Source: a bacterium (GTDB lineage Bacteria; Margulisbacteria; Marinamargulisbacteria; JABGVJ01). Taken from it: a stretch of DNA of 64,000 bases. Location of the stretch: the NCBI GenBank assembly GCA_018646105.1, contig JABGVJ010000013.1, positions 1,517 through 65,516 of the forward strand, written 5' to 3'. The notes beneath the pieces are model-generated. The model was not told the origin of the DNA, ran no database searches, and was given only the letters and a program-made list of their open reading frames with translations. This document shows positions 1 through 64,000 of the stretch, one piece after another. The translations under genes and the position numbers were made by a program. Position 1 is the first letter of the stretch. Each line of letters opens with the position of its first letter.

Positions 1-247
1 AAAATTTACCGCCAAGATAAAAGCCTATACCAAAAGAAAGTGAACCAACCAGCCCACAAATACCATAAGGGATTCCTTGTAAAACGAAAGGGATTCCTTG
101 TTCAATACTATAGAAAAAAATCATTATGCCTGTGCCAAGCGGTAACCCGACTAAAAGGCCTCCTATTTTAGGGTTTCTTTCAGAAATAAAGACTAACCCC
201 AAAACAATAAAAACTGAAACTAAAATTTTTAATAAGATAATAAACAT
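1..247 (-). CDS. partial small multi-pass membrane protein (N-terminal part; gene runs off window start)
   Basis: Minus-strand ATG at 247-245; translation MFIILLKILVSVFIVLGLVFISERNPKIGGLLVGLPLGTGIM... is hydrophobic and open to the window edge. Not in ORF track because incomplete. Confidence 0.4.
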   Translation of the reverse strand, partial: MFIILLKILVSVFIVLGLVFISERNPKIGGLLVGLPLGTGIMIFFYSIEQGIPFVLQGIPYGICGLVGSLSFGIGFYLGGKF

Positions 248-590
248 TTTTTATAATATATACCTTTATTCAGAACTGTAGTTTTTATCCAAAAATCATA
301 TAAATTTTTTTCGATAATAGTGGGTAAATTTAACACTACGTCCCTATTCAACATTACTCTCCAGCCACTGCAAATATGGTTTATAACCATTCTGTACAGG
401 CATGGCTAAAATTTCCGGGATTTCGTAAGTTAGCTGTAACGATGGTGCTGCACAACTTTTTAGCGGTCTCTTTATTTTTTACAGCTATAAAAACTTGGAT
501 AAATTCTTTCATAATTTATATTATACATTATTTTGTTTTGCGTTTGGTTTAACGGACTTTGATCGAAAAATATAGTATTATTAAATTATT

Positions 591-1223
591 ATGAAAATAC
601 CAACTTTCAGTACAAACAGGATTGAAACCTTAGTTGATGGAGTATTTGCCATATCGATGACGCTTTTAGTGCTAGACCTAAAAGTACCTCCACATCTGAA
701 TATCACAACAGCTCAAGGCTTAATAACTGTACTTTGCGGGGTCTGGCCTTTATTTATAAATTATTTAATAAGTTTTTTTATTTTGGCTGCCATCTGGGTT
801 AATAATAATGAACAATTTCACTATATCAAAGAAACTAACAAAACCTACCTTTTACTAAATTTATACTCTCTTTTCTTTGTGGTTTTGATCCCTTTTTCAA
901 CTTCCTTAATTGGCGATTATCCCGGTATTTGGGCGGGAGAGCTTGTATTCCACGCTAATTTTATGTTTTTAGGTCTAATGGCTTTTTTGATTTGGAATTA
1001 TGCGATCAAAAATCAAAATTTACTGGATAAAGACAAGGTTAATTTAGAAAGAATCAAGCATCATAGAGCAAGGGCTCGCCTTATCTTTCTAATCCCGTTC
1101 TTAGCTATGGCCATCTCTTTTTTGTACCCAGGCTATAGTAACCTGACCTACTTGTTGCTTCCGCTAATAGGTTTTTTGAAGAGAAAAAAAGTTGTTTACA
1201 ATGAAACCAAACATTTCTCATAA
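591..1223 (+). CDS. DUF1211 / TMEM175-like putative K+ channel membrane protein
   Basis: N-terminus RIETLVDGVFAISMTLLVLDLKVP matches the DUF1211 signature (RxEAFSDGVFAIAITLLVLEL); several TM segments. Confidence 0.6.
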   Translation: MKIPTFSTNRIETLVDGVFAISMTLLVLDLKVPPHLNITTAQGLITVLCGVWPLFINYLISFFILAAIWVNNNEQFHYIKETNKTYLLLNLYSLFFVVLIPFSTSLIGDYPGIWAGELVFHANFMFLGLMAFLIWNYAIKNQNLLDKDKVNLERIKHHRARARLIFLIPFLAMAISFLYPGYSNLTYLLLPLIGFLKRKKVVYNETKHFS

Positions 1224-1929
1224 AATTCCTACTGACATTTTGGAAATTTGCCAAACCTTTAAAAAAAATGGCTTCCAAATCTATCTGGTTGGTGGGAGCG
1301 TACGAGACTTGCTTTTAAACAGGTCGGTAGAGGATTATGATCTGGCTACTGACGCATATCCAGAGCAAAGCGATTCCTTGTTTGCCAAAGCAGAGACCCG
1401 AGGTGAGGAATTTGGCACCATCGCGATACCACGTAAAAACCAGCCCGGACATTGGGCTGAAATCACAACGTTTCGGTTGGAGTCCGAATATACGGCAGCC
1501 AGGTATCCGAGGAAAATCATTTTTGTTTCGGACCTAAAAGAGGATTTGGCCCGAAGAGATTTTACGGTTAATGCCTTGGCATATGACCCGATTAATCATA
1601 TTTTAATAGACGAATATGAAGGACTGCGCGATCTAAAAGCAAAAATTTTACGGTGTGTGGGCGACCCTGAACAAAAATTCACAGAAGATACGCTGCGTAT
1701 TTTACGCGCTTTACGTTTTGTGGGACAACTCGATTTTGAGCTTGAAGAAAATTGTGCACGGGTGATTCAAAAAATAGCAGCCTCCTTTAAACTACCTTCG
1801 AAAATACGTATTAAGCAAGAATTAACTAAAATAAAACAAACAAAAAATTCTAAAAAAAGCTTGATGTTGTTACAAAAAACCGGTATTTTACAAAGAATTC
1901 AAGCAAAAATAGGGAGTACACATGTATAA
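1201..1929 (+). CDS. tRNA nucleotidyltransferase / poly(A) polymerase family protein (head domain only, ~243 aa)
   Basis: LVGGSVRDLLLNRSVEDYDLAT motif of CCA-adding/PAP class II nucleotidyltransferases; start moved to ATG 1201 (MKPNISHK); shorter than canonical ~400 aa CCA enzymes. Confidence 0.65.
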   Translation: MKPNISHKIPTDILEICQTFKKNGFQIYLVGGSVRDLLLNRSVEDYDLATDAYPEQSDSLFAKAETRGEEFGTIAIPRKNQPGHWAEITTFRLESEYTAARYPRKIIFVSDLKEDLARRDFTVNALAYDPINHILIDEYEGLRDLKAKILRCVGDPEQKFTEDTLRILRALRFVGQLDFELEENCARVIQKIAASFKLPSKIRIKQELTKIKQTKNSKKSLMLLQKTGILQRIQAKIGSTHV

Positions 1930-2842
1930 AATATTTATAACCGGAGCTTCTGGTTGCGTAGGACATTATATCGTAGAAAAATTTTTAAATAACAAAAATT
2001 ATGAACTTCATCTCTTGATACGTAATCCTAAAAAATTAAAATTTAATGCGCTAAATTATGATAATCTCCAAATACATCAAGGGTCACTAGAAGAAATCGC
2101 CAAGTTTAAAGATCTTTTGGCGAGCGTGGATTATATAATTCATATAGCCACGGCCTGGGAAAATTCAGATTTGGCTTATTTAATAAATGTAGAAAAGACT
2201 CTGGAACTTTTACATTATGGGAAAAATTGTAAAAAAATAATTTATTTTTCTACCGCTAGTATTTTAGGTAAAAATAATCAACCAAAAAAAGAAGCGCGTC
2301 TTTTTGGAACGGGTTATGTAAAAACCAAATATTTAGCTTATGAAAAAATAATGGCTGACAATGAATTAAAACAAAAAACCATTACTTTATTTCCAACCTT
2401 GCTTTTTGGAGGAGATAGCACACACCCGTATTCTCATGTAAGTAGTGGTATTAGACCTAACCTAAAATACTTAAAACTATTACGTTTCATTTATATGAAT
2501 AGCGCTTTCCATTTTATACATGCTGCAGACATTGCCACTATTACTAAATATTTAATTGATAATGATGTTGTAGAAAAAAACCTAGTGTTAGGTAATGCGC
2601 GTATCACAGGTAAAGAGGTTATTAAACAATTATGCGACTTTTTTCGAATAAAAATGTTTTTTCGAATAAAAATGTTTCCTGATTTTATTTTCTTTTTAGC
2701 TAAGTTGTTACGTATAAAAATAGCTCCTTGGGATAAACATTGTATTGAACATCCTTTTTTTGACTATGATGTAGTTAGCCCCGCCAGTTTTGGGCTGCCT
2801 ACAAAGTATGAAAACTTAAAAAGTCTTTTAAAAGATGTGTGA
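1922..2842 (+). CDS. NAD-dependent epimerase/dehydratase family protein
   Basis: N-terminal Rossmann motif IFITGASGCVGHYIVEKFL; ends with TGA stop; contains perfect in-frame 18-bp tandem duplication (2639-2674). Confidence 0.7.
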   Translation: MYKIFITGASGCVGHYIVEKFLNNKNYELHLLIRNPKKLKFNALNYDNLQIHQGSLEEIAKFKDLLASVDYIIHIATAWENSDLAYLINVEKTLELLHYGKNCKKIIYFSTASILGKNNQPKKEARLFGTGYVKTKYLAYEKIMADNELKQKTITLFPTLLFGGDSTHPYSHVSSGIRPNLKYLKLLRFIYMNSAFHFIHAADIATITKYLIDNDVVEKNLVLGNARITGKEVIKQLCDFFRIKMFFRIKMFPDFIFFLAKLLRIKIAPWDKHCIEHPFFDYDVVSPASFGLPTKYENLKSLLKDV

Positions 2843-3046
2843 AAGGAACTCGCTAATACAATGAAATAAATATAGTGGCCATATAACGGATTTCAGTATG
2901 TGAAAAAAATAAACTTTGTGCTAAACTAAATCTGGTCAATATTCTCTTTTAGGCGTTTACTATAATCTTTTTAAACCCTAGTTATGTTTTAGGGAGGGCT
3001 GGCTTCGCTTGAAAATATGTCAAAAGAAAGAAGGTCTGGAAACTAA

Positions 3047-5023
3047 ATGAATCACGAATATAATGCTACCCAAATAAAAGTTTTAGAAGGTCTTGAAGCT
3101 GTTCGTAAAAGACCTAGTATGTACATAGGCTCTACGGGCACACCTGGTTTAAACCATCTTGTTTACGAAGTAGTAGATAATAGTATTGATGAAGCCATGG
3201 CGGGCTTTTGTGATGTGGTAACAGTCACCATCGAACCTGATAATATCGTTACGGTAATTGATAACGGCCGTGGAATTCCAATTGATATACATAAAGATAA
3301 AGGACTACCCGCTGTTGAGGTGGTAATGACGACTTTACATGCTGGTGGAAAATTTGAAGGAAAAGGCTATAAAGTATCAGGCGGTTTGCACGGAGTAGGA
3401 GTTTCCGTAGTTAATGCCTTAGCGGAATGGTTAGTAGTAGAAGTTAAAAGAGATGGTAAAAAATATACGCAAAAATATTTTAGAGGGACTCCTAAAGAAA
3501 AATCTGGAAAACTAGAAGATTATAATGGTGATGATAGTGGAACGTTAATTCGCTTTAAGCCTGATCCGCAAATTTTTGAGTCTTGAGAATTCACTTCCGA
3601 AATAATCGATCATAGATTAAAAGAATTGGCCTTTTTAAATAAAGGTATAAAAATTATTTTTAAAGATACACGTTATGAAACCCCTACTGAAAAAGAATAT
3701 GTTTTTGAAGGCGGTCTTAAAGCTTATGTGGAAAATATTAATGAAAAAAAAGAACCTTTGTTTGCGCCTCCTATTTATCTAAAAAAAACCAGAGAACCTT
3801 ACGAAATAGAAGTCGCTATTCAATACGTTTCTGATTATTACGATGAACAGGTAATTTCTTTTGCTAATAATATTAGAACCAAAGAAGGTGGAACGCATAT
3901 CGCCGGCTTTAGAACTGCCTTAACTAGAGTAATCAACTCATTTGCTAAAAAATATGATTTGATAAAAGATAAAACCAAAAATTTTTCTGGCAATGATTTA
4001 AAAGAAGGTCTGACTGCTGTTATTAGTGTAAAACTACCACATCCTCAGTTTGAAGGGCAAACCAAAACCAAACTAGGAAACTCTGAGCTTAAAGGCATAG
4101 TGGATTCCATGGTAGACGAGAGCCTGACAGACGCAATTGAAACTACCCCTAAAATAGCAAAATTAATTATTAATAAAGCAGTTATTGCGCAAAGGGTGCG
4201 TGAAGCTACCAGACGAGCCCAAGATTTAGCGAGAAGAAAAAGCAGTCTGGAAAGCACAACGCTGCCAGGTAAGCTTGCGGACTGCTCTGATAAAGACCCT
4301 GCAAATTGCGAAGTATTTATTGTTGAGGGTGATTCTGCCGGAGGTTCCGCCAAGCAAGGAAGAGACAGAAACTTTCAGGCTATTTTACCTTTACGCGGTA
4401 AAATTTTAAATGTAGAGAAAGCAAGATTGGATAAAATTTTAGCAAATGAAGAAATTAAAGCTATGATTACAGCGCTTGGGCCAGAAGCTATTTCCGGTCT
4501 TTCTTCAGAGGATGACAATGAAGAAAACGGGACGGAAACTGAAGATGAAGATATAAAAAGAACTCTGAGTAAATTAAGATATCATAAAATCATCATCATG
4601 ACAGATGCTGATGTGGACGGATCTCATATTAGAACGCTGCTGTTAACTTTCTTTTTCAGACATGCAAAAGAAGTTATCTTGGCCGGTGGATTATATATTG
4701 CGCAACCACCTTTGTATTCTATAGGCCGCGGAAATGCAAAACAATACGCTATTGATGATGCGGCACTAGAGAAACTGTTAAAAGAAAAAGATATAACAAA
4801 AGAAGGGGCTCACATTCAACGCTACAAAGGTCTGGGAGAAATGAACCCTGATCAGCTTTGGGACACGACCATGGACCCAGAAAAAAGAAGTATGTTGCAA
4901 GTGACTATTGAAGACGCTGAAGAAGCGGACGATATTTTTACCACTTTAATGGGGAATAAAGTAGAGCCAAGGCGTGAATTTATTGAAAAATACGCCAAAA
5001 ACGTACGTTGGATAGATGTTTAA
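3047..5023 (+). CDS. gyrB: DNA gyrase subunit B, single reading frame interrupted by one in-frame TGA codon at 3584-3586 (possible pseudogene, sequencing error or recoding)
   Basis: ORFs 3047-3586 and 3626-5023 are in the same frame; concatenated translation aligns colinearly with GyrB (…[25 protein letters not shown]… vs B. subtilis …[27 protein letters not shown]…) with no indel; GHKL ATPase, TOPRIM (EGDSAGGS) and C-terminal domains all present. Confidence 0.85.
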
Positions 5024-5050
5024 AACTATAGTTAAAGGGGATAAATAAAA

Positions 5051-7576
5051 ATGAGCGACGAGCAAAAACTATTTGAAGACACAAAAATAAAAAATATCAA
5101 CATTGACGCTGAAATGAAAAATTCCTTTTTGGAATATGCGATGTCCGTAATTGTTACCCGTGCTTTGCCAGATGTACGAGACGGATTAAAGCCAGTACAT
5201 AGAAGAATTATTTATGCTATGTATAATTCTGGCTTTACGGCAGGCAAACCTTATAAGAAATGTGCCAGAATTGTGGGGGATGTTTTAGGACGATACCATC
5301 CACATGGTGATACCGCCGTATACGACTCTCTTGTCAGAATGGCCCAAAATTTCTCACTACGTTATATGTTGATTGATGGACAGGGCAACTTTGGCTCTGT
5401 AGATGGAGACAGCGCTGCGGCTATGCGTTATACAGAAGCCAGAATGTCGAAAATCAGCATGGAGCTTGTCAAAGATCTTGAAAAAGAAACAGTAGAATGG
5501 GCACCAAATTTTGATGAATCATTAACAGAACCCTTGGTTTTACCCACCAGATTGCCGTCTTTGCTACTTAATGGATCTTCGGGAATTGCGGTAGGGATGG
5601 CTACCAATATACCTCCTCATAATTTAAATGAGTTATCGGACGGTGTTTGCGCCTTAATTGACAACCCAGAACTAGAGGGTCTTGAATTAATGAATTATAT
5701 TAAAGGCCCGGATTTCCCAACCGGCGGTATTATTTGCGGAGAAGAAGGTATTAGAAAAGCTTATCTCACAGGAAAAGGTTCTGTTGTAATAAGAAGTAAA
5801 ACAAGTATCGAAGAATCTAAAAAGAAAAATAAAAAAGCTATTATCGTGCATGAAATTCCTTATCAAGTTAATAAAGCTAATCTAATAATAAAAATAGCTG
5901 AACTTGTACAAGATAAAAAAATAACTGGAATTTCTGATTTAAGAGATGAGTCTGACAGAAAAGGTTTGCGAATCTATATTGAACTTAAAAAAGATGCGAT
6001 TCCAGATGTTATTTTAAATCAGCTGTTTAAGCATACTCAGCTGCAAGTCAGCTTTGGGGTAAACACAGTCGCACTTGTAAATGGCGTGCCTAAAACTTTA
6101 ACCTTAAAAAAAATTCTATCTTATTATATTTTACATAGAAAAGAAGTTGTAACAAAAAGAACGGAATATGACCTTAAAAATGCTAAGGCTAGACTCCATA
6201 TTTTAGAAGGTTTAAAAATCGCCCTTGATAACATTGACGAAATTATTGCTCTAATCAAAAAATCAACAAACACTATTGAAGCCAGATCAAATTTAATGAG
6301 TAAATTCAATTTATCTGAAAAGCAGTCTAACGCTATTTTGGATATGAAATTACAAAGATTAACTGGACTGGAAAGAGAAAAAATAGAATCCGAATATACG
6401 GAAATCATGAAAAAAATCGAAGATTTAGAAGATATTCTCGTTAATGAACCTAGAATTTACAATATTATTAAAGAAGAACAACTTGAGGTTAAGGATAAAT
6501 ATGGAGATAAAAGAAAAACAGAAATAAGCGGCGCTGTTGGGACAATGGATATAGAAGATTTAATTCCCAAACAACAAGTCGCGGTACTTATTTCCAAAAA
6601 AGGTTTTATAAAAAGATTACCTTTACATATTTTTAAAAGCCAATTAAGAGGTGGTCGCGGGGTCAGTGGTATGACCACTAGAGAAGAAGATATTATTGAT
6701 CAAATATTTGTGACTTCTTCTCATAACTTTTTATTGTGTTTTACTAATAAGGGTAAGGTTTTTAAAATCAAATGTTATCAAATTCCGGAAGCATCACGGC
6801 AAAGCAAGGGAGTTTCTATTTCACACTTTTTAAATTTTGATGAAGAAGAAAAAATTTCAACCATAATCCCTGTGAAAAATTTTGATACTGAAGACTATTT
6901 GTTAATGACTACGCAAAAAGGCATAGTTAAAAAAACAGCCGTAACTCTTTTTGCTTATTTAAAAAACAGTTCTATTATTGCGATTAATCTAGACGCTGGT
7001 GATAATCTTAAATGGGTAAAACGAACATCGGGGGATAAAAATGTCATCCTTTCTACTTCTGCGGGTATGGTAATCCGTTTTGAGGAAACGCAAATTCGAC
7101 CAATGGGTAGAAGTACGCGCGGTGTAAAAGGCATTAATATTAAGCCTGAAGACAATCTAACCAGTATGGATGTCATTGATCCAGAAGATAATACTCTTCA
7201 ATTATTGATCATCACCAAAAAAGGGTATGGTAAAAATTTAAAACTAGCGGAATTTAGATGTCAAAAACGAGGTGGTATTGGCGTAAAATGTTTGAAATTC
7301 AGAAAAACAATTAAAAATGATTTAGTAACCGATGCTTTGATCACCACTAAAGAAGATGAATTGATGATCGCTACTAAAGAAGGGGTTTTATGCCGACAAA
7401 AAATAGAGAATATCTCTACGCAAAGAAGACAATCTCAAGGCGTTAAAATTCAAAAACTAGATGCTAAAGACGAAGTAATAGCTATTGCACGTGTAATCAC
7501 AGAAAACGAGGCTATTAGTGAAGAAGAACCAGCCTCCACTGAAGTGGCTACGCAGAGCATGCCTTTGGTTGATTAA
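5051..7576 (+). CDS. gyrA: DNA gyrase subunit A
   Basis: 841 aa; [23 protein letters not shown], catalytic Tyr region RYTEARM, C-terminal beta-pinwheel repeats. Confidence 0.95.
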
Positions 7577-7587
7577 GCATATATGAC

Positions 7588-7821
7588 ATGAACAAAAATA
7601 TTGACCAGAAAAAGCCGATGGAGCTAGCTGAGTATTTTACATTAATAACCCAACTGGGTTTGGTTATGATCAGTCAAATATTTATTTTCTTTTTCCTAGG
7701 GCTTTTTCTGGTGAAAAAATTTCATTTGCCCAATATTTTTATTTTGTTATTTGTTTTAGTTGGTATTATTAGTGGGTTTTATTTTACATACGCCCTTATC
7801 CGTAAAGCTATTGATAACTAA
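7588..7821 (+). CDS. AtpZ/AtpR-like small 2-TM protein preceding ATP synthase operon
   Basis: 77 aa, two TM helices, position immediately upstream of atpI; resembles PF09527 putative F0F1-ATPase gene-1 proteins. Confidence 0.45.
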   Translation: MNKNIDQKKPMELAEYFTLITQLGLVMISQIFIFFFLGLFLVKKFHLPNIFILLFVLVGIISGFYFTYALIRKAIDN

Positions 7822-7865
7822 TTTAAAATTTGTTATAATATTTTTTTGATTTTTGATTTTTCTAT

Positions 7866-8279
7866 TTGCTTGTGAAAAAAATAACAATGAAAAAACCCAA
7901 AAATTTATTATTAATGTATAAACACTCGTTAAAAATCGTGGGGGGACTTTTAGTAATGTTTGGTTTAATTGCGCTTGTAACTCAAAAAACCTGGTTATTC
8001 TCTTCTTCGGTACTCGGTTTTGCTTTTGGTTTAGTAATTTTTAAAAATTGGATTACAAGTCAACAGAAAATTATGGAGTCTGCAAAAACCGGAACGTATT
8101 TTTTTTACTATGTTAGTCGCTTAATTCTTTTTACAATCCCCTTGATTACTGCTTTGTATTTTAAGTCTTTTTTTAATGTTTATATAACGTTGCTTTTTTT
8201 GCTTGCGTTCCAATGGTCTATGGTCTTAACAGAAGGCCTAAGAAACTTTGCCAAAGTAAAAAATAATCACTCGGAGTAA
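7866..8279 (+). CDS. atpI: ATP synthase protein I (AtpI)-like membrane protein
   Basis: 137 aa, multi-TM, located directly upstream of atpB as in canonical atpIBEFHAGDC operons. Confidence 0.5.
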   Translation: MLVKKITMKKPKNLLLMYKHSLKIVGGLLVMFGLIALVTQKTWLFSSSVLGFAFGLVIFKNWITSQQKIMESAKTGTYFFYYVSRLILFTIPLITALYFKSFFNVYITLLFLLAFQWSMVLTEGLRNFAKVKNNHSE

Positions 8280-8287
8280 AGAGAAAA

Positions 8288-9142
8288 ATGGAAGAATTAA
8301 CAAAAATTACTAGCGCTAGTATAAATTTATTTGGGCATATAATAACTTTTAACCCAAATGTATTTTATATGACTTGGTTGGTGATGGCGCTTATTATAAT
8401 TGTTCTTTTTTTGTGCACGCGCAAACTAACCGTTATCCCGCATAAATCACAAAATATTGTGGAAGTGGTCGTGGATTTTATTAAAAATATTACTTATTCT
8501 ACTTTAGGAAAAGAAGATGGCAAAAAATTCTTTCCTTTCATAATGACTTTATTTTTGTTTATCCTGATTTCAAACTGGATTGGCATTGTGCCTAATTTTA
8601 TACATTTTATAGGAGTCTTGTTTGCGGGCGCTCATAAACTACTCGGATCTGAAAATGTAAAAATCACTTATGAAGGGCTTACTTATATAAAGCTTTATCC
8701 AGATCCGAATGCTTGGTATGCCTTCTTTTTCAAGTTCCCAAAAATTGAAGAGCCTACTAAATTTTTGAGTACGGATTTGGCCGCAGCTCTTTTGGTTTTC
8801 TTAGTAGGACATGCTAGTGCAATCAAGGAAAAAGGGTTCTTGGCATATTTTAAAGGATATATGGATCCGGTGCCGTCTCATGCTCCTTGGATATTCTTTT
8901 TCTTTTTAAATCCATTTTTTTATTTAAATATTATAGGAGAACTAGGAAAAGTAGTGTCACATTCTGTACGACTTTTTGGGAATGTTTTTGGTGGCGGAAT
9001 TATTATTTTTATCGTCGCGACTCTTTTACGACATGTCTTATTGCCTGTTGGCCTTTATGCTTTTTTTGGTTTATTGGCTGGGTCTATTCAAGCATTTGTA
9101 TTTACAATGCTTGCGGTAACCTATATTTCCTTAGCAAAATAA
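8288..9142 (+). CDS. atpB: F0F1 ATP synthase subunit a
   Basis: 284 aa; conserved stator Arg region SHSVRLFGNVFGG. Confidence 0.9.
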   Translation: MEELTKITSASINLFGHIITFNPNVFYMTWLVMALIIIVLFLCTRKLTVIPHKSQNIVEVVVDFIKNITYSTLGKEDGKKFFPFIMTLFLFILISNWIGIVPNFIHFIGVLFAGAHKLLGSENVKITYEGLTYIKLYPDPNAWYAFFFKFPKIEEPTKFLSTDLAAALLVFLVGHASAIKEKGFLAYFKGYMDPVPSHAPWIFFFFLNPFFYLNIIGELGKVVSHSVRLFGNVFGGGIIIFIVATLLRHVLLPVGLYAFFGLLAGSIQAFVFTMLAVTYISLAK

Positions 9143-9155
9143 AAAGGAGCACGTT

Positions 9156-9626
9156 TTGAATTTTGTAACTTTGTGCGCGATTTTGGGAGCTGGTTTTAGT
9201 ATGGGCATTGGAGCTTTAGGGCCGGCCATGGGCGAAGGCATAATTGCGCTAAATGCAGTTAAAGCATTATCGAGACAACCTCGTGCCGCGGGCAAACTAA
9301 TGCGTATTATGTTGATAGGACAGGCCATAACCGAAACGCCGGCTATTTTTGCTTTGGTAATATCCTTACTGCTATTGTTTCAGGACAGCGGGGATTCATT
9401 TGTAAAAGGGGTGGCTTTTTTAATAGCGGGTATAGCGATGGGTATATCAACTCTAGGCGCTAGTTTTGGAGCCTCTTTCCCTGGAAAAACGGCTAGTACA
9501 GCAGTGGGCAGACAGCCCGAAAATATTGAGGCCTTGATGGTTAGCATGATAATTGGACAAGCTATAACTGGGACTACGGTTATTTACACGACCGTGGTAG
9601 CTATGATTTTAATTTTTGTTGTTTAA
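9156..9626 (+). CDS. atpE: ATP synthase c subunit, tandem-fused double hairpin (4 TM, 156 aa); second hairpin lacks the ion-binding Glu
   Basis: Two c-subunit repeats, each with the RQP loop. Hairpin 1 helix 2 is LIGQAITETPAIF (Glu present); hairpin 2 helix 4 is IIGQAITGTTVIY (Glu replaced by Gly). Confidence 0.8.
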   Translation: MNFVTLCAILGAGFSMGIGALGPAMGEGIIALNAVKALSRQPRAAGKLMRIMLIGQAITETPAIFALVISLLLLFQDSGDSFVKGVAFLIAGIAMGISTLGASFGASFPGKTASTAVGRQPENIEALMVSMIIGQAITGTTVIYTTVVAMILIFVV

Positions 9627-9708
9627 TCTGAAAGGAGCGTATAAATTAGTCATATTTAAAAACGTTAAAAAAATTAATAAATATTAAAAAAGAAAGGAAG
9701 TATGAAAA

Positions 9709-9960
9709 ATGGAAGGAATAAGTGGAGCAGATTTAATTAAAGTGGTTTCTTTAGCAGTGGCGGGAATTACAATGGCTATTGGTTCAATTGGGCCAAGTCT
9801 AGGAGAAGGTTTTGTGGCAGCAAAGGCATGCGAAGCGCTTGGTAAAAGACCGGATCAAGCTGAAGTTATCACTAGAACAATGCTAATTGGACAGGCAGTT
9901 ACAGAAACAACTGGTATTTACTGTTTAGTTATAGCTTTGATTCTAATTTTTGTTGTTTAA
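9709..9960 (+). CDS. atpE: ATP synthase c subunit (single hairpin, 83 aa) with E/E-T-T-Y putative Na+-binding motif
   Basis: GPSLGEGFVAAKA…LIGQAVTETTGIYCLVIALILIF; aligns to Ilyobacter/Fusobacterium c subunits with Glu at positions 32 and 65 equivalents, T66, T67, Y70. Confidence 0.9.
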   Translation: MEGISGADLIKVVSLAVAGITMAIGSIGPSLGEGFVAAKACEALGKRPDQAEVITRTMLIGQAVTETTGIYCLVIALILIFVV

Positions 9961-9981
9961 GAAAAAACGGATACTTTTTAT

Positions 9982-10005
9982 GTCCCCCAGGGCATGCCCT
10001 GGGAC
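9982..10005 (+). other. GC-rich perfect palindrome/hairpin between atpE and atpF (possible intra-operon attenuator/mRNA stability element)
   Basis: CCCAGGGCATGCCCTGGG (9986-10003), a 7-bp G+C stem in an AT-rich region with no following U-tract. Confidence 0.35.
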
Positions 10006-10064
10006 CGGCTTTCGTCGCTAAGTTGCGCGGATGGCTAAGTAAAATAAAATAAAGGAGAGAATAC

Positions 10065-10544
10065 GTGATTTCGCTTAATATATATGAAATCATAATGCAA
10101 ATTTTTAATTTCTTTTTGCTATTATGGGTTCTAAAGTTATTAGTATATAAGCCTCTGCTTGCTTTTTTAGATAAAAGGGCGGACTCCATTCAAAATAATA
10201 TTAAAGAAACAGAAGCTAATAAAAAAGAAGCTCAAGAAATTTTAACAGAACAAAAAGAAGTTTTTGTCCAAGCTCGCTTGGAAGCAAAAAAAATAAGAGA
10301 GCATGTTGAAGCAAACAGCCAGCAAGAACGAGAATTAACATTGGCTAAAACTGAAGATGCTGCTAAAAAAATAATCGAAAATGCCAAAAAAGAAATTGAT
10401 GCTAATTTAGTAGAGGCGCAAAAAGTATTGTTGAAAAAAGTAGGGGCGACTTCAATTTTATTGGCGGAAAAAATATTAAAGAAAAATCTAAATACGGAAG
10501 AAAATAAAAATATTATCAAAACTTATTTGGAAGAAGAAAAATGA
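10065..10544 (+). CDS. atpF: ATP synthase subunit b
   Basis: 159 aa, N-terminal TM then long charged coiled coil; operon position. Confidence 0.75.
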   Translation: MISLNIYEIIMQIFNFFLLLWVLKLLVYKPLLAFLDKRADSIQNNIKETEANKKEAQEILTEQKEVFVQARLEAKKIREHVEANSQQERELTLAKTEDAAKKIIENAKKEIDANLVEAQKVLLKKVGATSILLAEKILKKNLNTEENKNIIKTYLEEEK

Positions 10545-11071
10545 AAAAAATGAAATTAGCTAAACGGTACATGGCGGCTTTTCAAGCTACTTTAGCAGAC
10601 AAAGACCATCAAGCTGCTTTGGCTGAATTTATAGCTATTACAAACTTATTTTTAGAAAAAAAGATAATATTAAATTTTCTAAAAAGTCCGTTAGTTGATA
10701 TAGAAAAAAAGATATCATTTATGAAAAAAGTTTGTGTAAACTTAAAATATACAGATAAAATAAAAAAACTTTTAATTTTATTGTTAAGAAAAAAACGGCA
10801 AGAAATTTTTTTGGAACTAAAAATAATAGCTGAAAAAGAAATAGAAAAACTGCAAAATTTATGGCCTGCTAAAATTGTTTTGTCTGAAGATTGTACTGAA
10901 AACATTAAAAAAAATATTGTTAAAAAATTAGAAGAAAAAGAAAACAAAAAAATAAAACCTATGTTTATTATTAACCCTGTTATATTGGGTGGGTTTAAAG
11001 CTTATATTGAAAATAAAGTTTATGATGCCTCTATAAAAACAGTTTTAAATAAAATAAAAGCTAAACTTTAA
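10541..11071 (+). CDS. atpH: ATP synthase subunit delta
   Basis: 176 aa, position between b and alpha; start overlaps atpF stop (ATGA). Confidence 0.7.
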
Positions 11072-11085
11072 AAAAAGGAGATGAA

Positions 11086-12594
11086 ATGAAAATAAATCCA
11101 GAAGAAATAACGGCAATACTGCAAAAAGAAATTGAAGAATATAAAATGGCCTTGGACGTTTCTGAAACAGGAACTGTTTTACAAGTAGGAGATAATACGG
11201 CACGGGTCTTTGGTTTAGAAAACGTAATGTCTCAAGAATTAGTAAAATTTTCAGATGTTCTTTATGGTATTGCTATCAACTTAGAAGAAGATAGTGTGGG
11301 ATGTGTGGTTCTAGGCGATTGTACCGAAATAAAAGAAGGCGATACTGTAGAAAGAACCGGCCATATTTTATCTGTTCCGGTAGGAGAAAGTTTGTTGGGA
11401 CGCGTAGTAGATCCTTTAGGTAATCCGCTGGATAACGCCGGCGAAATTAAAAGCACAAAAAGAAAACCTATTGAGCGTATTGCGGCTGGCGTGTGTGACC
11501 GGCAACCTGTAAAAGAATCTTTGCAAACAGGCATTAAATGTGTGGATACAATGATTCCTATTGGACGCGGGCAAAGAGAATTAATTATCGGAGACCGGAA
11601 AACCGGAAAGACAGCGATTGCCATTGATACGATTATTAATCAAAAAGATACTGGCGTAATCTGTATTTATGTAGCGATCGGTCAGAAAAAGTCTTCAATT
11701 TCTAAAATAGTACATACCTTAAAAAATTATGGGGCTATGGATTATACCATAGTCGTAGCGGCCGCGGCATCAGACACTGCCGCGCTACAATATATCGCCC
11801 CTTATGCAGGATGTGCGATGGGCGAAGAATTTATGGATAATGGAAAAGCGGTTTTAATTGTATATGATGATTTATCTAAACATGCTACTGCTTATCGTCA
11901 ATTATCTTTGCTTTTACGAAGACCTCCGGGAAGAGAAGCTTTTCCAGGTGATGTTTTTTACCTACATTCCCGTCTTTTAGAAAGAGCCTTAAAATATTCT
12001 AAAGAAAAGGGCGGAGGCTCTTTAACTGCTTTGCCAATTATTGAGACGCAGGCAAGTGATGTTTCTGCTTATATTCCTACGAATGTTATCTCGATTACAG
12101 ATGGACAAATTTATTTAGAAGCTAATTTGTTTAATGCGGGCATTAAACCTGCTATCAATCCAGGTATTTCCGTTTCGCGTGTAGGTGGTAGTGCTCAAAT
12201 AAAAGCTACCAAACAAGTAGCGGGAAGTTTGCGTATAGATCTGGCTCAATATTGGGAAATCGAAGCTTTTTCTCAATTTGGTTCTGATCTAGATAAAGCT
12301 ACCTTGGCCCAATTAGCACGGGGGAAAAGATTGGTGGAAATTTTAAAGCAAGATCAATATGATCCTATTCCTATTTCTTTACAAATAGCAATTGTGTATG
12401 CAGCTGTAAAAGGATATTTAGACAGCATTAGCCTGAAAAATATAGCTGAGTTTGAAAAAGAGCTTTTTGCAGTTTTAAGAACACAAAAACGGGATTTGCT
12501 TGAAAAAATAGAAACAAAAAAAATCTTGGATGATGATATAAAAAAAGAATTAAATACCGTGATTCAAACCTGCAAAGAAACCTTGGTGAATTAA
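11086..12594 (+). CDS. atpA: ATP synthase subunit alpha
   Basis: 502 aa; Walker A GDRKTGKT; strong family similarity. Confidence 0.95.
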
Positions 12595-12612
12595 TAAAAG
12601 TAAAAGGTAATT

Positions 12613-13485
12613 ATGGCAAACATAAATAAAATTAAAAACAGAATTAGTTCTGTTAAAAAAATCAGAAAAATAACCCAAGCCATGAAAATGGTATCGGCGG
12701 CAAAGTTTAAAAAAGCAACTAATCTTGTGAATACGGCCCGCAATTATGATGATGCCCTTAAAGAAATTATCAATAGTTTTGCTTACAAATTAGAAGATGC
12801 TTCATTACCTATTTATTTTCAAAATAGTAGCCGACGAAAAATAGCGGTAATCGTAGTTGCGGCAGACCGAGGTTTATGCGGAGCTTTTAATAGTGCTCTC
12901 TTAAAGTCAACACAAGCTTTTTTAGAAAAACAAACACAAGCTGAGAAAATTGATTTGTACTTATTTGGAAAAAGAGCGGAACTTTTTTTTAAAAACAAAA
13001 AATGGCCTATTAAAAAAACTTTTTCGGTTGAACTAGGTCATTTAAAAACAGAGGATATCTTAGAAAAACTAGCTGAATTGCCCGAAAACTTTAGAAACGA
13101 AGAGATAGATACTATCCTTCTTTTTGCAAATAAATTAAACGGGGCTTTATCTAATGAAATGACGCCTGCTCAAATTTTGCCAATTAGTATGCCTCAAAAA
13201 AATATAGAAGATGATAAAATTTTCACAGATTTTATTTATGAAGTTGATCAAGAGAAAACTTTAAAAAATCTAGCTTTAAAATGCTTTTGCTTTTTCATTT
13301 ACCATGCGTTAATTGAAAGTAGAGCAACAGAAGAAAAATTAAGAATGGTGGCCATGGATGCCGCTACCAAAAATGCTAATGATTTTATTAATAGCTTAAC
13401 GATAATTTATAATCGAACCAGGCAAGCTATAATAACCAAAGAAATTTCAGAAATAGTAGCTGGGGCTGAAGCTTTAGCTGATTAA
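12613..13485 (+). CDS. atpG: ATP synthase subunit gamma
   Basis: 290 aa; N-terminus IKNRISSVKKIRKITQAMKMVSAAKF and C-terminus RQAIITKEISEIVAGAEAL are typical of gamma. Confidence 0.9.
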   Translation: MANINKIKNRISSVKKIRKITQAMKMVSAAKFKKATNLVNTARNYDDALKEIINSFAYKLEDASLPIYFQNSSRRKIAVIVVAADRGLCGAFNSALLKSTQAFLEKQTQAEKIDLYLFGKRAELFFKNKKWPIKKTFSVELGHLKTEDILEKLAELPENFRNEEIDTILLFANKLNGALSNEMTPAQILPISMPQKNIEDDKIFTDFIYEVDQEKTLKNLALKCFCFFIYHALIESRATEEKLRMVAMDAATKNANDFINSLTIIYNRTRQAIITKEISEIVAGAEALAD

Positions 13486-13489
13486 ATAA

Positions 13490-15171
<1,682 letters not shown>

Positions 15172-15270
15172 TAACAAACCATGGCGGGCTTATAACATTT
15201 ATTGACATTTTTCAATAGATAATGTTAAGCTTTTTAAGCTAATTAAATTGTTGATTATTGGAGGAAAAAA

Positions 15271-15633
15271 ATGATTGCGGTAATAGAAACTGGCGGTAAA
15301 CAATACAAAATAGAAGAAGGCCTAATTTTAGATATTGAAAAAATAGAAGCCGCAAACAAAAAAGAAGTTGCTTTTGATAAGGTTTTGTTAATAAAAAATA
15401 AAGATACGGTTTTAATAGGACAGCCTTATATTGATAAAGCAGTTGTAATGGCTGAAATATTGGAAGACTATAAAGATAAAAAAGTAATTGTATTTAAATT
15501 TAAAAAGAAAACCGGTTATAAAAAAACCAAAGGACATAGACAGCACTTGACTAGAATTAAAATAAATAAAATTAAGTTGCCGACTGAAAAAAAAGAAGTT
15601 AAAAAGGAAAAGAATACAAGGGAGTCAAAATAA
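15271..15633 (+). CDS. rplU: 50S ribosomal protein L21
   Basis: MIAVIETGGKQYKIEEG… bL21 signature; lysine-rich C-terminal extension. Confidence 0.9.
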   Translation: MIAVIETGGKQYKIEEGLILDIEKIEAANKKEVAFDKVLLIKNKDTVLIGQPYIDKAVVMAEILEDYKDKKVIVFKFKKKTGYKKTKGHRQHLTRIKINKIKLPTEKKEVKKEKNTRESK

Positions 15634-15888
15634 ATGGCACATAAAAAAGGGAAAGGCAGCTCTAAAAACGGTAGAGATAGTCAATCTAAACGTTTAGGTG
15701 TGAAATGTTTTGGAGGACAATTAGTATCGCCTGGAAATATAATTGTAAGACAAAGAGGAACAAAATTTCGACCAGGAGTTAACGTTGGTATGGGAAATGA
15801 TTTTACTATTTATGCTAAAATCGACGGCGAAATAAAGTTTGAATATGTAAAAAAAGGCAAACAACAAATCTCTGTTTATCCTGCTTAA
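15634..15888 (+). CDS. rpmA: 50S ribosomal protein L27
   Basis: [24 protein letters not shown]… bL27 signature. Confidence 0.95.
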
Positions 15889-15911
15889 AATTGATTGTAG
15901 ATAGCTAATAA

Positions 15912-15958
15912 ATCACACCACTATGTATATATATTGAGGTGTGATTTTTGTTTTATTT
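15912..15958 (+). terminator. putative Rho-independent terminator/attenuator after rpmA
   Basis: Stem ATCACACC (15912-15919) pairs with GGTGTGAT (15938-15945), followed by TTTTTGTTTTATTT; the loop is long (~18 nt). Confidence 0.4.
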
Positions 15959-15975
15959 GGATTGAGGGTTGAGTA

Positions 15976-16965
15976 ATGAAATTTGTAGATACTGTAAACA
16001 TTAAAGTTATAGGCGGAAAAGGCGGCGCGGGAGCCGTAAGCTTCCGAAGAGAAAAATATGCTCCAAATGGCGGTCCTGATGGAGGAAAAGGTGGCAGAGG
16101 AGGAAATGTGGTCATTGAAGCCTGTTCTAAACTACAAACTTTGATGGATTTAAAAATAAAAAAACTTTATAAGGCAAGCAATGGTGCTGCCGGAAAAGGG
16201 AAAAATCAATTTGGAACTCAAGGGCAAGATTTAATATTAAAAGTTCCTTGTGGCACGATAATTTTAGATACAAAAAATAATATAATAGGCGATTTGGTGA
16301 ATTTAGACGAAACGCTTATAGTGGCCCCAGGAGGGGCTGGCGGATCGGGTAACAAATGTTTTGCTACATCTAGGAATAAAGCTCCTAGATATGCCCAGCC
16401 TGGTTTGCCTGGCGAAGAAAAAGAATTAGCTTTAGAGCTGCGTTTAATAGCTCAACTAGGCATTATTGGGTTGCCAAACGCTGGCAAGTCGACACTATTA
16501 AAAAAGCTAACGAATGCCTCGCCTAAAATTGCTAATTATCCTTTTACAACTCTTTATCCTAATCTTGGTGTTTTGAAGATTTTTGATCAAGAAATAATCA
16601 TAGCAGATATTCCCGGCCTAATAGAAGGAGCCTCGCACGGACTAGGACTAGGACATGCTTTTTTACGACATGTGGAGCGCACAAAATATTTAATTCATTT
16701 AGTAGCTTTAAATGATACGGAGCCTAAAAATATATGGGCGGATTATAATGTAGTAAATAAAGAATTACAAAAAAATTCTTTAATAAGCCTGATACAAAAA
16801 AAACAGTTGGTAGTTTTTTCTAAAACAGATTTGGTAGATAAAAAAATGGTTACTAAAACAATTGATTTTTTTCAACGAAAAGGGATAAAGGCCATGGCTA
16901 TTTCAGCGCTCACGTCCGACAATACAGATTCCCTGATCCAAAAAATAAGAACGATAGTTTCTTAA
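15976..16965 (+). CDS. obg: GTPase Obg (short form without C-terminal OCT domain)
   Basis: N-terminal glycine-rich Obg fold MKFVDTVNIKVIGGKGGAGAVSFRREKYAPNGGPDGGKGGRGG; G1 motif GLPNAGKST. Confidence 0.9.
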   Translation: MKFVDTVNIKVIGGKGGAGAVSFRREKYAPNGGPDGGKGGRGGNVVIEACSKLQTLMDLKIKKLYKASNGAAGKGKNQFGTQGQDLILKVPCGTIILDTKNNIIGDLVNLDETLIVAPGGAGGSGNKCFATSRNKAPRYAQPGLPGEEKELALELRLIAQLGIIGLPNAGKSTLLKKLTNASPKIANYPFTTLYPNLGVLKIFDQEIIIADIPGLIEGASHGLGLGHAFLRHVERTKYLIHLVALNDTEPKNIWADYNVVNKELQKNSLISLIQKKQLVVFSKTDLVDKKMVTKTIDFFQRKGIKAMAISALTSDNTDSLIQKIRTIVS

Positions 16966-16970
16966 CTCTT

Positions 16971-17558
16971 TTAAGCAATAGTGCTAAAGTCTGATCCGTC
17001 TTGATTAATGGGATCTAACAAAGGATAGGTATTAATACCTTTTTGCATGTTTTCAATAATTTCTTGTAAACGCCTTAATTCTTCGGCCATGCTAGACGCG
17101 GTTATTTGGGTGGTTTTTTGATTTAAATCAACGACCGTAATTCCCTTGTTATTAATGACTTTGATGGGCGTCCGGGCGTACGTAGAACCAGAGACCGTCC
17201 AGGCCGCGAATTCGGGGTTTTTAAGATCTTTTAGAGATACAATGAAATGATATTTCTGTCGGGTTCTTAAATCTTGTTTAGAGGGCTCGGCAATCCCATG
17301 TGGATGAGTGTGATATACGCCGTAAAATTCTAAGCCATGCTTTTCGAAAAACCTGTGGGCGCGTAAAATATCATCGTCGGTAATGGCATAAGTTTTAGTT
17401 CTATCATATAAATGTTGATTGAAAACCGGTAAAATAGCTTTAATTGTATTATTTTCGCCACCCAAAAAACCTCCGGATTCTTCCGGATAATTTTTGACTG
17501 CTTGTTGTACAATAATTTCATAGTGTCTTTGCGTAATAATAAAAACATCTACGGTCAT
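16971..17558 (-). CDS. JAB/MPN (JAMM) family metalloprotease
   Basis: Complete JAMM motif E…GGFLGG…HTHPHGIAEPSKQD (E-x(n)-HxH-x7-S-x2-D); 195 aa with ~60-aa C-terminal extension. Confidence 0.75.
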   Translation of the reverse strand: MTVDVFIITQRHYEIIVQQAVKNYPEESGGFLGGENNTIKAILPVFNQHLYDRTKTYAITDDDILRAHRFFEKHGLEFYGVYHTHPHGIAEPSKQDLRTRQKYHFIVSLKDLKNPEFAAWTVSGSTYARTPIKVINNKGITVVDLNQKTTQITASSMAEELRRLQEIIENMQKGINTYPLLDPINQDGSDFSTIA

Positions 17559-17571
17559 AAAAACCCCTTAT

Positions 17572-18090
17572 TTATTTAGCTGATTTTTTTCGTTCTTGTT
17601 CTAAATATAACATGTTTTGAATTCGGTTTTGTAACGATTTGTTGCGGATTTTAAAATTTAGTTTTTTTAATTCAATGGTATAGCCACAAACGCTTGGTAA
17701 TTTTGAGTGTTTAAGAAAATAACTGAAAGGAAAATTTTTACAAACAGCCGGACGGCGAGAGTAGTCCTGACACGTACCATTTTTAAGTAAAATGCAATTA
17801 AAATATGCGATTTTTTTATTGCTTGTGTGCGCAGGGACAAACCGTTTGTAAGTGTAATTACTTTTAACAAGTTCATCATATTTTTCCTGGGTATCAACAA
17901 GCTGCTGATTATGATATAAATCTAGGCGACAACAACAATCCCCGTCTTTTTTACAATCACCTGCCAGATAAAATAATTCGTTTTTACTTAACCACCAAAG
18001 CCAATCTGCTATTTTTTCACGTTTAAAGGTCCAGTCATTAAGTAAATATAAAAAATATATACCGCAGAAAAAAAAGTTAGGGAAATACAT
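17572..18090 (-). CDS. Cys-rich YkgJ/UPF0153-like putative Fe-S/Zn-binding protein
   Basis: CKKDGDCCC and C…C clusters resembling the CxxCxxCC family; adjacent to and co-oriented with the JAB gene. Confidence 0.45.
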   Translation of the reverse strand: MYFPNFFFCGIYFLYLLNDWTFKREKIADWLWWLSKNELFYLAGDCKKDGDCCCRLDLYHNQQLVDTQEKYDELVKSNYTYKRFVPAHTSNKKIAYFNCILLKNGTCQDYSRRPAVCKNFPFSYFLKHSKLPSVCGYTIELKKLNFKIRNKSLQNRIQNMLYLEQERKKSAK

Positions 18091-18101
18091 GCTAAAAAAA
18101 A

Positions 18102-18800
18102 CTAAAAACCATCTTTAATTTTGACAATAATTTGATTTATACCTTTTTTAGCTAAAGCCAACATAGCCAGTAATTGTTCATGTGAAAAAGTGTTTTTTTC
18201 AGCAGTTCCTTGGATTTCAACAAATTTACCGCTTTCCGTCATTACAATATTCATATCTACATCGGCATTTAAATCATGTTTATAATCTAAATCTAAAATC
18301 ACTTCTTGATTAAACACCCCTACACTAACCGCTGCTAATAATTCTCTAATAGGGTTTTTAGTGATTTTTTTATTTTCTTGTAAATATTGAACAGCGCTGA
18401 CAAGAGCGGCCATGCCTCCAGAAATAGCGGCCGTACGCGTGCCTCCGTCAGCCTGTAAAACGTCAGCATCAATATAAATAGTACGTTCCCCTAAAGCTTT
18501 TAAGTCTGAAATAGATCTTAGAGAACGACCAATTAAACGCTGTATTTCAGAAGTACGTCCGGATAATTTACCTTTACTAATTTCTCTATTCGTACGTGAA
18601 ACAGTAGAAGATGGCAAAAGCGAATATTCAGCGGTCAACCATCCTTGCCCTCTTCCCTTAAGAAAAGAAGGCACTTTTTCTTCGATAGTAGCGGTACATA
18701 AAACCTTGGTATTACCATAAGAAACCAAAACAGAGCCCGGCGCATATTTAGTAAATTTCTTAATAAAAGTTACAGGTCTTAGTTCTTCAGTTTTTTTCAT
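18102..18800 (-). CDS. rph: ribonuclease PH
   Basis: 232 aa, near end-to-end similarity to RNase PH (ELRPVTF…[16 protein letters not shown]…[10 protein letters not shown]…). Confidence 0.95.
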
Positions 18801-19266
18801 TTATAACAGTCTCCTTTTGTTTTTTAGCTATTTTATCTAAAATCTCACGGCTATTTTCTAATGTTTTCTCCATCATGCCGAGATTTTTTTGATTTTTAGT
18901 AACTGTCAATTGTAAATTAGCCAATACCTGATCGGCATAATCTTTTGCTCCTTGGATAATTTCTTTAGCATTATCCTGGGCATCGGTTAATATCTCGTCG
19001 GCTTTTTGATCAGTATAATAAGAATTTTTTTGTCCTGGCTTTAAGTTATAAAAAGAGGGAGGTTGAGCCGTTTGGAAATTTTTAGGTTCTGAGGTGGTCA
19101 AGGCTTCGTGAACTATATCCCCATTGCTTTTAAGCGTTAAACGCATCTTATCTATTAAAGAAAGTAAATTCTTTTCTTCTATGATAACCTTATCGGTTAA
19201 AGGTATTTTTTTGCTTTCTAAAATAGTAGCCTCGAGAGAATCTAACAAACCTAAAACTTCATTCAT
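18787..19266 (-). CDS. hypothetical coiled-coil protein (translationally coupled between coaD and rph)
   Basis: 159 aa, charged and helical; no recognisable motif. Confidence 0.4.
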
Positions 19267-19748
19267 TTTTTTGCTTTTTCTTGTAAGAAATCTAGAACAT
19301 TAGCTGAAATAAATTCCTGTACATTACCTCCATTCGATGCGATTTGTTTAACTAAACTAGAGCTTAAATAAGAATATTTTTCATCTGTCATCAAAAATAC
19401 TGTGTCTAGTTTAGGACTTAATTTCCTATTAATAAGCGCCATTTGAAATTCATAATCAAAATCAGAAACCAGTCTTAACCCGCGTATAATCGTGAAAATA
19501 TTTTTTTGAGCGGCGTAGTCTACTAAAAGTCCCTCAAAGCCCTCTACAAAAATATTTTCTTGTCCGGCAAAGCATTCTTTAATCAAATCTATTCTCTCAC
19601 GCATAGAAAAAATCGCCTTTTTTTCCGGGTTATGAATTACCGCCACATGTACTTCCGTAAAAAGATTTTGGGCTCTTTTAATAATATCAAGATGACCGTT
19701 AGTGATAGGGTCAAAACTTCCTGGATAAATAGCTTTTTTCATTGACAC
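19263..19748 (-). CDS. coaD: phosphopantetheine adenylyltransferase
   Basis: AIYPGSFDPITNGHLDII nucleotidyltransferase H/T-x-G-H motif; 161 aa. Confidence 0.9.
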   Translation of the reverse strand: MSMKKAIYPGSFDPITNGHLDIIKRAQNLFTEVHVAVIHNPEKKAIFSMRERIDLIKECFAGQENIFVEGFEGLLVDYAAQKNIFTIIRGLRLVSDFDYEFQMALINRKLSPKLDTVFLMTDEKYSYLSSSLVKQIASNGGNVQEFISANVLDFLQEKAKK

Positions 19749-19791
19749 TTTTTTTCCTTATTTTAAAATCATGGTCTTTTAGGCGTTATGT

Positions 19792-20325
19792 TTACTGTGT
19801 AGCGTGGTCATATACGGTAAGATACGTACTTCCGTATTTATAAGTCCGAACTTTTCCCGCAGGAAAACCATTTTTCACTTCTATTTTCTTATAATGTTCA
19901 CATATTATAAGTCCTGTTTCAAGTATATCAAATTCAAATATAGCCTTCAACGTATACTCATATAAAGAGGCTTCTTTCCAGGGAGGATCTAAAAAAATGA
20001 TATTAAATTTTTCTTGATTAAATTTAAAAAATTTTTTGATGTCTCCCGCAACAACTTGATAACACTCCGGGGGGATGCCCTGAAGATTCTGTTTTAATAA
20101 TTGAGTGTTTTCATCTGAAAAAACGACTTTACGGGCTCCCCTTGATAACGCTTCCAGACCAATGGCTCCGGTACCGCAAAACAAATCTAAAAAAACACTA
20201 TCCCCTACTCTATCCTGAATAATATTAAACAAAGCTTCTTTGACTTTAGATTGAGTTGGCCTAAAGCTATGGTTTTTTGGATATTTTAAATTTTTACCTT
20301 TATATTGACCTGCTATAATTCTCAT
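19792..20325 (-). CDS. rsmD: 16S rRNA (guanine966-N2)-methyltransferase RsmD
   Basis: RIIAG…FLDLFCGTGAIGLEALSRGA…FLDPPW motifs; conserved rsmD-coaD neighbourhood. Confidence 0.85.
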   Translation of the reverse strand: MRIIAGQYKGKNLKYPKNHSFRPTQSKVKEALFNIIQDRVGDSVFLDLFCGTGAIGLEALSRGARKVVFSDENTQLLKQNLQGIPPECYQVVAGDIKKFFKFNQEKFNIIFLDPPWKEASLYEYTLKAIFEFDILETGLIICEHYKKIEVKNGFPAGKVRTYKYGSTYLTVYDHATQ

Positions 20326-20331
20326 TTTTTT

Positions 20332-22413
20332 TTAATTTAAGGTTTCATTAAATAACATTTTATGCTTTTTTATTAAAATCTCTTTGATTTTAGCATGTTC
20401 TGGACTGCTTAACGTAGGGTCTTTTTTTAAAATATAGCTAGCCGCTGCTCTGGCTGCCAACAAAATAGGTTCGTCTTGGACAAGATCCGCATATTTCAAA
20501 TCGCTAACACCGGATTGTCTGACACCCAATCTGTCCCCCGGCCCCCTAATATTCAAATCTAATTCTGCTATTTTAAAGCCGTCTGCAGTTTCTAGCATTG
20601 CGGCAATCCTTTTTTTAGCGCTAGCACTTTTAGGATCGGCTACTAAAAAACATGTTGATTGCTGACCATTGCGCCCGATACGTCCGCGTAACTGATGTAG
20701 TTGGGAAAGACCAAATCTTTCGGCATGCTGGATAACCATAGTGTTGGCGTTTGGAACATCGATGCCGACCTCGATAACAGTAGTTGAAACTAAAACCTGA
20801 AGCTTATTTTGCTTAAAGCCATCCATCATCTTTTCTTTTTCTTTGATAGGCATTTTGCCATGCACCAGCCCAACCGCAAAATCGGAAAAAACGTGTTTTT
20901 GCAAATAAATAAAACTCTCCGTAGCAGCTTGAAGATCAAGTTTTGCGGATTCCTCAATTAAAGGGTAAACAATATATACCTGCCCACCTTTTTTTAATTG
21001 AATTTGACAAAACTCATAAATTTTAGCAATGTTTTTTAAGCGCATAAAATAAGTCGTAGGCCGTATTCGTCCTGGAGGAAGCTCGTTGATAATGGTTTTG
21101 TCCAAGTCCCCGAAGCAGGTTAGCATTAAAGAACGAGGAATAGGCGTTGCAGTCATAAACAAACAATGCGGGGCATAGTTCTTCTTTTTTAAACGAAGTC
21201 TTTGTACAACCCCAAATTTATGTTGTTCATCAATAATAGCCAGTGCTAACTTGGGTATAGAAATCTTATCCTGAATCAACGCATGGGTACCTACTATAAT
21301 TTGTGGGCCGGGGTTTTTAATTTGAGCTAGCGCTTGCTTTTTTACGGCTGTCGGAAGCTTGCCTTTAAGCAATAAAATTTTGATGTTCAAGGGGCTTATA
21401 TATTTTTTAAGCCTTAGGTAGTGCTGTTGCGCCAATATTTCTGTAGGCGCCATAAGCACAGCGTTAAAGCCAGACTCAATGGCCATTAACAAGGCAATGA
21501 TAGCCACGTCCGTTTTACCACATCCGACATCTCCCTGGATAATTCTGTTCATGGCCTGGCCGCTAAGCACATCCTGTTGTATCTCTTTAATGCTATTAAG
21601 CTGAGCTGCGGTGAGTTGATAAGGCAAGGATTGCAAATAAGCTTTGTGATGAGATCCGTCTGTTATTAGCTTTAGGCCTTTAACAGAGGTGGCTATTAGT
21701 TGTTTACGGCTTAAAAGAGAAAGTTGTAAATAAAAGAATTCATCAAAAACAATCCTTTTCCTAGCTTGTTGATAAGTGGGCAAGTCTTGAGGATAATGTA
21801 AATTTTTTAAAGCGCTTTTTAAATCCAATAAATTAATTTTACTTCTAATATTATGGGGCAGCGGCTCCTCTATATACTTAAAAAAATGCTGGGTAATTTC
21901 TGTATAAATATCACGCATTTTTCTCTGCGATAGCCCTTTGGTTAAGGTATACAGTGGGATAAGACGGCCCGCATGTTTAAAATAATCCTGCTTGTTTTCT
22001 AAGACAATATATTCTTGCACATTTAATTCTATATCCTGGATAAAAGGATTGTATTCAACTTTGCCGCCGATTAAAACTAATTGCCCTGGTTTTATGATAT
22101 TTGTGACATAGGGCTGGTTAAACCAGACCATATTTAAGCTAGAAGACGAATCAAAAGCCAGGGCTTTAGTTAAATACGTATCTTGTTTTTTTTCTTGATT
22201 AAAATATTTTATTTTGACCAGGGTAAAGACAGTCTCTCCTTCTTTTAATTCCGAAAGCTTGGGCAGGACTTTTCGGTCCGCATGATCTTTAGGTAAAAAA
22301 TACAAAAAATCACTTACGGTATTAATACCCAACTTGGCTAAATACCGTGCCACTTTAGGGCCCACATTTTTAACGTATTGAATAGAAGCTGTTAGTTTAG
22401 GATGAAATAACAT
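20332..22413 (-). CDS. recG: ATP-dependent DNA helicase RecG
   Basis: 693 aa; wedge/OB N-terminal domain, helicase motifs GDVGCGKT and DEQHKFG. Confidence 0.95.
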   Translation of the reverse strand: MLFHPKLTASIQYVKNVGPKVARYLAKLGINTVSDFLYFLPKDHADRKVLPKLSELKEGETVFTLVKIKYFNQEKKQDTYLTKALAFDSSSSLNMVWFNQPYVTNIIKPGQLVLIGGKVEYNPFIQDIELNVQEYIVLENKQDYFKHAGRLIPLYTLTKGLSQRKMRDIYTEITQHFFKYIEEPLPHNIRSKINLLDLKSALKNLHYPQDLPTYQQARKRIVFDEFFYLQLSLLSRKQLIATSVKGLKLITDGSHHKAYLQSLPYQLTAAQLNSIKEIQQDVLSGQAMNRIIQGDVGCGKTDVAIIALLMAIESGFNAVLMAPTEILAQQHYLRLKKYISPLNIKILLLKGKLPTAVKKQALAQIKNPGPQIIVGTHALIQDKISIPKLALAIIDEQHKFGVVQRLRLKKKNYAPHCLFMTATPIPRSLMLTCFGDLDKTIINELPPGRIRPTTYFMRLKNIAKIYEFCQIQLKKGGQVYIVYPLIEESAKLDLQAATESFIYLQKHVFSDFAVGLVHGKMPIKEKEKMMDGFKQNKLQVLVSTTVIEVGIDVPNANTMVIQHAERFGLSQLHQLRGRIGRNGQQSTCFLVADPKSASAKKRIAAMLETADGFKIAELDLNIRGPGDRLGVRQSGVSDLKYADLVQDEPILLAARAAASYILKKDPTLSSPEHAKIKEILIKKHKMLFNETLN

Positions 22414-22493
22414 TTTTTAAAATTAAAGTTTCCTTTTTTTTTATCGATATTATACCTAAGAAGCTTTTTTAAACAAACCTAAAGGATGGTAAT

Positions 22494-23186
22494 ATGAGTA
22501 ACCCAAAAGAAAAAATTGAAAAGATACAACTTAATAAACCCGCTGATTCTCCCATAGATACTGTGCGATATATAAAACAATTAAAAAGAATGGATGCTGT
22601 CCAGATTTCTAGAGTATCACAGCGCGAAAAAATAGCGATGGTAAAACAGATGGCCAATGTTTTGGTATTTCAAATACAATCAGGTTCGCTTTCGGAAGAA
22701 ACCGCCAGGTTGAAAATCGCCTATTTGATGCAAATCATAAATTCTTTGGGAATTGCAGGCTGTTTGATCATAAAAGAAATTTTAGATTTGATAGACAAGG
22801 CTTTTATCCTAAAGTTTAAAAACCAGTCTTTATCTTTGGTTTTGTTATTAAAGGCTTTAGCCAAAAAAATGGCTAGAAAAACAGCTGATGTTAAGGCTTT
22901 GATAAATATAATTTTAAGTGATTCTTTAATATCAGATCCTGCCTTGGAAAATTTTGTAAATACTGTTTTTGAGGAAATGGCCAGTTTGTCTAGCAATAAT
23001 AATGCTTTTTTCAAAACACAAGAAGCGTTGAGTGCTTATAAAATCAAAAAAAGTCTCAAAAAAGTAGCTCAAAACGACCAAGACCAATTAATGCCGGGTA
23101 TACAAATAAACACGACGCACATACTACCAACTGGTTTGGCTTCACTTTGCTCAATGGTCTCTACTATCAATGTGCTTCTTGAATAA
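22494..23186 (+). CDS. hypothetical alpha-helical protein
   Basis: 230 aa ORF with plausible RBS (AAAGGA) upstream; no recognisable domain. Confidence 0.4.
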   Translation: MSNPKEKIEKIQLNKPADSPIDTVRYIKQLKRMDAVQISRVSQREKIAMVKQMANVLVFQIQSGSLSEETARLKIAYLMQIINSLGIAGCLIIKEILDLIDKAFILKFKNQSLSLVLLLKALAKKMARKTADVKALINIILSDSLISDPALENFVNTVFEEMASLSSNNNAFFKTQEALSAYKIKKSLKKVAQNDQDQLMPGIQINTTHILPTGLASLCSMVSTINVLLE

Positions 23187-24231
23187 TTCCGCCACCTAAA
23201 ACATTTTCTTCTTGATAAAAAGCAATGACCTGACCGGGGGTAATGGCCTTTTGAGGTCTCGCAAATTCGACCCTAACCAAATCATTTTTTAGAGGAATAA
23301 TTTGAGCTGGTTCCGCCTCTTGTCGATAGCGAATTTTGGCTTTTATCTGGATAGGGGTCTCTACTTTTTTGACTGAAATCCAATTTAGGCTACTGGCTAT
23401 CAAAGAATTATGATATAACTCGGTCTCTTCGCCTACTATGATCTGATTTTGGGCGCGGTCAATGCTAATAACATACAAAGGCGAGGCCGAAGAAATGCCC
23501 AGCCCTTTCCTTTGACCAATAGTGTAATGACAAATGCCTTTATGTTTTCCTAAAACGATTCCTTTTTTATTTACTATATCTCCTTGAGGCGGCAGGCTGT
23601 CTAATAGTTCCGTATAGTCTCCGGAATAAAAATCCTGACTTTCTTTTTTATCATGCGTAGGCAGATTGAATTCTGCGGCTATGTTTCTAACCTCTGCTTT
23701 TTGATATCCCCCTAAAGGGAATATAACCTGAGCTAATTGTTCTTGGCTTAGAAATACCAAAAAATAACTTTGGTCTTTAAGATCATATTTGGCGGTTTTT
23801 AATAAATAGCGGTCCTCTTGTTTTTCAACCCGCGCATAATGGCCGGTTGCAAAATAATTAAAATCAATTCCTGAATTTCTAGCTTTATCTAAAAGAGCTC
23901 CAAACTTAATTAGTTTATTACATTTGACACAAGGATTTGGGGTCCGCCCTGCCAAATATTCGGCCTTAAAATAACTAAGAATGTTGGCTTTATATTCTTG
24001 GGATAAATCTAAAACATGATAAGGAATATCTAATAACTCAGCTATTTTTTGCGCATCTTTGATATCATCCTTTTCATCAGGGCCAAAACAAGCAGATTTA
24101 ACTCCTGTCCCCTGATAAGAGATGTCCCACACTTTCATGGTTAGCCCGATGACGCTATGTCCTTGTTTTTTTAAAATAGCGGCTGCGGTAGAAGAATCTA
24201 CGCCGCCACTTAACCCTACTGCTATTTTCAT
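23167..24231 (-). CDS. mnmA: tRNA 2-thiouridine(34) synthase MnmA
   Basis: PP-loop IAVGLSGGVDSS, conserved Cys pair and C-terminal barrel; start set at MKIAVGL (ATG 24231-24229), preceded by AAGGAG. Confidence 0.9.
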   Translation of the reverse strand: MKIAVGLSGGVDSSTAAAILKKQGHSVIGLTMKVWDISYQGTGVKSACFGPDEKDDIKDAQKIAELLDIPYHVLDLSQEYKANILSYFKAEYLAGRTPNPCVKCNKLIKFGALLDKARNSGIDFNYFATGHYARVEKQEDRYLLKTAKYDLKDQSYFLVFLSQEQLAQVIFPLGGYQKAEVRNIAAEFNLPTHDKKESQDFYSGDYTELLDSLPPQGDIVNKKGIVLGKHKGICHYTIGQRKGLGISSASPLYVISIDRAQNQIIVGEETELYHNSLIASSLNWISVKKVETPIQIKAKIRYRQEAEPAQIIPLKNDLVRVEFARPQKAITPGQVIAFYQEENVLGGGIIQEAH

Positions 24232-24409
24232 ATATATCTCCTTGACTAGAGTTTGTCGCGAAACACGCTGTTTCATTTACAAAGTAAAAAAATATCATAA
24301 CAAAGATCAAAACAAAAGTTAAATATTTGTTTCTTGGCATTAATATGCTAATATAATTTTACAATTAACGGCTTATAAATTAATTACTGTTTATAAAGGA
24401 GGATTTTTA

Positions 24410-24502
24410 GTGGGTAGTGTATTAAAAAAACGCAAGAAAAAAATGAGTAAACATAAATATAAAAAATACGGCAAAAAAATGAAGGCTAATAAAAAGAAAT
24501 AA
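24410..24502 (+). CDS. small ultra-basic protein resembling ribosomal protein bS22 (30 aa)
   Basis: GTG start 7 nt after AAAGGAGGA; translation (M)GSVLKKRKKKMSKHKYKKYGKKMKANKKK closely resembles actinobacterial bS22 ([21 protein letters not shown]…). Confidence 0.55.
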   Translation: MGSVLKKRKKKMSKHKYKKYGKKMKANKKK

Positions 24503-24508
24503 AAAAGC

Positions 24509-24880
24509 ATGACTGCTAAAATTTTAATCGTAGATGATGATCTTTCTATTTTAGAACTAGTACGAATCCTCTTAGTTAAAGAAGGTTTTGAGGTAAAAAC
24601 GGCTACTAATGGGGAGACTGGATTAAAAGAAATCACAGAATGGCGACCAGATGTTCTTGTTTTAGATATTATGATGCCTAAAATGTCCGGATATATGGTA
24701 GCCGCTATCATGGAAAAAGATGAAAATCTAAAAAAAATTCCTATTATTCAATTAACCGCAACTTCGCAATTAGTGGGAGGGATATCTTTAAAAAGCCCAA
24801 GTCCCTATCGTATTCAAAAACCTTTTCAGCCTGAAGAATTATTAGAGCTGATTAATGAGATACTTTCTAAACAAAACTAG
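24509..24880 (+). CDS. single-domain response regulator (CheY-like receiver)
   Basis: ILIVDDD…VLVLDIMMP…KP receiver motifs with phospho-acceptor Asp; no output domain. Confidence 0.8.
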   Translation: MTAKILIVDDDLSILELVRILLVKEGFEVKTATNGETGLKEITEWRPDVLVLDIMMPKMSGYMVAAIMEKDENLKKIPIIQLTATSQLVGGISLKSPSPYRIQKPFQPEELLELINEILSKQN

Positions 24881-24921
24881 CGCCTGTTTCACAATTATGA
24901 ATTTGACCTTATAGTTTAAAC

Positions 24922-25290
24922 TTAATCTTGGAGGATTTTATCTATGACGGAAAGTACCTCTTCCATATCAAATGGCTTATAAATAATACCGTATGCGCCT
25001 AAAGTAAAGGCTTCTTTTACAAGCTCATCTTCTGAATAACCAGTCATTAAAACAACTAATTGAGAAGGGTGTTTTTTTTGAATTTCTTTAAAAATATCAA
25101 TACCTGTCATTCCGGGCATTTTGACATCTAAAAAAATCAAATCTACGGCTTTGGATTGTAAAATATCCAGACACTCTAGGCCATTTTGCGCGGTAATCGT
25201 CTGGTACCCTGTTCCTTTAAGAACAAAGTCAAATATGGAAATAACTGATTTGTCATCATCAACTATTAAAATTGTTTTGTTTTTACTCAT
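24922..25290 (-). CDS. single-domain response regulator (CheY-like receiver)
   Basis: ILIVDDDKS…LIFLDVKMPGMTG…YKPF receiver motifs. Confidence 0.8.
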   Translation of the reverse strand: MSKNKTILIVDDDKSVISIFDFVLKGTGYQTITAQNGLECLDILQSKAVDLIFLDVKMPGMTGIDIFKEIQKKHPSQLVVLMTGYSEDELVKEAFTLGAYGIIYKPFDMEEVLSVIDKILQD

Positions 25291-25429
25291 AATATGATAA
25301 AAAGATTATCATTTTTAAGTTTTAATTACAATATTTTCAGAGGTTTTCAGAGGCCTCTAAAAATTTAAATAATAAACTTTGAAAAAATATTTTTTCTACG
25401 GTAACATGTAACATTATAGTAAAACAGGG

Positions 25430-26635
25430 TTGTCAAGAAAGAAGAGGTGTGTGATGGGTCGCAAAAAAAACAGTAAAGATAAAGTTAAAAGAAAAATAAA
25501 AACTGAAATAAATTTTGAAAAAAAATTGTATAAAATTGGGGATATGACTCGTTTATTGGGAATTACTTCGCGAACAGTTCGATATTATGAACAAATGGGA
25601 TTATTACCGCATGTTAAAAGAACAGATGGCAATGTGCGGCTTTTTAGTACAGAAGATGTGGATATAATTAAAAGAATAAAAAAATTACAAGAAGAGTATT
25701 ATTACCCTTTAGAAGTAATTAAAGATATGATCTTTGGCAAAAAACCAGAGGCTCCTTTAGCAAATAAAATAGCAATCGTCACAGATAGTTCAGCGGGCTT
25801 TGATAAAGAAACCGCTAAAAAATTAAAGATCAAAATTATACACTTGAAAATCAAGATGCCCCCCTCGGTTAAACTATCCGTGGCTGAAAAAGTAAACCTT
25901 ACCTCATTATGGCCAAAAAAAGATCAAGATATTAAATTTATCCCACAGGTAGTAGCTCCTTCAATAGACGAATTCGTAGAATTTTATCTGGACTTACATA
26001 AAAAAGGGTTTCATGAAATTCATTCTATTCATTTGTCTTCTGCTTTATCAGACACCTATAAAAATGCGCTTGTAGCCGCAAATCACGTAGAAAGCAAAAT
26101 AAAAGTAACGGTTACGGACACTAAAACACTAGGTGGAGGGGTTTATTTATTAGCTAAAACATTAGCAGAAGCTATACAAAAAGGATCCTCACCGAAAGAA
26201 ATAGAGGTTTTATTATCTAAAAATTGTCCTCTTTTATACAACATGGTTATAACTAATTCATTGAAATATATCATTACTATTAAAAACTTTACTGATGATA
26301 TTGATAAAAACAGACGAAATATTTTTAATGGTTTAGTAGCTTTTAAGCCGCTTATGCTTTTTAACCCAAAAGGGGATTTAGAGATAGTAGATTGCTATAA
26401 AGATGTACAAGAAGGGGTGGATTTTTTGTCTGCCTTATTAAATAAGGAATTGATGAATAGAGGTAATTATTTAAAACAAGCCATTATTTATTATGATTAT
26501 TTATATACAGAAGCGGTTGAATTAGCGAATAAGTTAAGTAAAGAATATAAAAATGCGGAAATAATTTTAGAAAAAAGTAATGCAGTCATATCTTCTTATA
26601 TCGGGCCGGAATCTTTGGGTGTAGCGATATTATAA
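25430..26635 (+). CDS. MerR-family HTH fused to DegV-family (fatty-acid-binding) domain
   Basis: N-terminal YKIGDMTRLLGITSRTVRYYEQMGLL (MerR HTH); C-terminal IAIVTDSSAGF…HLSSALSDTYKNA…DTKTLGGG (DegV/FakB fold). Likely true start is ATG 25454, which has a better RBS. Confidence 0.7.
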   Translation: MSRKKRCVMGRKKNSKDKVKRKIKTEINFEKKLYKIGDMTRLLGITSRTVRYYEQMGLLPHVKRTDGNVRLFSTEDVDIIKRIKKLQEEYYYPLEVIKDMIFGKKPEAPLANKIAIVTDSSAGFDKETAKKLKIKIIHLKIKMPPSVKLSVAEKVNLTSLWPKKDQDIKFIPQVVAPSIDEFVEFYLDLHKKGFHEIHSIHLSSALSDTYKNALVAANHVESKIKVTVTDTKTLGGGVYLLAKTLAEAIQKGSSPKEIEVLLSKNCPLLYNMVITNSLKYIITIKNFTDDIDKNRRNIFNGLVAFKPLMLFNPKGDLEIVDCYKDVQEGVDFLSALLNKELMNRGNYLKQAIIYYDYLYTEAVELANKLSKEYKNAEIILEKSNAVISSYIGPESLGVAIL

Positions 26636-26770
26636 TTTAGTAAAATTAAGTTCGTTTACGGGCGCTCTTCAGGTAGACTTTCTTTAGCTTATATGGTATT
26701 CTTTCTTCCATCTTATTTATGGGGCGTTTGGGGGCCTTTACATTACCAACAAAACTGAGGAAAAATTCAT

Positions 26771-27268
26771 ATGAACTGTTTTAAAAATCATTTGGAAGTA
26801 ATTTTTAAATATCATAAATCAAAAATAAGCGCTTTCTGTACAGCTTTTCCAAATTGTAAGGGGGCTGGCGAAGACAAAAAAACAGCTTTACATAATTTAA
26901 GTAAGTCGATAGCTAAGTTTGTTAGTCAATTAACAGAAAAAAAAATAAAAGAAATTTTGTTATCGGAAAACTATTCTGAGGTTATTTTAGATGTTAGTCA
27001 TAAAAATACTAAAGAAGAAAAAAAAATATTTTATTTAAATTCTCCTTTAATAAATCATATTAATAATTCTATGTTGCTTAAAATAAAAACATCGGCCATA
27101 ACAGAGAGTCTTGATAATTTAAATATAAACGAAACGCTGGATGAAAAACAATCTTATGCTGAAGATCTGGATTTATCTGCTTATAATATAGATAACAAAA
27201 AAACAAATCGTCTCTTGATAAATAATCAAGAAGATATGTATTTTGGGTTTCCATTAAGCTTTAATTAA
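26771..27268 (+). CDS. hypothetical protein, N-terminal HicB/UPF0150-like fold
   Basis: KISAFCTAFPNCKGAGEDKKTALHNLSKSIAKFV resembles the HicB-type antitoxin N-domain; rest is Asn/Lys-rich low complexity; no HicA nearby. Confidence 0.35.
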   Translation: MNCFKNHLEVIFKYHKSKISAFCTAFPNCKGAGEDKKTALHNLSKSIAKFVSQLTEKKIKEILLSENYSEVILDVSHKNTKEEKKIFYLNSPLINHINNSMLLKIKTSAITESLDNLNINETLDEKQSYAEDLDLSAYNIDNKKTNRLLINNQEDMYFGFPLSFN

Positions 27269-27385
27269 TTTTAATTTTGCTGTTTTAGAACAGCGGGGGC
27301 TCATATTGTCTTAGAATCATTGACACTACAAGAAAAAAAACCTTATACTTATAAGGCTAATTAATTTATATTTGGGAGCGTATTT

Positions 27386-27889
27386 ATAAAAAAAATTATT
27401 TTAAATGAAAGAATCCGGGCTAAAGAAATCCGATTAATAGATGACCAGGGCACCCAAGTAGGTGTTGTTTCATTAGAAGAAGGGTTGAAATTAGCAAAGG
27501 ATAAAGACCTGGATCTGCTAATGGTAAGTGATGCTACCATGCCGCCTGTATGTAAAATTATTGATTATGGGCAATTTAAATACGAACAACATAAAAGAGA
27601 AAAATTAGCGAAAAAAAGCGTTAAAAGTCAAGTTATTAAAGAATTGAAGCTGAGCTCGAAAATTTCTCCAAATGATTACAATGTGCGGTTAACGTTGGGG
27701 AAGAAATTTTTAGGAAAAGGATACAAACTAAAAATTTCTTTATTATTTAAAGGTAGAGAAATCGAACATATTGAGTTGGGTAAAAAAGTTATAAATAATT
27801 TTTTAAAAGATATTCAAGAATATGGAAAACCGGCTAATGACTTAAGCAAATCAGGCAGAATGTTATCCGTAGTAATATCACCTAAATAA
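27386..27889 (+). CDS. infC: translation initiation factor IF-3 with non-AUG (AUA/AUU) start
   Basis: ORF-track ATG (27485) lies inside the conserved IF3 N-domain; reading frame is open upstream to 27365 and encodes IKKIILNERIRAKEIRLIDDQGTQVGVVSLEEGLKLAKDKDLDL; GGGAG SD 7 nt before ATA 27386 (ATT codons at 27395/27398). Confidence 0.8.
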   Translation: MKKIILNERIRAKEIRLIDDQGTQVGVVSLEEGLKLAKDKDLDLLMVSDATMPPVCKIIDYGQFKYEQHKREKLAKKSVKSQVIKELKLSSKISPNDYNVRLTLGKKFLGKGYKLKISLLFKGREIEHIELGKKVINNFLKDIQEYGKPANDLSKSGRMLSVVISPK

Positions 27890-27913
27890 TTTAGAAAAGA
27901 GGTTCTAAAACTA

Positions 27914-28117
27914 ATGAGTAATAAATTAAAGATTAAAAAAGCAATTAAAAAAAGATTTTCCGTAACTAAAAAAGGGAAAGTAAAAAGAGGTTATACGGGT
28001 AAACTACATATGCTTGAGCACAAGTCCAAGAGTAGTAAAAGAAGTAAAAGAAAACAAACAGATCTTTCAAAGGCGGATCATAAAAAACTAAAAAAAGTAC
28101 TGTCTGCCTTAGTTTAA
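27914..28117 (+). CDS. rpmI: 50S ribosomal protein L35
   Basis: 67 aa, basic, bL35-like; infC-rpmI-rplT order. Confidence 0.9.
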   Translation: MSNKLKIKKAIKKRFSVTKKGKVKRGYTGKLHMLEHKSKSSKRSKRKQTDLSKADHKKLKKVLSALV

Positions 28118-28129
28118 TAGGAGGAATTT

Positions 28130-28477
28130 ATGACTAGAGTAAAAAGAGGGAATGTCGCAAGACAGCGTAGAAAAAAAGTTTTAAAACTAGCTAAAGGGTT
28201 TAGAGGAAGTTTATCTAAACTGTTTAAGCCTGCAAAACAAGCTGTTTTACACGCTTTAAGTTATGCATATAAAGATAGAAGAAATAAAAAACGAGATTTT
28301 AGATCTTTATGGATTGCGCGAATTAATGCGGGTCTACAAGATAAAAAAATCACATATTCAAAATTCATTGCTCTTTTGAAAAAAAATAATATACAATTAA
28401 ACCGAAAAGTTTTAGCGGATTTAGCGCATAGTAATCCTGAAGTTTTCAATGAAATTGTAGTAAAAGCACAATCGTAG
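28130..28477 (+). CDS. rplT: 50S ribosomal protein L20
   Basis: [26 protein letters not shown]… bL20 signature. Confidence 0.95.
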
Positions 28478-28489
28478 GGAGTTATCAAA

Positions 28490-28984
28490 ATGGTTGAAAT
28501 GCAATTAGGTGGTTTGGGGTTTGACCCAAAAAACATGTCGCCGATTGTTTTGTTAAAGGATCAAGAAGAAAGAAATTTTCTCCCTATTTGGATTGGAATG
28601 TTTGAGGCCGCCGCGATTGCCATGGAACTACAGGATTTTACTCCACCACGGCCGATGACGCATGATGTAATCACTAAAATAATTACAGAATTAAAAGCAA
28701 AAGTAACAAAAATAATTATTAGTGAAATAATTGATAATACTTTTTATGCGATAGTCGAAATTCAGTCTGAAAAAGACGAGAATATTATTAAACTGGATTG
28801 TCGGCCTTCCGACGCAATCGCTATTGGCGTAAGATCTAAAGTTCCTTTTTATGTATCTGAATCGGTAATGCTAAAAGCTAAAATGGTTAATTCTGAAAAA
28901 GACGAAGAGGAAACTAAAAAATTTAAAAATTTTGTTGAAAATATCAAACCAGAAGACTTTTCAAAATATATAGATAAAAGATAA
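28490..28984 (+). CDS. bifunctional nuclease (BFN/DUF151) family protein
   Basis: PIVLLKDQEERNFLPIWIGMFEAAAIAMELQ matches the DUF151 core. Confidence 0.7.
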   Translation: MVEMQLGGLGFDPKNMSPIVLLKDQEERNFLPIWIGMFEAAAIAMELQDFTPPRPMTHDVITKIITELKAKVTKIIISEIIDNTFYAIVEIQSEKDENIIKLDCRPSDAIAIGVRSKVPFYVSESVMLKAKMVNSEKDEEETKKFKNFVENIKPEDFSKYIDKR

Positions 28985-28995
28985 GTTTTTTTTAT

Positions 28996-29072
<77 letters not shown>

Positions 29073-29337
29073 AACCTTTCCCAAAGCTATAAATATTAAT
29101 TTATATGGCAGATAATCAGTCTCTCACTGCTCATTTATTACATATAAATTGCGCGGCTAGCTTCCTGATTATCCTTTGTCTAAATTAATATTTAGGTACG
29201 CTTTGGGAAAGGTTGCTTTTTCCTGTGTCTAAGACCAAATTTACTTCAATTTCAAAGAAAAGCACTAGTTTTTTTGTTGAAGTACACTAAAGAGAGGCCT
29301 TTCGGTCTCTCTTTAGTGGTGCGTTAGCGACAGTAGT

Positions 29338-29691
29338 TTACACTACTTTTGTTACAGTGGCGTCTTTGGTTGGAAAACTTAAAAATTCGATCTTATCTGC
29401 GATTACTTCTGTGAACCATTTTCTTTCGTTGTCTTTTTCGTAACTATGGACTTGTATCCGTCCTACTACTAATATAGCGCGTCCTTTAGTTAAATATTTT
29501 GTACTGACATCAGCCATTTTACCAAATGCTTTAATATTAATAAAATCCGTGTCTTTTGTTCCGTCTTCCTTTTTATAGTTGCGATCAACGGCTAAGGCAA
29601 AGGTGCTACAGGCGAGCTCAGTCGTGTTTTTGGTTTCCGGGTCTTTGGTCAAACGCCCTATTAAAGTAGCTTGATTAAAACTAAATCCCAT
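29338..29691 (-). CDS. ssb: single-stranded DNA-binding (OB-fold) protein lacking acidic C-terminal tail
   Basis: MGFSFNQATLIGRLTKDPE…W…F… SSB OB-fold; strong AAGGAG RBS before ATG 29691; C-terminus …KDATVTKVV has no DDDIPF-type tail. Confidence 0.7.
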   Translation of the reverse strand: MGFSFNQATLIGRLTKDPETKNTTELACSTFALAVDRNYKKEDGTKDTDFINIKAFGKMADVSTKYLTKGRAILVVGRIQVHSYEKDNERKWFTEVIADKIEFLSFPTKDATVTKVV

Positions 29692-29837
29692 AATGCGGTC
29701 TCCTTTCTTTTTTTTATTTGCCATAAAATATACATCGGATATTATGTGTCGTCAATCTTTTTTTTATATTTTATTTTATTAACGTACTGTATTAAAAAAA
29801 GTAAAAGGATCCCCTGGAATATAAAAAGTAATTAAGG

Positions 29838-31550
29838 CTATTCGAGAAAAAGATATTTGATTTTTTTGTTTTCTTTATCTTGCAAGGCTAGCAAAACACC
29901 GTTTTCTAAAAAATAATGTTGGGTAATATCAATAATTACATTGCCGTTAAATAATTCTAAAATCAATTCATGGCTAGGCTTACCTGTTAGAGCTTCTAAA
30001 GTCATATAATAAATTAGCGTTTTATATCCTATATTTAGCGTCTTATAAAAAGAGATTTGATCCAAACCAACCTTGGGTTGAAAAAAATCACTCTCCACAT
30101 CTCTTGGTACTTTGTAATCCCATAAAGTTTTACCGGTAACTGTATCCAGACTAACAATCAAATCATCGACTGAAGCTGTTTTCGAGTCTGGTTTTAAAAA
30201 AGTCACTAATGTTTTTTCGGATAGAGCTGCGGATTGTGAGAAAAAATAGCCTGCCGGCAGCCCCATATTTTCCCAAACAGTGTTGCCGTCCAAAAGATTT
30301 AAAGCTAAAACACCATGTCTATCGCCACGCTGTACCAATAAAAAGATATTCTTTTCATAAATAATAGGAGAACATGAAATACTGTCCCAGTGCTTTTGTT
30401 GCCAAATAAGGTCTCCGGTAAGTGCGTCAACGGCTAATAAATCATTATTTTGGTTGGTAACTAAAATTGTATTTTCCGAAATTACCGGGTGTGACTTTGT
30501 AGTAAGTTGTAAATCTTTTTCCCAGTTTTTAGCTCCCGTATCACTAACGTAAGAGATTAACTTGCCCTGATCCAATAAATAAAAATTATTCTGTAAAAAA
30601 ACAGGAGGTGTACATGAATCAGTATCCCCAATCGGGATTTTAAATAAAATATTGCCGTTATTAGTTAAAATAGCATATAGCTCCCCTCTACCATCACCTA
30701 ATATAAAATATAAAATATCATTATTCAAAGAAATCATCTTTTTGATGTTTGCCGGCGTTTGATATTTCCAATTAAGCTGGCCATTTTTAATGCCTATCGA
30801 ATAAATATAGCGTCCCAAAGAAAAATAAAGACTTTTCTCATCATAAACCAAAGAATTATGTTTTAGCCCGTCGGAGTTAATTTTTTTAGGCATAAATTCC
30901 CAAATAATAGACATATGGTTCCGTAAACTCAAATTAATTTTAAGGTTATTATGGTTGGCCGCGTTTCTGCCGATCATCCCCCATCCGCGGAATAAGGCCG
31001 GGTTAAAAAAAGTTTGCGCGCTTCGCCTCCCCGTCCCTACCCAAAACCCGTCTACGATGAGCTTAATATCCTTTTGAATCGAGCTCCATTTTTCCATATT
31101 AGTATTAATGGTAATTACATAGCCGCGATTATCTTTAGTATAATAATACTCTCCGGCTAAAACATTGTGATAGTTAAGGCTTTCGTCTACTAACCTTTTT
31201 TTATAGATAGCTACATATTTATCATCAACATTCGCCCGAACCCTTTCTTCGTTGGATCCCACTCTCTCTCCAAGATTGATCCAGCCATCGTATAATGCCC
31301 CCATCCTTTTTATCTGCAAAGCATTGGCGGTAATAGGTTCTGAAAACTGAAAAATAGCAATATTAACGGAAACAGTGTCTTCCATATCGGTTAGGACTAT
31401 TTTTTTAGCCGCTGGTTTTTCCTCTACATTCCAATTAAGTGGATATTTAAAATTAATCGCATAAGTAGCGCTTTTATAAACATTAAACTCTTGCGCATAA
31501 ATAAAACTAAAGAAAAATGTGAGAAAAAGAAAAAATATGATTCTCTTCAT
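29838..31550 (-). CDS. secreted PQQ-like beta-propeller repeat protein with extra N-terminal domain
   Basis: Signal peptide MKRIIFFLFLTFFFSFIYA; C-terminal two-thirds has repeated W/Y-containing blades typical of PQQ/BamB-like propellers; 570 aa. Confidence 0.55.
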   Translation of the reverse strand: MKRIIFFLFLTFFFSFIYAQEFNVYKSATYAINFKYPLNWNVEEKPAAKKIVLTDMEDTVSVNIAIFQFSEPITANALQIKRMGALYDGWINLGERVGSNEERVRANVDDKYVAIYKKRLVDESLNYHNVLAGEYYYTKDNRGYVITINTNMEKWSSIQKDIKLIVDGFWVGTGRRSAQTFFNPALFRGWGMIGRNAANHNNLKINLSLRNHMSIIWEFMPKKINSDGLKHNSLVYDEKSLYFSLGRYIYSIGIKNGQLNWKYQTPANIKKMISLNNDILYFILGDGRGELYAILTNNGNILFKIPIGDTDSCTPPVFLQNNFYLLDQGKLISYVSDTGAKNWEKDLQLTTKSHPVISENTILVTNQNNDLLAVDALTGDLIWQQKHWDSISCSPIIYEKNIFLLVQRGDRHGVLALNLLDGNTVWENMGLPAGYFFSQSAALSEKTLVTFLKPDSKTASVDDLIVSLDTVTGKTLWDYKVPRDVESDFFQPKVGLDQISFYKTLNIGYKTLIYYMTLEALTGKPSHELILELFNGNVIIDITQHYFLENGVLLALQDKENKKIKYLFLE

Positions 31551-31712
31551 ATATGCATACCCCTTTTAAAATCTTTGATCAAAGGACTGTTTTTATACTC
31601 TATCTATGAAGTCTGTCGCGAAACATCTTAATTTGGGATAAACATCCAAAAAAAATTTGCTAGCCACATTATAGAATGTTACTATATTAGATAATTTTGG
31701 AGGGTTTTACAA

Positions 31713-32060
31713 ATGGTTCTTGATTTTAATATAAATATTACCGAAGAAAAAAAAGCCCATACGGTTAGAGTTGCTGGAGACATCGATATTTACACAAGCC
31801 CTAAGTTGAAAAGTTTTTTAAAAAATTTATTGGGTGCGGGGCCAAAAAACGTTGTTTTAAATTTAGAAAATGTAAAATACATCGACAGTACCGGCTTAGG
31901 TACCATTGTTTTTTTATCAAAAGAATTGTACAAAAAAGAGCGGGGTTTTAGTATCGTGTCGCAAAGTTTACAATTAAAAAAAATATTTGAGGTTGCTGGG
32001 TTAACCAAAAAAAATATTTTGATTTTTGAAGAAGAATCCCTCGCATTGGCGAGCTTATAA
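31713..32060 (+). CDS. STAS-domain anti-sigma-factor antagonist (SpoIIAA/RsbV-like)
   Basis: 115 aa; VRVAGDIDIYTSPKLK…YIDSTGLG phospho-Ser loop motif (DSTG). Confidence 0.8.
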   Translation: MVLDFNINITEEKKAHTVRVAGDIDIYTSPKLKSFLKNLLGAGPKNVVLNLENVKYIDSTGLGTIVFLSKELYKKERGFSIVSQSLQLKKIFEVAGLTKKNILIFEEESLALASL

Positions 32061-32078
32061 GCTTGGGAGATAAAATTT

Positions 32079-32531
32079 ATGAAAAAAACCGATGTAAAAA
32101 CAACTGCAAAGTGTATAAGTATCAAAATTCCTTGTTATTCAGAATATGTGGGCGTTGTTAGATTAGCTGTTTCAGGTTTAGCTACACGAATGAACTTTTC
32201 AATTGAAGATATTGAAGATATTAAAATAGCTGTTTCAGAAGCTTGTACCAATTCCGTGCAATATGCTTATACAGAAAAAGAGAATAAATATATAGACATC
32301 TTATGTAATTCCTATAAGGATAAATTAGAACTTATCGTATCTGATACAGGAATAGGTTTTGATCTCAATACAGTTACAAACAGCCGCAAAGTTATAGAAA
32401 AAGACAAATTGGGTTTAGGTTTGGGTATAACTTTTATGAAAAGTTTAATGGACAAAACAGATATTATATCCACTATCGGACAAGGTACAACCATAAAAAT
32501 GACTAAAAAATTATCCGTACCCCGCAAATAG
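32079..32531 (+). CDS. anti-sigma regulatory factor serine kinase (SpoIIAB/RsbW-like HATPase)
   Basis: 150 aa; E…N-box AVSEACTNSVQYAY, G-boxes SDTGIGF and GLGLGIT; adjacent to STAS gene. Confidence 0.75.
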   Translation: MKKTDVKTTAKCISIKIPCYSEYVGVVRLAVSGLATRMNFSIEDIEDIKIAVSEACTNSVQYAYTEKENKYIDILCNSYKDKLELIVSDTGIGFDLNTVTNSRKVIEKDKLGLGLGITFMKSLMDKTDIISTIGQGTTIKMTKKLSVPRK

Positions 32532-32565
32532 GAGTTCCATTCTGATTAAATTTCTTTTTTGGTTA

Positions 32566-32829
32566 TTGACAATTGTGTTATACGCTTGGGTTTTCAAGCA
32601 AGTTTTTAAGTTGAACACTTTTCTCGCTTTGCTATTTAGCTTAACGGCCTCTGTTTTTCCGATTAGCATTCTCTTGATTTTACCTATATGCTTTTTTAAA
32701 TCTAATCGGTCTCTCTTTACTCATAAAGGGAAAAAAATATTCGATACCATTTTATGTTCAAAATGTGGTAAAGAAAATTCGAAAGATAGAGCTTCTTGCT
32801 CCAAATGCCAAAATAAACTTATAGTTTAG
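32566..32829 (+). CDS. small membrane protein with C-terminal zinc-ribbon
   Basis: Two TM helices followed by CSKCGKEN…CSKCQNK. Confidence 0.4.
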   Translation: MTIVLYAWVFKQVFKLNTFLALLFSLTASVFPISILLILPICFFKSNRSLFTHKGKKIFDTILCSKCGKENSKDRASCSKCQNKLIV

Positions 32830-32906
32830 ATAGAAATGCTTGAAGCGTCTCCTTAAAAGGTCTATACTTTATAAAAAAATCCTAGGAATTAAAGTGATTG
32901 TTTTGA

Positions 32907-33776
32907 ATGAATAAAAAAAAACTGTTTTATATTAGTGCTTTTCTTTTTTTTACGGCTATTCTAGGGCTTTTTTTTACAGCTGAGTTTAATACTAATTTTA
33001 AAGTAGATAGTGAATATTTTTTAAACTCCGTTGAAAACAAAGAAAAACAATTAGAGTATTATTTTTTTAAACAAGAGTTAGCTCAAAAATTATTAAAAGA
33101 TGCCCTCTTGATGGAAAAAGAAGTAAAAAACTACCTAGCATCCCGAGAAAATTCCCATATTGATAATTATGACTTATATTGGACCAGTTTTACTAAAGAA
33201 ATGGGCCTGCTTTATTCTAGTTTTACGCAAAATTCTTTAGAAAAAGAAAAACAATTATTAGATGATGTTATGGATAGCTATACCAAATATACAATTAGCT
33301 ACACTAATCTACGATCTATAACAAATACGGAAAAAAGCGGAGTCGCCTCTTTAAGTCGTTTAAGTTCTGATCTTGATCAAATTAACAAAAAAATTGTTTT
33401 AAATTTAGACTCTTTAAATTTGCTATATGCAAAAAAAATACAAAAAACATTTAGAGAGCATAAGCAAATCTCTTATTTTACCTTACAGGCCGTTAATGAA
33501 AACCTGATCTCTAAAACACATAAAATTAAACAAGGCTTATATTTTGCTATCTTTTTGATATTTGGTGGGTTTCTAATATATATGGCGCTCTTTTTATTAA
33601 ACCCGGAAAATTTTCAAAAGGAAAAAAAACAAGAAAAAGACGATATTTTAAACTTAAATAAAAATCAAAATTCCTGGAAAAAAATACCGGAAGAAAACAC
33701 AGAAATTAAGCTTGATCAATTAAAAAAAGAAACGCGTAGCCCTTATTTAAAAGAAGTGTTTTATGGTAAACCGTGA
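32907..33776 (+). CDS. hypothetical bitopic membrane / coiled-coil protein
   Basis: N-terminal TM, long helical region, second TM near 200-225, K/E-rich tail. Confidence 0.4.
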   Translation: MNKKKLFYISAFLFFTAILGLFFTAEFNTNFKVDSEYFLNSVENKEKQLEYYFFKQELAQKLLKDALLMEKEVKNYLASRENSHIDNYDLYWTSFTKEMGLLYSSFTQNSLEKEKQLLDDVMDSYTKYTISYTNLRSITNTEKSGVASLSRLSSDLDQINKKIVLNLDSLNLLYAKKIQKTFREHKQISYFTLQAVNENLISKTHKIKQGLYFAIFLIFGGFLIYMALFLLNPENFQKEKKQEKDDILNLNKNQNSWKKIPEENTEIKLDQLKKETRSPYLKEVFYGKP

Positions 33777-33849
33777 TTTACACGTAGAAAGCCACCCGCG
33801 GTTCTTCTGCTAATTCGCGGAGTAATGTCATTCTCGTTTAGGGGGAAAA

Positions 33850-35394
33850 ATGTCACAAAATCTTTATTCCATATTATCGAAGTATAAATTACTATCTAAA
33901 ACTAAACTTGACCCCTTTAAAAATTTTAATAATCCGGATTTATTTGAAATAGTTCGAGATAATTTTCAAATACCAGAAGAAAAATTATTAACCGCAATTG
34001 CTAAAGAGTGCTCATTAGCTTTTGAAAAATTAAATGCCCTTTTTATAGATCATGAATTTTTAAAACAATTCAAAAATACTATTTTACAAGAATATCGTTT
34101 TTTGCCTATTTATGAAAAAGAAAATTATATCTATATTGCTACGGACAATCCTTTTGATACTAAAAAAACTGATTATCTAAAAAAAACGTATCAAAAAAAA
34201 ATACGCTTAATCTTAATATCTTCTGTTGATCTTAATACATATTTGGGACAAAAAAATAAACAAATAACTAATTTAAAAAATACTATTTTAGATAAATTAA
34301 TAATTTTAGCATTAGAAAAAAAAGCTTCTGATATTCATATTAATCGAAAAGAAAAAGAAGCCACGATAAAATTTAGAATAAACGGGCAATTACATTTTGT
34401 GGAAAGCTTCGATTTAGAAAACAGCGAAAAATTAATGGCTATTTTAAAATTCCAGGCTGGAATGGATATTTCAAAAATAATAAAGCCTCAAGACGGAAGA
34501 ATTTCTTATGATTATAAAAATCAAAAATATGATATGAGGGTAGCCTCTCTACCTACGGTTTATGGTGAAGATTTTGTTTTGCGTTTATTTAACACAACTA
34601 CAACCACGGGAACTTGGTCGGAGCTAGGTTTCACTTCTAAAAATAAAAAAGTTATTGAAAAATTATTACGAGAGACTGCGGGATTAATCTTAGTAACAGG
34701 AACAACTGGCTCTGGTAAAAGTACAACTTTGTATTCTTTTTTAGAATATTTAAAACAAGATAATACAAAAAATATCGTTTCTTTAGAAGATCCAGTAGAA
34801 TATATTCTTGACGGAGTGCGCCAATCTCAAATTAACACGCAAGCTGGCTATACTTTTGTTAATGGCTTAAAGGCTGTTTTAAGACAAGATCCCGATATTA
34901 TAATGATTGGGGAAATAAGAGACAGGGAAACAGCCAAAATAGCCTTAGACGCTGCATACACTGGCCACTTAGTTTTAGCTACTTTGCACACCACCAACGT
35001 ACAAGCTACGCTTTTAAGGCTAATGAGTTTCGAACTAGATCCTTTTATAATACAGCATTCTTTAAAAGGTATAATTTCACAAAAATTAGTAGCACGTTTA
35101 TGCCCGTACTGTAGAAAAGAAATAAAAATAAAAGGTTTTAAAAAGGCCTTTCACTCCATCGGTTGTCAAAAATGTTTATATACAAAACAAGATGGTAGAA
35201 TATTACTTTCCGAAATATGGACGGCAAAAAAGAAAAAACACAAAAAAACAAGCTTCCATATCAATACAGTGTCGGATTCTTTAAATGACCTTGCTTTTAA
35301 TGGCTATTCTTTGTTTACAGATGACTTAACGGAAAAAATAGAAACCGGTCTTGTTTCTTACCAGGAAGCGAGCCTTGTGGAAAATGCTTTTTAA
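33850..35394 (+). CDS. GspE/PilB-family secretion ATPase (type II secretion / type IV pilus assembly ATPase)
   Basis: N-terminal GSPII_E_N-like domain, Walker A LVTGTTGSGKSTT, Asp box, Walker B, tetra-Cys zinc motif CPYC…CQKC. Confidence 0.85.
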   Translation: MSQNLYSILSKYKLLSKTKLDPFKNFNNPDLFEIVRDNFQIPEEKLLTAIAKECSLAFEKLNALFIDHEFLKQFKNTILQEYRFLPIYEKENYIYIATDNPFDTKKTDYLKKTYQKKIRLILISSVDLNTYLGQKNKQITNLKNTILDKLIILALEKKASDIHINRKEKEATIKFRINGQLHFVESFDLENSEKLMAILKFQAGMDISKIIKPQDGRISYDYKNQKYDMRVASLPTVYGEDFVLRLFNTTTTTGTWSELGFTSKNKKVIEKLLRETAGLILVTGTTGSGKSTTLYSFLEYLKQDNTKNIVSLEDPVEYILDGVRQSQINTQAGYTFVNGLKAVLRQDPDIIMIGEIRDRETAKIALDAAYTGHLVLATLHTTNVQATLLRLMSFELDPFIIQHSLKGIISQKLVARLCPYCRKEIKIKGFKKAFHSIGCQKCLYTKQDGRILLSEIWTAKKKKHKKTSFHINTVSDSLNDLAFNGYSLFTDDLTEKIETGLVSYQEASLVENAF

Positions 35395-37547
35395 TTTTGT
35401 AAACTAAGCATTTGTTTAAGTCCTGTGTATCTTAATTTTTCACGGTTATTTTGAATCGCAATTTCCACAGCTTTTTTACTTCCTACTAAAATTACTAATT
35501 GTTTACCACGGGTAATAGCGGTATAAAGAAGGTTTCTGTTGAGCATTATAAAATGGGTGGAATGAATTGGTATCACGACACAAGGGCATTCGCTCCCTTG
35601 ATATTTATGGATAGATACTGCATATGATAAAATTAATTCATCTATTTCGGAAAAAGAATAGACGACGTTTTTTTCTTCAAAATCTATTTGTATTTGCTCG
35701 TCTAAAATATTTATTTTAGAGACGTAACCGATATCTCCGTTATATACCTCTTTATAATAATTATTTTTGATCTGCATAATTTTGTCCCCTACTAAAAAAT
35801 TTCTGCCAAGTTTAGATAGTGGCTCTTCTTTAGTAGTATTTAAGTTGGTCTGTAATAAAAAATTTAAATTTTCCGTACCGATCGGGCCTTTTTTCATGGG
35901 GGTTAACACTTGAATGTCTCTTAATGGATCCAATTGGTATTTTGAGGGTAACCGTTTTGTCAATAAATCAACTATTATATTTTGTATCTTCCCTAAATTT
36001 TCTTCTTCCAAAAAGAAAAAATCTCCGTGACTATAATTCTTTAAATCTAGCGACTGCCCATTGTTTACTTTATGTGCATTAATAATAATATTGGAAAAAG
36101 CGCCCTGGCGAAAAATTTCCACCAACTTGGATACTGATATCCTATGGGAACAAATAAAGTCCCTAAGGACATTTCCAGGGCCAATGCTCGGCAATTGATC
36201 TATGTCACCAATGAACAATATTTTACTGTGGTTCGGAATAGCCTTTAAAAGATGATACATTAAAAAAGTGTCCATCATACTAACTTCATCTATAATCAGA
36301 AAATCACATTGCAACGGATTTTTTCTATTTCTTTTAAACCCGCGCTTTTTAAAATCATATCCTAATAAAGTATGTATAGTGGAGGCCTGCAGTCCCGTAA
36401 TTTCAGTCATTCTTTTGGCAGCTCTTCCCGTAGGTGCCGCTAAAAAAATCTTGGTTTTATACTTTTCGGTGATACAAACCAAGGCTTTAATTAAAGTGCT
36501 TTTACCGGTACCTGGTCCGCCTGTAATGATGTGTATTTTTCTATTAAATACTTCTTGAATTGTTGAGAGTTGACTAGGAGATAACTGGAGTTCCAGGTGC
36601 TGCTGAAGCCATTCTAAATTTTCCGAGGCATTAAAATCTATTGCTAAATCAGAAAAGCTTAACAACCGATTTATTTCTTTGGCAATACCAATTTCGCTCA
36701 AGTAATACGGCTTAAACCAGATAAAAAGGCCCTCGTCTTCTTGTTCGGACAAAATAATTCTTTCATTAATAACTAAGGCCTGTAGTCGGCTTTCTATAAA
36801 ATCGGGAGCAACTCCTAAAATTTTTTTGGCTCGGGGAATAAATCCTTTTAAGGGGTAACAAACATTTCCTTCTTTTGCTAATTCCAAAAGGCAAAATTCA
36901 ATGCCGGCATCAATTCTTTTATTAGAGGACAATCCTATGCCCATTTTTTGAGCAATCGCGTCAGCACTCTTAAATCCTATCCCATCTATTTTTTGTGCTA
37001 ATTCATATGGATTTTCTTTGATTTTTTCTATACAATTATCCCCAAAAAGAGAGATGATTTTTTGCGTATAGATAGCGCTAATATCATAAGTTTGAAGAAA
37101 AAAGACAATTTCACGAAGAGATTTTTGATCTTGCCAATTTTTTTTTATTTTTTCAATCTTTTTTTTACCTATTCCTGGTATTTCTAACAGTCGGTATGGT
37201 GAATGCTCTAAAATATCTAGAGTCGTGAGTTTAAAATAATCTACTATTTTTTGAGCATATACAGCTCCTATGCCTGATAAAAAACCTGAGCTAAGATATT
37301 TTTCAATAGCTACTAAATCTCGTGGTTTTTCTAAAGTATAGCTCTGAACCTCAAATTGAGGGCCGAAAACAGGGTGGGTTTTCCAGCGCCCGACACAAGC
37401 AATAGTTTCTCCGGCTTGTACACTAGAAATTTTACCTACAATACAGGTTAGTTCTTTTTTTTTTGGTTCTTTAATACGAGCTATCGTAAAACCGTTTTCC
37501 AAATTTTGAAAAGTAATTCTTTCTATATATCCAGTGATTTCTTCCAT
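35391..37547 (-). CDS. recD2: RecD2-like ATP-dependent DNA helicase (SF1)
   Basis: 718 aa; N-terminal OB/HhH, Walker A ITGGPGTGKST, DEVSMMD (Walker B), C-terminal SH3-like. Confidence 0.85.
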   Translation of the reverse strand: MEEITGYIERITFQNLENGFTIARIKEPKKKELTCIVGKISSVQAGETIACVGRWKTHPVFGPQFEVQSYTLEKPRDLVAIEKYLSSGFLSGIGAVYAQKIVDYFKLTTLDILEHSPYRLLEIPGIGKKKIEKIKKNWQDQKSLREIVFFLQTYDISAIYTQKIISLFGDNCIEKIKENPYELAQKIDGIGFKSADAIAQKMGIGLSSNKRIDAGIEFCLLELAKEGNVCYPLKGFIPRAKKILGVAPDFIESRLQALVINERIILSEQEDEGLFIWFKPYYLSEIGIAKEINRLLSFSDLAIDFNASENLEWLQQHLELQLSPSQLSTIQEVFNRKIHIITGGPGTGKSTLIKALVCITEKYKTKIFLAAPTGRAAKRMTEITGLQASTIHTLLGYDFKKRGFKRNRKNPLQCDFLIIDEVSMMDTFLMYHLLKAIPNHSKILFIGDIDQLPSIGPGNVLRDFICSHRISVSKLVEIFRQGAFSNIIINAHKVNNGQSLDLKNYSHGDFFFLEEENLGKIQNIIVDLLTKRLPSKYQLDPLRDIQVLTPMKKGPIGTENLNFLLQTNLNTTKEEPLSKLGRNFLVGDKIMQIKNNYYKEVYNGDIGYVSKINILDEQIQIDFEEKNVVYSFSEIDELILSYAVSIHKYQGSECPCVVIPIHSTHFIMLNRNLLYTAITRGKQLVILVGSKKAVEIAIQNNREKLRYTGLKQMLSLQN

Positions 37548-37568
37548 AGCTGGTTATTTTAGCATAAT

Positions 37569-38897
37569 TTATAAGATGTCGTATTTAATGTTTAGTTTTT
37601 TTAAAATGGAAAAAAAATTAGGAAATGAAGTGTTAATACAATCACAATTTTTAATCAGTGCTGTTTTGCCAGCGGCTATGGCGCCGATAATAGCAGACAT
37701 GGCTATACGATGATCTAGATTGGGGTCTAGCTCAAAATCCTGAAATTCACCTGTAGGCGTAATTTCAAAACCATCTTCAAATTCAAGGATGTGTCCGCCC
37801 ATTTTACGAACTAAATTAACAATGGCTTTAATACGATCAGATTCTTTAACCCTTAATTCTTGGGCATTTCTAATTATAAATTTGCCTTTACCAAACATTG
37901 CGGCAACCGCTAAAATCGGAATTTCATCAATAAAATAAGGAATATCTTGATTTATTTTTAGATTTTTCAACACCGAGCTTTTGATTTCAATATCTCCACG
38001 AGGCTCAAACTCCTCTGAAAAATTGGTGGTGATTATTTTTCCTTCCATCTCTTTTAAGATGTGTGCAATTTTATTGCGTGTGGGATTAAGGCCTATGTTT
38101 TTTAAACAAAGTTTACTGTTTTTTAAAATAAGCCCTAAAACCATAAAAAAAGCTGCCGATGAAATATCAGATGGAATCGCGATGCTTGTGCTCTTTGAGT
38201 TAATTAAACTTAATTTTTTAGAGCCTGAAATTTCAATGGTTTTGTCTTTTATTTTAAGATCCGCATTAAATAGTTTGAGCATTCTCTCAGTGTGATCACG
38301 AGATGTTTCTTTTTGATAAATAATAGTTTTTTTTAAGGAGTATAGAGACGCTAACATAATACAAGATTTAAGCTGTGCACTTGGTATTGGCAATAAATAT
38401 TCTATATTTTTTAAGGGGGCTCCAATTATTTTTAGTGGTGGGTAAATATTGTTATTTTGTTTTTCACCTTTTATCTTAGCGCCCATGGCGACTAAAGGGG
38501 TTATAATTCTTTTCATAGGTCTTTTTTGTATAGAACTGTCTCCGGTTATTACAGAGGTGAATTTTTGACCGGCTAAAATTCCGGCAATAAGCCTGATAGA
38601 TGTACCGGAATTGCCTACATTTAAATTTTCTACAGGAGGGGTTAGACCATATAAACCGACTCCTTCAATTTCTATTTTATGCTGGGGGTTATTAATTTTA
38701 ATATTTACCCCTAATGATTGAAATATTTTAATAGTATTCAAACAATCTTCAGAGAATAAAAAATTAGAAAATTTTACTCGGTTTTGAGATAAAGATGAAA
38801 TAATAACAGCTCTATGGGAAATAGATTTATCGCCTGGTATATCAGAGATTAGATGATTCGTATTAATATTTTCTGATGGGAAAATTTTACAATCCAT
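37569..38897 (-). CDS. aroA: 3-phosphoshikimate 1-carboxyvinyltransferase (EPSP synthase)
   Basis: IPGDKSISHRAVIISSL and NVGNSGTSIRLIAGILAG match AroA signatures; 442 aa. Confidence 0.85.
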   Translation of the reverse strand: MDCKIFPSENINTNHLISDIPGDKSISHRAVIISSLSQNRVKFSNFLFSEDCLNTIKIFQSLGVNIKINNPQHKIEIEGVGLYGLTPPVENLNVGNSGTSIRLIAGILAGQKFTSVITGDSSIQKRPMKRIITPLVAMGAKIKGEKQNNNIYPPLKIIGAPLKNIEYLLPIPSAQLKSCIMLASLYSLKKTIIYQKETSRDHTERMLKLFNADLKIKDKTIEISGSKKLSLINSKSTSIAIPSDISSAAFFMVLGLILKNSKLCLKNIGLNPTRNKIAHILKEMEGKIITTNFSEEFEPRGDIEIKSSVLKNLKINQDIPYFIDEIPILAVAAMFGKGKFIIRNAQELRVKESDRIKAIVNLVRKMGGHILEFEDGFEITPTGEFQDFELDPNLDHRIAMSAIIGAIAAGKTALIKNCDCINTSFPNFFSILKKLNIKYDIL

Positions 38898-38901
38898 AAA
38901 A

Positions 38902-39216
38902 TTAAATGATAATCTTTCTTTTTAATTCGCTTAAAACATCTTTTTCCCATTTGTGTGTAATATTACCTGAAAATTCGCCCCGTTTAACACCTTTCGTGTT
39001 GCCCAAATCAAGGGTTTGAATATTAATGTTATGCCGCTGGTTTAACTTAGGAAGGCCATCTAACAGAACATTGATCTTTTTTTCTTTTTCATCAATTTCG
39101 GTATTTAAAATATTAATGAATTCTTTGGCTAATTTATTGAATTCTTTTACAATACCCACTAGTTTTTGCGAGTCTTTTTGTTTTATTTTTCTTTTAAACT
39201 TATTTTCTAAGGTCAT
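38902..39216 (-). CDS. hypothetical protein
   Basis: 104-aa ORF tightly packed between aroA and upstream ORF (overlapping stop/start). Confidence 0.35.
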   Translation of the reverse strand: MTLENKFKRKIKQKDSQKLVGIVKEFNKLAKEFINILNTEIDEKEKKINVLLDGLPKLNQRHNINIQTLDLGNTKGVKRGEFSGNITHKWEKDVLSELKRKIII

Positions 39217-39866
39217 TTGTCTTCTCTTTTTTTATCTTGACCAGGATGCCTGTCTTTATGATCAGAGGATTCTTTTTTAGAAAATCGTTTTAGGCGTTCC
39301 TCTAGCTCCTCTAACCTTCGTCCTAATTCTTTGTTGCGATTATGCTTTGATTCCATTTCATCAACATATTTAAAAAATAAAGCTACTAATTCAGCATGTT
39401 CCGGGTTATCAAATTCAACATCAACTAATACTTTTTTTAGGGCTGCTATTTTCGCCATCTTAGCTTCGCGGGTAAGACCTGCTTTTTGAGCCTCTTTCTT
39501 GATTTTGGCCTCTTCTAATAGAGATAGCGCTTGGTCACTCAATGTTTCCTGAGATATTTCTTTTTCTTTTGTAGTTAATGGTTTTTTATCTTGACCTATT
39601 TGGGTGTGTTTATCAACAGCCTGAATATCATCGTGCTGAACACTTTTCTCAGCATCCTGAAAGGCTTCGTCTTTTAAACTATTGGGGTTTTCTACGCGTT
39701 TACCTTTTTTTGGCACAATACCAATTTCTTCTGAAAGATCTGAAATAGCCTCTCTCATTTGGTTAGCTATATCCTCTGCTCCTTTTCGGAGTTCAGCTGT
39801 TTTATTCCAAGCATTTTTAGTTAGTTGCTGAATAGAATCAGGAACTTTGTTAAACATAAGTGACAT
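39213..39866 (-). CDS. hypothetical charged coiled-coil protein
   Basis: 217 aa, E/K-rich, heads the putative operon hyp-hyp-aroA-recD2. Confidence 0.35.
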   Translation of the reverse strand: MSLMFNKVPDSIQQLTKNAWNKTAELRKGAEDIANQMREAISDLSEEIGIVPKKGKRVENPNSLKDEAFQDAEKSVQHDDIQAVDKHTQIGQDKKPLTTKEKEISQETLSDQALSLLEEAKIKKEAQKAGLTREAKMAKIAALKKVLVDVEFDNPEHAELVALFFKYVDEMESKHNRNKELGRRLEELEERLKRFSKKESSDHKDRHPGQDKKREDK

Positions 39867-40087
39867 ATATTGTATCTCCCTTCTTATATAGAGATTTTAA
39901 TTAAAATTATATTTTTTAGCAATTATAATTAACTGGCATAGATTTAGAAAGATACAAAAAGGAACTAACTATGTTATTAACAAGGCTCTAATATAAATTT
40001 AGAAGTGGTTGTGGTATATTATAAAGCGTGGTTGTTAATAAATTTACCGGTTCTTGTTTCGGTTAAAAATGATTTGAAAAATTAATT

Positions 40088-40639
40088 ATGTTAAAAAAAT
40101 ATTTTTTTATTCTTATTTTTGGTTTATGGGCTTTTATTAATCCTGTTGGTTTAAACGCTCAAATCAATCCTGTATTTAACAATGAGGATTTTCTAAATCC
40201 TGCTAAAATATCTTCTGCGAATTTATTTCAAACCGAAAATGTTTCTCGGTCTCAGCTTTTAAAAGAAACTAATAAAAATATTAGTATTTATTTTTATTTA
40301 TTTTTATTTATTTTTTTAACTACGCTCTCTGGAATATTTTTTGTGGGCTATTTAAATTACAAAAAACGCAAGTTATTCAGGAGTAGTGTTAAAAATTTTA
40401 AATTATTAGAAACATATAATTTAAAATCAAAATTAAATATACATATTTTAAAATTAGCTGATGAATTACTAATAATTGGAGAAAATAATAAACAATTTAA
40501 CTTTATACACGAAATTAAAAACGCAGAGTCAAAAAACAAAATACTCCTTAATGCTAAAAATGAAGGGCTTGATACGGAGCTAGAGTTTAGTCAATACTTA
40601 CAAAATTTCATTGAAAATAAAAATACGGATAAAGATTAA
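40088..40639 (+). CDS. hypothetical secreted/membrane protein
   Basis: Signal peptide, one additional TM; immediately upstream of sigma-28-like gene. Confidence 0.35.
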   Translation: MLKKYFFILIFGLWAFINPVGLNAQINPVFNNEDFLNPAKISSANLFQTENVSRSQLLKETNKNISIYFYLFLFIFLTTLSGIFFVGYLNYKKRKLFRSSVKNFKLLETYNLKSKLNIHILKLADELLIIGENNKQFNFIHEIKNAESKNKILLNAKNEGLDTELEFSQYLQNFIENKNTDKD

Positions 40640-40669
40640 TTTTAAAATTGAGGACAAAACAAAACTAAA

Positions 40670-41386
40670 ATGATCTTAAAAATAAAAAATAAAAATACGG
40701 AAAAATTAATTTTAAACAATTTGGATTTAGTGCGTTTTATTGTTGATAGATTGTGCTTTAAGTTGCCAGCTCATATAGAAAAAAAAGAATTAATTAGTAT
40801 CGGCTGCTTGGGTTTAATCGACGCGGCTCAAAAATATGATCCTCAAAAAAAATGTTCTTTTTCTACTTATGCTAATTTTAGAATAAAGGGTACTATTTTA
40901 GATAGTTTGAGAAAAAACAAACTAGGAGGACAGGCTCTTTGCAAAAAAATTAGAAAACTAGAAAATGCTATGGAAATTATTAAAAACAAAAAAAATGCAC
41001 CTGCTACAGATAAAGAAATAGCGACTTTTTTAAAAATTAAAGAAACAGATTTACAAGAATTATATTCGGAAATCTATAGATCGAATTACTTATCTCTAGA
41101 TACCTCTTTTAATAATACAAATACCGAGGGTATGAATAAACTCGATACAATATGTTCGGTTCATGATCATACTAATGAAGTTGAGATGCAAAATGTATTG
41201 AGTCAGGCTTTAAATAAATTAGCTGAAAAAGAAAAGTCGGTTTTAACTCATTACTATTATGAGGGGTTGTCTTTAAAAGAAATTGGCAGTGTATTAAGTT
41301 TGACTGAATCAAGAATTTCTCAATTACATACAAAAGCCATTTTGAAGTTAAGGAAAACTTTTCAATCCTGGGTAACTGAAATTTAG
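40670..41386 (+). CDS. fliA: sigma-28 (FliA/WhiG)-family RNA polymerase sigma factor
   Basis: Region 2 ISIGCLGLIDAAQKYDPQKKCSFSTYANFRIKGTILDSLRK; region 4 HTH VLTHYYYEGLSLKEIGSVLSLTESRISQLH. Confidence 0.8.
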   Translation: MILKIKNKNTEKLILNNLDLVRFIVDRLCFKLPAHIEKKELISIGCLGLIDAAQKYDPQKKCSFSTYANFRIKGTILDSLRKNKLGGQALCKKIRKLENAMEIIKNKKNAPATDKEIATFLKIKETDLQELYSEIYRSNYLSLDTSFNNTNTEGMNKLDTICSVHDHTNEVEMQNVLSQALNKLAEKEKSVLTHYYYEGLSLKEIGSVLSLTESRISQLHTKAILKLRKTFQSWVTEI

Positions 41387-41402
41387 TTTGGAGTAAAAAA
41401 TA

Positions 41403-42356
41403 ATGAAAAAATATCTTTTTTTAATTTTTATGTTAGTTTGTTTTTTTAATATTGTTTTAGCGGCAAACGATATAAAAATCAGTACAAAAGTTGTTAATGA
41501 ACGGCTAATTCCGGTAATTAATATAAATAATCAAATTGTTTTAGAGGTTTTGGATAAAGGTTCTTTTATTTCTTCCTTTGATCGGGCTGAACATATTTAT
41601 TCAGTATTAGTTGAGGTTGAAGAAAAAGGTTTGGCTTTAAAAAATATTCAGATTAGACGGTCTAAAAAAAATTATATTGGCGTCATAGATAAAATTCAGG
41701 TTTTTGAAATAAATCGAGGAGATAGTATAGCCTATAATATGTCTGCTTATAAATTGGCTACTCACTGGTTAGCCAATATAAAAAAAGCATTGGTTTTAAA
41801 AAAAGACGCGCAGGCTAAACAAATAAATTCAGATAACGAAATAGATGTGTTATTGCAAAAAAACTTTAAGGCTTCTGTGGTTAAAAAAACTAATAAAAAC
41901 ATGTTTCCTTTAATGGGAATCATCAATACTCTCGGTCGACTAAATGTGCTGGCTTTTTTACAATATCTAATTATTTTTGCGGTTATTCAAATGTTAATAT
42001 CTTTTGCTGTTTTCAAATATTTATCAAATAAAGATAAAAACAGAAATGAAGAATATTTAAAAATTCAAACAAAAGTAGAAAATTTACAAAATACCGTAAT
42101 TTACTTAAAAAAAGAACTGAAATTTATTTTAAGTGAAAAAGAAAATAAAAAAATAAATAGTAAGTCGGTTAAACAGCCAGCCCCTGCTAAGCAAGCTCAA
42201 AAAACAATACCAAAAGCACCTATTTTATCAAAATCAGATGAAATATATAGATTAGAAAAAGAAGGTAAAACAGCGTTAGAAATCTCAAAAGTCCTTAATA
42301 TTAGTTTGGGCGAGGTTGTTTTAAACCTTAATTTAAAAAAGAAAAAGAATGATTAA
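41403..42356 (+). CDS. hypothetical membrane protein with C-terminal HTH-like segment
   Basis: Signal peptide, internal TM, coiled coil, C-terminal TALEISKVLNISLGEVVLNL. Confidence 0.4.
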   Translation: MKKYLFLIFMLVCFFNIVLAANDIKISTKVVNERLIPVININNQIVLEVLDKGSFISSFDRAEHIYSVLVEVEEKGLALKNIQIRRSKKNYIGVIDKIQVFEINRGDSIAYNMSAYKLATHWLANIKKALVLKKDAQAKQINSDNEIDVLLQKNFKASVVKKTNKNMFPLMGIINTLGRLNVLAFLQYLIIFAVIQMLISFAVFKYLSNKDKNRNEEYLKIQTKVENLQNTVIYLKKELKFILSEKENKKINSKSVKQPAPAKQAQKTIPKAPILSKSDEIYRLEKEGKTALEISKVLNISLGEVVLNLNLKKKKND

Positions 42357-42957
42357 AGAAGTAACGGATATAAAAAATGTAGCTGAATTATTATCAAATG
42401 GGAAAATAGGAATATTTCCATTCGATACTATTTGGGGGATTACGGGCATAATTTCAGATGAAGTGGCTAACAAAATTCACTTAATAAAAAAAAGAGATGA
42501 AAAAAAACCATTTTTAATTGTTATTCCTAATGAAGCTTATTTAAAAAATTATATAACAAATATTCCAGAAAAATATCATAATTTCATTAAATCTTGTTGG
42601 CCGGGCCCAGTCACCTTAATTTTTAATAAAAATAAGAATGTGTCTAAAATAATAACTGGGGGGTTATCTACTATTGGCGTAAGATACCCGGCCTTTCCAG
42701 TCTTAAATGAATTATTAAATTCTTTAAAACAAGGATTAATTTCTACAAGCCTCAATATTTCCATGGAAAATCACGTAAATACGATAAAAAATATAAATCC
42801 TGAGATATTAGAAAAAGTGGATTTTATATACAAAATAGAAAAACCGCCAAGCTCCGCCCCGTCGACAATAGTGGATTGCACGGATTCAAGTCCGAAAATC
42901 TCAAGAGAAGGCGTAAATATAATGTTTATAAAAAATTATATAAAAAATCATTTTTAG
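42349..42957 (+). CDS. tsaC: L-threonylcarbamoyladenylate synthase (TsaC/YrdC)
   Basis: 202 aa; GKIGIFPFDTIWGI…HLIKKRDEKKPFLIV YrdC fold motifs. Confidence 0.8.
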   Translation: MIKEVTDIKNVAELLSNGKIGIFPFDTIWGITGIISDEVANKIHLIKKRDEKKPFLIVIPNEAYLKNYITNIPEKYHNFIKSCWPGPVTLIFNKNKNVSKIITGGLSTIGVRYPAFPVLNELLNSLKQGLISTSLNISMENHVNTIKNINPEILEKVDFIYKIEKPPSSAPSTIVDCTDSSPKISREGVNIMFIKNYIKNHF

Positions 42958-42966
42958 GAGAACACA

Positions 42967-43440
42967 ATGAGAATTGGAAATGGTTACGACGTACACCAAT
43001 TAACACTCGGAAGAAAACTTATGCTTGGGGGCGTTGAAATACCGCACACAAGGGGATTATTGGGGCATAGTGATGCAGATGTATTAACACATGCTATAAT
43101 GGACGCCCTGCTGGGCGCTTTAGCACTAGGGAATATAGGGGATCATTTTCCAGATACAGATAAAATTTATAAAGATATTTCTAGTTTAAAATTATTAAAG
43201 AAAGTTCATTCTTTAATAATAAGTAAAGGTTACATTATATCCAACATAGACTCTATAATCGTAGCTCAATCGCCAAAATTAAAACCGTTTATTTTTGAAA
43301 TGCGCAAACAAATCAGCAATATATTAGAAATAGACTTGGATTTAATCTCAATAAAAGCTACGACTACAGAAAATTTAGGTTTCGCAGGTCGGGCTGAAGG
43401 AATTGCCGCCTATGCTGTAACTTTATTGAAAAAATGTTAA
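42967..43440 (+). CDS. ispF: 2-C-methyl-D-erythritol 2,4-cyclodiphosphate synthase
   Basis: MRIGNGYDVHQL…GHSDADVLTHAIMDALLGA conserved IspF motifs. Confidence 0.9.
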   Translation: MRIGNGYDVHQLTLGRKLMLGGVEIPHTRGLLGHSDADVLTHAIMDALLGALALGNIGDHFPDTDKIYKDISSLKLLKKVHSLIISKGYIISNIDSIIVAQSPKLKPFIFEMRKQISNILEIDLDLISIKATTTENLGFAGRAEGIAAYAVTLLKKC

Positions 43441-44213
43441 TTCAAAGTAAAGATAATCAGAAATTAAAATTAGCTAAACTTCTTTTTTCCAGCAAAAAAA
43501 ACATTAAAAAAACAAATTTTTTTATAATTGATAATATCAAATTAATTAAAGAAATACACTTAAAATCACCCGAACAACTTGCCTACATATTAGTTTGCGA
43601 AAAAACAAATTTAGACTCTTTGGTTTTTAACAATCCTACTAAAATACATTTTATTGAAAAAAACATATTCAAAAGCTCATTTACAGACAAAACAAAAGAA
43701 TCAGTATTGGCGGTTTGTAAAGTAAAAAAGCCTGATTACTTAGCGATATTACCAAAATTAAAAAACATTTTGATCCTGGATCAAATATCAATTCCTCAAA
43801 ATTTTGGAGCCATCATAAGAACAGCCGCTGCCTTCAATATTGATGCCGTTTTTTATACCAAAGGAACCACTTTTTATTATAACCCTCAAACAATACGCGC
43901 CGCTGCTGGTTATATTTTTGAAATTCCTATATTAGAATTAAATAAGGACACTTTAATCTTTTTACAAGAAAAAAGCTTTGTTTTTTACGTTTTAGATATA
44001 GCTGCAAAAGAATATTTACAAGATGTAAATTTTAGTAAAAAGAACGCTTTTGTTTTAGGGTCAGAAGGAAATGGCATTATTTCAAATGATTTAAAAAATG
44101 ATTTGAAGACTAAAAAAATAAAAATTCCTATGAAAAACAAGGTTGAGTCCTTAAACGTGGCTGTAACAGCAGGAATCCTGCTTTACCATCTTTTTTTTAA
44201 AAAAATAATTTAA
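43434..44213 (+). CDS. TrmH/SpoU-family RNA 2'-O-methyltransferase
   Basis: SPOUT motifs NFGAIIRTAAAF, VLGSEGNG, ESLNVAVTAGILLY. Confidence 0.8.
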   Translation: MLIQSKDNQKLKLAKLLFSSKKNIKKTNFFIIDNIKLIKEIHLKSPEQLAYILVCEKTNLDSLVFNNPTKIHFIEKNIFKSSFTDKTKESVLAVCKVKKPDYLAILPKLKNILILDQISIPQNFGAIIRTAAAFNIDAVFYTKGTTFYYNPQTIRAAAGYIFEIPILELNKDTLIFLQEKSFVFYVLDIAAKEYLQDVNFSKKNAFVLGSEGNGIISNDLKNDLKTKKIKIPMKNKVESLNVAVTAGILLYHLFFKKII

Positions 44214-45031
44214 TCTAAAACGCTAAGAATTCTTTCAAATTCAGCCTTGGATTTATAATAAATTTCTATTCTTCCTCTTGTTTCTTTACCTGAAATTTTA
44301 ATTTTTGTAGAAAACTTACTGGCTAAGTTTTTTACAAATTTAGTAAAAATCTTATCTACTGCTTTTTTTTGCTTTTTTTGGGTTACTAAAGCCTCTGTCT
44401 CTCTAACATTTAAATTATTTACGGCTATTTTTTTTAAGATCTTATATATAAGATCTTCGCTCTCAAGAGAAAGAAGAGATCGCGCATGCCCCTCTGTTAA
44501 ACTACCGTTAATAATTTCTCTCTTTATGGATTCTGGGAGATTAAGCATTCTTAAAGTATTAGTAATCGCCGAGCGGCTTTTTCCAAAAATACCAGCTAAA
44601 TCGTTATGGGACAAATTAAATTCTTGAATTAGTTTTTCATATCCATAAGCAATTTCTATACAATTTAAATCTTCTCTTTGTAAATTTTCAATTAATGCCA
44701 ATTGAATAGAATCTCTATCGGAAACATTTTTAATAATAGTAGGAATAGTATCTTTACCCGCTAAAAGACTCGCCTTATACCTTCTTTCTCCAGCTATTAA
44801 CTCATAACCATCTTCTTTTTTTCTAACCAAAATGGGCTGGCAGATACCATATGTTTTAATAGATTCTGCTAAAGACTGAATAGCTTTTTCATCAAAATAT
44901 TGCCTGGGCTGATATTTATTTGGGCATATTTCCTTTATTGGTATATTAGTAATAGTTTTTCCGGATGATAAAAAATTTCGAGGAATTAAGGCCTCTAATC
45001 CTTTTCCTAATTTTGGTTTATTGTTTGACAC
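44210..45031 (-). CDS. parB: chromosome partitioning protein ParB
   Basis: ParB box LIAGERRYKAS, HTH, 273 aa; coupled with parA. Confidence 0.9.
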   Translation of the reverse strand: MSNNKPKLGKGLEALIPRNFLSSGKTITNIPIKEICPNKYQPRQYFDEKAIQSLAESIKTYGICQPILVRKKEDGYELIAGERRYKASLLAGKDTIPTIIKNVSDRDSIQLALIENLQREDLNCIEIAYGYEKLIQEFNLSHNDLAGIFGKSRSAITNTLRMLNLPESIKREIINGSLTEGHARSLLSLESEDLIYKILKKIAVNNLNVRETEALVTQKKQKKAVDKIFTKFVKNLASKFSTKIKISGKETRGRIEIYYKSKAEFERILSVLD

Positions 45032-45791
45032 GCTGTAATACCTCCTTTGTTAAATTAAAATAAGCCGTAGCTCCTGAACTATTTGGATTATACAAAGAAA
45101 TAGGCAGCCCATGACTTGGTGCCTCTGTTAATTTGATATTTCTAGGTATAATTGTTTCAAAGATTAAATCACCAAAAAATTCTTTAGCATTTTTGATAAT
45201 ATGCTTGTTCAAGACTGTTCTTTTATCAAACATCGTTAATAAAATCCCTAATAATTGTAAGTTTTCATTTAAATTTTCTTGTATAAGCTGGACTGTTTTT
45301 AATAAATTAGCAATTCCCTCTAAAGCAAAATATTCGCACTGCAACGGTATTAAGGTATGAGTTGAAGCCACTAGCGCATTCACAGTCAACAGACCTATGG
45401 ATGGCGGGCAATCAATAATAATAATGTCATAATATTTTTTGATTTTTTCAAGGCTATTTATTAAGCATGTTTCACGTGAAACAACGTCTACTAATTCTAT
45501 CTCGGCCCCTGAAAGATCTTTAGAGGAAGGAATTAGGTTTAAATGGTTGAAAACAGTTGGATAGAGACATTCTGTTATTGGGGTTTGTCTAATTAAAACA
45601 TCGTAAATTGTCTTTTTTATTTTTTTTTTGTCTAAGCCGACACCTGAAGTAGCGTTGGCCTGTGGATCTAAATCAATTAAAAGTGTTTTGTGCTTTTTTT
45701 CACTTAAATATGAAGCTAGATTTATAGAAGTGGTGGTTTTTCCCACCCCTCCTTTTTGGTTAACAATTGAGATAATAATTGGGTTATTCAT
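45018..45791 (-). CDS. parA: chromosome partitioning ATPase ParA
   Basis: Deviant Walker A KGGVGKTTTSINLA; start moved to internal Met (MNNPIIISIVNQKGG), N-terminal 41 codons of ORF-track unlikely. Confidence 0.9.
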   Translation of the reverse strand: MNNPIIISIVNQKGGVGKTTTSINLASYLSEKKHKTLLIDLDPQANATSGVGLDKKKIKKTIYDVLIRQTPITECLYPTVFNHLNLIPSSKDLSGAEIELVDVVSRETCLINSLEKIKKYYDIIIIDCPPSIGLLTVNALVASTHTLIPLQCEYFALEGIANLLKTVQLIQENLNENLQLLGILLTMFDKRTVLNKHIIKNAKEFFGDLIFETIIPRNIKLTEAPSHGLPISLYNPNSSGATAYFNLTKEVLQRVKQ

Positions 45792-45998
45792 AGCTGTAAA
45801 AGTATAGCATAGTTTTAAATTTACTAAAATAATTAGTCCGTTGTTATTTTTAAATTTTTGAGGTTCAACCCTCTCTTTTTTCGCACATGTTACCACAAAA
45901 GCAGATTCGCACATGCTCTTATTTAATCTTTTTTATAGAATTTTAGGGAAAGCTTTTATATAATACAAATTATATGCTTTTATAAAAAGGAGAATTAA

Positions 45999-47558
45999 AT
46001 GACAGCTACTATAAAAATTCATGAAAAAGATTTAGATAAAACTGAGGTTTATAGAAAGTTAATTTTATTAACTAAAAAGCGCGTAGATTTAAAAAAAATA
46101 TTAACTAAAAAGCGAATAGAAAAATGTATTATAAAAACTCCTTTATTGGGTTTTTCTTTTGCTGCATCTTTAATTAACGACGAGATTTTAAAGCTTTTGC
46201 AAAAATTAGCAGATGAACAAATGGTTGTAGAAAAATATCAACAAATTCTAAACGGATCTATAATGAATGTTGGTGAAAAGAGAGCTGTTTTACACCATAA
46301 AACTAGATCAAAAAAACGCGGGTTTTATGGTAAAGAACAAAAAAAAATAGCTGCTTTTACAAAAAAAATCCATACGGGGACAATAAAAGGCGCTACAGAT
46401 AAAAAATTTGAGACCGTGGTGCAAATAGGTATCGGTGGGTCGGATTTGGGCCCCAGGGCGTTATGTCTCGCTCTAGAGAAAAGCTGTCAGCATGACGCGC
46501 TTTTGAAAGCGAGGTTCATTGCCAATGTTGATCCGGATGATGCTCACCAAGTTTTAAATTCTATTGATTTTGAAAAAACGCTTTTTATTGTAGTTTCTAA
46601 AAGCGGAACTACTCAGGAAACGTTGACTAACTTAAATATCATACGTAAAAAATTCTTAGAAATTGGTTATAAAAAAGAAAATTTAAAAAAACATTTTATT
46701 GCGGTTACGGGAAAAGGAAGTCCTTTGGATAATCCTCAAAAATATTTAGCTTCCTTTTATATTGATGATTGTATAGGCGGGAGATATTCTTCAACCAGTG
46801 CAGTAGGAGGAGCTATTTTAAGCTTAGCTTTTGGGGCTCCTGTTTTTGAGAAATTATTAAAAGGGGCTTTTGTTTTAGATGAAAATGCTAACAAACGAAA
46901 TATAATGGAAAACATGTCTTTAATGGCCGCCTTAATCGGTGTTTGGGAGCGCTCTTTTTTAGGATTGCCTTCAAAGGCAATTATTCCTTACAGCGAGGCC
47001 TTAAGCCGGTTTCCTGCTCATTTACAGCAACTAGACTGTGAAAGCAATGGTAAAAGTGTAAATATTAATTTCAAAAAAATTAATTATCAAACAGGGCCTA
47101 TGATTTTTGGAGAACCCGGTACTAATGGGCAGCATTCTTTTTTTCAAAAATTACATCAGGGTTCTGATGTTATTCCAATACAATTTATTGGTTTTAAACA
47201 CGCCCAAATTAATAAAGATAAGATATATATGCGCTCTACTAGTCAAAAAAAACTTATTTCTAATCTGGTAGCTCAAATAGCGGCTTTTGCTCTGGGTAAA
47301 TATGATGAAAATGAGAATAAAAATTTTTCAGGGAACCGCCCTAGTAGTTTGATTTTTGCAGATAAACTAACTCCTTATACATTAGGTGCTCTTTTAGCTT
47401 TTTATGAAAACATAGTAATGTTTCAGTCTTTTATCTGGAACATAAATGCTTTTGACCAAGAAGGTGTGCAGTTGGGTAAAATTTTAACAAAAAAAATTCT
47501 AGCCACGGAACATTGTGATGATGAAATACTAAATTCTTTAATGGCTATTTTTCAATGA
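45999..47558 (+). CDS. pgi: glucose-6-phosphate isomerase
   Basis: 519 aa; IGIGGSDLGP and SKSGTTQET PGI signatures. Confidence 0.9.
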   Translation: MTATIKIHEKDLDKTEVYRKLILLTKKRVDLKKILTKKRIEKCIIKTPLLGFSFAASLINDEILKLLQKLADEQMVVEKYQQILNGSIMNVGEKRAVLHHKTRSKKRGFYGKEQKKIAAFTKKIHTGTIKGATDKKFETVVQIGIGGSDLGPRALCLALEKSCQHDALLKARFIANVDPDDAHQVLNSIDFEKTLFIVVSKSGTTQETLTNLNIIRKKFLEIGYKKENLKKHFIAVTGKGSPLDNPQKYLASFYIDDCIGGRYSSTSAVGGAILSLAFGAPVFEKLLKGAFVLDENANKRNIMENMSLMAALIGVWERSFLGLPSKAIIPYSEALSRFPAHLQQLDCESNGKSVNINFKKINYQTGPMIFGEPGTNGQHSFFQKLHQGSDVIPIQFIGFKHAQINKDKIYMRSTSQKKLISNLVAQIAAFALGKYDENENKNFSGNRPSSLIFADKLTPYTLGALLAFYENIVMFQSFIWNINAFDQEGVQLGKILTKKILATEHCDDEILNSLMAIFQ

Positions 47559-47982
47559 TAATTGTAATAGGGCCGTCATTGATAATCGTTACCTTCATGT
47601 CGGCGCCAAATACACCTGTTTTAACTTTAGTATGAAAGCCGGTTAGCTGTTGAACCATATAATCGTAAAGCGGTTCAGCTATAGAGGGCGGCGCGGCCTG
47701 AACAAAACTAGGTCGACAACCTTTTTGACAATTGCCGTATAAAGTAAATTGAGAGATTAGTAAAAGCTCACCCTCTATTTGTTTTAAACTTAAATTCATT
47801 TTGCTGTTTTCATCGCTAAAAATTCTGAGGTTTAATAATTTTTGCAAGCAATAATCTGTAGTTGTATGGGTATCATTATGTGTAATACCTACTAAAACTA
47901 ATAACCCTTTGTTTATTTGGGCATGTATTTTATGGTCGATTGCTACCGATGCGTGCTTTACTCTTTGGACAACTAATCTCAT
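47545..47982 (-). CDS. dtd: D-aminoacyl-tRNA deacylase
   Basis: MRLVVQRV…SQFTLYG…GVFGADM…NDGP motifs; 145 aa. Confidence 0.9.
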   Translation of the reverse strand: MRLVVQRVKHASVAIDHKIHAQINKGLLVLVGITHNDTHTTTDYCLQKLLNLRIFSDENSKMNLSLKQIEGELLLISQFTLYGNCQKGCRPSFVQAAPPSIAEPLYDYMVQQLTGFHTKVKTGVFGADMKVTIINDGPITIIIEK

Positions 47983-48152
47983 CTAAATAATCCTCTTCTG
48001 TTTTTATATTAAAGTGACAGGCTTCTTGTTTATTGGCTTGTTACTAAGCCGTAAGACACTGTATTTTTTTATTATATAATAATTTACAAAAGTTTGTTTT
48101 GTATAGTATTATTAGCCAACATTGAAATCAATGTTTAGTATAAACCTAATAA

Positions 48153-48351
48153 TTATCCACAATTATTAGATCTTATTGTTGATAAACTTGTTGACAACCT
48201 TGTTAATAACTTTTTTTCGTGAGTAATTACTATTTAGTTAATATTTTTTGTGGGTTAGATTTCCTTATAATATATTAAACTTTACCAAAAAAAAGAGCGC
48301 TCGGTTAATTTTATTTTGTTTTTATTTTTTTTGTGGATAATTTGTGGATAA
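48153..48351. promoter_or_regulatory. DnaA-box cluster upstream of dnaA (putative oriC half / dnaA autoregulatory region)
   Basis: Perfect TTATCCACA at 48153-48161; two perfect TGTGGATAA at 48332-48340 and 48343-48351; three tandem 12-bp degenerate boxes TTGTTGATAAAC / TTGTTGACAACC / TTGTTAATAAC at 48176-48210. Confidence 0.6.
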
Positions 48352-48377
48352 TATAATAAAACAGGTGGTTTTTTACG

Positions 48378-49703
48378 ATGAATACGGTTTGGAATTCAAT
48401 TGTTACGGTTTTAAAAGAAAAGCTTTCGGATCCTAATTTTCAAATATTTTATAGTTCTACAAAACCTATTAATTATTTAGAAAACATTCTGACTTTAAAG
48501 GTAGACAGTCAGTTTTCTAAAGCATGGGTTATGGAAAAATGTGATCCATTAATTAAGGTTTTTTTTAAAGACACTGAATATGAAAATATAGTGCTAAATA
48601 TTATAGTAGAAGAACCACAAGAAGAAGAGCCCGCGGCTTTACCTCTTTTTAAGCGGCCCGTTTCTAATGTTTCTAATAGACTAAACCCTAAGTTTTCTTT
48701 TGAAAATTTTATAGCTGGTAATAATAATAGATTTGCACACGCCGCGGCCATGGCTGTAGCTAAAAGTCCAGCTAAAGCTTATAACCCTTTGTTTATCTAT
48801 GGTCCGGTTGGTATAGGTAAAACCCACCTTTTACACGCTATTTGTTGGTATTTAATAAAAATTAATCCTGGTATAAAAGTAAAAATCGTTACTTCTGAAA
48901 AGTTTACGAACGAACTGATTAATTCCATAAAAGATAGAAATGTGAAAAATTTCAAAAATAATTATAGAAATATAGATGTATTGCTAGTTGATGATATACA
49001 ATTTTTAGCGGGAAAAGAAACGACTCAAGAAGAGTTCTTTCATACATTTAATGAATTACATGGAAACAATAAACAAATCGTTATGACGTCGGATAGACCG
49101 CCTAAAGATATTCCCACATTACAAGATAGGTTACGAACCAGATTTACCTGGGGGTTAATTGCGGATATACAACCACCGGAACTAGAAACACGTATTGCTA
49201 TTTTAAAAAAAATCACAGAGATAAATAATATTATTATTTCTGATGAAATTTTACACTTTGTAGCAACTCAAATCCCTAGTAATGTAAGGGAACTAGAAGG
49301 CGCCTTAACGCGTATAGTGGCTTATTCATCTTTATTGAACACCGAGGCGACTCTTTCTATAGCAAGTAATGTAATACGAGATATAGTAACAATAAAACAA
49401 GAAAGACCATTAACGATTAGTTTAATAAAAAGAAAAGCTTGTGATTATTTTAATATAGACTTTGATAGATTATCTTCAAAAAACAGAACAAGGGATTTGG
49501 CATATGCGAGACAAATAGCTATGTACTTAGCAAGAGAACTAACTAATGTTTCTTTACCTAAAATTGGTGAGAATTTTGGAAACCGTGACCATACAACAGT
49601 AATGCATGCTTGTGATAAAATAAAAAATTTAATAGATACTGACAGTAATACAAAAAATATTATTAATATATTAATTTCATCTATTAAAAATGCGGGAGCT
49701 TAA
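48378..49703 (+). CDS. dnaA: chromosomal replication initiator protein DnaA
   Basis: 441 aa; AAA+ Walker A GPVGIGKTHLL, LLVDDIQFL, C-terminal DNA-binding domain. Confidence 0.95.
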   Translation: MNTVWNSIVTVLKEKLSDPNFQIFYSSTKPINYLENILTLKVDSQFSKAWVMEKCDPLIKVFFKDTEYENIVLNIIVEEPQEEEPAALPLFKRPVSNVSNRLNPKFSFENFIAGNNNRFAHAAAMAVAKSPAKAYNPLFIYGPVGIGKTHLLHAICWYLIKINPGIKVKIVTSEKFTNELINSIKDRNVKNFKNNYRNIDVLLVDDIQFLAGKETTQEEFFHTFNELHGNNKQIVMTSDRPPKDIPTLQDRLRTRFTWGLIADIQPPELETRIAILKKITEINNIIISDEILHFVATQIPSNVRELEGALTRIVAYSSLLNTEATLSIASNVIRDIVTIKQERPLTISLIKRKACDYFNIDFDRLSSKNRTRDLAYARQIAMYLARELTNVSLPKIGENFGNRDHTTVMHACDKIKNLIDTDSNTKNIINILISSIKNAGA

Positions 49704-49732
49704 TTAGCTTCTACGCTGTTTAGATATTAAGG

Positions 49733-49950
49733 TTGTTGATTAGTTGTTGATTAGTTGTTAATAAATTGTTGATAAATTGTTAAAATAATCATATAAAAAG
49801 AAAGTGGTTTGAGTTATCCTCAAATTATAAAATCTAAAAAAGGGGTTTTTAAGTTTAAAAGAGAGGTTATCCACATATTAACAGCTCTTACTAATACAAT
49901 ATATAATATAATTATTAATTAATAGTAGTTATATATAATAAATAAAGGAG
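49733..49950. promoter_or_regulatory. DnaA-box array plus AT-rich unwinding-like region between dnaA and dnaN (putative oriC)
   Basis: Five head-to-tail 11-bp repeats TTGTTGATTAG x2, TTGTTAATAAA, TTGTTGATAAA, TTGTTAAAATA (49733-49787); TTATCCTCA (49814-49822); perfect TTATCCACA (49867-49875); then >70 bp of nearly pure A/T (49880-49950). Confidence 0.6.
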
Positions 49951-49958
49951 GTATTTAA

Positions 49959-51101
49959 ATGAAATTTAAGTGTTCTAGTTCTTTGTTACAAAAAGGGGTT
50001 AATATCGTTGAGAAAGCGGTTTCTCAGAAAACCAATTTACCTATAATGGAAAATATTTTTATGGAGTTAAAAGATCATAAATTGAAAATGATGGGTAATG
50101 ATTTGGAATTAGGTATCGAGTATTTTATTTCTATCGAAAACATAGAACAGGAAGGGGCTGTTTTATTAAAAGCCAAGACAATTAGTAGTATTGTTTCTAA
50201 GTTAGATAACCAGCTACTTAGTTTACAAGTTGATGAAAATAAAAAAATTATTATTAATGCTGATAAAGTGGATTTTAATATTCTTGGTACTGATGTGTCT
50301 GAATATCCTGTTTTCCCGCAGGTTGAAGAGGGCCTTTCTTTTGAGCTTGAAGTTCGTGATTTAAAAGAATTACTTAAATACACTATTTTTGCGGTTTCTT
50401 TTGATGAAACTAAGGAATTTCTAAATGGTATTTTAATAAAAAATGAAGAGGATTATTTGTATTTTGTTTCTACAGATGGGTATCGACTTTCTTTGAAGAG
50501 AAAAAAAATAACTAAACCAGCTACTGATTTTTCCGCAATAGTTCCTTTTAGAGTCATGAATGAATTGTATAAAATTTTACAAAATATAGATCCTGATGCG
50601 AAAATTAAACTTAATATTTCAACTAATCAGGTGTCGTTTATGATGGATGGTTTTTTATTGGTATCTAGGGTTATCCAGGGAACTTTTCCTGATTATAAAC
50701 AGGTTTTACCTAAAGAATTTGATAATGTCATTACGGTCGGTAGAAGAAATTTTATTCAAGCGGCAGAAAGAGCGTCTATTATAGCTTCCGTTTCTAATAA
50801 TGTGGTTAAATTGATTTTTAGCGATGTTTTAGAAATTAAGGCGAACGCTCCTAAAATGGGTGGTTTTAATGAAGAAATTAATATTACCAATCAAAACATA
50901 AAGGGTATAGATAATTTAAAGGTAGCTTTTAATGTTAGACTTCTTTTAGATGTAATGAAAACTCTAGAAGCTGATGATGTTTTGATCGAAGTTAATGATG
51001 AGTTAAAACCATGTGTAATTAGATCTGTTGCTGATGAAGACTATACTTATATTATTATGCCTATAAGAACAAGTGACTATAAGAATGAAGATGATTCTTA
51101 A
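49959..51101 (+). CDS. dnaN: DNA polymerase III beta sliding clamp
   Basis: 380 aa, three-domain clamp organisation, position after dnaA. Confidence 0.9.
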   Translation: MKFKCSSSLLQKGVNIVEKAVSQKTNLPIMENIFMELKDHKLKMMGNDLELGIEYFISIENIEQEGAVLLKAKTISSIVSKLDNQLLSLQVDENKKIIINADKVDFNILGTDVSEYPVFPQVEEGLSFELEVRDLKELLKYTIFAVSFDETKEFLNGILIKNEEDYLYFVSTDGYRLSLKRKKITKPATDFSAIVPFRVMNELYKILQNIDPDAKIKLNISTNQVSFMMDGFLLVSRVIQGTFPDYKQVLPKEFDNVITVGRRNFIQAAERASIIASVSNNVVKLIFSDVLEIKANAPKMGGFNEEINITNQNIKGIDNLKVAFNVRLLLDVMKTLEADDVLIEVNDELKPCVIRSVADEDYTYIIMPIRTSDYKNEDDS

Positions 51102-51114
51102 ATAAGATTTTGTA

Positions 51115-51588
51115 ATGCAGTATATTTTTGAGATATTAAAAAAAAATAGTAAGTATAAAACTATTACCAAAGATTTAGAACGAGGAATTGTAATTAAGAA
51201 GAATTGGGAAGGTCTTTTTGGTAAATTAGCATCTGAATTAAAGTATGGTTATTTAAAAAAGGGCTTGTTGGTCATAGAATCCAGAAATCAAATGTGGGTA
51301 AATGAAATAGATTTTTATAAAAACGATTTATTAAAAAAGATTAATAGTTTGTTTGCTAGAAAGGTCGTTTATAATTTAAAAATTGTTTTTGGTTTTTCTG
51401 CGGACGAGGTTTTTACTCCAACAACTAAAGTGAAAAATACAAGTATTTCTCTACATGAAAAGGTTTTAAAAAAAATACAACTGAAAAGAAAAGCCGGTTA
51501 TAAAGTTTGTAAGGTGTGTAAAATTAATTTAACAAGTAATGAGATTTGTGTTTTGTGTAAAATAAAAACAAACAGACCCATTAGGTAA
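51115..51588 (+). CDS. DUF721 (DciA-like) protein with C-terminal Cys4 zinc ribbon
   Basis: Position immediately after dnaN typical for DUF721; C-terminal CKVCK…CVLCK. Confidence 0.55.
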   Translation: MQYIFEILKKNSKYKTITKDLERGIVIKKNWEGLFGKLASELKYGYLKKGLLVIESRNQMWVNEIDFYKNDLLKKINSLFARKVVYNLKIVFGFSADEVFTPTTKVKNTSISLHEKVLKKIQLKRKAGYKVCKVCKINLTSNEICVLCKIKTNRPIR

Positions 51589-51612
51589 TTGAGAAATTTT
51601 AGGGGCTATTTT

Positions 51613-51894
51613 TTAAAGTTTTTTTGTTAAAAAGTTTAAAACATCAATATCTTTGATTATTTTTTCAGCTAAAATTTTATTACTAGGTTGTTGATATGTT
51701 TTGTTTTCTAGTTGGTTTTTTATTTTTTTGACTTTGTTTTTATGCTGGTCTTTTTTTAAATCGTTTATTTTACTAGTTATTTTTTCAGATAGGTTTTGGT
51801 TTTTTTTGTTTATAGTAATAGTTGTAGCTAAACCATCTATAATTTCTTGGTTTGTTTTATGCTCTATTTTGGTAGTTATTTTTTCTTGAGGCAT
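51613..51894 (-). CDS. hypothetical lysine-rich small protein
   Basis: 93-aa ORF; low complexity; weak coding evidence. Confidence 0.3.
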   Translation of the reverse strand: MPQEKITTKIEHKTNQEIIDGLATTITINKKNQNLSEKITSKINDLKKDQHKNKVKKIKNQLENKTYQQPSNKILAEKIIKDIDVLNFLTKKL

Positions 51895-51997
51895 TTTATT
51901 GTCCCTTTCATATATAAAAGATTTTATTGAACTATATTCTTTATCGATAAAAAAACAAAAAACTTTAAGGTTTTTAAAGAAAGATTAAAAATTTTTT

Positions 51998-52612
51998 TTA
52001 TTCAGGTTGAATATCATCAAAAACTACCGGAATATTTAGTTTGCACCAGTTTAATAAATCCGTTAAGACTTTTTTTATTTCCCAATGAGCAGCCTTGCTG
52101 GTTCTTAGTTTGAAAATATGGCGCCACTCTCTAAAATTTGTGGTCATAACTATTTCAGTACGAATACCGATAGGAAGAATTTGACGTATATCTTCAGCTT
52201 TCCAACCAATTTTTTTGAGTTTTTTATAACACTCTTCGATTTGCGTGAGCACTGTGTCTATATCTTTTATTTCAGGGGTGTTTATTTTGTGAGGAGGGAC
52301 GATAATCTCTAGATCCCCTTTGTGGTATCCCACATAGCGGGTAGATTCTTGGCTAAAGGCGCATAAGCGGTGCCTTACTATTTCATGTGTGAAGCCGCGG
52401 GAAATGTTGTAAAAACGGACAGTCATGGAGGAGTGTTCTAAAACAGATTCGTGGCCTAGTTTTCTTATTTTTTCAATAAATATTTTAGCGGATTGATTTG
52501 TTATGTTACTTTGGGATTTATAGCAGGTACGGCCGGCTTTTTCCATAACCTCAAGAGCGTTAGAGCTGAGAGATAAGATTTCAAACTTTCCTGCATTTAT
52601 TAGTTTTTTCAT
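51998..52612 (-). CDS. thyX: flavin-dependent thymidylate synthase ThyX
   Basis: ThyX motif RHRLCAFSQESTRY (RHRxxSxxxxSxRY); 204 aa. Confidence 0.9.
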   Translation of the reverse strand: MKKLINAGKFEILSLSSNALEVMEKAGRTCYKSQSNITNQSAKIFIEKIRKLGHESVLEHSSMTVRFYNISRGFTHEIVRHRLCAFSQESTRYVGYHKGDLEIIVPPHKINTPEIKDIDTVLTQIEECYKKLKKIGWKAEDIRQILPIGIRTEIVMTTNFREWRHIFKLRTSKAAHWEIKKVLTDLLNWCKLNIPVVFDDIQPE

Positions 52613-52623
52613 TAGTTCCTCCT

Positions 52624-53988
52624 TTAGTCTGTTTGGTTTAGGGCGGCTATAGCAGCACCTAAGAGGGATCCATTTTTAGTTAACACAAGGTTTATTTTTT
52701 TATTATTATTTTTAAAGATATTATTTAAAGAGGATATCATTCTTTCTGAGTATTTATAATATTTTTCGAAAATAGAGCCATCGATAGCAACGACATGGTT
52801 TTGGGAAAGAGTGGGGTCGATTTTTTTTAAAGATCCGGCTAAACAAGCCGCGGCTATTTTTGCGCTACGGTTAGAAATAAGTTGGATGATTTTTTTTGCT
52901 TTGATTCTAGTGGCTAGAGTAGATTCGATTTGGAGGGTAGTTAAGATTTGTTTGGTTTTTTTTAAGCCTAAAGAAGTATCTTTTTCTATTTCAGATAAAT
53001 AGGGGGTATGAAAACTGTTTTTTTTGTGAATGAGGTGTGAGGACGGTAAATTAGTAAGGGTTTTTAAAATTATTAATCTAAAGAGCTCGCCTAAATATGC
53101 CCCTGAAATCATTTTTTCAGCTATTTGTTGCCCGGGGTTTTCTGAATTTTGGTCTAATGTTTTATCAAACTCAGTGCGAGGAATAATTTGTTGAATAGCA
53201 AAATCCCCAGATTCGGTAACATAAATCATTTTGTCTATTAAAAGGCAAATATTAGTTCCGCTACCAAGTATCATAGAAACATCGCAATTTTGATTAAAAT
53301 AAGCTTTGGTGATGAGGGTGCCTGTAGTGTCGTTTAAAAGAGCTTTTATTTTTATATTGGAAAGGTGGATTTTTTTTAGAGCGTTTTGTAAAAGGACATG
53401 GGGGTCTTTGCCTTTAATTTCTGTTTCGCAGAATTCTTTGGATAAGGTTATGATTTGGCCATGGCTAGCATTTTTAGCGTTTAAATGGAAGCTAAAGGTA
53501 AGGCCTAAAGAAATGTCTGTTTGGTTGTTTTCTTGCGAGATAAGTTTACGAATGTGTTGCGCTATGTGGTCAAAAATAAGCAGAGGGTGTTTTTTTTCAA
53601 TAGGACTAATTTTTTTTTGAATTTTTTTTGAGATATCTATTTCTTCTGGATTAATTATTTTAGGATCTAAGTTTACTTTTAAAATTCTTAAATTTGAGCC
53701 GCCCCAATCAATCGCTAAGGTAATCCCGCTTTTTTTTTGAGAAGAAGGCTTAATATGGGTTTTCAGCATTTTGAGAGAGCTTTTTTTTTGATGTAAACCG
53801 TTATTTATTTCAGTTAGAAAAAATAGGGTGATATCTATAAGGGTTTGAGAAGAAAGAGTAAGCTGTTTTTTTAAGGATTGATGGTGTGAAGATATTTTAG
53901 GAAGAGATATTTTACTAAAAGACGGAGACAGAGGGGCTTTGTGCTTATAATGTTTAAAAAGATTGGTTTTTAAGGCCTGTTTTTTCAT
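52624..53988 (-). CDS. hexokinase-family sugar kinase
   Basis: Hexokinase signatures LAIDWGGSNLRILKV, LGLTFSFHL, ALLNDTTGTL, GSGTNICL, ISGAYLGE, VAIDGSIF, GSLLGAAIAA. Confidence 0.8.
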   Translation of the reverse strand: MKKQALKTNLFKHYKHKAPLSPSFSKISLPKISSHHQSLKKQLTLSSQTLIDITLFFLTEINNGLHQKKSSLKMLKTHIKPSSQKKSGITLAIDWGGSNLRILKVNLDPKIINPEEIDISKKIQKKISPIEKKHPLLIFDHIAQHIRKLISQENNQTDISLGLTFSFHLNAKNASHGQIITLSKEFCETEIKGKDPHVLLQNALKKIHLSNIKIKALLNDTTGTLITKAYFNQNCDVSMILGSGTNICLLIDKMIYVTESGDFAIQQIIPRTEFDKTLDQNSENPGQQIAEKMISGAYLGELFRLIILKTLTNLPSSHLIHKKNSFHTPYLSEIEKDTSLGLKKTKQILTTLQIESTLATRIKAKKIIQLISNRSAKIAAACLAGSLKKIDPTLSQNHVVAIDGSIFEKYYKYSERMISSLNNIFKNNNKKINLVLTKNGSLLGAAIAALNQTD

Positions 53989-53989
53989 T

Positions 53990-56900
53990 TTAACTTATCC
54001 AAACTTTGGTTTCATGTATAATTTGATATAGGCTTTCGGTTGTTTCGGGAGAAATGGTTAACCAATATTTTTCGTGGGTTAATATTATTTTACCATTAAT
54101 ATGAAAGTATAGGGGAGATTTACCCTTATATTTTTGACACAATTGTTTTATTTGAGGCGCAATTTTGGTGAAATCTAAATATTCGGCGTCAATATGGACT
54201 TGATTGTTTTTGATGTTTTCCAAAAGTTCAATTTCATTACAGATAAGAATAGGGCTATCGTCCCTGATACTTACTTTGGCTTTTAAACGAACTAAGTTAT
54301 CGTCTTGGAACAATGCAGCATTTTTGTCAAAAGATTCATTTTGAAACATAAGAACAGAGATACTGCCATGTAAATCTTCTAGTTTAGCAGCGATCATTTC
54401 TTTTTTATTTTTATTGAGGATACGACGACAGTTGCTTAGTATTCCCCCGATAATTATTTGTTTCTGATGGTCGTTACTACCTATTTTTAGGGTGTTATAG
54501 GGTAATTTAGCTAGTTTTTGTTTAACTAATTTCAAAGGATGGCCGGATACATATAGACCCATAAGTTCTTTTTCCATTTTTAATTTTTCATGAGGAGAAA
54601 GATAAATATAAGAGGTATTATTTTTTAAATGAGTGTTTTGTTTTAAAAGGATAGTGTCTGAAAACAAACCAGATTGGCCTTTGTTTTTTTCTTTGATAGT
54701 GGCTTGAGCACTTTCTAAAAGAGATTCATAACAAGACAATAATTTGTTTCTGTCTTCAATTTCATCAAAGGCCCCACATTTGATAAGACTGTCCAGCACT
54801 CTTTTGTTTACTTGTTTTAGGTCTACCCTTAAACAAAAATCAGAAAGCGTAGTGAAAGGACCGTTTTTTGTTACGTTTTTGTTGATACTTTCGATAGCTC
54901 CGTCACCGACATTTTTAATAGCGCCTAAGCCAAAACGAATTCCTTCTGGCGTAATGGTAAAATCGGCTTTGGATTTGTTAATATTTGGAGGCAATACTTT
55001 GATATTAGATTGTTGGCATTCAGCAATATAAAGAGAGACTTTATCTATATTGCCTAAAACAGAAGTTAGGAGCGAAGCTAGATATTCGATAGGATAATTT
55101 GCTTTAAGGTAGGCGGTTTGATAGGAAATTAAAGCATAAGCGGCGCTGTGTGATTTGTTGAAACCATATTCAGCGAATTTGTAACATAATTCAAATATTT
55201 TGGCTGCTTTTTCAAGAGGAATTTTATTTTTCATAGCTCCGTTTAGGAATTCTACTTTCATTTGTTCCATAACGTTTTTTTTCTTTTTCCCCATAGCTTT
55301 TCTAAGCATATCAGCTTGTCCCATGCTAAAGCCGCCGATAGTATGAGCTATTTGCATAACTTGTTCCTGATAAAGGATCATTCCGTGGGTTTCTTGTAAA
55401 ATAGGTTTCAAAATAGGTAAGTCGTACTTGACTTTGGTTTTTCCGTTTTTATTAGAGACAAAATCATTTACCATGCCAGAACCCAAAGGCCCTGGTCTGT
55501 AAAGAGCTAACAAAGCGATAATGTCTTCAAAATTTTTGGGTTGGAGATCTTTTATTAACTTGCGCATACCCGAGCCTTCTAACTGGAAAACCCCAATAGT
55601 TTCCCCCGCACATAATAGCTTAAATGTTTTTTTGTCATTTAGTGGTAGTTTATTAAGATCTAGTTCTAGATTGTGATTGTTTTTTATTCTTTTTACAGTA
55701 TCTTGGAGTACGGTAAGGTTTCTTAAACCTAAAATATCAAGTTTCAATAAACCTATTTTTTCGACAGCTGCCATTGAAAACTGAGTTACGGGTTGCCCTT
55801 CATTTAAAGTTAGAGGTACCGTTTTGGATAAGGGTTCAGAAGAAACCACGACCCCTGCAGCGTGGGTGGAGGTGTGACGAGCAAACCCTTCTAATTGAAT
55901 GCCAATATCAAGTAGCTTGCGGTAATTTTTATTTTGATAAGCTTTGTTTAATTCGGGAACTATTTTAATAGCTTCTTGAATACTTGTCTGATTACCTGGT
56001 GTAGAAGGAATGAGTTTGGCTAAAAAATCTACTTCAGGCAAAGGAATGTCTAATACTCTGCCTACATCACGTATAACTCCTCTTGAGGCCATAGTTCCAA
56101 AAGTGATGATTTGTGAAACATGGTCGTTTCCGTATTTTTGAGATATATATTCGATAATTTCGTAACGTCGTTTAATGCAAAAATCAAGATCGATATCTGG
56201 CATGGAAACTCTTTCTGGATTGAGAAATCTTTCAAAAAGAAGTTTGTATTTGAGGGGATCTATTTTAGTAATATCTAAGGCATAAGCAACGATAGACCCG
56301 GCTGCGGATCCTCGTCCCGGTCCAAAAGGAATGTTTTGGAGGCGCGCATAATTTAAAAAATCACAGATGATTAAAAAGTAGTTAGAATAATACATTTTGG
56401 TAATAATCTGAAGTTCATATTCGGCGCGTTTTTTTATTTCTTCTGTAATGTTTTGATATTTTAGTGCTAATCCTTGATAAACTAGTTCTTTGAGATATTG
56501 TTCGCTTGATTTTTGGTCGGGACATTCAAACTTAGGCAGTTTTACTTGTTCTGTATCTAGTTTTAAACGGCATTGTTCTGCTATTTTGATAGTGTTGGAA
56601 AGGGCTTCTGGTATGTCTTTAAATAATTCAGCCATTTCTTGAGGGCTTTTTAAGTATTTTTCTTGAGTTTGAAATTTGAGAGAGTTTTCATCATCGATTT
56701 TTTTACCGGTTTGGATACAGACTAAAATATCTCTTAGGTGAGCATCTTCTTTGTCACAATAGTAAACATCGTTTGTGGCGACGATTTCAATATTTAGTTT
56801 TTTACTTATACTGATGGTTTCTTCTTTGATAATATCTTCATAATGGAGACCTAAAGATTGGATGCCAAGATAAAAATTATCATGATAGATGTCTTGTAAA

Positions 56901-57370
56901 GTTGAGGCGGTTTTTTCACCTTTTTCAAATTCGCCCTTTTTAAAAAGATTGGCCACAGGTCCTTGAAACCCAGGAGAAATAGCGATTAGATCATCAGCGT
57001 ATTTTTTTAAATGGTTTAAGTCTATTCTGGGTTTATAATAAAAACCGTTTAAATGCGAAATGGTAACGATTTCGATAAGGTTTTGATAGCCATTATAGTT
57101 TTTACTCAGTAGAATCAAGCGATCGCGAGCTCGTTCTTTTTGAGAAATGTCGTCGGTAAGGTAGACTTCGCAACCAATGATAGGGTTGAGCCCATTATTT
57201 TTGGCGGTAGTATAAAAGTCGATAGCTCCATATAAATTAGCGTTATCGGTTATAGCGATAGCCGGCATATCAAAATCTTTGCATTGTTTGACTAAGGCCG
57301 GAATTTTTAAAGCTCCATCAAGCAAAGAGTACTCAGTGTGACAATGTAAATGTATAAAATTGTTGTTCAT
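53990..57370 (-). CDS. dnaE: DNA polymerase III alpha subunit
   Basis: 1126 aa; PHP domain N-terminus (IHLHCHTEYSLLDG), polymerase core, OB fold. Confidence 0.95.
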   Translation of the reverse strand: MNNNFIHLHCHTEYSLLDGALKIPALVKQCKDFDMPAIAITDNANLYGAIDFYTTAKNNGLNPIIGCEVYLTDDISQKERARDRLILLSKNYNGYQNLIEIVTISHLNGFYYKPRIDLNHLKKYADDLIAISPGFQGPVANLFKKGEFEKGEKTASTLQDIYHDNFYLGIQSLGLHYEDIIKEETISISKKLNIEIVATNDVYYCDKEDAHLRDILVCIQTGKKIDDENSLKFQTQEKYLKSPQEMAELFKDIPEALSNTIKIAEQCRLKLDTEQVKLPKFECPDQKSSEQYLKELVYQGLALKYQNITEEIKKRAEYELQIITKMYYSNYFLIICDFLNYARLQNIPFGPGRGSAAGSIVAYALDITKIDPLKYKLLFERFLNPERVSMPDIDLDFCIKRRYEIIEYISQKYGNDHVSQIITFGTMASRGVIRDVGRVLDIPLPEVDFLAKLIPSTPGNQTSIQEAIKIVPELNKAYQNKNYRKLLDIGIQLEGFARHTSTHAAGVVVSSEPLSKTVPLTLNEGQPVTQFSMAAVEKIGLLKLDILGLRNLTVLQDTVKRIKNNHNLELDLNKLPLNDKKTFKLLCAGETIGVFQLEGSGMRKLIKDLQPKNFEDIIALLALYRPGPLGSGMVNDFVSNKNGKTKVKYDLPILKPILQETHGMILYQEQVMQIAHTIGGFSMGQADMLRKAMGKKKKNVMEQMKVEFLNGAMKNKIPLEKAAKIFELCYKFAEYGFNKSHSAAYALISYQTAYLKANYPIEYLASLLTSVLGNIDKVSLYIAECQQSNIKVLPPNINKSKADFTITPEGIRFGLGAIKNVGDGAIESINKNVTKNGPFTTLSDFCLRVDLKQVNKRVLDSLIKCGAFDEIEDRNKLLSCYESLLESAQATIKEKNKGQSGLFSDTILLKQNTHLKNNTSYIYLSPHEKLKMEKELMGLYVSGHPLKLVKQKLAKLPYNTLKIGSNDHQKQIIIGGILSNCRRILNKNKKEMIAAKLEDLHGSISVLMFQNESFDKNAALFQDDNLVRLKAKVSIRDDSPILICNEIELLENIKNNQVHIDAEYLDFTKIAPQIKQLCQKYKGKSPLYFHINGKIILTHEKYWLTISPETTESLYQIIHETKVWIS

Positions 57371-57470
57371 AATTGTTTTTTTTAGATTAAGCAGCAGAAT
57401 AGAAGTTGCTTAATATTCTAGAATAATTTATATTAAGCAACTTTTTCGATTTTTTTAAGGTCTTTGGTTT

Positions 57471-58145
57471 TTATAAAAATCTAGTCCAAGACACTCCTAC
57501 GTTATAAAGCATGCCTTCGCCTCTAGCATTTGTTATATCCAAGATAGAAGCTCTAAAGAAAATATTATCTGAGAAATAATAACGAACACCAGAGTTGATT
57601 CTATATTGATTTCCTAAGTTGAGGATATCTGTCTCTATGGAAAATTCATCCGAAAGAAGATACTCAAGCCCTAACATAATGGAAGAATCGATTTCTGCGC
57701 CTAGAAAATGCGCTTTAAAACCAAAGTGGCCGTGAAACCCTTCCTGGAATTTTTTAGAAGCGACTAAATAAGCACTAGAATCTGTATGTGAGGTAAGTTT
57801 TTCCATACCGATAGCGATGGAAATAGGGTATCGGGAATTATCGGACATTAAATAATATTTTAGATTAACAAAAACGCCTTCTGTAGGAATGGTGCCTCCG
57901 ACAATTCCTAATTCAAAGCCTTTGAAGGAACCTAAGTTTAATTTGTAGTAATATACACCGTTATTGCTAGAAGGGGTGGCTTCGGATTTGACGCTATAGT
58001 CTAAACCAACATTGAACTCTTTATATTGTAGAGATTCAGCGGTTGGCATCTCAATGAGTCCTGAAGAACCATAGATGTTGGGTGCGGCATATCCTAATGA
58101 GGTGATCATAAAGATAGCGATTAGTATATAAAATATTTTTTTCAT
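57471..58145 (-). CDS. outer-membrane beta-barrel protein (OmpA/OmpW-like barrel)
   Basis: Signal peptide MKKIFYILIAIFMITSLGYA, alternating amphipathic beta strands, C-terminal aromatic residue. Confidence 0.55.
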   Translation of the reverse strand: MKKIFYILIAIFMITSLGYAAPNIYGSSGLIEMPTAESLQYKEFNVGLDYSVKSEATPSSNNGVYYYKLNLGSFKGFELGIVGGTIPTEGVFVNLKYYLMSDNSRYPISIAIGMEKLTSHTDSSAYLVASKKFQEGFHGHFGFKAHFLGAEIDSSIMLGLEYLLSDEFSIETDILNLGNQYRINSGVRYYFSDNIFFRASILDITNARGEGMLYNVGVSWTRFL

Positions 58146-58148
58146 AAT

Positions 58149-59132
58149 TTAGCCTCCTTTTTTTAATTCTTTTTTTACGAGTTTTTTTAAAACGGCTTTT
58201 TTTCGCATTTCAAGCCGATGGTTTTGGGCGGGAAATCCGGAAACTATAGTGTTGCTTGGAAGGTTTTTTGTAACACCTGTTTTGGCCATAACCACAACAT
58301 TATCACCAATAGTTATATGTCCGTTAAAACCAGCCTGTCCGCCTATTAATACATTATCTCCTAAAGTAACACTTCCGGCAAATCCTATTAGACCGGCTAA
58401 AGCGCAGTTTTTACCTATGATGGTATTATGCGCTAAATGATTTAAATTATCTATCTTCGTTCCTTGTTGAACAACGGTATTTCCTAAGCAACCTCTATCT
58501 ATACAGGTGTTAGCTCCTATTTCAACGTTGTTTTCGATGATGACTCGCCCAATATGCTGTATTTTGAGAAATTTTTTATTTTCTTGATAATAACCAAAGC
58601 CGTCGACTCCAATATTAGAACCGGCATGGATAATAACATTGTCGCCTATTTGAGTGTGATCATAAATGGTGACGCCAGGATAAATAAGGCAATTTTGGCC
58701 AATCTGAACATGTTGACCAATATTTACATTTGAACCTATGCGCGTTTTGGTGCCAATTATGGTTTTCTCACCAATAGATGTAAAGGCAGATATTTGAACC
58801 TGGTCAGCTAATTGTGCTGATTTGTGAATTTCTGTTTTAGAAGATATGTTAAAAGTTTCGACAGGTTTGGCAGGAGATAAGAGATTAATAGCCAAGGCCA
58901 AGGCTTTGCGAGGGTTTTTAACGATAATTTGATTTTTAAGATTATTTATAGGCTTAAAAGTAATAAAAGCGGCGGCTGAGGAAGCTTGGCTCTCTTTGAT
59001 ATATTTTGATTCTAGGACAAATGAAAGATCATTAGCCTGCGCCTGATCTAGACTAGCAAGGCTAATGATTTCAAGGTCAGGGTTTCCGATTAAGGTTCCT
59101 GCTAATTGAGTAGCTATTTTTCGAAGATTCAT
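58149..59132 (-). CDS. lpxD: UDP-3-O-acylglucosamine N-acyltransferase
   Basis: 327 aa; left-handed beta-helix hexapeptide repeats, N-terminal LpxD domain; bamA-skp-lpxD synteny. Confidence 0.85.
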   Translation of the reverse strand: MNLRKIATQLAGTLIGNPDLEIISLASLDQAQANDLSFVLESKYIKESQASSAAAFITFKPINNLKNQIIVKNPRKALALAINLLSPAKPVETFNISSKTEIHKSAQLADQVQISAFTSIGEKTIIGTKTRIGSNVNIGQHVQIGQNCLIYPGVTIYDHTQIGDNVIIHAGSNIGVDGFGYYQENKKFLKIQHIGRVIIENNVEIGANTCIDRGCLGNTVVQQGTKIDNLNHLAHNTIIGKNCALAGLIGFAGSVTLGDNVLIGGQAGFNGHITIGDNVVVMAKTGVTKNLPSNTIVSGFPAQNHRLEMRKKAVLKKLVKKELKKGG

Positions 59133-59135
59133 TAA

Positions 59136-59594
59136 TTAATTGTTTAATTTTTCTAATACGTAATCTGTCATGTCAAAGCCACCACTAATAATAACTTGTT
59201 TATCCAAGACTACCGTAATATTGTATTCTTTAGCTACTTCATCAGTAGCACTTATAATATCGTTTTTTAGCTTGAAAGTTAGTTCTTGATTTAATTTAAG
59301 AAGAGCCTCTTTTTTTGGCTCTAATTCTTTTTCTAGTTTTTCAATAAGTTTTTTTATTTTTTTATCATTTTGTTTTTTGTTTTTGGCTTCTTCTATTTTT
59401 TCTTGTCTTTTTTCTAATTCCTTTTGAAATTCGTCTTGTTTTTTCTTTAAACTATCCTGGGCTTTTTGTGCTTCAGCGTAACTATAGTAAATTTTTTGAA
59501 GATCAACCACTCCTACGGTATCTGCTGCAAAAGCTAAGCTAGGGATTAACATTATACCTGCGACTAGTAGACTTAATAAAATATTTTTTTTCAT
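59136..59594 (-). CDS. skp: periplasmic chaperone Skp (OmpH family)
   Basis: Signal peptide MKKNILLSLLVAGIMLIPSLAFA then K/E-rich coiled coil; position between bamA and lpxD; start set at internal Met. Confidence 0.7.
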   Translation of the reverse strand: MKKNILLSLLVAGIMLIPSLAFAADTVGVVDLQKIYYSYAEAQKAQDSLKKKQDEFQKELEKRQEKIEEAKNKKQNDKKIKKLIEKLEKELEPKKEALLKLNQELTFKLKNDIISATDEVAKEYNITVVLDKQVIISGGFDMTDYVLEKLNN

Positions 59595-59617
59595 TTTTAA
59601 CTCCTTTTTTGTTTTTT

Positions 59618-61384
59618 TTAGAAAGCATGCCCAATATTGAAGTGGGTATACCAATTTCCTTGTTCGTTATTACCAAAGTCTAGCCTAAAAGGTCCCAATG
59701 GGGTATTGAGTCTTAAGCCAAACCCTTTGCCGATTTTGTAGCCCTGAGAAAAAGACAGGACATTTTCTAAACTGTTAGAAGCAAGTCCTGTATCAATAAA
59801 GAGCACTCCTTGAAAGACCTCATTGAAAGAAACGCGATATTCTATACTTGCTAATAATCGTTTGCTACCAACGCTATAAGGGGACAGATCGCTATAGCCA
59901 CGGACAGTGTTTACACCTCCAGTATAATACAGTTCTGAATCCTGAAGATCGCCGGCCATATATCCTAGCTCTATTCTAGTAGCAATGGTTTGATTTTCAA
60001 AGGTTTGAAAAAATTTTCTTAGCCCTAAATCTGTTTTGATGAAATTTAAAGAATCTGCGTTTATTTTAAATCCTTTTTCCACGGACCAGGTATAATAGTC
60101 GCCGTTTAAAGGGTTAAACCAGACATCTCTGGTGTCATAAGAAAGCATTGGCGTATAGCTTTGTACTGAATAGACGTTGTTATCATCAGTCACATTAATG
60201 TTTTCTAAGCGTATTTTATGAGATACTCGTAGCTTTTCATCAAGAGGGATGCTTACGGACGCATCTAGACCGTTGCGGATTTCGTCTCTATAAGAGATAG
60301 CGCCTGCATTGGTGAGATTGCTAAGAAAGGCCTGCTCTCCATTGGTATGCCAAGCGCGAAATGTAAATGCTTTTCTTTCGGGCCACATCCAAGGATTGTG
60401 ATATTTGAATTGATAGGTAGAGCTTTTAAATTGACGGGCGAATTGTCCTTTTAAAGAGACTAACTGACCGGTGCCTAATATATTGTCCCAATAAACATCA
60501 GCAAAAACAAAAAGACCACTAGTATCACCATAACCGCCTCCAAAATTTATGGAGCTGGAAGATTTCTCAGTAAGATTTATCTTTAAAATATAATGAGCTG
60601 GTTCCTGGGCGGGAATAAAATCAGGGAGTGCTTCAGAAAAATAATTTAAATTAAAAATATTTTTAAGATCTTTTCTAAGTTCTTTTTGATTTAGGACATC
60701 GCCGGGTTTTGTTTTTATTTCTCTGAAGATCACATAATCTTTAGTCGTTGTATTACCGGTAATGAGGATTTTATCTAGAATTCCTTCGCCTATATAAAAA
60801 ACAAGGTTTTTATTTTTAGAGGTAGGGACATCTACTTTATAGATTTTAGCTAGAAAATAGCCTTGGTCTTTATAAAGCTTTTCGATGTTTTGCATATCTT
60901 TACGCAGTGTGTTGTAATTGAAAACTTTGTTTTTTTGAGAGGAAATGGTTTCTCTTAATTTTTCAGAGTTTATTTTTGTAGCGCCTTTAAAAATAATGTT
61001 TTTAACGAGAGGGTTTTCTTTTACTTTAAAGATTAAGATTTTATGGTTTTTAGAGGCTTTTTGAAGCTGATATTCCACATTGGAAAACAATCCAAGCGAT
61101 TTAATATTTTTAATGATTTGGTTGATTTTAATATTGTTAGCCTGGTCACCTGGTTTTAAATTTATTTCATTACTAATAAGTTTTAGAGGAATGTTTTTGT
61201 TGCCAATGATTTTGATGTCGGAAATTTTATTTTTTTGAGTTTGAGTCTTTGTGGGAGCACTTTGCGTTTCTAGGGCATTAAAAGAATTGACAATGGTTTC
61301 TAAATCAATAGTTTTGGGACTGTTAGCATAAAGGGGTGTAATAAATAATACAGTAAAAATAATTAAAGCTTTGCAATATTTCAA
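59618..61384 (-). CDS. bamA: outer membrane protein assembly factor BamA (Omp85), short form
   Basis: 588 aa; POTRA-like N-terminal repeats and Omp85 barrel ending …NIGHAF; shorter than 5-POTRA proteobacterial BamA. Confidence 0.8.
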   Translation of the reverse strand: MKYCKALIIFTVLFITPLYANSPKTIDLETIVNSFNALETQSAPTKTQTQKNKISDIKIIGNKNIPLKLISNEINLKPGDQANNIKINQIIKNIKSLGLFSNVEYQLQKASKNHKILIFKVKENPLVKNIIFKGATKINSEKLRETISSQKNKVFNYNTLRKDMQNIEKLYKDQGYFLAKIYKVDVPTSKNKNLVFYIGEGILDKILITGNTTTKDYVIFREIKTKPGDVLNQKELRKDLKNIFNLNYFSEALPDFIPAQEPAHYILKINLTEKSSSSINFGGGYGDTSGLFVFADVYWDNILGTGQLVSLKGQFARQFKSSTYQFKYHNPWMWPERKAFTFRAWHTNGEQAFLSNLTNAGAISYRDEIRNGLDASVSIPLDEKLRVSHKIRLENINVTDDNNVYSVQSYTPMLSYDTRDVWFNPLNGDYYTWSVEKGFKINADSLNFIKTDLGLRKFFQTFENQTIATRIELGYMAGDLQDSELYYTGGVNTVRGYSDLSPYSVGSKRLLASIEYRVSFNEVFQGVLFIDTGLASNSLENVLSFSQGYKIGKGFGLRLNTPLGPFRLDFGNNEQGNWYTHFNIGHAF

Positions 61385-61400
61385 AAAATAACTCCTTTTT

Positions 61401-61622
61401 TTAAGTAATAATGATGCCTAAAATAGCGGCGCTAATAAAAAAAACAAATCCTAAAAAAGAAGTTATTTTATTGAGGCCGGACTCGATGCCTTTGGTATAG
61501 TTGAAAACCTGAGCTTGTCCACCAATACTTCCAAGACCTTCTCCTTTAGGGGAGTGCATTAAGATGGTAATAACGAGTAAGATGCCAGAAATAAATTCTG
61601 TAGTTAAAAGAAAAGTTTTCAT
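61401..61622 (-). CDS. secG: preprotein translocase subunit SecG
   Basis: 73 aa, two TM helices, LLVITILMHSPKGEGLG motif. Confidence 0.75.
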   Translation of the reverse strand: MKTFLLTTEFISGILLVITILMHSPKGEGLGSIGGQAQVFNYTKGIESGLNKITSFLGFVFFISAAILGIIIT

Positions 61623-61674
61623 GTAAGCTCCTTTTTTTTAATAATTCATAGATCTTTAGAGAATTATACCTAAT

Positions 61675-62772
61675 CTATTGGGATTTTGAAATATTTAATA
61701 TTACACTAATAAAAAATATGGAAGTGAGTAGAGAGGTTCCTCCATAGCTGATGAAGGTTAAAGGGATGCCTGTGGTGGGCAAAACGCCAATGACTACGCC
61801 GATATTTATAAATGCTTGGACAACCAAAAACAAGGAAAGCCCTAACGCAAGGAAATAAGCAAACGTGTTTTTTGCAAAAAGAGCGATTTTTAATCCCCTA
61901 AAGAATAGAAAGGTAAAAAGAAAAAGAATGATGCTCGCTAAAATAAACCCTCCCTCTTCGCAGATGATAGCATAAATAAAGTCTGAATAATGAAGAGGTA
62001 GATAAAAATATTTTAGTTTGCTTTGTCCAAGCCCGTTTCCTAGAATGCCGCCAGAGCCAATGGCCGTGAAAGATTGTACTGTGTGATAATTTTTTCCTAA
62101 AGGATCGGCCCAGGGCGTTAAGAAAGATTGGATTCTGGTTATTTGATAGGGATGCATAAAAATATTTATGGAAATTAAGGAAATTCCAATAAAAGCGAAG
62201 ATGAGTAAATGTTTGATTTTGGCCTTGCTTAAAAATAAAAGTGAAAAAGTGACGATTAAGATAACAACTATGTTGCCAAGGTCTGGTTGTAAACCTAAGA
62301 GTAGGATAGGGATGCTGATAATGAGTAGTAGCGGGAGTATTCCTTTGAAAAAACTTTGAATTTGTTTTTTTTTATTAGCAAAAGCGGCGGCTAGAAAAAC
62401 AGTAATAAAAAATTTGCAGATTTCGACAGGCTGGAGTTGAAAAAAGTAAAGGTTTATCCAGCGAGAAGCCCCTCCTATTTTACGACCAATAGAAGGAGCA
62501 AAGGTCAAGAGCAGTAAAAGAATAGAAAAAAGCAGGCCGCTAAAAGCAAATTTTTGATAATGTTTATAGGGAATAAGATAGCCGGCTATAAATAGAGGAA
62601 TGCCAATAAGAAAGAATATGAAAAAGCGTTTAATAAAAAAATAACTATCATTATAAGTAGAGTAACCAACAACAGGGCTGGTAGAAAAAAGCATAACCGT
62701 GCCGATAGTAATTAATAGGCAGGTCGTGATAAAAAGAGGCCAGTCCCAAATTTGATGCTTGTTTTTATTCAT
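61675..62772 (-). CDS. SEDS-family peptidoglycan glycosyltransferase (FtsW/RodA)
   Basis: 365 aa, ~10 TM, SEDS motifs (PDLG, …SGG…), start ATG overlaps tetR stop (ATGA). Confidence 0.8.
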   Translation of the reverse strand: MNKNKHQIWDWPLFITTCLLITIGTVMLFSTSPVVGYSTYNDSYFFIKRFFIFFLIGIPLFIAGYLIPYKHYQKFAFSGLLFSILLLLLTFAPSIGRKIGGASRWINLYFFQLQPVEICKFFITVFLAAAFANKKKQIQSFFKGILPLLLIISIPILLLGLQPDLGNIVVILIVTFSLLFLSKAKIKHLLIFAFIGISLISINIFMHPYQITRIQSFLTPWADPLGKNYHTVQSFTAIGSGGILGNGLGQSKLKYFYLPLHYSDFIYAIICEEGGFILASIILFLFTFLFFRGLKIALFAKNTFAYFLALGLSLFLVVQAFINIGVVIGVLPTTGIPLTFISYGGTSLLTSIFFISVILNISKSQ

Positions 62773-63359
62773 AAATCTAGTATTCCGTCTAGATATCCAC
62801 GGACAAAGGAATCTGCTAGGCTGTAGGCGTTTTCAAGACTAATGATGCTCATTTTGCCGCTAAGACATAACGTACAAATTCCGTGCATTCCAGCCCAAAG
62901 GACACTGGTGGCTTTTTGAGCCAAAGGTAGGTTGTTTTTTAAAGTAGGGAGAAGGGCGCTTGATACTGTGAGGAACATTTTGTCTATTTCTAGCTGAGCC
63001 CAAGGGGGGAACTCTTCGCCTTTGGGCATACTATAATTGAAAAGCATGTTAGCAAGCTGGAAGTTTGATTTCCAAAAATCAATATAACATTTAGCCAATT
63101 CAGGCATAGAATTATGATGTTGAGTAAGGTTTAACTTTATTTTTGTGTGTAAATTGATAAGGGTGCGAGCATTAACTTTTAAAATGATTTCGTTGAGATT
63201 TTTAAATACATTATATAGGGTGCCTACTGTATAGCCGATTTCTTGAGATATTTTGCGGGCTGATAATTTTTGATAGCCTTCTTGTTCTATGATTTTTTCA
63301 GCCGCCTTTAGAATTAATTCTTGTAATTGTTCTATGGAATGATCATTGCGACGACCCAT
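62769..63359 (-). CDS. TetR/AcrR-family transcriptional regulator
   Basis: N-terminal HTH LSARKISQEIGYTVGTLYNVF; 196 aa. Confidence 0.8.
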   Translation of the reverse strand: MGRRNDHSIEQLQELILKAAEKIIEQEGYQKLSARKISQEIGYTVGTLYNVFKNLNEIILKVNARTLINLHTKIKLNLTQHHNSMPELAKCYIDFWKSNFQLANMLFNYSMPKGEEFPPWAQLEIDKMFLTVSSALLPTLKNNLPLAQKATSVLWAGMHGICTLCLSGKMSIISLENAYSLADSFVRGYLDGILDL

Positions 63360-63428
63360 TTGAAATCTCCTTTAAAAGTTTATAGGTGGATTTTAATATA
63401 ACGGAAAATAGTAGATGTGTAAAGAAAA

Positions 63429-63601
63429 ATGAACGCTGTTCAATACACTTGACAAAAGAAAAAAGACAGTGTTGAATTGAACGGTGATCAATTAATTTTT
63501 TTAGTGAGTATTGAACATTGTTCAATATTGTAAACGAAGGGAGGATGTAGAGAAAAAGAGGTTTTTATATATTTTTTTGGTGGATATTGAACGCTGTTCA
63601 A
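63429..63601. promoter_or_regulatory. four palindromic operator-like sites TTGAAC-N3-GWTCAA in tetR/ABC divergent intergenic region
   Basis: tGAACGCTGTTCAA (63430-63444), TTGAACGGTGATCAA (63477-63491), TTGAACATTGTTCAA (63511-63525), TTGAACGCTGTTCAA (63587-63601). Confidence 0.55.
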
Positions 63602-63655
63602 TATGGGGATTAAAAGAGGGTGGGGCGGGCGTAATTTTTTTTAAAGGAGGTTGAG

Positions 63656-63838
63656 ATGAAAAAAAGAAAAGGAATGTTGTTGAAAGCTATTGGTGGTTTT
63701 TATTTTTTGGATTTTAAAACAATAAAGTTAGAAAAAGTAGGTGCTTGGAGAGATTGTTTTTTTGATGAGGGTAACGGATATAAGGATTTAGAGTTGGTTT
63801 GGAATGGTTTAGGAATAACAAAGGAGAAAAAGAAATGA
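63656..63838 (+). CDS. hypothetical small protein
   Basis: 60-aa ORF with GGAGG RBS; overlaps start of ABC gene by 3 nt. Confidence 0.3.
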
Positions 63839-64000
63839 TAAAGTTAAAAAAGGTTAGTAAAAACATAAAAGTAAAAGGGGAAAAACAAGTAATATTGCAT
63901 AATATAAATTTAGAAATAGAGAAAGGGGAATTTGTATCTATTATGGGGCCAGTGGGTAGCGGTAAAAGCACGCTCTTAAGTATTATGGGGTTAATGCATA
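63836..64000 (+). CDS. ABC transporter ATP-binding protein (MacB/LolD-like), partial, continues beyond window
   Basis: [55 protein letters not shown]: Walker [10 protein letters not shown]. Confidence 0.8.

Follow-up and report, generated by a model that had tools for sequence, protein, structure and literature searches.

How can gyrB, an essential gene, carry an internal stop codon? The question arises from a 64-kb stretch of bacterial DNA (64,000 nucleotides, here called the window), in which the gene for DNA gyrase subunit B is interrupted by a TGA in its own reading frame. The earlier note on this DNA, which was made from the letters alone, listed three candidates: a sequence error, a recent pseudogenisation, and site-specific recoding of UGA. 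We analyzed the gene itself, its homologues, its counterparts in other assemblies of the same population, and the use of TGA throughout the window.

The gyrB frame and its internal TGA

Translation and Pfam analysis placed gyrB at positions 3047 to 5023 of the forward strand, with 658 codons, the 180th of which is TGA (3584 to 3586, forward strand). This is the only internal stop in the translation, and the gene itself ends with TAA. In the list of open reading frames (ORFs), 3047-3586 and 3626-5023 share one frame. Both the translation and the ORF list thus confirmed the initial description of a single in-frame TGA splitting one continuous gyrB frame. A frameshift in gyrB was considered and rejected, since the frame is continuous and none is needed. 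A six-frame stop-to-stop scan of the 64 kb revealed gyrB as the only long same-frame pair that is separated by TGA and lies within one gene. The remaining same-frame pairs were adjacent genes or antisense noise. In line with what the earlier note had stated, no further gene in the window is broken by an in-frame TGA.

The neighboring gyrA gene (5051 to 7576, forward strand) is intact and begins 27 nt downstream of gyrB, as in a normal gyrBA operon; the Pfam domains DNA_topoisoIV and DNA_gyraseA_C were detected on the matching gene in a sister locus (L002). The genes for an F-type ATP synthase follow (7588 to 15171). This operon contains two adjacent c-subunit genes, at 9156-9626 and 9709-9960. 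One c subunit has 156 aa and two PF00137 stretches and looks like a duplicated, four-helix version, while the other is of normal size (83 aa).

In GyrB, Pfam detected HATPase_c, DNA_gyraseB, Toprim, and DNA_gyraseB_C. Residue 180 falls between the HATPase_c core (34-148) and DNA_gyraseB (223-393), and it is spanned by solved N-terminal ATPase fragments of ~220 residues (4duh_A; query 1-210 aligned with chain 1-210). The Pfam spans and the aligned structures bear out the claim that the break lies within the ATPase domain. Termination at codon 180 would remove 478 of the 658 residues, Toprim included.

The position of the break bears on whether GyrB could be naturally split here, with polypeptides 1-179 and ~194-658 reassembling. 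The TTG at 3626 does open a same-frame ORF of 465 codons, but the cut falls inside the N-terminal ATPase fragment, a restart at this TTG would lose 13 conserved residues, and no Shine-Dalgarno-like purine run precedes the TTG at proper spacing. Furthermore, the relatives all have GyrB as a single protein of 650 to 660 aa, and restarting at TTG 3626 is contradicted by the intact gene in every sister assembly. We regard a naturally split GyrB as improbable to the point of being negligible.

Codon 180 in homologues and sister assemblies

A protein search matched full-length GyrB proteins in the thousands. Among the closest hits, those with names came from Margulisbacteria or Marinamargulisbacteria metagenome-assembled and single-amplified genomes (MAGs and SAGs), with 70 to 78% identity, and one cluster reached 98%. 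This cluster comprises three proteins (P0001, P0125, and P0121), each with 658 aa and a cysteine at position 180. P0121 is represented at NCBI by MBT3261353.1, MBT4552398.1, MBT5989184.1, and MBT7088463.1, which originate from different MAGs. Its coding sequence is present on 18 contigs, which belong to NCBI, ENA, JGI, and Logan assemblies. A further ENA protein (P0122; 499 aa) looks chimeric, with 39 unrelated residues fused to GyrB from approximately residue 199.

At the DNA level, we compared P0121-encoding contigs from nine assemblies (ENA, three NCBI MAGs, and Logan). Codon 180 is TGT in all nine. Elsewhere across the 1977-nt gyrB, six of these assemblies show no difference from the window, and the remaining three have one or two additional differences. 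Since the window gyrB matches the P0121-encoding DNA except for 1 to 3 nt, the GyrB of the window is P0121 with Cys180 replaced by a stop. In addition, JGI metagenomes were searched with a degenerate pattern for the surrounding amino acid context; only one contig was matched, and it also has TGT. Thus, base 3586 is A in the window and T in 10 of 10 other covering assemblies of the same marine Margulisbacteria-like population, none of which carries the TGA. The ancestral codon is one substitution away from the stop (TGT to TGA, T to A at the third position). The difference at codon 180 is restricted to one record, and the independent assemblies of the population agree among themselves. In an exact look-up in a large assembly collection, no gene product identical to the 179-aa GyrB fragment was on record. 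Likewise, a 49-mer around codon 180, with N at the variable base, had no match in the GTDB species genomes.

One of the sister contigs, ERZ508549 NODE_1517 (L004), looks chimeric: its match to the window ends at locus position 12791, corresponding to window position 5837 inside gyrA, and HSP20, VanW, L32, and SMC genes lie beyond this breakpoint. In sister contigs, a GntR/aminotransferase protein is encoded ~2.5 kb upstream of the window; its best hit in the GTDB species genomes had 51% identity.

The alignment of 121 homologues has, at column 180, Ile in 51, Val in 46, Leu in 18, Thr in 4, and Cys in 2 sequences, the cysteine being confined to this species group. The idea that the TGA occupies a freely variable position did not hold, since 119 of the 121 homologues have I, V, L, or T there. 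This lack of Cys conservation marks column 180 as a presumably buried aliphatic position, and a redox site would not be expected there.

TGA as terminator and the search for recoding signals

To see how TGA is used, stop codons were tallied in a nonoverlapping gene set that covers 92% of the window. Besides gyrB, 50 genes end with TAA, 11 with TAG, and 10 with TGA. Among the last are the gene for an NAD-dependent epimerase-family protein (1922-2842) and the tetR gene (62769-63359), both of which had been named as ending with TGA. According to the coordinates, five of the TGA stops lie in 4-nt start/stop overlaps (10541/10544, 14902/14905, 19263/19266, 39213/39216, and 62769/62772). Ending 10 other genes, five of them in such overlaps, TGA is an ordinary terminator here.

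These data bear directly on an alternative code, in which UGA would be a sense codon (Trp in table 4 or Gly in table 25) in the whole genome or in this strain. The low G+C content (~33%) and the uncultivated lineage resemble some lineages with reassigned UGA. However, the TGA in gyrB is the only in-frame case among ~70 genes, the 10 TGA terminators include five that are tied by a 4-nt overlap to the next start codon, and the same genes are called full-length under table 11 in other assemblies. Within the 64-kb window, an alternative code is already refuted, and the exclusion of a genome-wide code 4 or 25, which the earlier note had argued for, stands. The probability that such a code explains the gyrB TGA is vanishingly small.

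Programmed recoding at this single site would leave other traces. In bacteria, selenocysteine recoding involves a UGA with a SECIS hairpin just downstream, SelB, and tRNA-Sec. That Sec replaces Cys180 in a Sec/Cys pair, or that programmed readthrough occurs at this site, gains some appeal from the frame, which runs on without a shift, and from the UGA lying exactly at the Cys position of the population, which is the classic Sec/Cys pattern. Indeed, the UGA aligned with the Cys of P0121, P0001, and P0125 and with that of 10 DNA loci. Against this, the UGA is a singleton facing TGT in 10 of 10 assemblies and is not conserved in close genomes. Furthermore, Cys180 is not a conserved redox Cys/Sec, its column being occupied by I, V, L, or T in nearly all homologues.

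The RNA-level signals were negative as well. The coding sequence just 3' of the TGA (3587 to 3660, forward strand) showed no SECIS-like structure in folding or Rfam analysis. The 77 nt from the UGA folded with a minimum free energy of -8.6 kcal/mol, compared with a shuffle mean of -8.18 (z = -0.15), which upheld the initial observation that no SECIS lies downstream. This downstream sequence is identical to that in the TGT-carrying assemblies, which means that the UGA has no SECIS-like element of its own. Around the TGA site, Rfam gave nothing but chance-level matches (E 3 to 7). ARAGORN detected neither a tRNA-Sec nor a tRNA with a UCA anticodon in the window or in five flanking sister-contig loci, but only tRNA-Arg(TCT), and no Sel-like Pfam domains were present in the gene tables of the sister loci. 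The tRNA-Arg(TCT) gene (28996-29072, forward strand) is the sole tRNA gene in the 64 kb according to ARAGORN, and Rfam also found one tRNA.

Judged by these sequence comparisons, programmed recoding is already contradicted by the population data, and we give it a very small probability. Of the candidates listed at the outset, site-specific UGA recoding is the one that fell: the UGA stands alone against TGT in all 10 other assemblies, the Cys is unconserved, and the 179-aa fragment is on record nowhere.

Private bases of the window and the origin of the TGA

We compared the whole 64 kb with 24 loci from 16 other assemblies, which had 99.6 to 100% identity to the window; beyond gyrB, the sister contigs were taken around recG, aroA, and dnaE. 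Across the 24 loci, there were no indels relative to the window except for one in L023. Even between samples and projects, the population is extremely clonal: most assemblies share 99.9 to 100% identity with the window over 6 to 22 kb. ERZ27250255, JGI Ga0233430, and ERZ23491424 represent slightly more distant strains (99.55 to 99.84% identity to the window).

In the 15 kb common to the gyrB-bearing contigs, position 3586 is the sole site at which the window differs from all ten. In the entire 64 kb, the window has private bases at exactly two sites, 3586 and 18508. At the latter, it has G, compared with A in six of six other assemblies. The site lies in the RNase PH gene (18102-18800, reverse strand), where it changes codon 98 from TTA (Leu), present in the six assemblies, to TCA (Ser). 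Residue 98 lies at a hydrophobic position of RNase PH, where the aligned B. subtilis enzyme (1oyp) has Val. In an exact look-up, the Ser98 form of the protein was not on record.

The other variants in the population comprise 95 synonymous, 25 nonsynonymous, and 15 intergenic changes and one indel. Since 79% of its coding single-nucleotide variants (SNVs) are synonymous, the population is under strong purifying selection. If every possible single substitution in these genes is counted, 21% are synonymous, 74% missense, and 5% nonsense. Both window-private changes alter the protein, one being nonsense and the other Leu to Ser, in each case at a conserved hydrophobic position, and thus look unselected when set against the population variants. 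The chance that both are nonsynonymous is ~0.04 under the population spectrum and ~0.6 if unselected, although these values refer to two sites only. This is weak evidence, which points to errors or brand-new mutations rather than standing variation.

Gene breaks that are private to one assembly do occur in this data set, as illustrated by ERZ23491424 (L023): a 1-bp deletion found in this assembly alone, at window position 53781, splits a hexokinase-family gene into 74 and 381 aa. In the window, this gene (52624-53988, reverse strand) encodes a 454-aa protein with PF00349 and PF03727, characteristic of the classical hexokinase family, and is located directly downstream of dnaE. The window also contains the chromosomal origin region, with dnaA (48378-49703) and dnaN (49959-51101). 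Perfect DnaA boxes (TTATCCACA) were found upstream of dnaA (region 47983-48377) at 48153, 48332, and 48343, and one more at 49867 between dnaA and dnaN (region 49704-49958). Boxes with one mismatch lie beside the perfect ones, and the window total is 28 boxes compared with 17 expected.

The TGA in gyrB occurs in one record only, the gene being otherwise identical, no recoding signals are present, and TGA is a normal stop in the window. We therefore consider it most likely to be a base error in this record, the technical cause being inferred. According to this explanation, the organism's gyrB is a normal, intact gene with TGT (Cys) at codon 180, and a single T-to-A change at 3586, private to this assembly, turns TGT into TGA. 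The A most likely arose as an error while the DNA was sequenced or amplified or when the consensus was called, with coverage probably low, and there is neither recoding nor a split gyrase.

Three considerations favor an error. First, no living population can carry, as its majority allele, a stop by which an essential enzyme loses 478 residues. Second, at any given base, reads and amplification introduce errors far more often than new mutations arise. Third, the sister contigs in these samples have low coverage (3 to 7x in the contig names), and at such depth, few reads decide the consensus. On the other hand, the record is very clean, with no indels and only the two private substitutions in 64 kb, so that the assembly is not generally error-prone. 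Furthermore, a random substitution gives a stop in only ~5% of cases; this case was picked because it makes a stop.

The rival is a real and very recent TGT-to-TGA nonsense mutation in the sampled cell or in a subpopulation, representing either a non-viable, dead-end lineage of which DNA was sampled by chance or a hypomorph living on leaky UGA. The base is present in the record of an otherwise clean assembly, the ancestral codon is only one step from TGA, and the unselected look of both private changes would fit brand-new mutations too. However, gyrB is essential and the stop would abolish most of its product, including Toprim, and a lethal allele cannot be in the majority in a population consensus. 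In addition, the number of read or amplification errors per base far exceeds that of new mutations, and among the assembly and protein records, the TGA allele is confined to this one. A real nonsense allele is therefore unlikely. Of the candidates proposed in the earlier note, an error thus holds as the most likely, and pseudogenisation, in the form of a private nonsense allele, is less likely.

UGA is leaky, being read by the near-cognate tRNA-Trp or tRNA-Cys, and tRNA-Cys would restore the wild-type residue at position 180. One could imagine a viable strain in which the A at 3586 is genuine and has become fixed, and which makes enough full-length GyrB by efficient UGA readthrough, for example through tRNA-Cys or a strain-specific suppressor. 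If true, this strain would be a natural example of a bacterium that keeps an essential gene in spite of a premature stop, but we consider it very improbable. Programmed recoding, an alternative code, and a split GyrB are very improbable even when taken jointly.

In summary, the TGA in gyrB is an ordinary record-specific base difference, which is biologically nothing new and has no bearing on the evolution of the genetic code. It calls for caution, as a lone in-frame TGA resembles recoding when it interrupts an essential gene in a bacterium that is uncultivated and low in G+C, and this one even mimics a Sec/Cys pair. The comparison with sister assemblies exposes it as a one-record singleton. 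If the record is public, annotation would list its gyrB as a pseudogene, or the gene would be missing from marker sets, in either case for a technical reason.

Four known phenomena can be compared with this locus. Leaky termination at UGA by near-cognate tRNAs would, if the allele is real, be the sole known way in which some full-length GyrB could be made. It is, however, a passive process of low efficiency with no programmed feature, and folding of the downstream sequence revealed no enhancing context. Codes with reassigned UGA are known from Mollicutes (table 4) and from Gracilibacteria and Absconditabacteria (table 25). They share with this case a low-G+C, uncultivated bacterium and an in-frame TGA in a conserved gene, but differ in that only one such TGA is present in 64 kb here and that TGA terminates 10 genes.

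Bacterial selenocysteine recoding resembles the locus in the alignment of the UGA with the Cys codon of the orthologues and in the continuing frame. In contrast to that system, no SECIS-like hairpin was detected here, the Cys is neither conserved nor catalytic, the UGA is present in 1 of 11 assemblies and is thus unconserved, and no sel genes or tRNA-Sec turned up in the sequence available for this genome (~75 kb). The fourth phenomenon is the assembly-private internal stop of MAGs and draft genomes, which leads annotation pipelines to mark the affected gene as a pseudogene. Nothing distinguishes the gyrB TGA from this class, with which it shares both the substitution to a stop in one record and the intact gene in the sister assemblies.

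Follow-up and report, generated by a model that had tools for sequence, protein, structure and literature searches.

Hybrid F-type rotors with a dead ion site have until now been seen as a speciality of a few acetogens at the thermodynamic limit. The hybrid ring of Acetobacterium woodii has the composition c1(1):c2/3(9) (PMC9171764), and the C. aceticum enzyme, with c1 and c2, is Na+ dependent (PMC7911925). In both species, hairpin 1 of c1 retains the carboxylate, and hairpin 2 has lost it (PMC7911925). The way in which a Na+ site is put together has been described for other rotors. In the c-rings of Fusobacterium nucleatum and I. tartaricus, one subunit provides Glu32 and Glu65, and its neighbor provides Val63 O, Ser66, and Tyr70 (PMC3692424). 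In NtpK of E. hirae, helix 2 supplies Leu61, Thr64, and Gln65 to complete the site of Gln110 (on helix 3) and Glu139 (on helix 4) (PMC2359735). Mulkidjanian et al. equated L61/T64, Q110, and E139 of NtpK with V63B/S66B, Q32A, and E65A of I. tartaricus (PMC2359735).

The window, by which we mean the whole 64,000-nucleotide stretch that was analyzed (from contig JABGVJ010000013.1), contains an atp operon that runs from 7588 to 15171 on the plus strand. An earlier note on this DNA had placed two atpE genes between atpB and atpF. The ORF list and the Pfam matches agree with that placement: the operon is canonical F-type and has two PF00137 genes. Its parts are as follows.

7588..7821, plus strand: atpZ-like gene for a small membrane protein, the first gene of the operon (PF09527, ATPase_gene1, E = 2.4e-10).
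7866..8279, plus strand: atpI-like gene for a membrane protein of 137 aa (ORF call, without a Pfam match).
8288..9142, plus strand: atpB, Fo subunit a (PF00119, E = 2e-45).
9156..9626, plus strand: c1 (atpE1), fused double-hairpin c subunit of 156 aa (two PF00137 matches, E = 4.5e-26).
9156..9389, plus strand: hairpin 1 of c1 (aa 1-78), live, with E27 and E60 both kept.
9390..9623, plus strand: hairpin 2 of c1 (aa 79-156), dead, with A106 for E32 and G139 for E65.
9709..9960, plus strand: c2 (atpE2), single-hairpin c subunit of 83 aa with an ATG start (one PF00137 match, E = 3.9e-16).
9986..10003, plus strand: GC-rich perfect palindrome CCCAGGGCATGCCCTGGG, between c2 and atpF.
10065..15171, plus strand: atpF, atpH, atpA, atpG, atpD, and atpC, in the canonical F-type order (ORFs and Pfam).
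10065..10544, plus strand: atpF (ORF; the neighbor Pfam matches of the c genes include PF00430 and PF00213).

The c1 gene has a TTG start, seven bases 3' of the ribosome-binding site AAGGAG (9144-9149), and a TAA stop, and a spacer of 82 nt separates it from c2. The atpZ-like gene has an equivalent position in L001 and in the P0036 contig, which comes from an unrelated metagenome. At the atpI-like position, the relatives have a gene of 129-135 aa, likewise without a Pfam match. The palindrome CCCAGGGCATGCCCTGGG occurs once in the window and has a fold z-score of -1.65, and no T-run was found at it. Speculatively, it may form an mRNA stem-loop that separates expression of the c genes from that of the downstream genes. 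A scan for promoters and terminators near the c genes gave no signal over the shuffled background, and no Na+ pump gene was found within the window. Recoding of TGA, an idea prompted by an in-frame TGA in gyrB, was rejected; TGA is the stop of 11 of the 58 ORFs.

The 156-aa product had been described as a tandem c hairpin with four helices and two RQP loops. The two PF00137 matches and an AlphaFold2 model bear this out, and the loops lie at aa 40-42 and aa 119-121. Hairpin 1 has the motifs G-E27-G and I-T-E60-T-P-A-I-F (codons 9234-9236 for E27 and 9333-9335 for E60). On its outer helix, T61, P62 (9339-9341), and F65 (9348-9350) stand in place of T, T, and Y. The motifs of hairpin 2 are G-A106-S and I-T-G139-T-T-V-I-Y. 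Its codons for A106 (9471-9473) and G139 (9570-9572, GGG) uphold the claim that this hairpin has Gly for the rotor carboxylate and has lost the polar residue of helix 3, and its outer helix (helix 4) retains T140, T141, and Y144 (9585-9587). The earlier note had also described the 83-aa product as a c subunit with Glu at the Q32 and E65 equivalents plus T-T...Y, and this was accurate. It has the motifs G-E33-G and V-T-E66-T-T-G-I-Y (codons 9805-9807 for E33 and 9904-9906 for E66), and its ligands are E33, the V64 backbone, E66, T67, T68, and Y71. At the sequence level, this is the two-carboxylate Na+ set E32/E65/T66/T67/Y70 of F. nucleatum (PMC3692424), as had been proposed. The carboxylate pair is therefore present in c2 (E33/E66) and in c1 hairpin 1 (E27/E60) and absent from c1 hairpin 2 (A106/G139). 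The Ser/Thr66-Thr67-Tyr70 set is full in c2 and in helix 4 of c1 and partial in helix 2 of c1 (T61, P62, and F65). The carboxylate pair of c1 hairpin 1 and its Pro62 and Phe65 had not been mentioned before.

Four MAG records at NCBI contain the identical 156-aa c1 protein, and it was also seen on 17 contigs, which reach 87 kb. Exact matches to c2, AtpA, AtpD, and DnaA of the window were found too. P0036 encodes a c1 ortholog of the same 156 aa, which is 70% identical and shares ITGTTVIY. Its context, gyrA-atpZ-atpI-atpB-c1(156)-c2(83)-atpF, is as in the window. A TTG start is also implied for c1 of P0036 and of the JGI variants. Between the window and P0036, hairpin 1 of c1 is 76% identical and the dead hairpin is 68% identical, with Gly and T-T-x-I-Y both kept. 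With this identity, the dead hairpin is being maintained by selection rather than decaying.

We also compared c1 with proteins of known structure. Its best PDB sequence match is 4BEM_J, which is A. woodii c1 (E = 1.1e-18), and both hairpins are aligned (residues 28-177). F. nucleatum c and then A. woodii c2 are the next matches, to hairpin 1 only. An AlphaFold2 prediction for c1 from its single sequence was poor (pLDDT of 58). Instead, we used a model based on an alignment of 38 homologs, which has four long helices and a pLDDT of 95.2. The best Foldseek match of this model is again 4BEM_J (TM of 0.91 and rmsd of 1.7 A), followed by V-type c/K subunits. Therefore, c1 is not an unrelated protein with four transmembrane helices, a possibility that had been raised for it, because A. 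woodii c1 is its best match in both sequence and fold.

The hairpins of these two fused subunits are nevertheless distant from each other. Each hairpin of A. woodii c1 is 73% identical to A. woodii c2 but only 31-40% identical to the window hairpins. The window hairpins, in turn, are 31-40% identical to A. woodii c1, 41% identical to A. woodii c2, and 38-45% identical to F. nucleatum c. This matrix indicates that the duplications in the window and A. woodii lineages were separate. Window AtpA is 70-77% identical, and AtpD is 75-79% identical, to those of Marinamargulisbacteria/Margulisiibacteriota loci, compared with about 55-69% for other loci. In a neighbor-joining tree of AtpA plus AtpD (943 columns, without bootstrap values), the window is sister to a Marinamargulisbacteria/Margulisiibacteriota clade that bears a triple-hairpin c subunit. 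Window c2 is 64% identical over the aligned hairpin (65% by tblastn) to the single c encoded after the triple in Marinamargulisbacteria. Between transfer and independent duplication of the fused c, the hairpin identity matrix and the AtpA/AtpD affinity decide for independent duplication. Lateral transfer of an A. woodii gene was rejected on the hairpin identities and the Margulisbacteria affinity of the operon. Judged from these sequences, the likeness to the A. woodii rotor is convergent, not inherited or transferred. Of the A. woodii-type architecture that the earlier note had proposed for another lineage, the layout and motifs stand in both sequence and fold, but common descent fails at a hairpin identity of 31-40%.

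Most homologs of c1 are longer than c1 itself. Among its best 120 homologs, 118 have 227-259 aa and two have 156 aa, and the long ones contain three hairpins in one polypeptide. In the Marinamargulisbacteria triple, hairpin 1 has E/VTETAAIF, hairpin 2 has A/VTQTSTIF and is dead, and hairpin 3 has D/ITETTDIY. The triple is followed by a separate 83-aa single c (E/ISETTGIY), which is the ortholog of window c2. The earlier note could not see these three- and four-hairpin versions in the nearest relatives.

We built a single-hairpin HMM and ran it over fetched genome and metagenome loci. A multi-hairpin c was present at 33 of the 61 genome loci. Twenty-seven had three hairpins (in Marinamargulisbacteria, another Margulisiibacteriota MAG, Cloacimonadota, and a Planctomycetota-labelled MAG), and six had four (in Coatesbacteria, Thermodesulfobacteriota, and further MAGs). 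A single c came after the multi-hairpin c in every genome locus where the contig extends. The metagenome contigs gave 39 complete loci, 33 of which were 3+1 and 6 of which were 4+1. Counting 33 loci from genomes and 39 complete ones from metagenomes, the F-type operons have the multi-hairpin c immediately 5' of a single c of the two-carboxylate kind, and all of the single c partners among the family loci compared keep the two-carboxylate Na+ set. Further complete 2+1 loci were not found in the genome and metagenome contig scans, in which loci that looked like doubles turned out to be triples truncated by the end of a contig; both scanned collections are without the window's own species, with a best match of 57%. 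Among over 70 loci and the best 120 homologs, the two-hairpin form recurs only in P0036. The 2+1 layout of the window is a rare and probably reduced form within the multi-hairpin family. The c1 subunit is the short form of a widespread and seemingly undescribed family of rotor subunits with three and four hairpins. It would thus be one reduced member of a large family, not an isolated transfer of the A. woodii design. The database names of the triple and quadruple genes are just "ATP synthase F0 subunit C." The searchable literature yielded no description of three- or four-hairpin F-type c subunits, with a prior mention in less accessible work being possible.

An exhaustive HMMER search covered 1.84 billion representatives, and we examined the best 150 matches, some of which are perhaps not F-type. 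Their hairpin counts are 2, 3, 4, 5, 7, and 12-15, and the operon contexts inspected for multi-hairpin proteins were F-type. Of 135 proteins, 117 have a live first hairpin. At position 70, Phe predominates in hairpins that are not the last (242 of 319), whereas last hairpins mostly have Tyr (116 of 135). The dead-site residue in this family set is Gln in most cases (142 of 179) and Gly in a few (7 of 179). Window c1 and c2 fit the family layout, with a live hairpin 1 that has Phe70, a last hairpin that has Tyr70, and a single c downstream; it is the number of hairpins that differs. We had considered Phe70 and Pro67 of hairpin 1 (F65 and P62 in c1) as a specific co-degeneration with the dead site, but the family-wide occurrence of Phe70 weakens this idea. 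After a non-last hairpin with Phe70, the next hairpin is live in 129 cases and dead in 113. Because Phe70 is general to non-terminal hairpins, F65 is a family trait and no proof of local co-degeneration.

The double hairpin was compared with the triple segment by segment (N-terminal helix, loop, and C-terminal helix). Hairpin 1 of c1 is nearest to triple hairpin 1 (51, 59, and 76%, respectively), although triple hairpin 3 ties with it for the N-terminal helix. The nearest relative of c2 is the single c of the relatives (52, 70, and 77%). Hairpin 2 of c1 is chimeric. Its N-terminal helix and loop are nearest to triple hairpin 2 (47 and 44%), whereas its C-terminal helix is nearest to triple hairpin 3 and the single c (69 and 66%) and is 35% identical to triple hairpin 2. 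The switch in affinity falls at MIIGQA, a motif common to all hairpins. Therefore, the window is short of one repeat unit (helix 4 plus helix 5) compared with the triple. The triples of Cloacimonadota, L026, and Marinamargulisbacteria match each other hairpin by hairpin (48-53% on the diagonal and 35-45% for other fused-hairpin pairs). Because this hairpin-wise homology crosses phyla, the triple is older than the clade nearest to the window, which makes hairpin loss more parsimonious than gain.

On this comparison, origin of the double from a triple by hairpin loss is the more parsimonious reading, and we consider it reasonably probable. The c1 gene probably arose when a live-dead-live triple lost helices 4 and 5 in frame, leaving a junction at the repeated MIIGQA. 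Helix 4 of window c1 would then descend from a live helix (ITETT.IY), and its leftover Glu would later have become Gly. With that descent, a carboxylate would have been removed a second time and independently, by Gly139, whose GGG codon is a single transition away from GAG. Alternatively, an ancestral double might have gained a unit by insertion or fusion to become the triple. The sister position of the window to the triple-bearing clade in the AtpA-plus-AtpD tree leaves the direction unsettled on its own, but the hairpin-wise orthology of the triples across phyla tips the balance toward deletion.

How c1 might work in a rotor depends on which helix completes which site, and we took the direction of site completion from the published residue numbering. 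From the equivalence of the E. hirae and I. tartaricus sites, the completing helix is that of the preceding hairpin. The site of a given hairpin would thus combine its own carboxylates, at positions 32 and 65, with positions 63, 66, 67, and 70 from the outer helix of the hairpin before it. In the window, E27/E60 of c1 and the T-T-Y helix of the subunit preceding c1 would make a normal Na+ site, and the last helix of c1 (T140, T141, and Y144) would complete the site of the subunit after c1. Both outer interfaces of c1 would stay complete Na+ sites. The sole site fully internal to c1 would be the dead one, in which A106/G139 of hairpin 2 face T61, P62, and F65 of hairpin 1, and the ligands would be lost on both sides (A106 and G139 on one and P62 and F65 on the other). 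One c1 would occupy two hairpin positions in the ring but carry a single ion, so the number of Na+ ions per turn and per ATP would be one lower for every c1 copy, as it is in the A. woodii ring with its single c1. The enzyme is most likely a Na+-coupled F1Fo ATP synthase with a ring that is probably made of two gene products, c1 and c2. The TTG start of c1, compared with the ATG of c2, hints that c1 might be a minor ring component. The Na+ pump Nqr has been predicted in Marinamargulisbacteria (PMC6349859), and its prediction in these closest named relatives fits a sodium cycle. We regard as likely a mixed c1/c2 Na+ ring in which the internal c1 site is dead and c1 is reduced from a live-dead-live triple. 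The gene structure, residues, fold, conservation, and independence from A. woodii are observed here, whereas the joining of c1 and c2 in a single ring, the copy number, the specificity for Na+, and any benefit to the cell are what we infer.

A mixed ring has to be weighed against other ways of using these two genes. c1 and c2 might stay apart, with c2-only rings having full sites and c1-only rings being V-type-like with half the sites, each serving different conditions, such as synthesis and Na+ extrusion. The different start codons (TTG and ATG) and the 82-nt spacer would suit such an arrangement. A c1-only ring is also geometrically possible, because E27/E60 would meet the T-T-Y helix of the previous c1, and homo-oligomeric half-site rings of double hairpins do exist in V/A-type enzymes (PMC9171764), one of which, 2BL2, is the second fold match of c1. 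However, the sole characterized F-type case, A. woodii, mixes its subunits 9:1 (PMC9171764), and the fused and single genes stay paired at more than 70 loci, in one operon and without a second Fo gene set. We therefore think that separate rings are quite improbable. The coupling ion can be questioned as well. The complete E32, E65, T66, T67, and Y70 set of c2, which is Na+ specific in F. nucleatum (PMC3692424), the retention of this set in every single c partner of the family, the marine habitat, and the predicted Nqr of the closest named relatives (PMC6349859) all argue for Na+. Even so, some H+ c subunits keep part of the Na+ ligands (PMC2359735), and the window is without a Na+ pump gene. 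An H+-coupled enzyme, in which the polar residues are inherited and confer no Na+ selectivity under physiological conditions, is unlikely on this evidence.

It is also conceivable that c1 does not enter the mature ring and is a decaying duplicate or an assembly helper, because its weak TTG start suggests low expression. This is very hard to reconcile with its intact frame, both RQP loops, glycine-rich packing helices, and confident four-helix AlphaFold2 model, with the 68% identity of its dead hairpin to that of P0036, and with homologs being kept across several phyla, and we give it little credence. The last alternative is that the 156-aa ORF is an artifact of assembly or a frameshift, either two merged c genes or a shortened triple. 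Triples truncated at the ends of metagenome contigs do look like doubles. However, c1 is located well inside the window, where it has a ribosome-binding site of its own and a TAA stop. Four independent MAGs and 17 contigs carry exactly this protein, and another metagenome has an ortholog of equal length. A frameshift merging two c genes, which the earlier note had named as a way in which its reading could fail, is excluded by the same recurrence, and we consider an artifact of either kind practically negligible. We continue to favor a mixed c1/c2 ring.

The F/V hybrid rotor as a kind is already known. The window variant is new by its independent origin and its two-carboxylate live sites, and also by its Gly/Ala dead site and its place as a reduced form in a multi-hairpin family. 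More tentatively, the loci together may define a phylum-spanning and seemingly undescribed F-type class, in which a fused c of two to five hairpins with one to four dead sites accompanies a two-carboxylate Na+ c. In that proposal, the class would have originated independently of A. woodii, and the window lineage would have undergone an in-frame hairpin deletion and then a second, Glu-to-Gly, removal. If the carboxylate was indeed removed a second time, selection would be actively keeping the internal site of c1 dead. If more than one fused subunit is present per ring, marine Margulisbacteria and their relatives would have Na+ ATP synthases with an ion/ATP ratio below that of any characterized F-type enzyme. 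In the window and its relatives, the solution known from acetogens has evolved independently in diderm, mostly marine, uncultured lineages. Across them, the number of hairpins per polypeptide is graded, at 2, 3, 4, and more, which offers a natural set of "gear ratios." This series bears on the long-standing question of how the ion/ATP stoichiometry of a c-ring is set and on whether site loss is compatible with ATP synthesis, and it touches on the F-to-V transition problem treated in PMC9171764. Metabolic models of Marinamargulisbacteria, which at present assume a standard ATPase (PMC6349859), would also be affected.

Compared with the triple- and quadruple-hairpin c genes of Marinamargulisbacteria, Cloacimonadota, Coatesbacteria, and others, the window shares the operon position of the fused gene, directly upstream of a two-carboxylate single c, and has an orthologous hairpin 1 (63% identical to that of the Marinamargulisbacteria triple). 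The dead hairpins have in common a G-A-(G/S)-x-P-G helix and a QPEN loop, and the last helix of the fused c ends in ...LILIFVV in both. However, the relatives have three hairpins (live, dead with Gln, and live with D32/E65) or four, whereas the fused c of the window has only two and carries Gly in its dead site.

Against the F. nucleatum c11 ring (3ZK1), window c2 has the same E32, E65, S/T66, T67, and Y70, but F. nucleatum has single-hairpin subunits with all 11 sites live, whereas the fused subunit of the window removes a site. V/A-type proteolipids (NtpK of E. hirae, 2BL2; the M. jannaschii triple; and the 13 hairpins of M. kandleri) are likewise covalent c multiples in which some sites are lost (PMC2359735). 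They share the fold of window c1 (TM of 0.78-0.82), but at about 22% sequence identity they belong to a different clade, and they are encoded in V/A-type operons, unlike the F-type operon of the window. NtpK has its live site internally and its lost carboxylate in hairpin 1, which is the opposite of window c1.

The A. woodii and C. aceticum systems are the closest in layout. They share with the window the F-type operon order I-B-E1-E2-F-H-A-G-D-C and a four-helix c1 with a live hairpin 1 and a dead hairpin 2, next to a single c with a Na+ motif. Position 70 of c1 is also the same, with Phe in hairpin 1 and Tyr in hairpin 2. The details differ. The dead residue is Gly in the window (G139) and Gln in A. 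woodii (Q162), position 32 of helix 3 is Ala in window c1 whereas A. woodii keeps Gln, and the live sites are Glu/Glu in the window and Gln/Glu in A. woodii. Furthermore, the window is from a marine relative of Margulisbacteria and A. woodii is an acetogenic Firmicute, and the nearest relatives of the window, unlike the A. woodii system, carry three hairpins.

Outside the atp operon, the window carries several other genes, which we annotated as follows.

591-1223, homolog of TMEM175-type K+ channels (PF06736)
3047-5023, gyrB, with one in-frame TGA stop at 3584-3586
44210-51101, parB, parA, pgi, dnaA (48378-49703) and dnaN (49959-51101)
52624-53988, minus strand, hexokinase of the PF00349/PF03727 type, adjoining dnaE

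With parB, parA, pgi, dnaA and dnaN all present, the window covers the region of the chromosomal replication origin. Its GC minimum (~28%) is at 48-52 kb. Hexokinases of the PF00349/PF03727 type are typical of eukaryotes and unusual in bacteria. In gyrB, the HATPase_c and DNA_gyraseB/Toprim segments share a common reading frame despite the TGA. A change of genetic code was rejected as the cause because TGA is an ordinary stop elsewhere in the window, where it ends 11 of the 58 ORFs. The in-frame TGA could be a sequencing error, the mark of a split gene or pseudogene, or a site of read-through.

Within the atp operon, subunit a (8288-9142) is 284 aa long, compared with 217 positions in the Pfam profile, and has an insertion of ~40 aa near ...HKLLGSENVKITYEGLTYIKLYPDPNAWYAFFFKFPKIEEPTKF.... 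Subunit a is also 284 aa long in the contig of P0036, the 70%-identical ortholog of the fused c subunit, and in the Marinamargulisbacteria locus L001. The spacer between the single-hairpin c gene and atpF is 104 nt long and contains one further feature.

9986-10003, perfect GC-rich palindrome CCCAGGGCATGCCCTGGG

The genome around it is 34% GC. There was no second copy elsewhere in the window and no T-run at the palindrome, and its fold was not significantly more stable than that of shuffled sequence (z, -1.65). A role in mRNA processing or stability is possible for the palindrome, which would then set the c genes apart from the genes downstream.

Fused c genes with more hairpins occur in other lineages. 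Four-hairpin genes were found in Coatesbacteria, Thermodesulfobacteriota, and further metagenome-assembled genomes (loci L027, L029-L032, and L059, at ~5950-6960 in most), and further representatives (P0121-P0269) have 5, 7, or 12-15 hairpins and reach 1139 aa. Some multi-hairpin c proteins have a single live site per three or four hairpins.

Relatives also encode three-hairpin c subunits.

L001 6001-6708, triple-hairpin c, with likewise a triple in other Marinamargulisbacteria loci

In one triple-hairpin homolog, P0116, a 231-aa protein encoded on a contig of 1.68 Mb, unrelated residues (TAHGAINSNNDYWASDYRNNGYLFVGSG) take the place of the last helix until the sequence returns to ...ILIFVV, a pattern that resembles two frameshifts in this assembly. 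In the triples of L001 and the other Marinamargulisbacteria loci, position 32 of hairpin 3 is Asp, as is position 69 (ITETTDIY), and the hairpin-3 site would be completed by the hairpin-2 helix, which carries Phe70. To our knowledge, this site chemistry has not been seen in any characterised c-ring.

Follow-up and report, generated by a model that had tools for sequence, protein, structure and literature searches.

Within the 64-kb window, by which we mean the whole stretch of DNA that was analysed (~33% GC, with no rRNA gene), a very short plus-strand ORF lies immediately upstream of a gene for a stand-alone receiver-domain response regulator (RR; Table 1). The ORF reads GTG GGT AGT ... AAA TAA and its product is (M)GSVLKKRKKKMSKHKYKKYGKKMKANKKK*. 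Its GTG is the earliest ATG, GTG or TTG codon past the in-frame upstream stop, in a stop-to-stop segment that runs from position 24344, and the GTG-started frame of 30 codons described in the initial annotation is borne out by both sequence and translation. The spacing of 7 nt given there for the Shine-Dalgarno (SD) region holds for the GGAGG core, whereas the longer string AAAGGAGGA ends at 24403 and is 6 nt from the GTG, a trivial discrepancy. The predicted peptide (3,640 Da, or ~3.64 kDa) contains 15 Lys and 1 Arg, and its length and 53% Lys+Arg content place it within the range of the bS22 family of ribosomal proteins (free-standing, ~29-33 aa, >50% Lys+Arg). A single-sequence AlphaFold2 run predicted one helix spanning residues 4-29 (pLDDT 93.8) with no bend resolved, a type of result that has little discriminating power for short Lys-rich peptides.

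A consensus promoter scan found no plus-strand promoter 5' of the micro-ORF, and a weak -10-like hexamer lies in the intergenic region that separates it from mnmA (Table 1). On its 3' side, the RR gene starts 6 nt past the micro-ORF stop, and no terminator-like site was found between the two genes in the window. An antisense ORF is present opposite both genes, as previously reported, and was reasonably called spurious, since Pfam gives no match for it and a genuine Response_reg gene occupies the other strand.

Table 1. Features at the micro-ORF locus, in its surroundings and in related records
Feature	Record	Position	Strand	Details
Predicted bS22/COX24_C-family micro-gene	window	24410..24502	+	GTG start, 30 codons + TAA, 93 nt
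Shine-Dalgarno GGAGG	window	24398..24402	+	7 nt 5' of GTG; putative role, from position and conservation
Candidate -10 hexamer TATAAT	window	24352..24357	+	between the divergent mnmA and bS22 genes; weak, without a good, properly spaced -35
Stand-alone receiver-domain response regulator	window	24509..24880	+	123 aa; PF00072, 77.3 bits
Antisense ORF	window	24391-24711	-	106 aa
ORF between recG and mnmA	window	22494-23186	+	230 aa
MerR-family HTH fused to DegV fatty-acid-binding domain	window	25430-26635	+	393-401 aa
infC (IF3)	window	27368-27889	+	record starts at ATA 27368
Micro-ORF	L064	1924-2013		36% GC; GTG start at 1924; RR called from 2013
Micro-ORF	L065	2424-2513		51% GC; GTG start at 2424; RR called from 2519
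Micro-ORF	L066	2259-2348		51% GC; GTG start at 2259
Micro-ORF	L067	4906-4995		50% GC; GTG start at 4906; RR called from 5001
bS22 peptide gene	L025	2369-2464		'Methanobacteriota archaeon isolate ARS96'; 32% GC
bS22 peptide gene	L026	4001-4096		Nitrospiraceae UBA6902; NF047430 64.3 bits
bS22 peptide gene	L027	4001-4096		Chloroflexi SZUA-185; NF047430 65.3 bits

No Pfam match was obtained for the 230-aa ORF that separates recG from mnmA; it is a called gene in the public record and shares 20 nt with the 3' end of mnmA, which runs convergently. Downstream of two convergent receiver genes, a MerR-family helix-turn-helix is fused to a DegV fatty-acid-binding domain, and the same gene order (RR, minus-strand RR, MerR-DegV) recurs on the contig of P0004, a 60%-identical RR homologue. 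The gene for IF3, infC, which is followed by rpmI and rplT, has no in-frame ATG, GTG or TTG start; in addition to the ATA at which the record begins, a second ATA at 27386 is preceded by GGGAG. The infC start is well known to be non-AUG and autoregulated, and an ATA start is consistent with this.

Pfam analysis of the micro-ORF product identified the COX24_C domain (PF08213, formerly DUF1713), which matched across model positions 1-30 of 33 with 34.1 bits (E = 2.5e-8; gathering score 23 bits). Peptides from relatives within the lineage also pass this model, with 24.1-29.9 bits. When PDB chains were searched by phmmer with the single peptide, mycobacterial bS22 (5o5j, 5o61 and others) was matched with E = 0.003 and C. 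acnes bS22 (8crx) with E = 0.009, while mitochondrial mS38 matched more weakly. A profile of 10 sequences that combines the window peptide with lineage relatives and other-phylum homologues, and whose scores therefore describe the group, reached E~3e-8 for actinobacterial bS22 chains and 2.6e-4 to 0.08 for mitochondrial mS38. These matches support the bS22-like identity proposed in the initial annotation, and the mycobacterial bS22 sequence quoted there agrees with the PDB chains. In an alignment of 11 sequences that includes the structure-verified bS22 proteins Msm, Bbu and Fjo (sequences from Supplementary Note 1, PMC10618245), M1, K6, K16 and K19 are invariant, and K10, K11 and H15 are nearly so. 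Lys16 has been reported to touch the h44 backbone in M. smegmatis bS22 (10.1101/2023.03.31.535098).

A profile search had been suggested as a check on this assignment, and it succeeded at the level of the Pfam family but not with the NCBIfam equivalog model for bS22 (NF047430, ribo_bS22), where the peptide scored 22.1 bits (E = 1.2e-4) against a cut-off of 34. Relatives from the Margulisbacteria lineage scored similarly (21.4-23.4 bits). In a panel of homologues run against the same model, Msm reached 61.3 bits, followed at lower scores by an Acidimicrobiia peptide (38.7), Deltaproteobacterium NaphS2 (33.7) and Ca. Actinomarina (28.3), while peptides from Nitrospiraceae (64.3) and Chloroflexi (65.3) scored higher still. 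The shortfall can be attributed to a divergent C-terminal half: the N-terminal half conforms to the family, whereas the C-terminal half, KKYGKKMKANKKK, fits neither of the known patterns (RKLLRRTRVQRRK; R.RANRHKKKK). This divergence is not merely a product of AT bias, since relatives with ~50% GC retain it. By profile similarity, the micro-ORF product is thus placed as a divergent member of the Pfam-level bS22/mS38 (COX24_C) family, and functional equivalence to bS22 is probable.

The neighbouring RR gene provided an anchor for comparison with related contigs that encode RR homologues with 48-55% identity. Four such loci (L064, L065, L066 and L067), which represent three distinct lineages with 36-51% GC, each carry a 29-codon ORF, MGSLIKKRRKKMRKHK[YF]KKYGK[RK]MKA[NR]K[KG], directly 5' of the RR orthologue. 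All four ORFs are free of frameshifts and internal stops and are preceded by GGAGG or GGTGG at the same distance from the GTG, whereas the DNA 5' of the SD cannot be aligned between the window and its relatives. The window and L064 share 76% nucleotide identity across the ORF. Codon comparisons gave 15 identical, 9 synonymous and 5 replacement codons for the window and L064, 14, 11 and 4 for L064 and L065, and 17, 5 and 7 for the window and L065; synonymous changes thus exceed replacements in two of these three distinct pairs, in counts that span 29 codons and are too few for a formal dN/dS. The replacements are mostly conservative (K/R, V/L/I or S/R). Conservation in close relatives had been proposed as a check on the ORF, and the intact frame in four loci from three lineages answers it: the pattern of synonymous and conservative changes indicates a peptide-coding gene under constraint in this lineage.

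With respect to the identity of the lineage, the RR orthologue in GCA_964364855.1 is labelled Ca. Margulisiibacteriota, and the best homologue of the peptide itself is RAP32531.1 (79% identity) from a Ca. Marinamargulisbacteria bacterium. Among named relatives, those nearest to the window RecG (45-52% identity) come with very few exceptions from Ca. Marinamargulisbacteria or Margulisiibacteriota, and together these matches assign the window to a MAG of the Margulisbacteria lineage, from an uncultured marine bacterium. At the RecG-anchored loci of three further Marinamargulisbacteria relatives, no bS22-like ORF was found (best 5.4 bits); synteny at these loci is kept solely on the far side of recG, so they say nothing about absence from the genomes. 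Margulisbacteria-like RecG proteins were also encountered in records labelled 'Thermoproteota archaeon' (P0083) and 'Actinobacteria bacterium' (P0123), and the bS22 peptide encoded by the 'Methanobacteriota archaeon' record L025 agrees at every residue with that of Ca. Actinomarina (L022, L023), whose GC content of 32% L025 also shares. All three give the impression of contigs that were mis-binned or mislabelled, and not of genuine presence in those taxa.

In the window, L064, L065 and L067, a CheY-like receiver gene always lies directly 3' of the bS22-like gene, despite differing upstream genes. Upstream is mnmA in the window and recF/dciA-type genes elsewhere, while the adjacency of micro-ORF and RR is kept in all four related loci. 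The gap between the two genes is 4-5 nt in L065 and L067 (5 nt according to the start calls in the records), and in L064 those calls turn it into a 1-nt overlap. This constant adjacency suggests a lineage-specific operon or translational coupling, and the two genes are probably co-transcribed or translationally coupled. The partnership appears to be particular to the lineage, as no RR homologue was found nearby at any of 62 bS22 loci from other phyla. The start codon follows a similar division. Every Margulisbacteria-lineage copy starts with GTG, whereas ATG is used in 57 of the 59 other-phylum copies found by pattern (the exceptions being L015 with TTG and L059 with GTG), as well as in the Nitrospiraceae and Chloroflexi copies L026 and L027. 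A weak start that is fixed behind a strong SD may set the level of expression.

Because an AT-rich genome easily yields Lys-rich frames, we tested directly whether the micro-ORF could be a chance ORF whose likeness to bS22 is merely compositional, arising from AAA and AAG codons. The GC content of the window and the 15 Lys and 1 Arg among 30 residues are what such an origin would predict, and a phmmer search of 1.84 billion representative proteins returned RAP32531.1 as the sole match at E<=0.001, although this can be explained by how little information a query of 30 residues carries rather than by a lack of relatives. An independent HMM was built from 30 unique homologous peptides from other phyla only, leaving out the window lineage, and was run on the 1,631 stop-to-stop segments (>=20 aa) of the window and on 100 simulated 64-kb windows generated by a first-order Markov model. 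The micro-ORF scored 23.9 bits (E = 3e-6 over the 1,631 window segments), compared with 7.3 bits for the runner-up in the window and 12.0 bits for the highest score among the 100 simulated windows, which is about half as much. The micro-ORFs of L064-L067, scored as stop-to-stop segments, gave 25-32 bits with the same HMM. A compositional origin also sits poorly with the agreement of non-compositional residues (M1, G2, S3, M12, S13, H15 and Y17) with the family, with the retention of the ORF through synonymous changes in relatives with ~50% GC, and with an SD at the correct distance in every copy. Together, conservation in relatives and the comparison of the independent HMM with simulations refute this explanation, to which we give practically no weight: the micro-ORF is a genuine protein-coding gene.

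Accepting that the gene is real, its position could still mean that it serves mainly as a leader or coupling ORF that brings ribosomes to the RR start, its peptide being incidental or only secondarily ribosomal. The short or negative spacing between stop and start in the window, L064, L065 and L067, the absence of a terminator-like site between the genes and the preservation of their adjacency while the RRs have diverged to just 48-55% identity and the upstream genes differ are all features expected of such an element, and a fifth contig, that of P0004, has a 47-aa gene called directly 5' of its RR. A leader ORF would conserve its position, though, whereas here the amino-acid sequence is conserved as well, the peptide matches proteins that have been physically seen in ribosomes, and the family occurs at the 62 other-phylum loci where the RR is missing. 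Coupling is also compatible with a ribosomal role and would then be an added feature rather than a replacement for it, and we regard a primary leader function as unlikely. Less likely still, and in our view improbable, is that the peptide has its main function away from the ribosome, in the form of a free cationic helix, for example as an antimicrobial or nucleic-acid-binding peptide. It is short, amphipathic-basic and predicted to be helical, and there is a precedent in C. acnes bS22, which blocked both bacterial growth and cell-free translation in vitro, leading to a proposal of moonlighting (PMC10085706). The micro-ORF product has no signal peptide, though, and no export or immunity genes were seen nearby; furthermore, the family-wide conservation of Lys16 and the N-terminal motif is explained by ribosome binding, and what a polycation does in vitro is no evidence for its role in nature. 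By analogy with the C. acnes protein, some moonlighting as a free cationic peptide may nonetheless occur.

We therefore favour the reading that the gene encodes a divergent 30S ribosomal protein of the bS22/mS38 family, with an SD-led GUG start, in the Margulisbacteria lineage; we place its probability at roughly 0.8, with binding to the ribosome being the inferred part. The peptide would be translated from its GUG behind the strong GGAGG, probably on an mRNA shared with the RR gene. Based on homology with the proteins in the solved M. smegmatis, C. acnes, F. johnsoniae and B. burgdorferi ribosomes, the 30-residue helix would be buried in the 30S subunit, in a pocket that h2, h27, h44 and h45 of the 16S rRNA enclose beside the decoding centre, where the invariant Lys16 would rest on the h44 backbone. 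The C-terminal part would reach 23S rRNA in the H67-H70 region to form an extra inter-subunit bridge, and the bound peptide would stabilise h44 and the region of the pocket. Expression, ribosome binding, the rRNA contacts and any physiological effect are all predicted from these analogues. M. smegmatis bS22 is dispensable for growth, and its loss leads to higher aminoglycoside sensitivity (10.1101/2023.03.31.535098). A more speculative idea, which we put forward as a long shot, is that the Margulisbacteria protein gained its own C-terminal half (…KKYGK[KR]MKA…), a fixed GUG and a fixed, probably coupled CheY-like partner, and that the supply of an optional decoding-centre protein could be tied to two-component signalling in this way, or the dosage of the receiver to ribosome production. 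If true, the partnership of bS22 and receiver would be a form of regulated ribosome heterogeneity.

The gene was initially described as unannotated, which proved incorrect. An identical protein is present four times in NCBI nr (MBT3261328.1, MBT3580857.1, MBT4552423.1 and MBT7088038.1), each time under the name 'AURKAIP1/COX24 domain-containing protein [bacterium]', and RAP32531.1 is named alike; naming by domain rather than as bS22 follows from the sub-cut-off NF047430 score. One of the four contigs that encode the exact peptide belongs to GCA_018644845.1 (JABGPR010000037.1), where the gene is called and PF08213 is recorded for it. The suggestion that the ORF lies below the thresholds of gene callers therefore holds for L064, L065, L066 and L067, where the orthologous micro-ORFs are missing from the gene calls, but not for that assembly. 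Annotation of this 29-30-codon gene is inconsistent between public records: it is named in one assembly and uncalled in four related contigs, and the equivalog model misses the divergent subgroup.

The claim that a bS22-like protein is unexpected in a non-actinobacterial AT-rich diderm is overstated. bS22 is already documented in the ribosomes of Flavobacterium and Borrelia and apparently in those of Porphyromonas, and homologues occur in at least four further phyla. Among the matches listed from alignment-based scans of genome and metagenome contigs, 29-31-codon homologues with an SD were found in Desulfobacterota, Acidobacteriota, Nitrospirota and Chloroflexota, in hosts with 32-72% GC that include Delta proteobacterium NaphS2, Desulfobacteraceae, Acidobacteriota, Nitrospiraceae and Chloroflexi. 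The matches listed are mostly Acidimicrobiia and include no close relatives of the window organism, so this phyletic spread is a lower bound and is not quantitative. The Nitrospiraceae and Chloroflexi peptides (L026 and L027) outscore Msm on NF047430, which indicates that close bS22 equivalogs exist outside Actinobacteria. An 'Actinobacterium-specific' label for bS22 persists in part of the literature (PMC10085706), and none of the papers listed by a literature search links bS22 to Margulisbacteria, a group that has been described as a sister lineage of Cyanobacteria (PMC6349859). Margulisbacteria would thus join the organisms that carry the bS22/mS38 family and, along with the other-phylum homologues, support a broad bacterial distribution over an actinobacterial speciality. 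bS22 may be far more widespread among diderm phyla than the label implies, and may be ancestral to bacteria; a broad distribution is relevant both to where mitochondrial mS38 came from and to aminoglycoside susceptibility. The Margulisbacteria subgroup is mildly new in its divergent C-terminus, its invariable GTG start and its constant position next to a stand-alone receiver. The gene itself already has a name in public records, and other diderms provide clear precedents for it. Our understanding of how bS22 works is unchanged by this finding.

Among the proteins of known structure, the actinobacterial bS22 proteins (M. smegmatis MSMEG_0945, M. tuberculosis and C. acnes; 5o5j, 5o61 and 8crx) are the closest to the micro-ORF product and belong to the same family by profile; the C. 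acnes protein likewise goes by the name 'AURKAIP1/COX24 domain-containing protein'. They share with it the N-terminal motif MGSV[IL]KKR.K.MSK.K, including Lys16, and Msm bS22 is 47% identical to the window peptide (30 aa and 53% K+R in the window, 33 aa and 55% in Msm). The C-terminal halves differ (KKYGKKMKANKKK in the window and RKLLRRTRVQRRKLGK in the actinobacterial proteins), and the window peptide uses Lys rather than Arg almost throughout, starts with GTG instead of ATG, belongs to a Margulisbacteria-lineage host and scores below the NF047430 cut-off.

Further parallels are the bS22 proteins of Borrelia and Flavobacterium. B. burgdorferi bS22 (bb0822), identified by cryo-EM, is encoded by a 93-nt GUG-start ORF that was absent from the annotation of an AT-rich diderm, and the authors of that study foresaw more such unannotated cases (PMC10618245). 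F. johnsoniae bS22 (Fjoh_1533) was likewise seen in the ribosome by cryo-EM (PMC7797042), and a study of the Porphyromonas gingivalis ribosome also appears to describe bS22 (PMC12123416). As in the window, a tiny gene in an AT-rich diderm host encodes the Borrelia and Flavobacterium proteins and is often missed by annotation; in Borrelia, the length of 93 nt and the GUG start are also the same. These two proteins contain 57-61% K/R and align with the window peptide without gaps, with H15 and K16 in common, yet identity is just 37% (11/30). They start with MP[CS]G.KRK and end with NRHKKK, and both motifs are absent from the window peptide, which has an MGS..KKR start of the actinobacterial type. 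The bb0822 and Fjoh_1533 chains were not among the PDB matches at E<=10 for either the window peptide or its profile.

The C-terminal domain of mitochondrial mS38 (AURKAIP1, or yeast Cox24) belongs to the same Pfam family as the window peptide, and mS38 occupies the same small-subunit pocket as bS22 (PMC10618245; 10.1101/2023.03.31.535098). mS38 is a nuclear-encoded protein of 111-200 aa with long N-terminal extensions, whereas the window protein has nothing beyond the basic domain. Eukaryotic and archaeal eL41, a basic helix of ~25 aa, sits at an equivalent site and makes an equivalent Arg/Lys contact with h44 (PMC10618245; 10.1101/2023.03.31.535098). Searching PDB with the window peptide or its profile yielded no eL41 chain at E<=10, so the relation of eL41 to the window peptide is one of analogy or very remote homology only. 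Peptides of the Acidimicrobiia type (MGSLVKKRRKKMSKHKYRKRLKANRHKRKK; L002-L063, for example L016 and L038) have a mycobacterial-type N-terminus and the C-terminal ANRHKKK of the Flavobacterium and Borrelia proteins, and their identity is 60% with Msm and 53% with Fjo, compared with 30% between Msm and Fjo. Since these peptides join both sets of motifs, they suggest that the two published types are the ends of one continuous family.

Follow-up and report, generated by a model that had tools for sequence, protein, structure and literature searches.

The window analysed here is a stretch of 64,000 nucleotides from an uncultured marine member of the Marinamargulisbacteria, in which the initiator gene dnaA and the beta-clamp gene dnaN lie side by side on the + strand and DnaA boxes occupy the spacers on both sides of dnaA (Table 1). 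Just beyond dnaN is a DUF721/DciA-like gene, whose match to the Pfam DciA family is borderline (24.6 bits against a cut-off of 24) and whose product is a candidate helicase-loading factor. In relatives, a DciA-like orthologue comes after dnaN-recF; the window has no recF behind dnaN. On the opposite side of dnaA, the sequence-only reading had placed parAB ~2.6 kb away, and genes identified by Pfam as parA and parB do lie about 2.5 kb to the left, with the sole perfect parS match of the window inside parA. Rfam and tRNA scans gave no match in the region, the single tRNA found being a tRNA-Arg at 28996.

Table 1. Genes and sequence elements around dnaA and dnaN, with positions counted from the first letter of the window
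Feature	Position	Strand	Remarks
parB	44210-45031	-	Pfam
parA	45018-45914	-	Pfam
Perfect palindromic parS TGTTTCACGTGAAACA	45468-45483		Inside parA, 2.9 kb left of dnaA
dtd	47545-47982	-	Pfam
dtd-dnaA intergenic spacer with DnaA-box cluster 1	47983-48377		395 bp, 76% A+T
Perfect DnaA box TTATCCACA	48153-48161	+	Upstream spacer
12-bp tandem array, three degenerate leftward-facing boxes	48176-48209	-	Tandem Repeats Finder
Two tandem perfect boxes TGTGGATAA-TT-TGTGGATAA	48332-48351	-	11-bp pitch; end 26 bp before dnaA ATG
dnaA, initiator	48378-49703	+	441 aa; Pfam Bac_DnaA 7.6e-73, Bac_DnaA_C 2.9e-30, DnaA_N
dnaA-dnaN spacer, proposed origin proper	49704-49958		255 bp, 78% A+T
Distal 11-bp head-to-tail array, leftward-facing boxes	49732-49781	-	Tandem Repeats Finder
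Rightward-facing box TTATCCTCA	49814-49822	+	1 mismatch
Proximal tandem boxes	49867-49884	+	Perfect TTATCCACA (49867-49875), then directly TATTAACAG (49876-49884)
DnaA-trio-like triplets	49885-49896	-	Top strand CTC TTA CTA ATA; bottom strand 3'-GAG AAT GAT TAT-5'
AT-rich tract, putative DNA unwinding element	49888-49949		62 bp, 90% A+T
dnaN ribosome-binding site AAAGGAGG	49944-49951
dnaN, beta clamp	49959-51101	+	380 aa; three DNA_pol3_beta Pfam domains
DUF721/DciA-like gene	51115-51588	+	157 aa; Pfam DciA E=3.1e-5

Perfect TTATCCACA 9-mers occur four times in the 64 kb, at 48153(+), 48332(-), 48343(-) and 49867(+), and all four are confined to the two spacers flanking dnaA; the chance expectation is 0.62, and none of 100 shuffles reached four. 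With one mismatch allowed, 7 of the window's 28 boxes fall within the 650 bp of the two spacers. With up to two mismatches, there are seven boxes in 47983-48377 (shuffle mean 1.7, P=0.0005) and six in 49704-49958 (shuffle mean 1.2, P=0.001), i.e. 13 boxes in 650 bp (P<=0.001), a clustering far above background as is expected of an oriC. Upstream of dnaA, the three perfect 9-mers and the three tandem 12-bp degenerate boxes that had been picked out from the sequence alone are both found. Tandem Repeats Finder assigns the 48176-48209 array a period of 12 and 2.8 copies of the unit TTGTTGATAAAC, with boxes at 48177 (TGTTGATAA), 48189 (TGTTGACAA) and 48201 (TGTTAATAA) that carry 1, 2 and 2 mismatches, respectively. 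Between dnaA and dnaN, the same program finds a period of 11 and 4.5 copies (89% matches) of the unit GTTGTTGATAA at 49732-49781. Thus, the array once described as five 11-bp repeats is present, but only four units, at 49734, 49745, 49756 and 49767 (2, 2, 2 and 1 mismatches), are boxes with at most two mismatches, the fifth having decayed. Both array units include TGTTGATAA or a 9-mer like it, and such a 9-mer reads as a leftward-facing box with one or two mismatches. Of the two boxes further downstream that had been called near-perfect, TTATCCTCA at 49814 has one mismatch, but the box at 49867 is perfect.

The part of the dnaA-dnaN spacer nearest to dnaN has the order tandem boxes, short G/C spacer, CTA-type triplets, AT-rich tract and dnaN. 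A G/C-containing triplet adjoins the proximal pair and is followed by the CTA-type triplets and the AT-rich duplex, 74 bp before dnaN. Duplex stability across the 64 kb is lowest in the 51 bp that start at 49894 (dG -43.4 vs a mean of -61.3 +/- 4.9), and the box at 49867 is the sole box in the window with at most one mismatch that is then followed by DNA of at least 85% A+T. The AT-rich tract is, in other words, a meltable element lying 3' of a correctly oriented TTATCCACA, as is looked for in an oriC. Its earlier description as a pure A/T tract of more than 70 bp was overstated, as it spans 62 bp at 90% A+T and is purely A/T over no more than 27 consecutive bp (49898-49924).

The mechanism and the defining elements of the bacterial basal unwinding system have been described (PMC6669920, PMC8287927). 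Its box rule allows a DnaA box with at most two mismatches, and optionally a second with at most four, within 16 bp of the triplets, and its trio rule asks for at least three consecutive 3'-NAN-5' triplets, ideally GAT, opposite the box (PMC8287927). In the window, the perfect box at 49867-49875 has a spacer of 9 bp to the first triplet, and four consecutive trios, 3'-GAG AAT GAT TAT-5', stand opposite 5'-TTATCCACA-3'. The second 9-mer, TATTAACAG, matches the consensus of the relatives, TATCCACAG, at 7 of 9 positions, and the proximal pair as a whole matches their consensus TTATACACATATCCACAG at 15 of 18. Taken alone, the trio call is weak, given that the published loose rule was passed by chance at 12 of 28 boxes in the window; being unspecific in AT-rich DNA such as this, the rule was applied only jointly with positional homology. 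The trios of the window are also degenerate, with one perfect CTA only, and the window fails a strict module scan that demanded at least two CTA. A second unwinding module upstream of dnaA was considered and rejected, as the T-run left of the TGTGGATAA pair has no NAN triplets and the strict scan is empty there; no second module or box cluster was found anywhere in the 64-kb window. A scan of the region for sigma-70 promoters and terminators did not rise above chance (17 promoter sites vs 13.5 expected).

The layout of the module recurs in all 28 Margulisbacteria relatives that have adjacent dnaA and dnaN, always as box, box, G/C spacer of 0-4 bp (longer in L026 and L028), CTA-type triplets, AT-rich tract and dnaN, with a median distance of 74 bp between module and dnaN. 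The strict module scan gave 16 matches in 557 kb, every one of them in a dnaA-dnaN spacer and on the same strand. The (CTA)2-6 runs of the relatives, such as CTA x5 in L004 and CTA CTA CTA TTA CTA CTA in L023, are positionally homologous to the trio-like triplets of the window, and the distal position is held by TGTTGATAA/TGTTAATAA-type or TGTGGATAA boxes. The module is arranged likewise at three Firmicutes loci (L036, L038 and L041), proximal pair included, e.g. TTATCCACA TATTCACAG in L038. Across the relatives, perfect boxes number 5.7 per kb in the upstream spacer and 2.7 per kb in the downstream spacer vs 0.044 per kb in the other 541 kb, a 60- to 130-fold enrichment. The upstream-spacer boxes are mostly leftward-facing, and most relatives have perfect or near-perfect leftward boxes just 5' of the dnaA start, often in tandem (L002, L013, L054).

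Strand composition changes at the same place. Over 82.8 kb, GC skew at third codon positions (GC3 skew) has a single significant change point, at 49643-49694 (log-likelihood ratio 100; support interval 47797-50066), which abuts the dnaA-dnaN spacer. The skew rises there from +0.08 to +0.45, left to right, and a rising skew at the spacer is what would be expected of an origin rather than a terminus. It is independent of coding strand, with a coding-strand term of ~0.01-0.02 and a strand term on the right of +0.45; left vs right, the strand term is +0.02 vs +0.13 at codon positions 1+2 and +0.08 vs +0.45 at position 3. The left flank is statistically homogeneous at +0.08 over at least 59 kb, whereas a bidirectional origin at equilibrium predicts about -0.45 there. 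A cumulative GC-skew check, as suggested with the sequence-only reading, has a divided outcome: the sole change point falls at the proposed site, but in place of a clean minimum at 48-50 kb the cumulative curve of the window shows an inflection with a flat left shoulder, without sign reversal.

The relatives show the step as well. All 16 of their significant change points rise, and 12 of the 16 are no more than 1.5 kb away from the module. From dnaA to dnaN the skew steps up by a paired difference of +0.25 (p=6.6e-6), with dnaA resembling the left flank and dnaN the right flank, and in many relatives the homologous site carries a true sign reversal. Flanks of unequal magnitude occur in either direction, with values of +0.3/+0.7 in L004, L039 and L009 and -0.55/+0.1 in L018, L020 and L027. 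The ftsW-mur-sigma block, which lies to the right of the module in the window and has positive skew, lies to its left in the same orientation in L014, L054, L011, L057 and L017, and there has negative skew.

Several other causes of these patterns were considered and rejected. An assembly chimera does not fit with the same gene order across dnaA in at least six independent assemblies, nor with a step at the same spacer in relatives. A coding-strand or codon-usage artefact is at odds with the third-position term of 0.01-0.02 and with right-side genes on either strand sharing a + strand G excess. A mosaic left flank is not indicated either, there being no significant internal change point in that flank (maximum log-likelihood ratio 3.1, P=0.26). 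Separately, recoding of TGA, raised by an in-frame TGA in gyrB, was set aside, since TGA ends 11 ORFs, including ATGA overlaps, and gyrB is intact in other assemblies.

The caveat attached to the sequence-only reading, that gene orientation around the site shows no leading-strand switch, is factually correct. Only 43% of the genes on the left and 17% on the right of the window are co-oriented with forks leaving the site, and most are head-on, including gyrBA, the atp operon and ribosomal protein genes. In the pooled relatives, 54% of the coding capacity on the left and 45% on the right is co-oriented with such forks, and the skew still switches there. Because it does so despite these proportions, gene orientation is non-discriminating in this clade.

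A natural control is provided by relatives in which dnaA and dnaN are separated. The two genes are 6 kb apart in L016, where the sign reversal of the skew (-0.48 to +0.33) sits 226 bp away from the module on the dnaN side rather than at dnaA. In L001, L007 and L030, dnaA retains its upstream boxes, without an unwinding module and without a skew step. The dnaN-side module thus marks the skew switch; the dnaA-linked boxes do not. The relatives suggest, moreover, that the upstream half may be dispensable for the skew switch. This qualifies the earlier view of a bipartite, Bacillus/Helicobacter-like layout: two box clusters separated by dnaA are indeed present, but the relatives point against both halves being needed.

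The upstream box cluster accompanies dnaA in relatives that lack dnaA-dnaN adjacency, and high-affinity boxes both near the dnaA start and linked to dnaA, as expected of an autoregulatory operator, are found in the window, where the promoter is only putative. Because the cluster stays with dnaA, away from the module and the step, autoregulation is the better reading for this cluster alone. The cluster at 47983-48377, and especially the pair at 48332-48351, is most likely an operator for self-repression by DnaA; it is possibly also an auxiliary half of the origin, acting perhaps by looping as incAB of Bacillus subtilis does. The earlier suggestion that the boxes serve dnaA autoregulation, with the origin elsewhere, therefore holds for the upstream cluster but not for the dnaA-dnaN spacer, with its module and skew step.

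Replication of the chromosome is judged very likely to start in the dnaA-dnaN spacer (49704-49958), which would work like incC of B. subtilis. The putative oriC that was first proposed is in this respect sustained by the conserved unwinding module, the sole skew change point and the same step in relatives. The enrichment of boxes, the low stability of the AT-rich duplex and the nearby parS and parAB also speak for it. Following the B. subtilis mechanism, DnaA would fill the distal array, and looping would raise the local DnaA concentration at the proximal boxes. From there, a DnaA-ATP filament would grow onto the bottom-strand trios and, in stretching that strand, would melt the adjoining AT-rich tract. 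Helicase loading would come next, probably via the DciA-type factor encoded just after dnaN, and the forks would depart.

The closest likeness is to B. subtilis oriC (incAB - dnaA - incC), which also has box clusters on both sides of dnaA and its unwinding half between dnaA and dnaN. In both, distal boxes and a proximal tandem pair face the triplets, followed by a short G/C spacer, top-strand CTA-type triplets (3'-GAT-5' on the bottom strand), an AT-rich tract and dnaN; the window box at 49867-49875 is like box #6 of B. subtilis, and that at 49876-49884 is like box #7. The two differ in that the distal boxes of the window are weak TGTTGATAA-type sites spaced regularly at 11 bp and that its trios, CTC TTA CTA ATA, are more degenerate. 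The host is also a diderm, from a phylum that is sister to Cyanobacteria, with a DciA-like gene and no recF after dnaN. In B. subtilis, helicase loading is by DnaD/DnaB/DnaI.

Other known systems share single traits. Two clusters separated by dnaA are likewise found in Helicobacter pylori, with oriC1 upstream and oriC2 downstream of the gene. In that species, as far as is known, dnaA is not followed by dnaN, and binding at oriC2 is supercoiling-dependent. The downstream part of the H. pylori origin is the one that contains the unwinding element and its boxes and trios (PMC8287927, PMC8235120). The dnaN-adjacent origins of Cyanobacteria have their module directly upstream of dnaN, as exemplified by the box-and-trio module of Synechococcus elongatus, which unwinds (PMC8287927). 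L016, with dnaA elsewhere, is identical in this respect, whereas in the window dnaA is still adjacent and the layout is Firmicutes-like. The weak sites set head to tail with a 2-bp gap (11-bp pitch) resemble the low-affinity arrays of Escherichia coli oriC. Such arrays are regarded as seeding a DnaA oligomer that starts from a strong anchor box; the E. coli origin is located away from dnaA and dnaN and has 13-mer repeats, IHF/Fis and control by GATC methylation. Finally, the position of the two perfect boxes before the dnaA start, and the persistence of equivalent boxes with dnaA away from the skew switch in relatives, are like a dnaA autoregulatory operator, which accounts for the upstream cluster only and not for the dnaA-dnaN module.

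The flat left flank invites further explanations. One possibility, entertained only tentatively, is that the origin is ordinary and that the left flank is out of compositional equilibrium after a rearrangement flipped its replication direction; it would by now have covered ~40% of the distance between +0.45 and -0.45. Such a history falls under the preferred explanation as a special case and does not compete with it over the identity of the site. Consistent with it, the surroundings of the module have been reshuffled among relatives: eight of them carry the ftsW-mur-sigma block across dnaA from its place in the window, L057 and L017 have parAB switched to the opposite side and inverted, and the window lacks recF after dnaN. 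Furthermore, the strand term is cut in equal proportion at codon position 3 and at positions 1+2, and a homogeneous flank is expected if it switched as one block. However, no breakpoint or closer relative was found by which the event could be dated; outside this population, DnaA identity reaches no more than 77% on partial contigs and 66% at full length, and a metagenome scan for closer relatives returned none with a DnaA identity between 77% and 100%. The left flanks of L004, L039 and L009 have the gene order of relatives at equilibrated negative skew, so extra events or very different rates would also be needed.

It is very unlikely that the boxes are only regulatory (dnaA autorepression, dnaN control), with an active origin more than 59 kb to the left and the window replicated from left to right. 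The weakly positive, not negative, skew of the left flank and the + strand position of gyrBA, the atp operon and the ribosomal protein genes there would fit with such a scheme, and L001, L007 and L030 show that box clusters can exist away from an origin, where there is no skew step. A promoter-like site (TTAACA-18-TATAAT, 11/12) even overlaps the proximal boxes, but the promoter scan as a whole is at chance level. Left unaccounted for would be the fivefold, coding-strand-independent jump in skew exactly at the spacer, the jump at the same spacer in relatives, many of them with a sign reversal, and the conservation of the full module, CTA triplets and AT-rich tract included; the reversal in L016, moreover, tracks the dnaN-side module. 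Also very unlikely is a real origin from which replication is not simply bidirectional, owing to a second origin to the left or to a leftward fork in about half of the cycles: copying of the left flank in both directions would leave no net skew, as in its 59 kb of flat skew (+0.08), seen at every codon position (right flank +0.45), unequal flanks recur in relatives in both directions and Cyanobacteria reportedly include species with irregular skew and DnaA-independent replication, but stochastic use of two origins predicts a gradient or internal step that the left flank does not show (P=0.26), many relatives have an ordinary sign reversal and the window holds no second module or box cluster.

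The origin in the dnaA-dnaN spacer is, then, most likely canonical and ordinary, with one oddity, a strong strand bias on the right side only; the one-sided skew is a minor puzzle rather than a discovery. A bolder proposal, improbable as a whole, is that in Marinamargulisbacteria the dnaN-upstream origin module moves around the chromosome and replication is asymmetric, with tens of kilobases on one side copied about equally both ways via a second origin or a poorly used fork. If true, one flank would be without strand bias, echoing the irregular replication of some Cyanobacteria.

As it stands, the preferred reading locates the replication origin of an uncultured phylum, Margulisiibacteriota, that is sister to Cyanobacteria. 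Conservation of the Bacillus-type module of boxes, trios and AT-rich tract, base for base, in this phylum lends support to the published idea of an ancient, widespread module. The comparative skew test, in which change points are stacked across relatives and separated dnaA and dnaN act as a natural control, is a further outcome of the work. In practice, the metagenome-assembled genomes of this group can be oriented and closed with the origin as an anchor, which also serves coverage-based estimates of growth rates.

The dnaA–dnaN spacer is most likely the origin of replication proper in this marinamargulisbacterium, and probably works like incC of Bacillus subtilis. Established here are its conserved anatomy and the coincidence of that anatomy with a switch in strand bias, and both support the spacer as the seat of the putative bipartite oriC that the sequence-only reading had proposed on either side of dnaA; 'bipartite' stands as a description of layout only. 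The feature under study consists of two intergenic spacers and the dnaA gene between them, with parA, parB and pgi (Pfam) as the immediate left neighbours of the dtd–dnaA–dnaN region. No other perfect parS palindrome occurs in the window, and the position of this one, like that of parAB, fits an origin-proximal location. Among species-representative genomes, the nearest DnaA proteins (60–66% identity) belong to metagenome-assembled genomes of Candidatus Marinamargulisbacteria/Margulisiibacteriota, and a metagenome scan returned no closer DnaA outside the same population. Because the exact DnaA, with matching gene order on both sides, recurs on at least six independently assembled contigs, the dnaA junctions are not an assembly artefact.

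DnaA boxes are concentrated in the two spacers. The 64-kb window has four perfect TTATCCACA 9-mers, and every one is inside a spacer, at 48153(+), 48332(-), 48343(-) and 49867(+); chance predicts 0.62, and 0 of 100 shuffles reach four. If one mismatch is allowed, the window has 28 boxes, seven of them in the 650 bp that the two spacers make up, and boxes with at most two mismatches number 7 in the dtd–dnaA spacer (1.7 in shuffles, P=0.0005) and 6 in the dnaA–dnaN spacer (1.2 in shuffles, P=0.001). The earlier description of these repeats was accurate, save that the A/T tract, said to be pure over more than 70 bp, contains no pure stretch longer than 27 bp. It nevertheless includes the 51-bp duplex with the lowest stability in the entire window.

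Features of the putative origin region and its neighbours (window coordinates)
Feature	Position	Strand or direction	Remarks
parS, perfect palindrome TGTTTCACGTGAAACA	45468–45483		inside parA coding sequence; 2.9 kb from dnaA
dtd	upstream side ends at 47982	-	Pfam
12-bp tandem array	48176–48209	leftward	TGTTGATAA-like boxes in units; 2.8 copies, Tandem Repeats Finder
dnaA	48378–49703	+	Pfam
11-bp tandem array	49732–49781	leftward	TGTTGATAA-like boxes in units; 4.5 copies, Tandem Repeats Finder
Four weak boxes	49734–49775	- (leftward)	11-bp pitch
1-mismatch box	49814	rightward	
Perfect box TTATCCACA	49867–49875	+	directly adjoined by TATTAACAG
Triplets CTC TTA CTA ATA	after TATTAACAG, before AT-rich tract	+	read 5' to 3'; putative DnaA-trios
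AT-rich tract	after triplets		62 bp, 90% A+T
AAAGGAGG	between AT-rich tract and dnaN ATG	+	
dnaN	49959–51101	+	Pfam
DUF721/DciA-like gene	51115–51588		after dnaN; Pfam, score borderline

The spacer was extracted from every relative with dnaN next after dnaA, 28 in all, and each keeps the order of elements: a TTATCCACA-like 9-mer, a TATCCACAG-like 9-mer, usually 0–4 G/C bases, CTA-type triplets, an AT-rich tract and then dnaN, at a median module-to-dnaN distance of 74 bp. The triplets read, for example, CTA x5 in relatives L004 and L039, and CTA CTA CTA TTA CTA CTA in L023. A strict pattern for this module has 16 matches in 557 kb, all 16 on the same strand in a dnaA–dnaN spacer. Firmicutes loci recovered by the same search also carry the module, including Peptoanaerobacter stomatis, with TTATCCACA TATTCACAG CTACTACTAATATTACTACTA. 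The architecture is the same as that described for B. subtilis incC, in which distal boxes are followed by proximal boxes #6/#7, DnaA-trios (3'-GAT-5' on the strand opposing 5'-TTATCCACA-3') and an AT-rich region (PMC6669920, PMC8287927). In the window itself the triplets are degenerate. The published loose trio rule, which asks for three NAN within 16 bp, is not specific in this AT-rich DNA, with 12 of 28 boxes passing; the identification of the triplets as putative trios rests on positional homology with the relatives.

The sequence-only reading had cautioned that gene orientation does not switch at the site. This is factually true, but uninformative: pooled across relatives, the coding capacity co-oriented with forks leaving the site is only 54% and 45% on the two sides. 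Strand bias was measured as GC3 skew, i.e. G versus C at third codon positions, referred to the + strand. The contribution of the coding strand is negligible (0.01–0.02); that of the strand of DNA is +0.45 to the right of the site, in genes of both orientations, and +0.08 to the left. Within an 82.8-kb composite built via the window proteins (-9.4 kb to 72.8 kb in window coordinates), a maximum-likelihood search placed one change point between third-position sites 49643 and 49694, at the end of dnaA and abutting the spacer (log-likelihood ratio 100, support interval 47797–50066); no further change point in the composite was significant, and the left 59 kb are homogeneous (P=0.26). The change is a rise, the polarity expected of an origin rather than a terminus.

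The same test was applied to relatives with sufficient sequence on either side. Significant change points emerged in 16, all of them rises, with 12 within 1.5 kb and 15 within 3 kb of the module (median offset -204 bp). In 23 of 25 loci the right flank has the higher skew; at the level of single genes, dnaA is similar to the left flank and dnaN to the right (dnaN minus dnaA, paired: +0.25, p=6.6e-6). Rearranged relatives serve as natural controls. In L016, whose DnaN is 50% identical to that of the window, dnaA and dnaN are 6 kb apart, a cyanobacterial type of arrangement within the same clade; the same kind of module stands upstream of dnaN, and it is 226 bp from this module, not at dnaA, that skew changes sign (-0.48 to +0.33). 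In this region (L016, 2492–4700) the module follows an RsmG/GidB-like reading frame, recognized by eye from translated sequence. In the window, the ftsW–mraY–murF–murE–sigma–FabA-like block (61675–69643) has positive skew and is found 12–20 kb to the right of dnaA. In L014, L054, L011, L057 and L017 it keeps its orientation, is directly left of dnaA and has negative skew; L004, L039 and L009 also have it there, in that orientation.

Of the alternative raised at the outset, that the boxes serve dnaA autoregulation and the true origin lies elsewhere, autoregulation is the best-supported role for the upstream cluster; for the dnaA–dnaN spacer the alternative is unlikely. The cluster in the dtd–dnaA spacer is conserved and dense (5.7 perfect boxes per kb in relatives), and the perfect pair at 48332 and 48343 stops 26 bp short of the dnaA start codon. 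Where dnaA does not precede dnaN (L001, L007 and L030), perfect boxes are nevertheless kept upstream of dnaA, with neither module nor skew step there. Autoregulation is favoured since the cluster's location follows dnaA rather than the skew switch; a helper role in a bipartite origin is possible.

A bidirectional origin at compositional equilibrium should show about -0.45 on the left, given the window's right side. Instead, skew is flat (+0.08) over at least 59 kb (-9.4 to 49.7 kb), versus +0.45 over 49.96–72.8 kb, and is lowered by an equal proportion at codon positions 1+2 and 3. Among relatives, compared within +/-10 kb, one-sided skew occurs in both polarities (left/right +0.3/+0.7 in L004, L039 and L009; -0.55/+0.1 in L018, L020 and L027). 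The simplest reading is that the left flank has switched replication direction and re-equilibrated incompletely, because lineages differ in gene order around the module and the window lacks recF after dnaN. In this clade, the surroundings of the origin are a hot spot of rearrangement: parAB is inverted and on the opposite side in L057 and L017, and recF, which in relatives lies between dnaN and the DUF721/DciA-like gene (e.g. L014, 12730–13833), was found neither at that junction (51101–51115) nor elsewhere in the composite. The flat left flank may also come from a second origin or from unequal use of the two forks.

The gyrB gene (3047–5023, +) has an in-frame TGA at 3585–3587, giving ORFs of 179 and 465 aa; recoding was rejected, as TGA is an ordinary stop elsewhere in the window and other assemblies of this population (L067, L068) carry gyrB intact (658 aa), and the TGA is a strain variant or sequencing error. 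In assembly ERZ508549 (L069, 13392–14576), the first 394 gyrA codons are fused to an HSP20-domain segment, beyond which the downstream genes differ (VanW, L32, NusB, RNase III and SMC); the join reflects a chimeric assembly or a structural variant. The atp operon contains two adjoining ATP synthase c-subunit genes, one double-length (9156–9626, 156 aa) and one of normal size (9709–9960, 83 aa), and a eukaryote-type hexokinase of 454 aa (52624–53988, -; Pfam Hexokinase_1, Hexokinase_2) adjoins thyX and dnaE.

By analogy with the model system, DnaA bound at the distal array would raise its local concentration at the proximal tandem boxes, from which a DnaA-ATP filament would extend onto the bottom-strand triplets and open the AT-rich tract; helicase loading would come next, with the product of the adjacent DciA-like gene as a candidate helper. 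A canonical Bacillus-type origin is most probably present in a phylum for which a literature search found no published origin description, and its one-sided skew is the point of interest.
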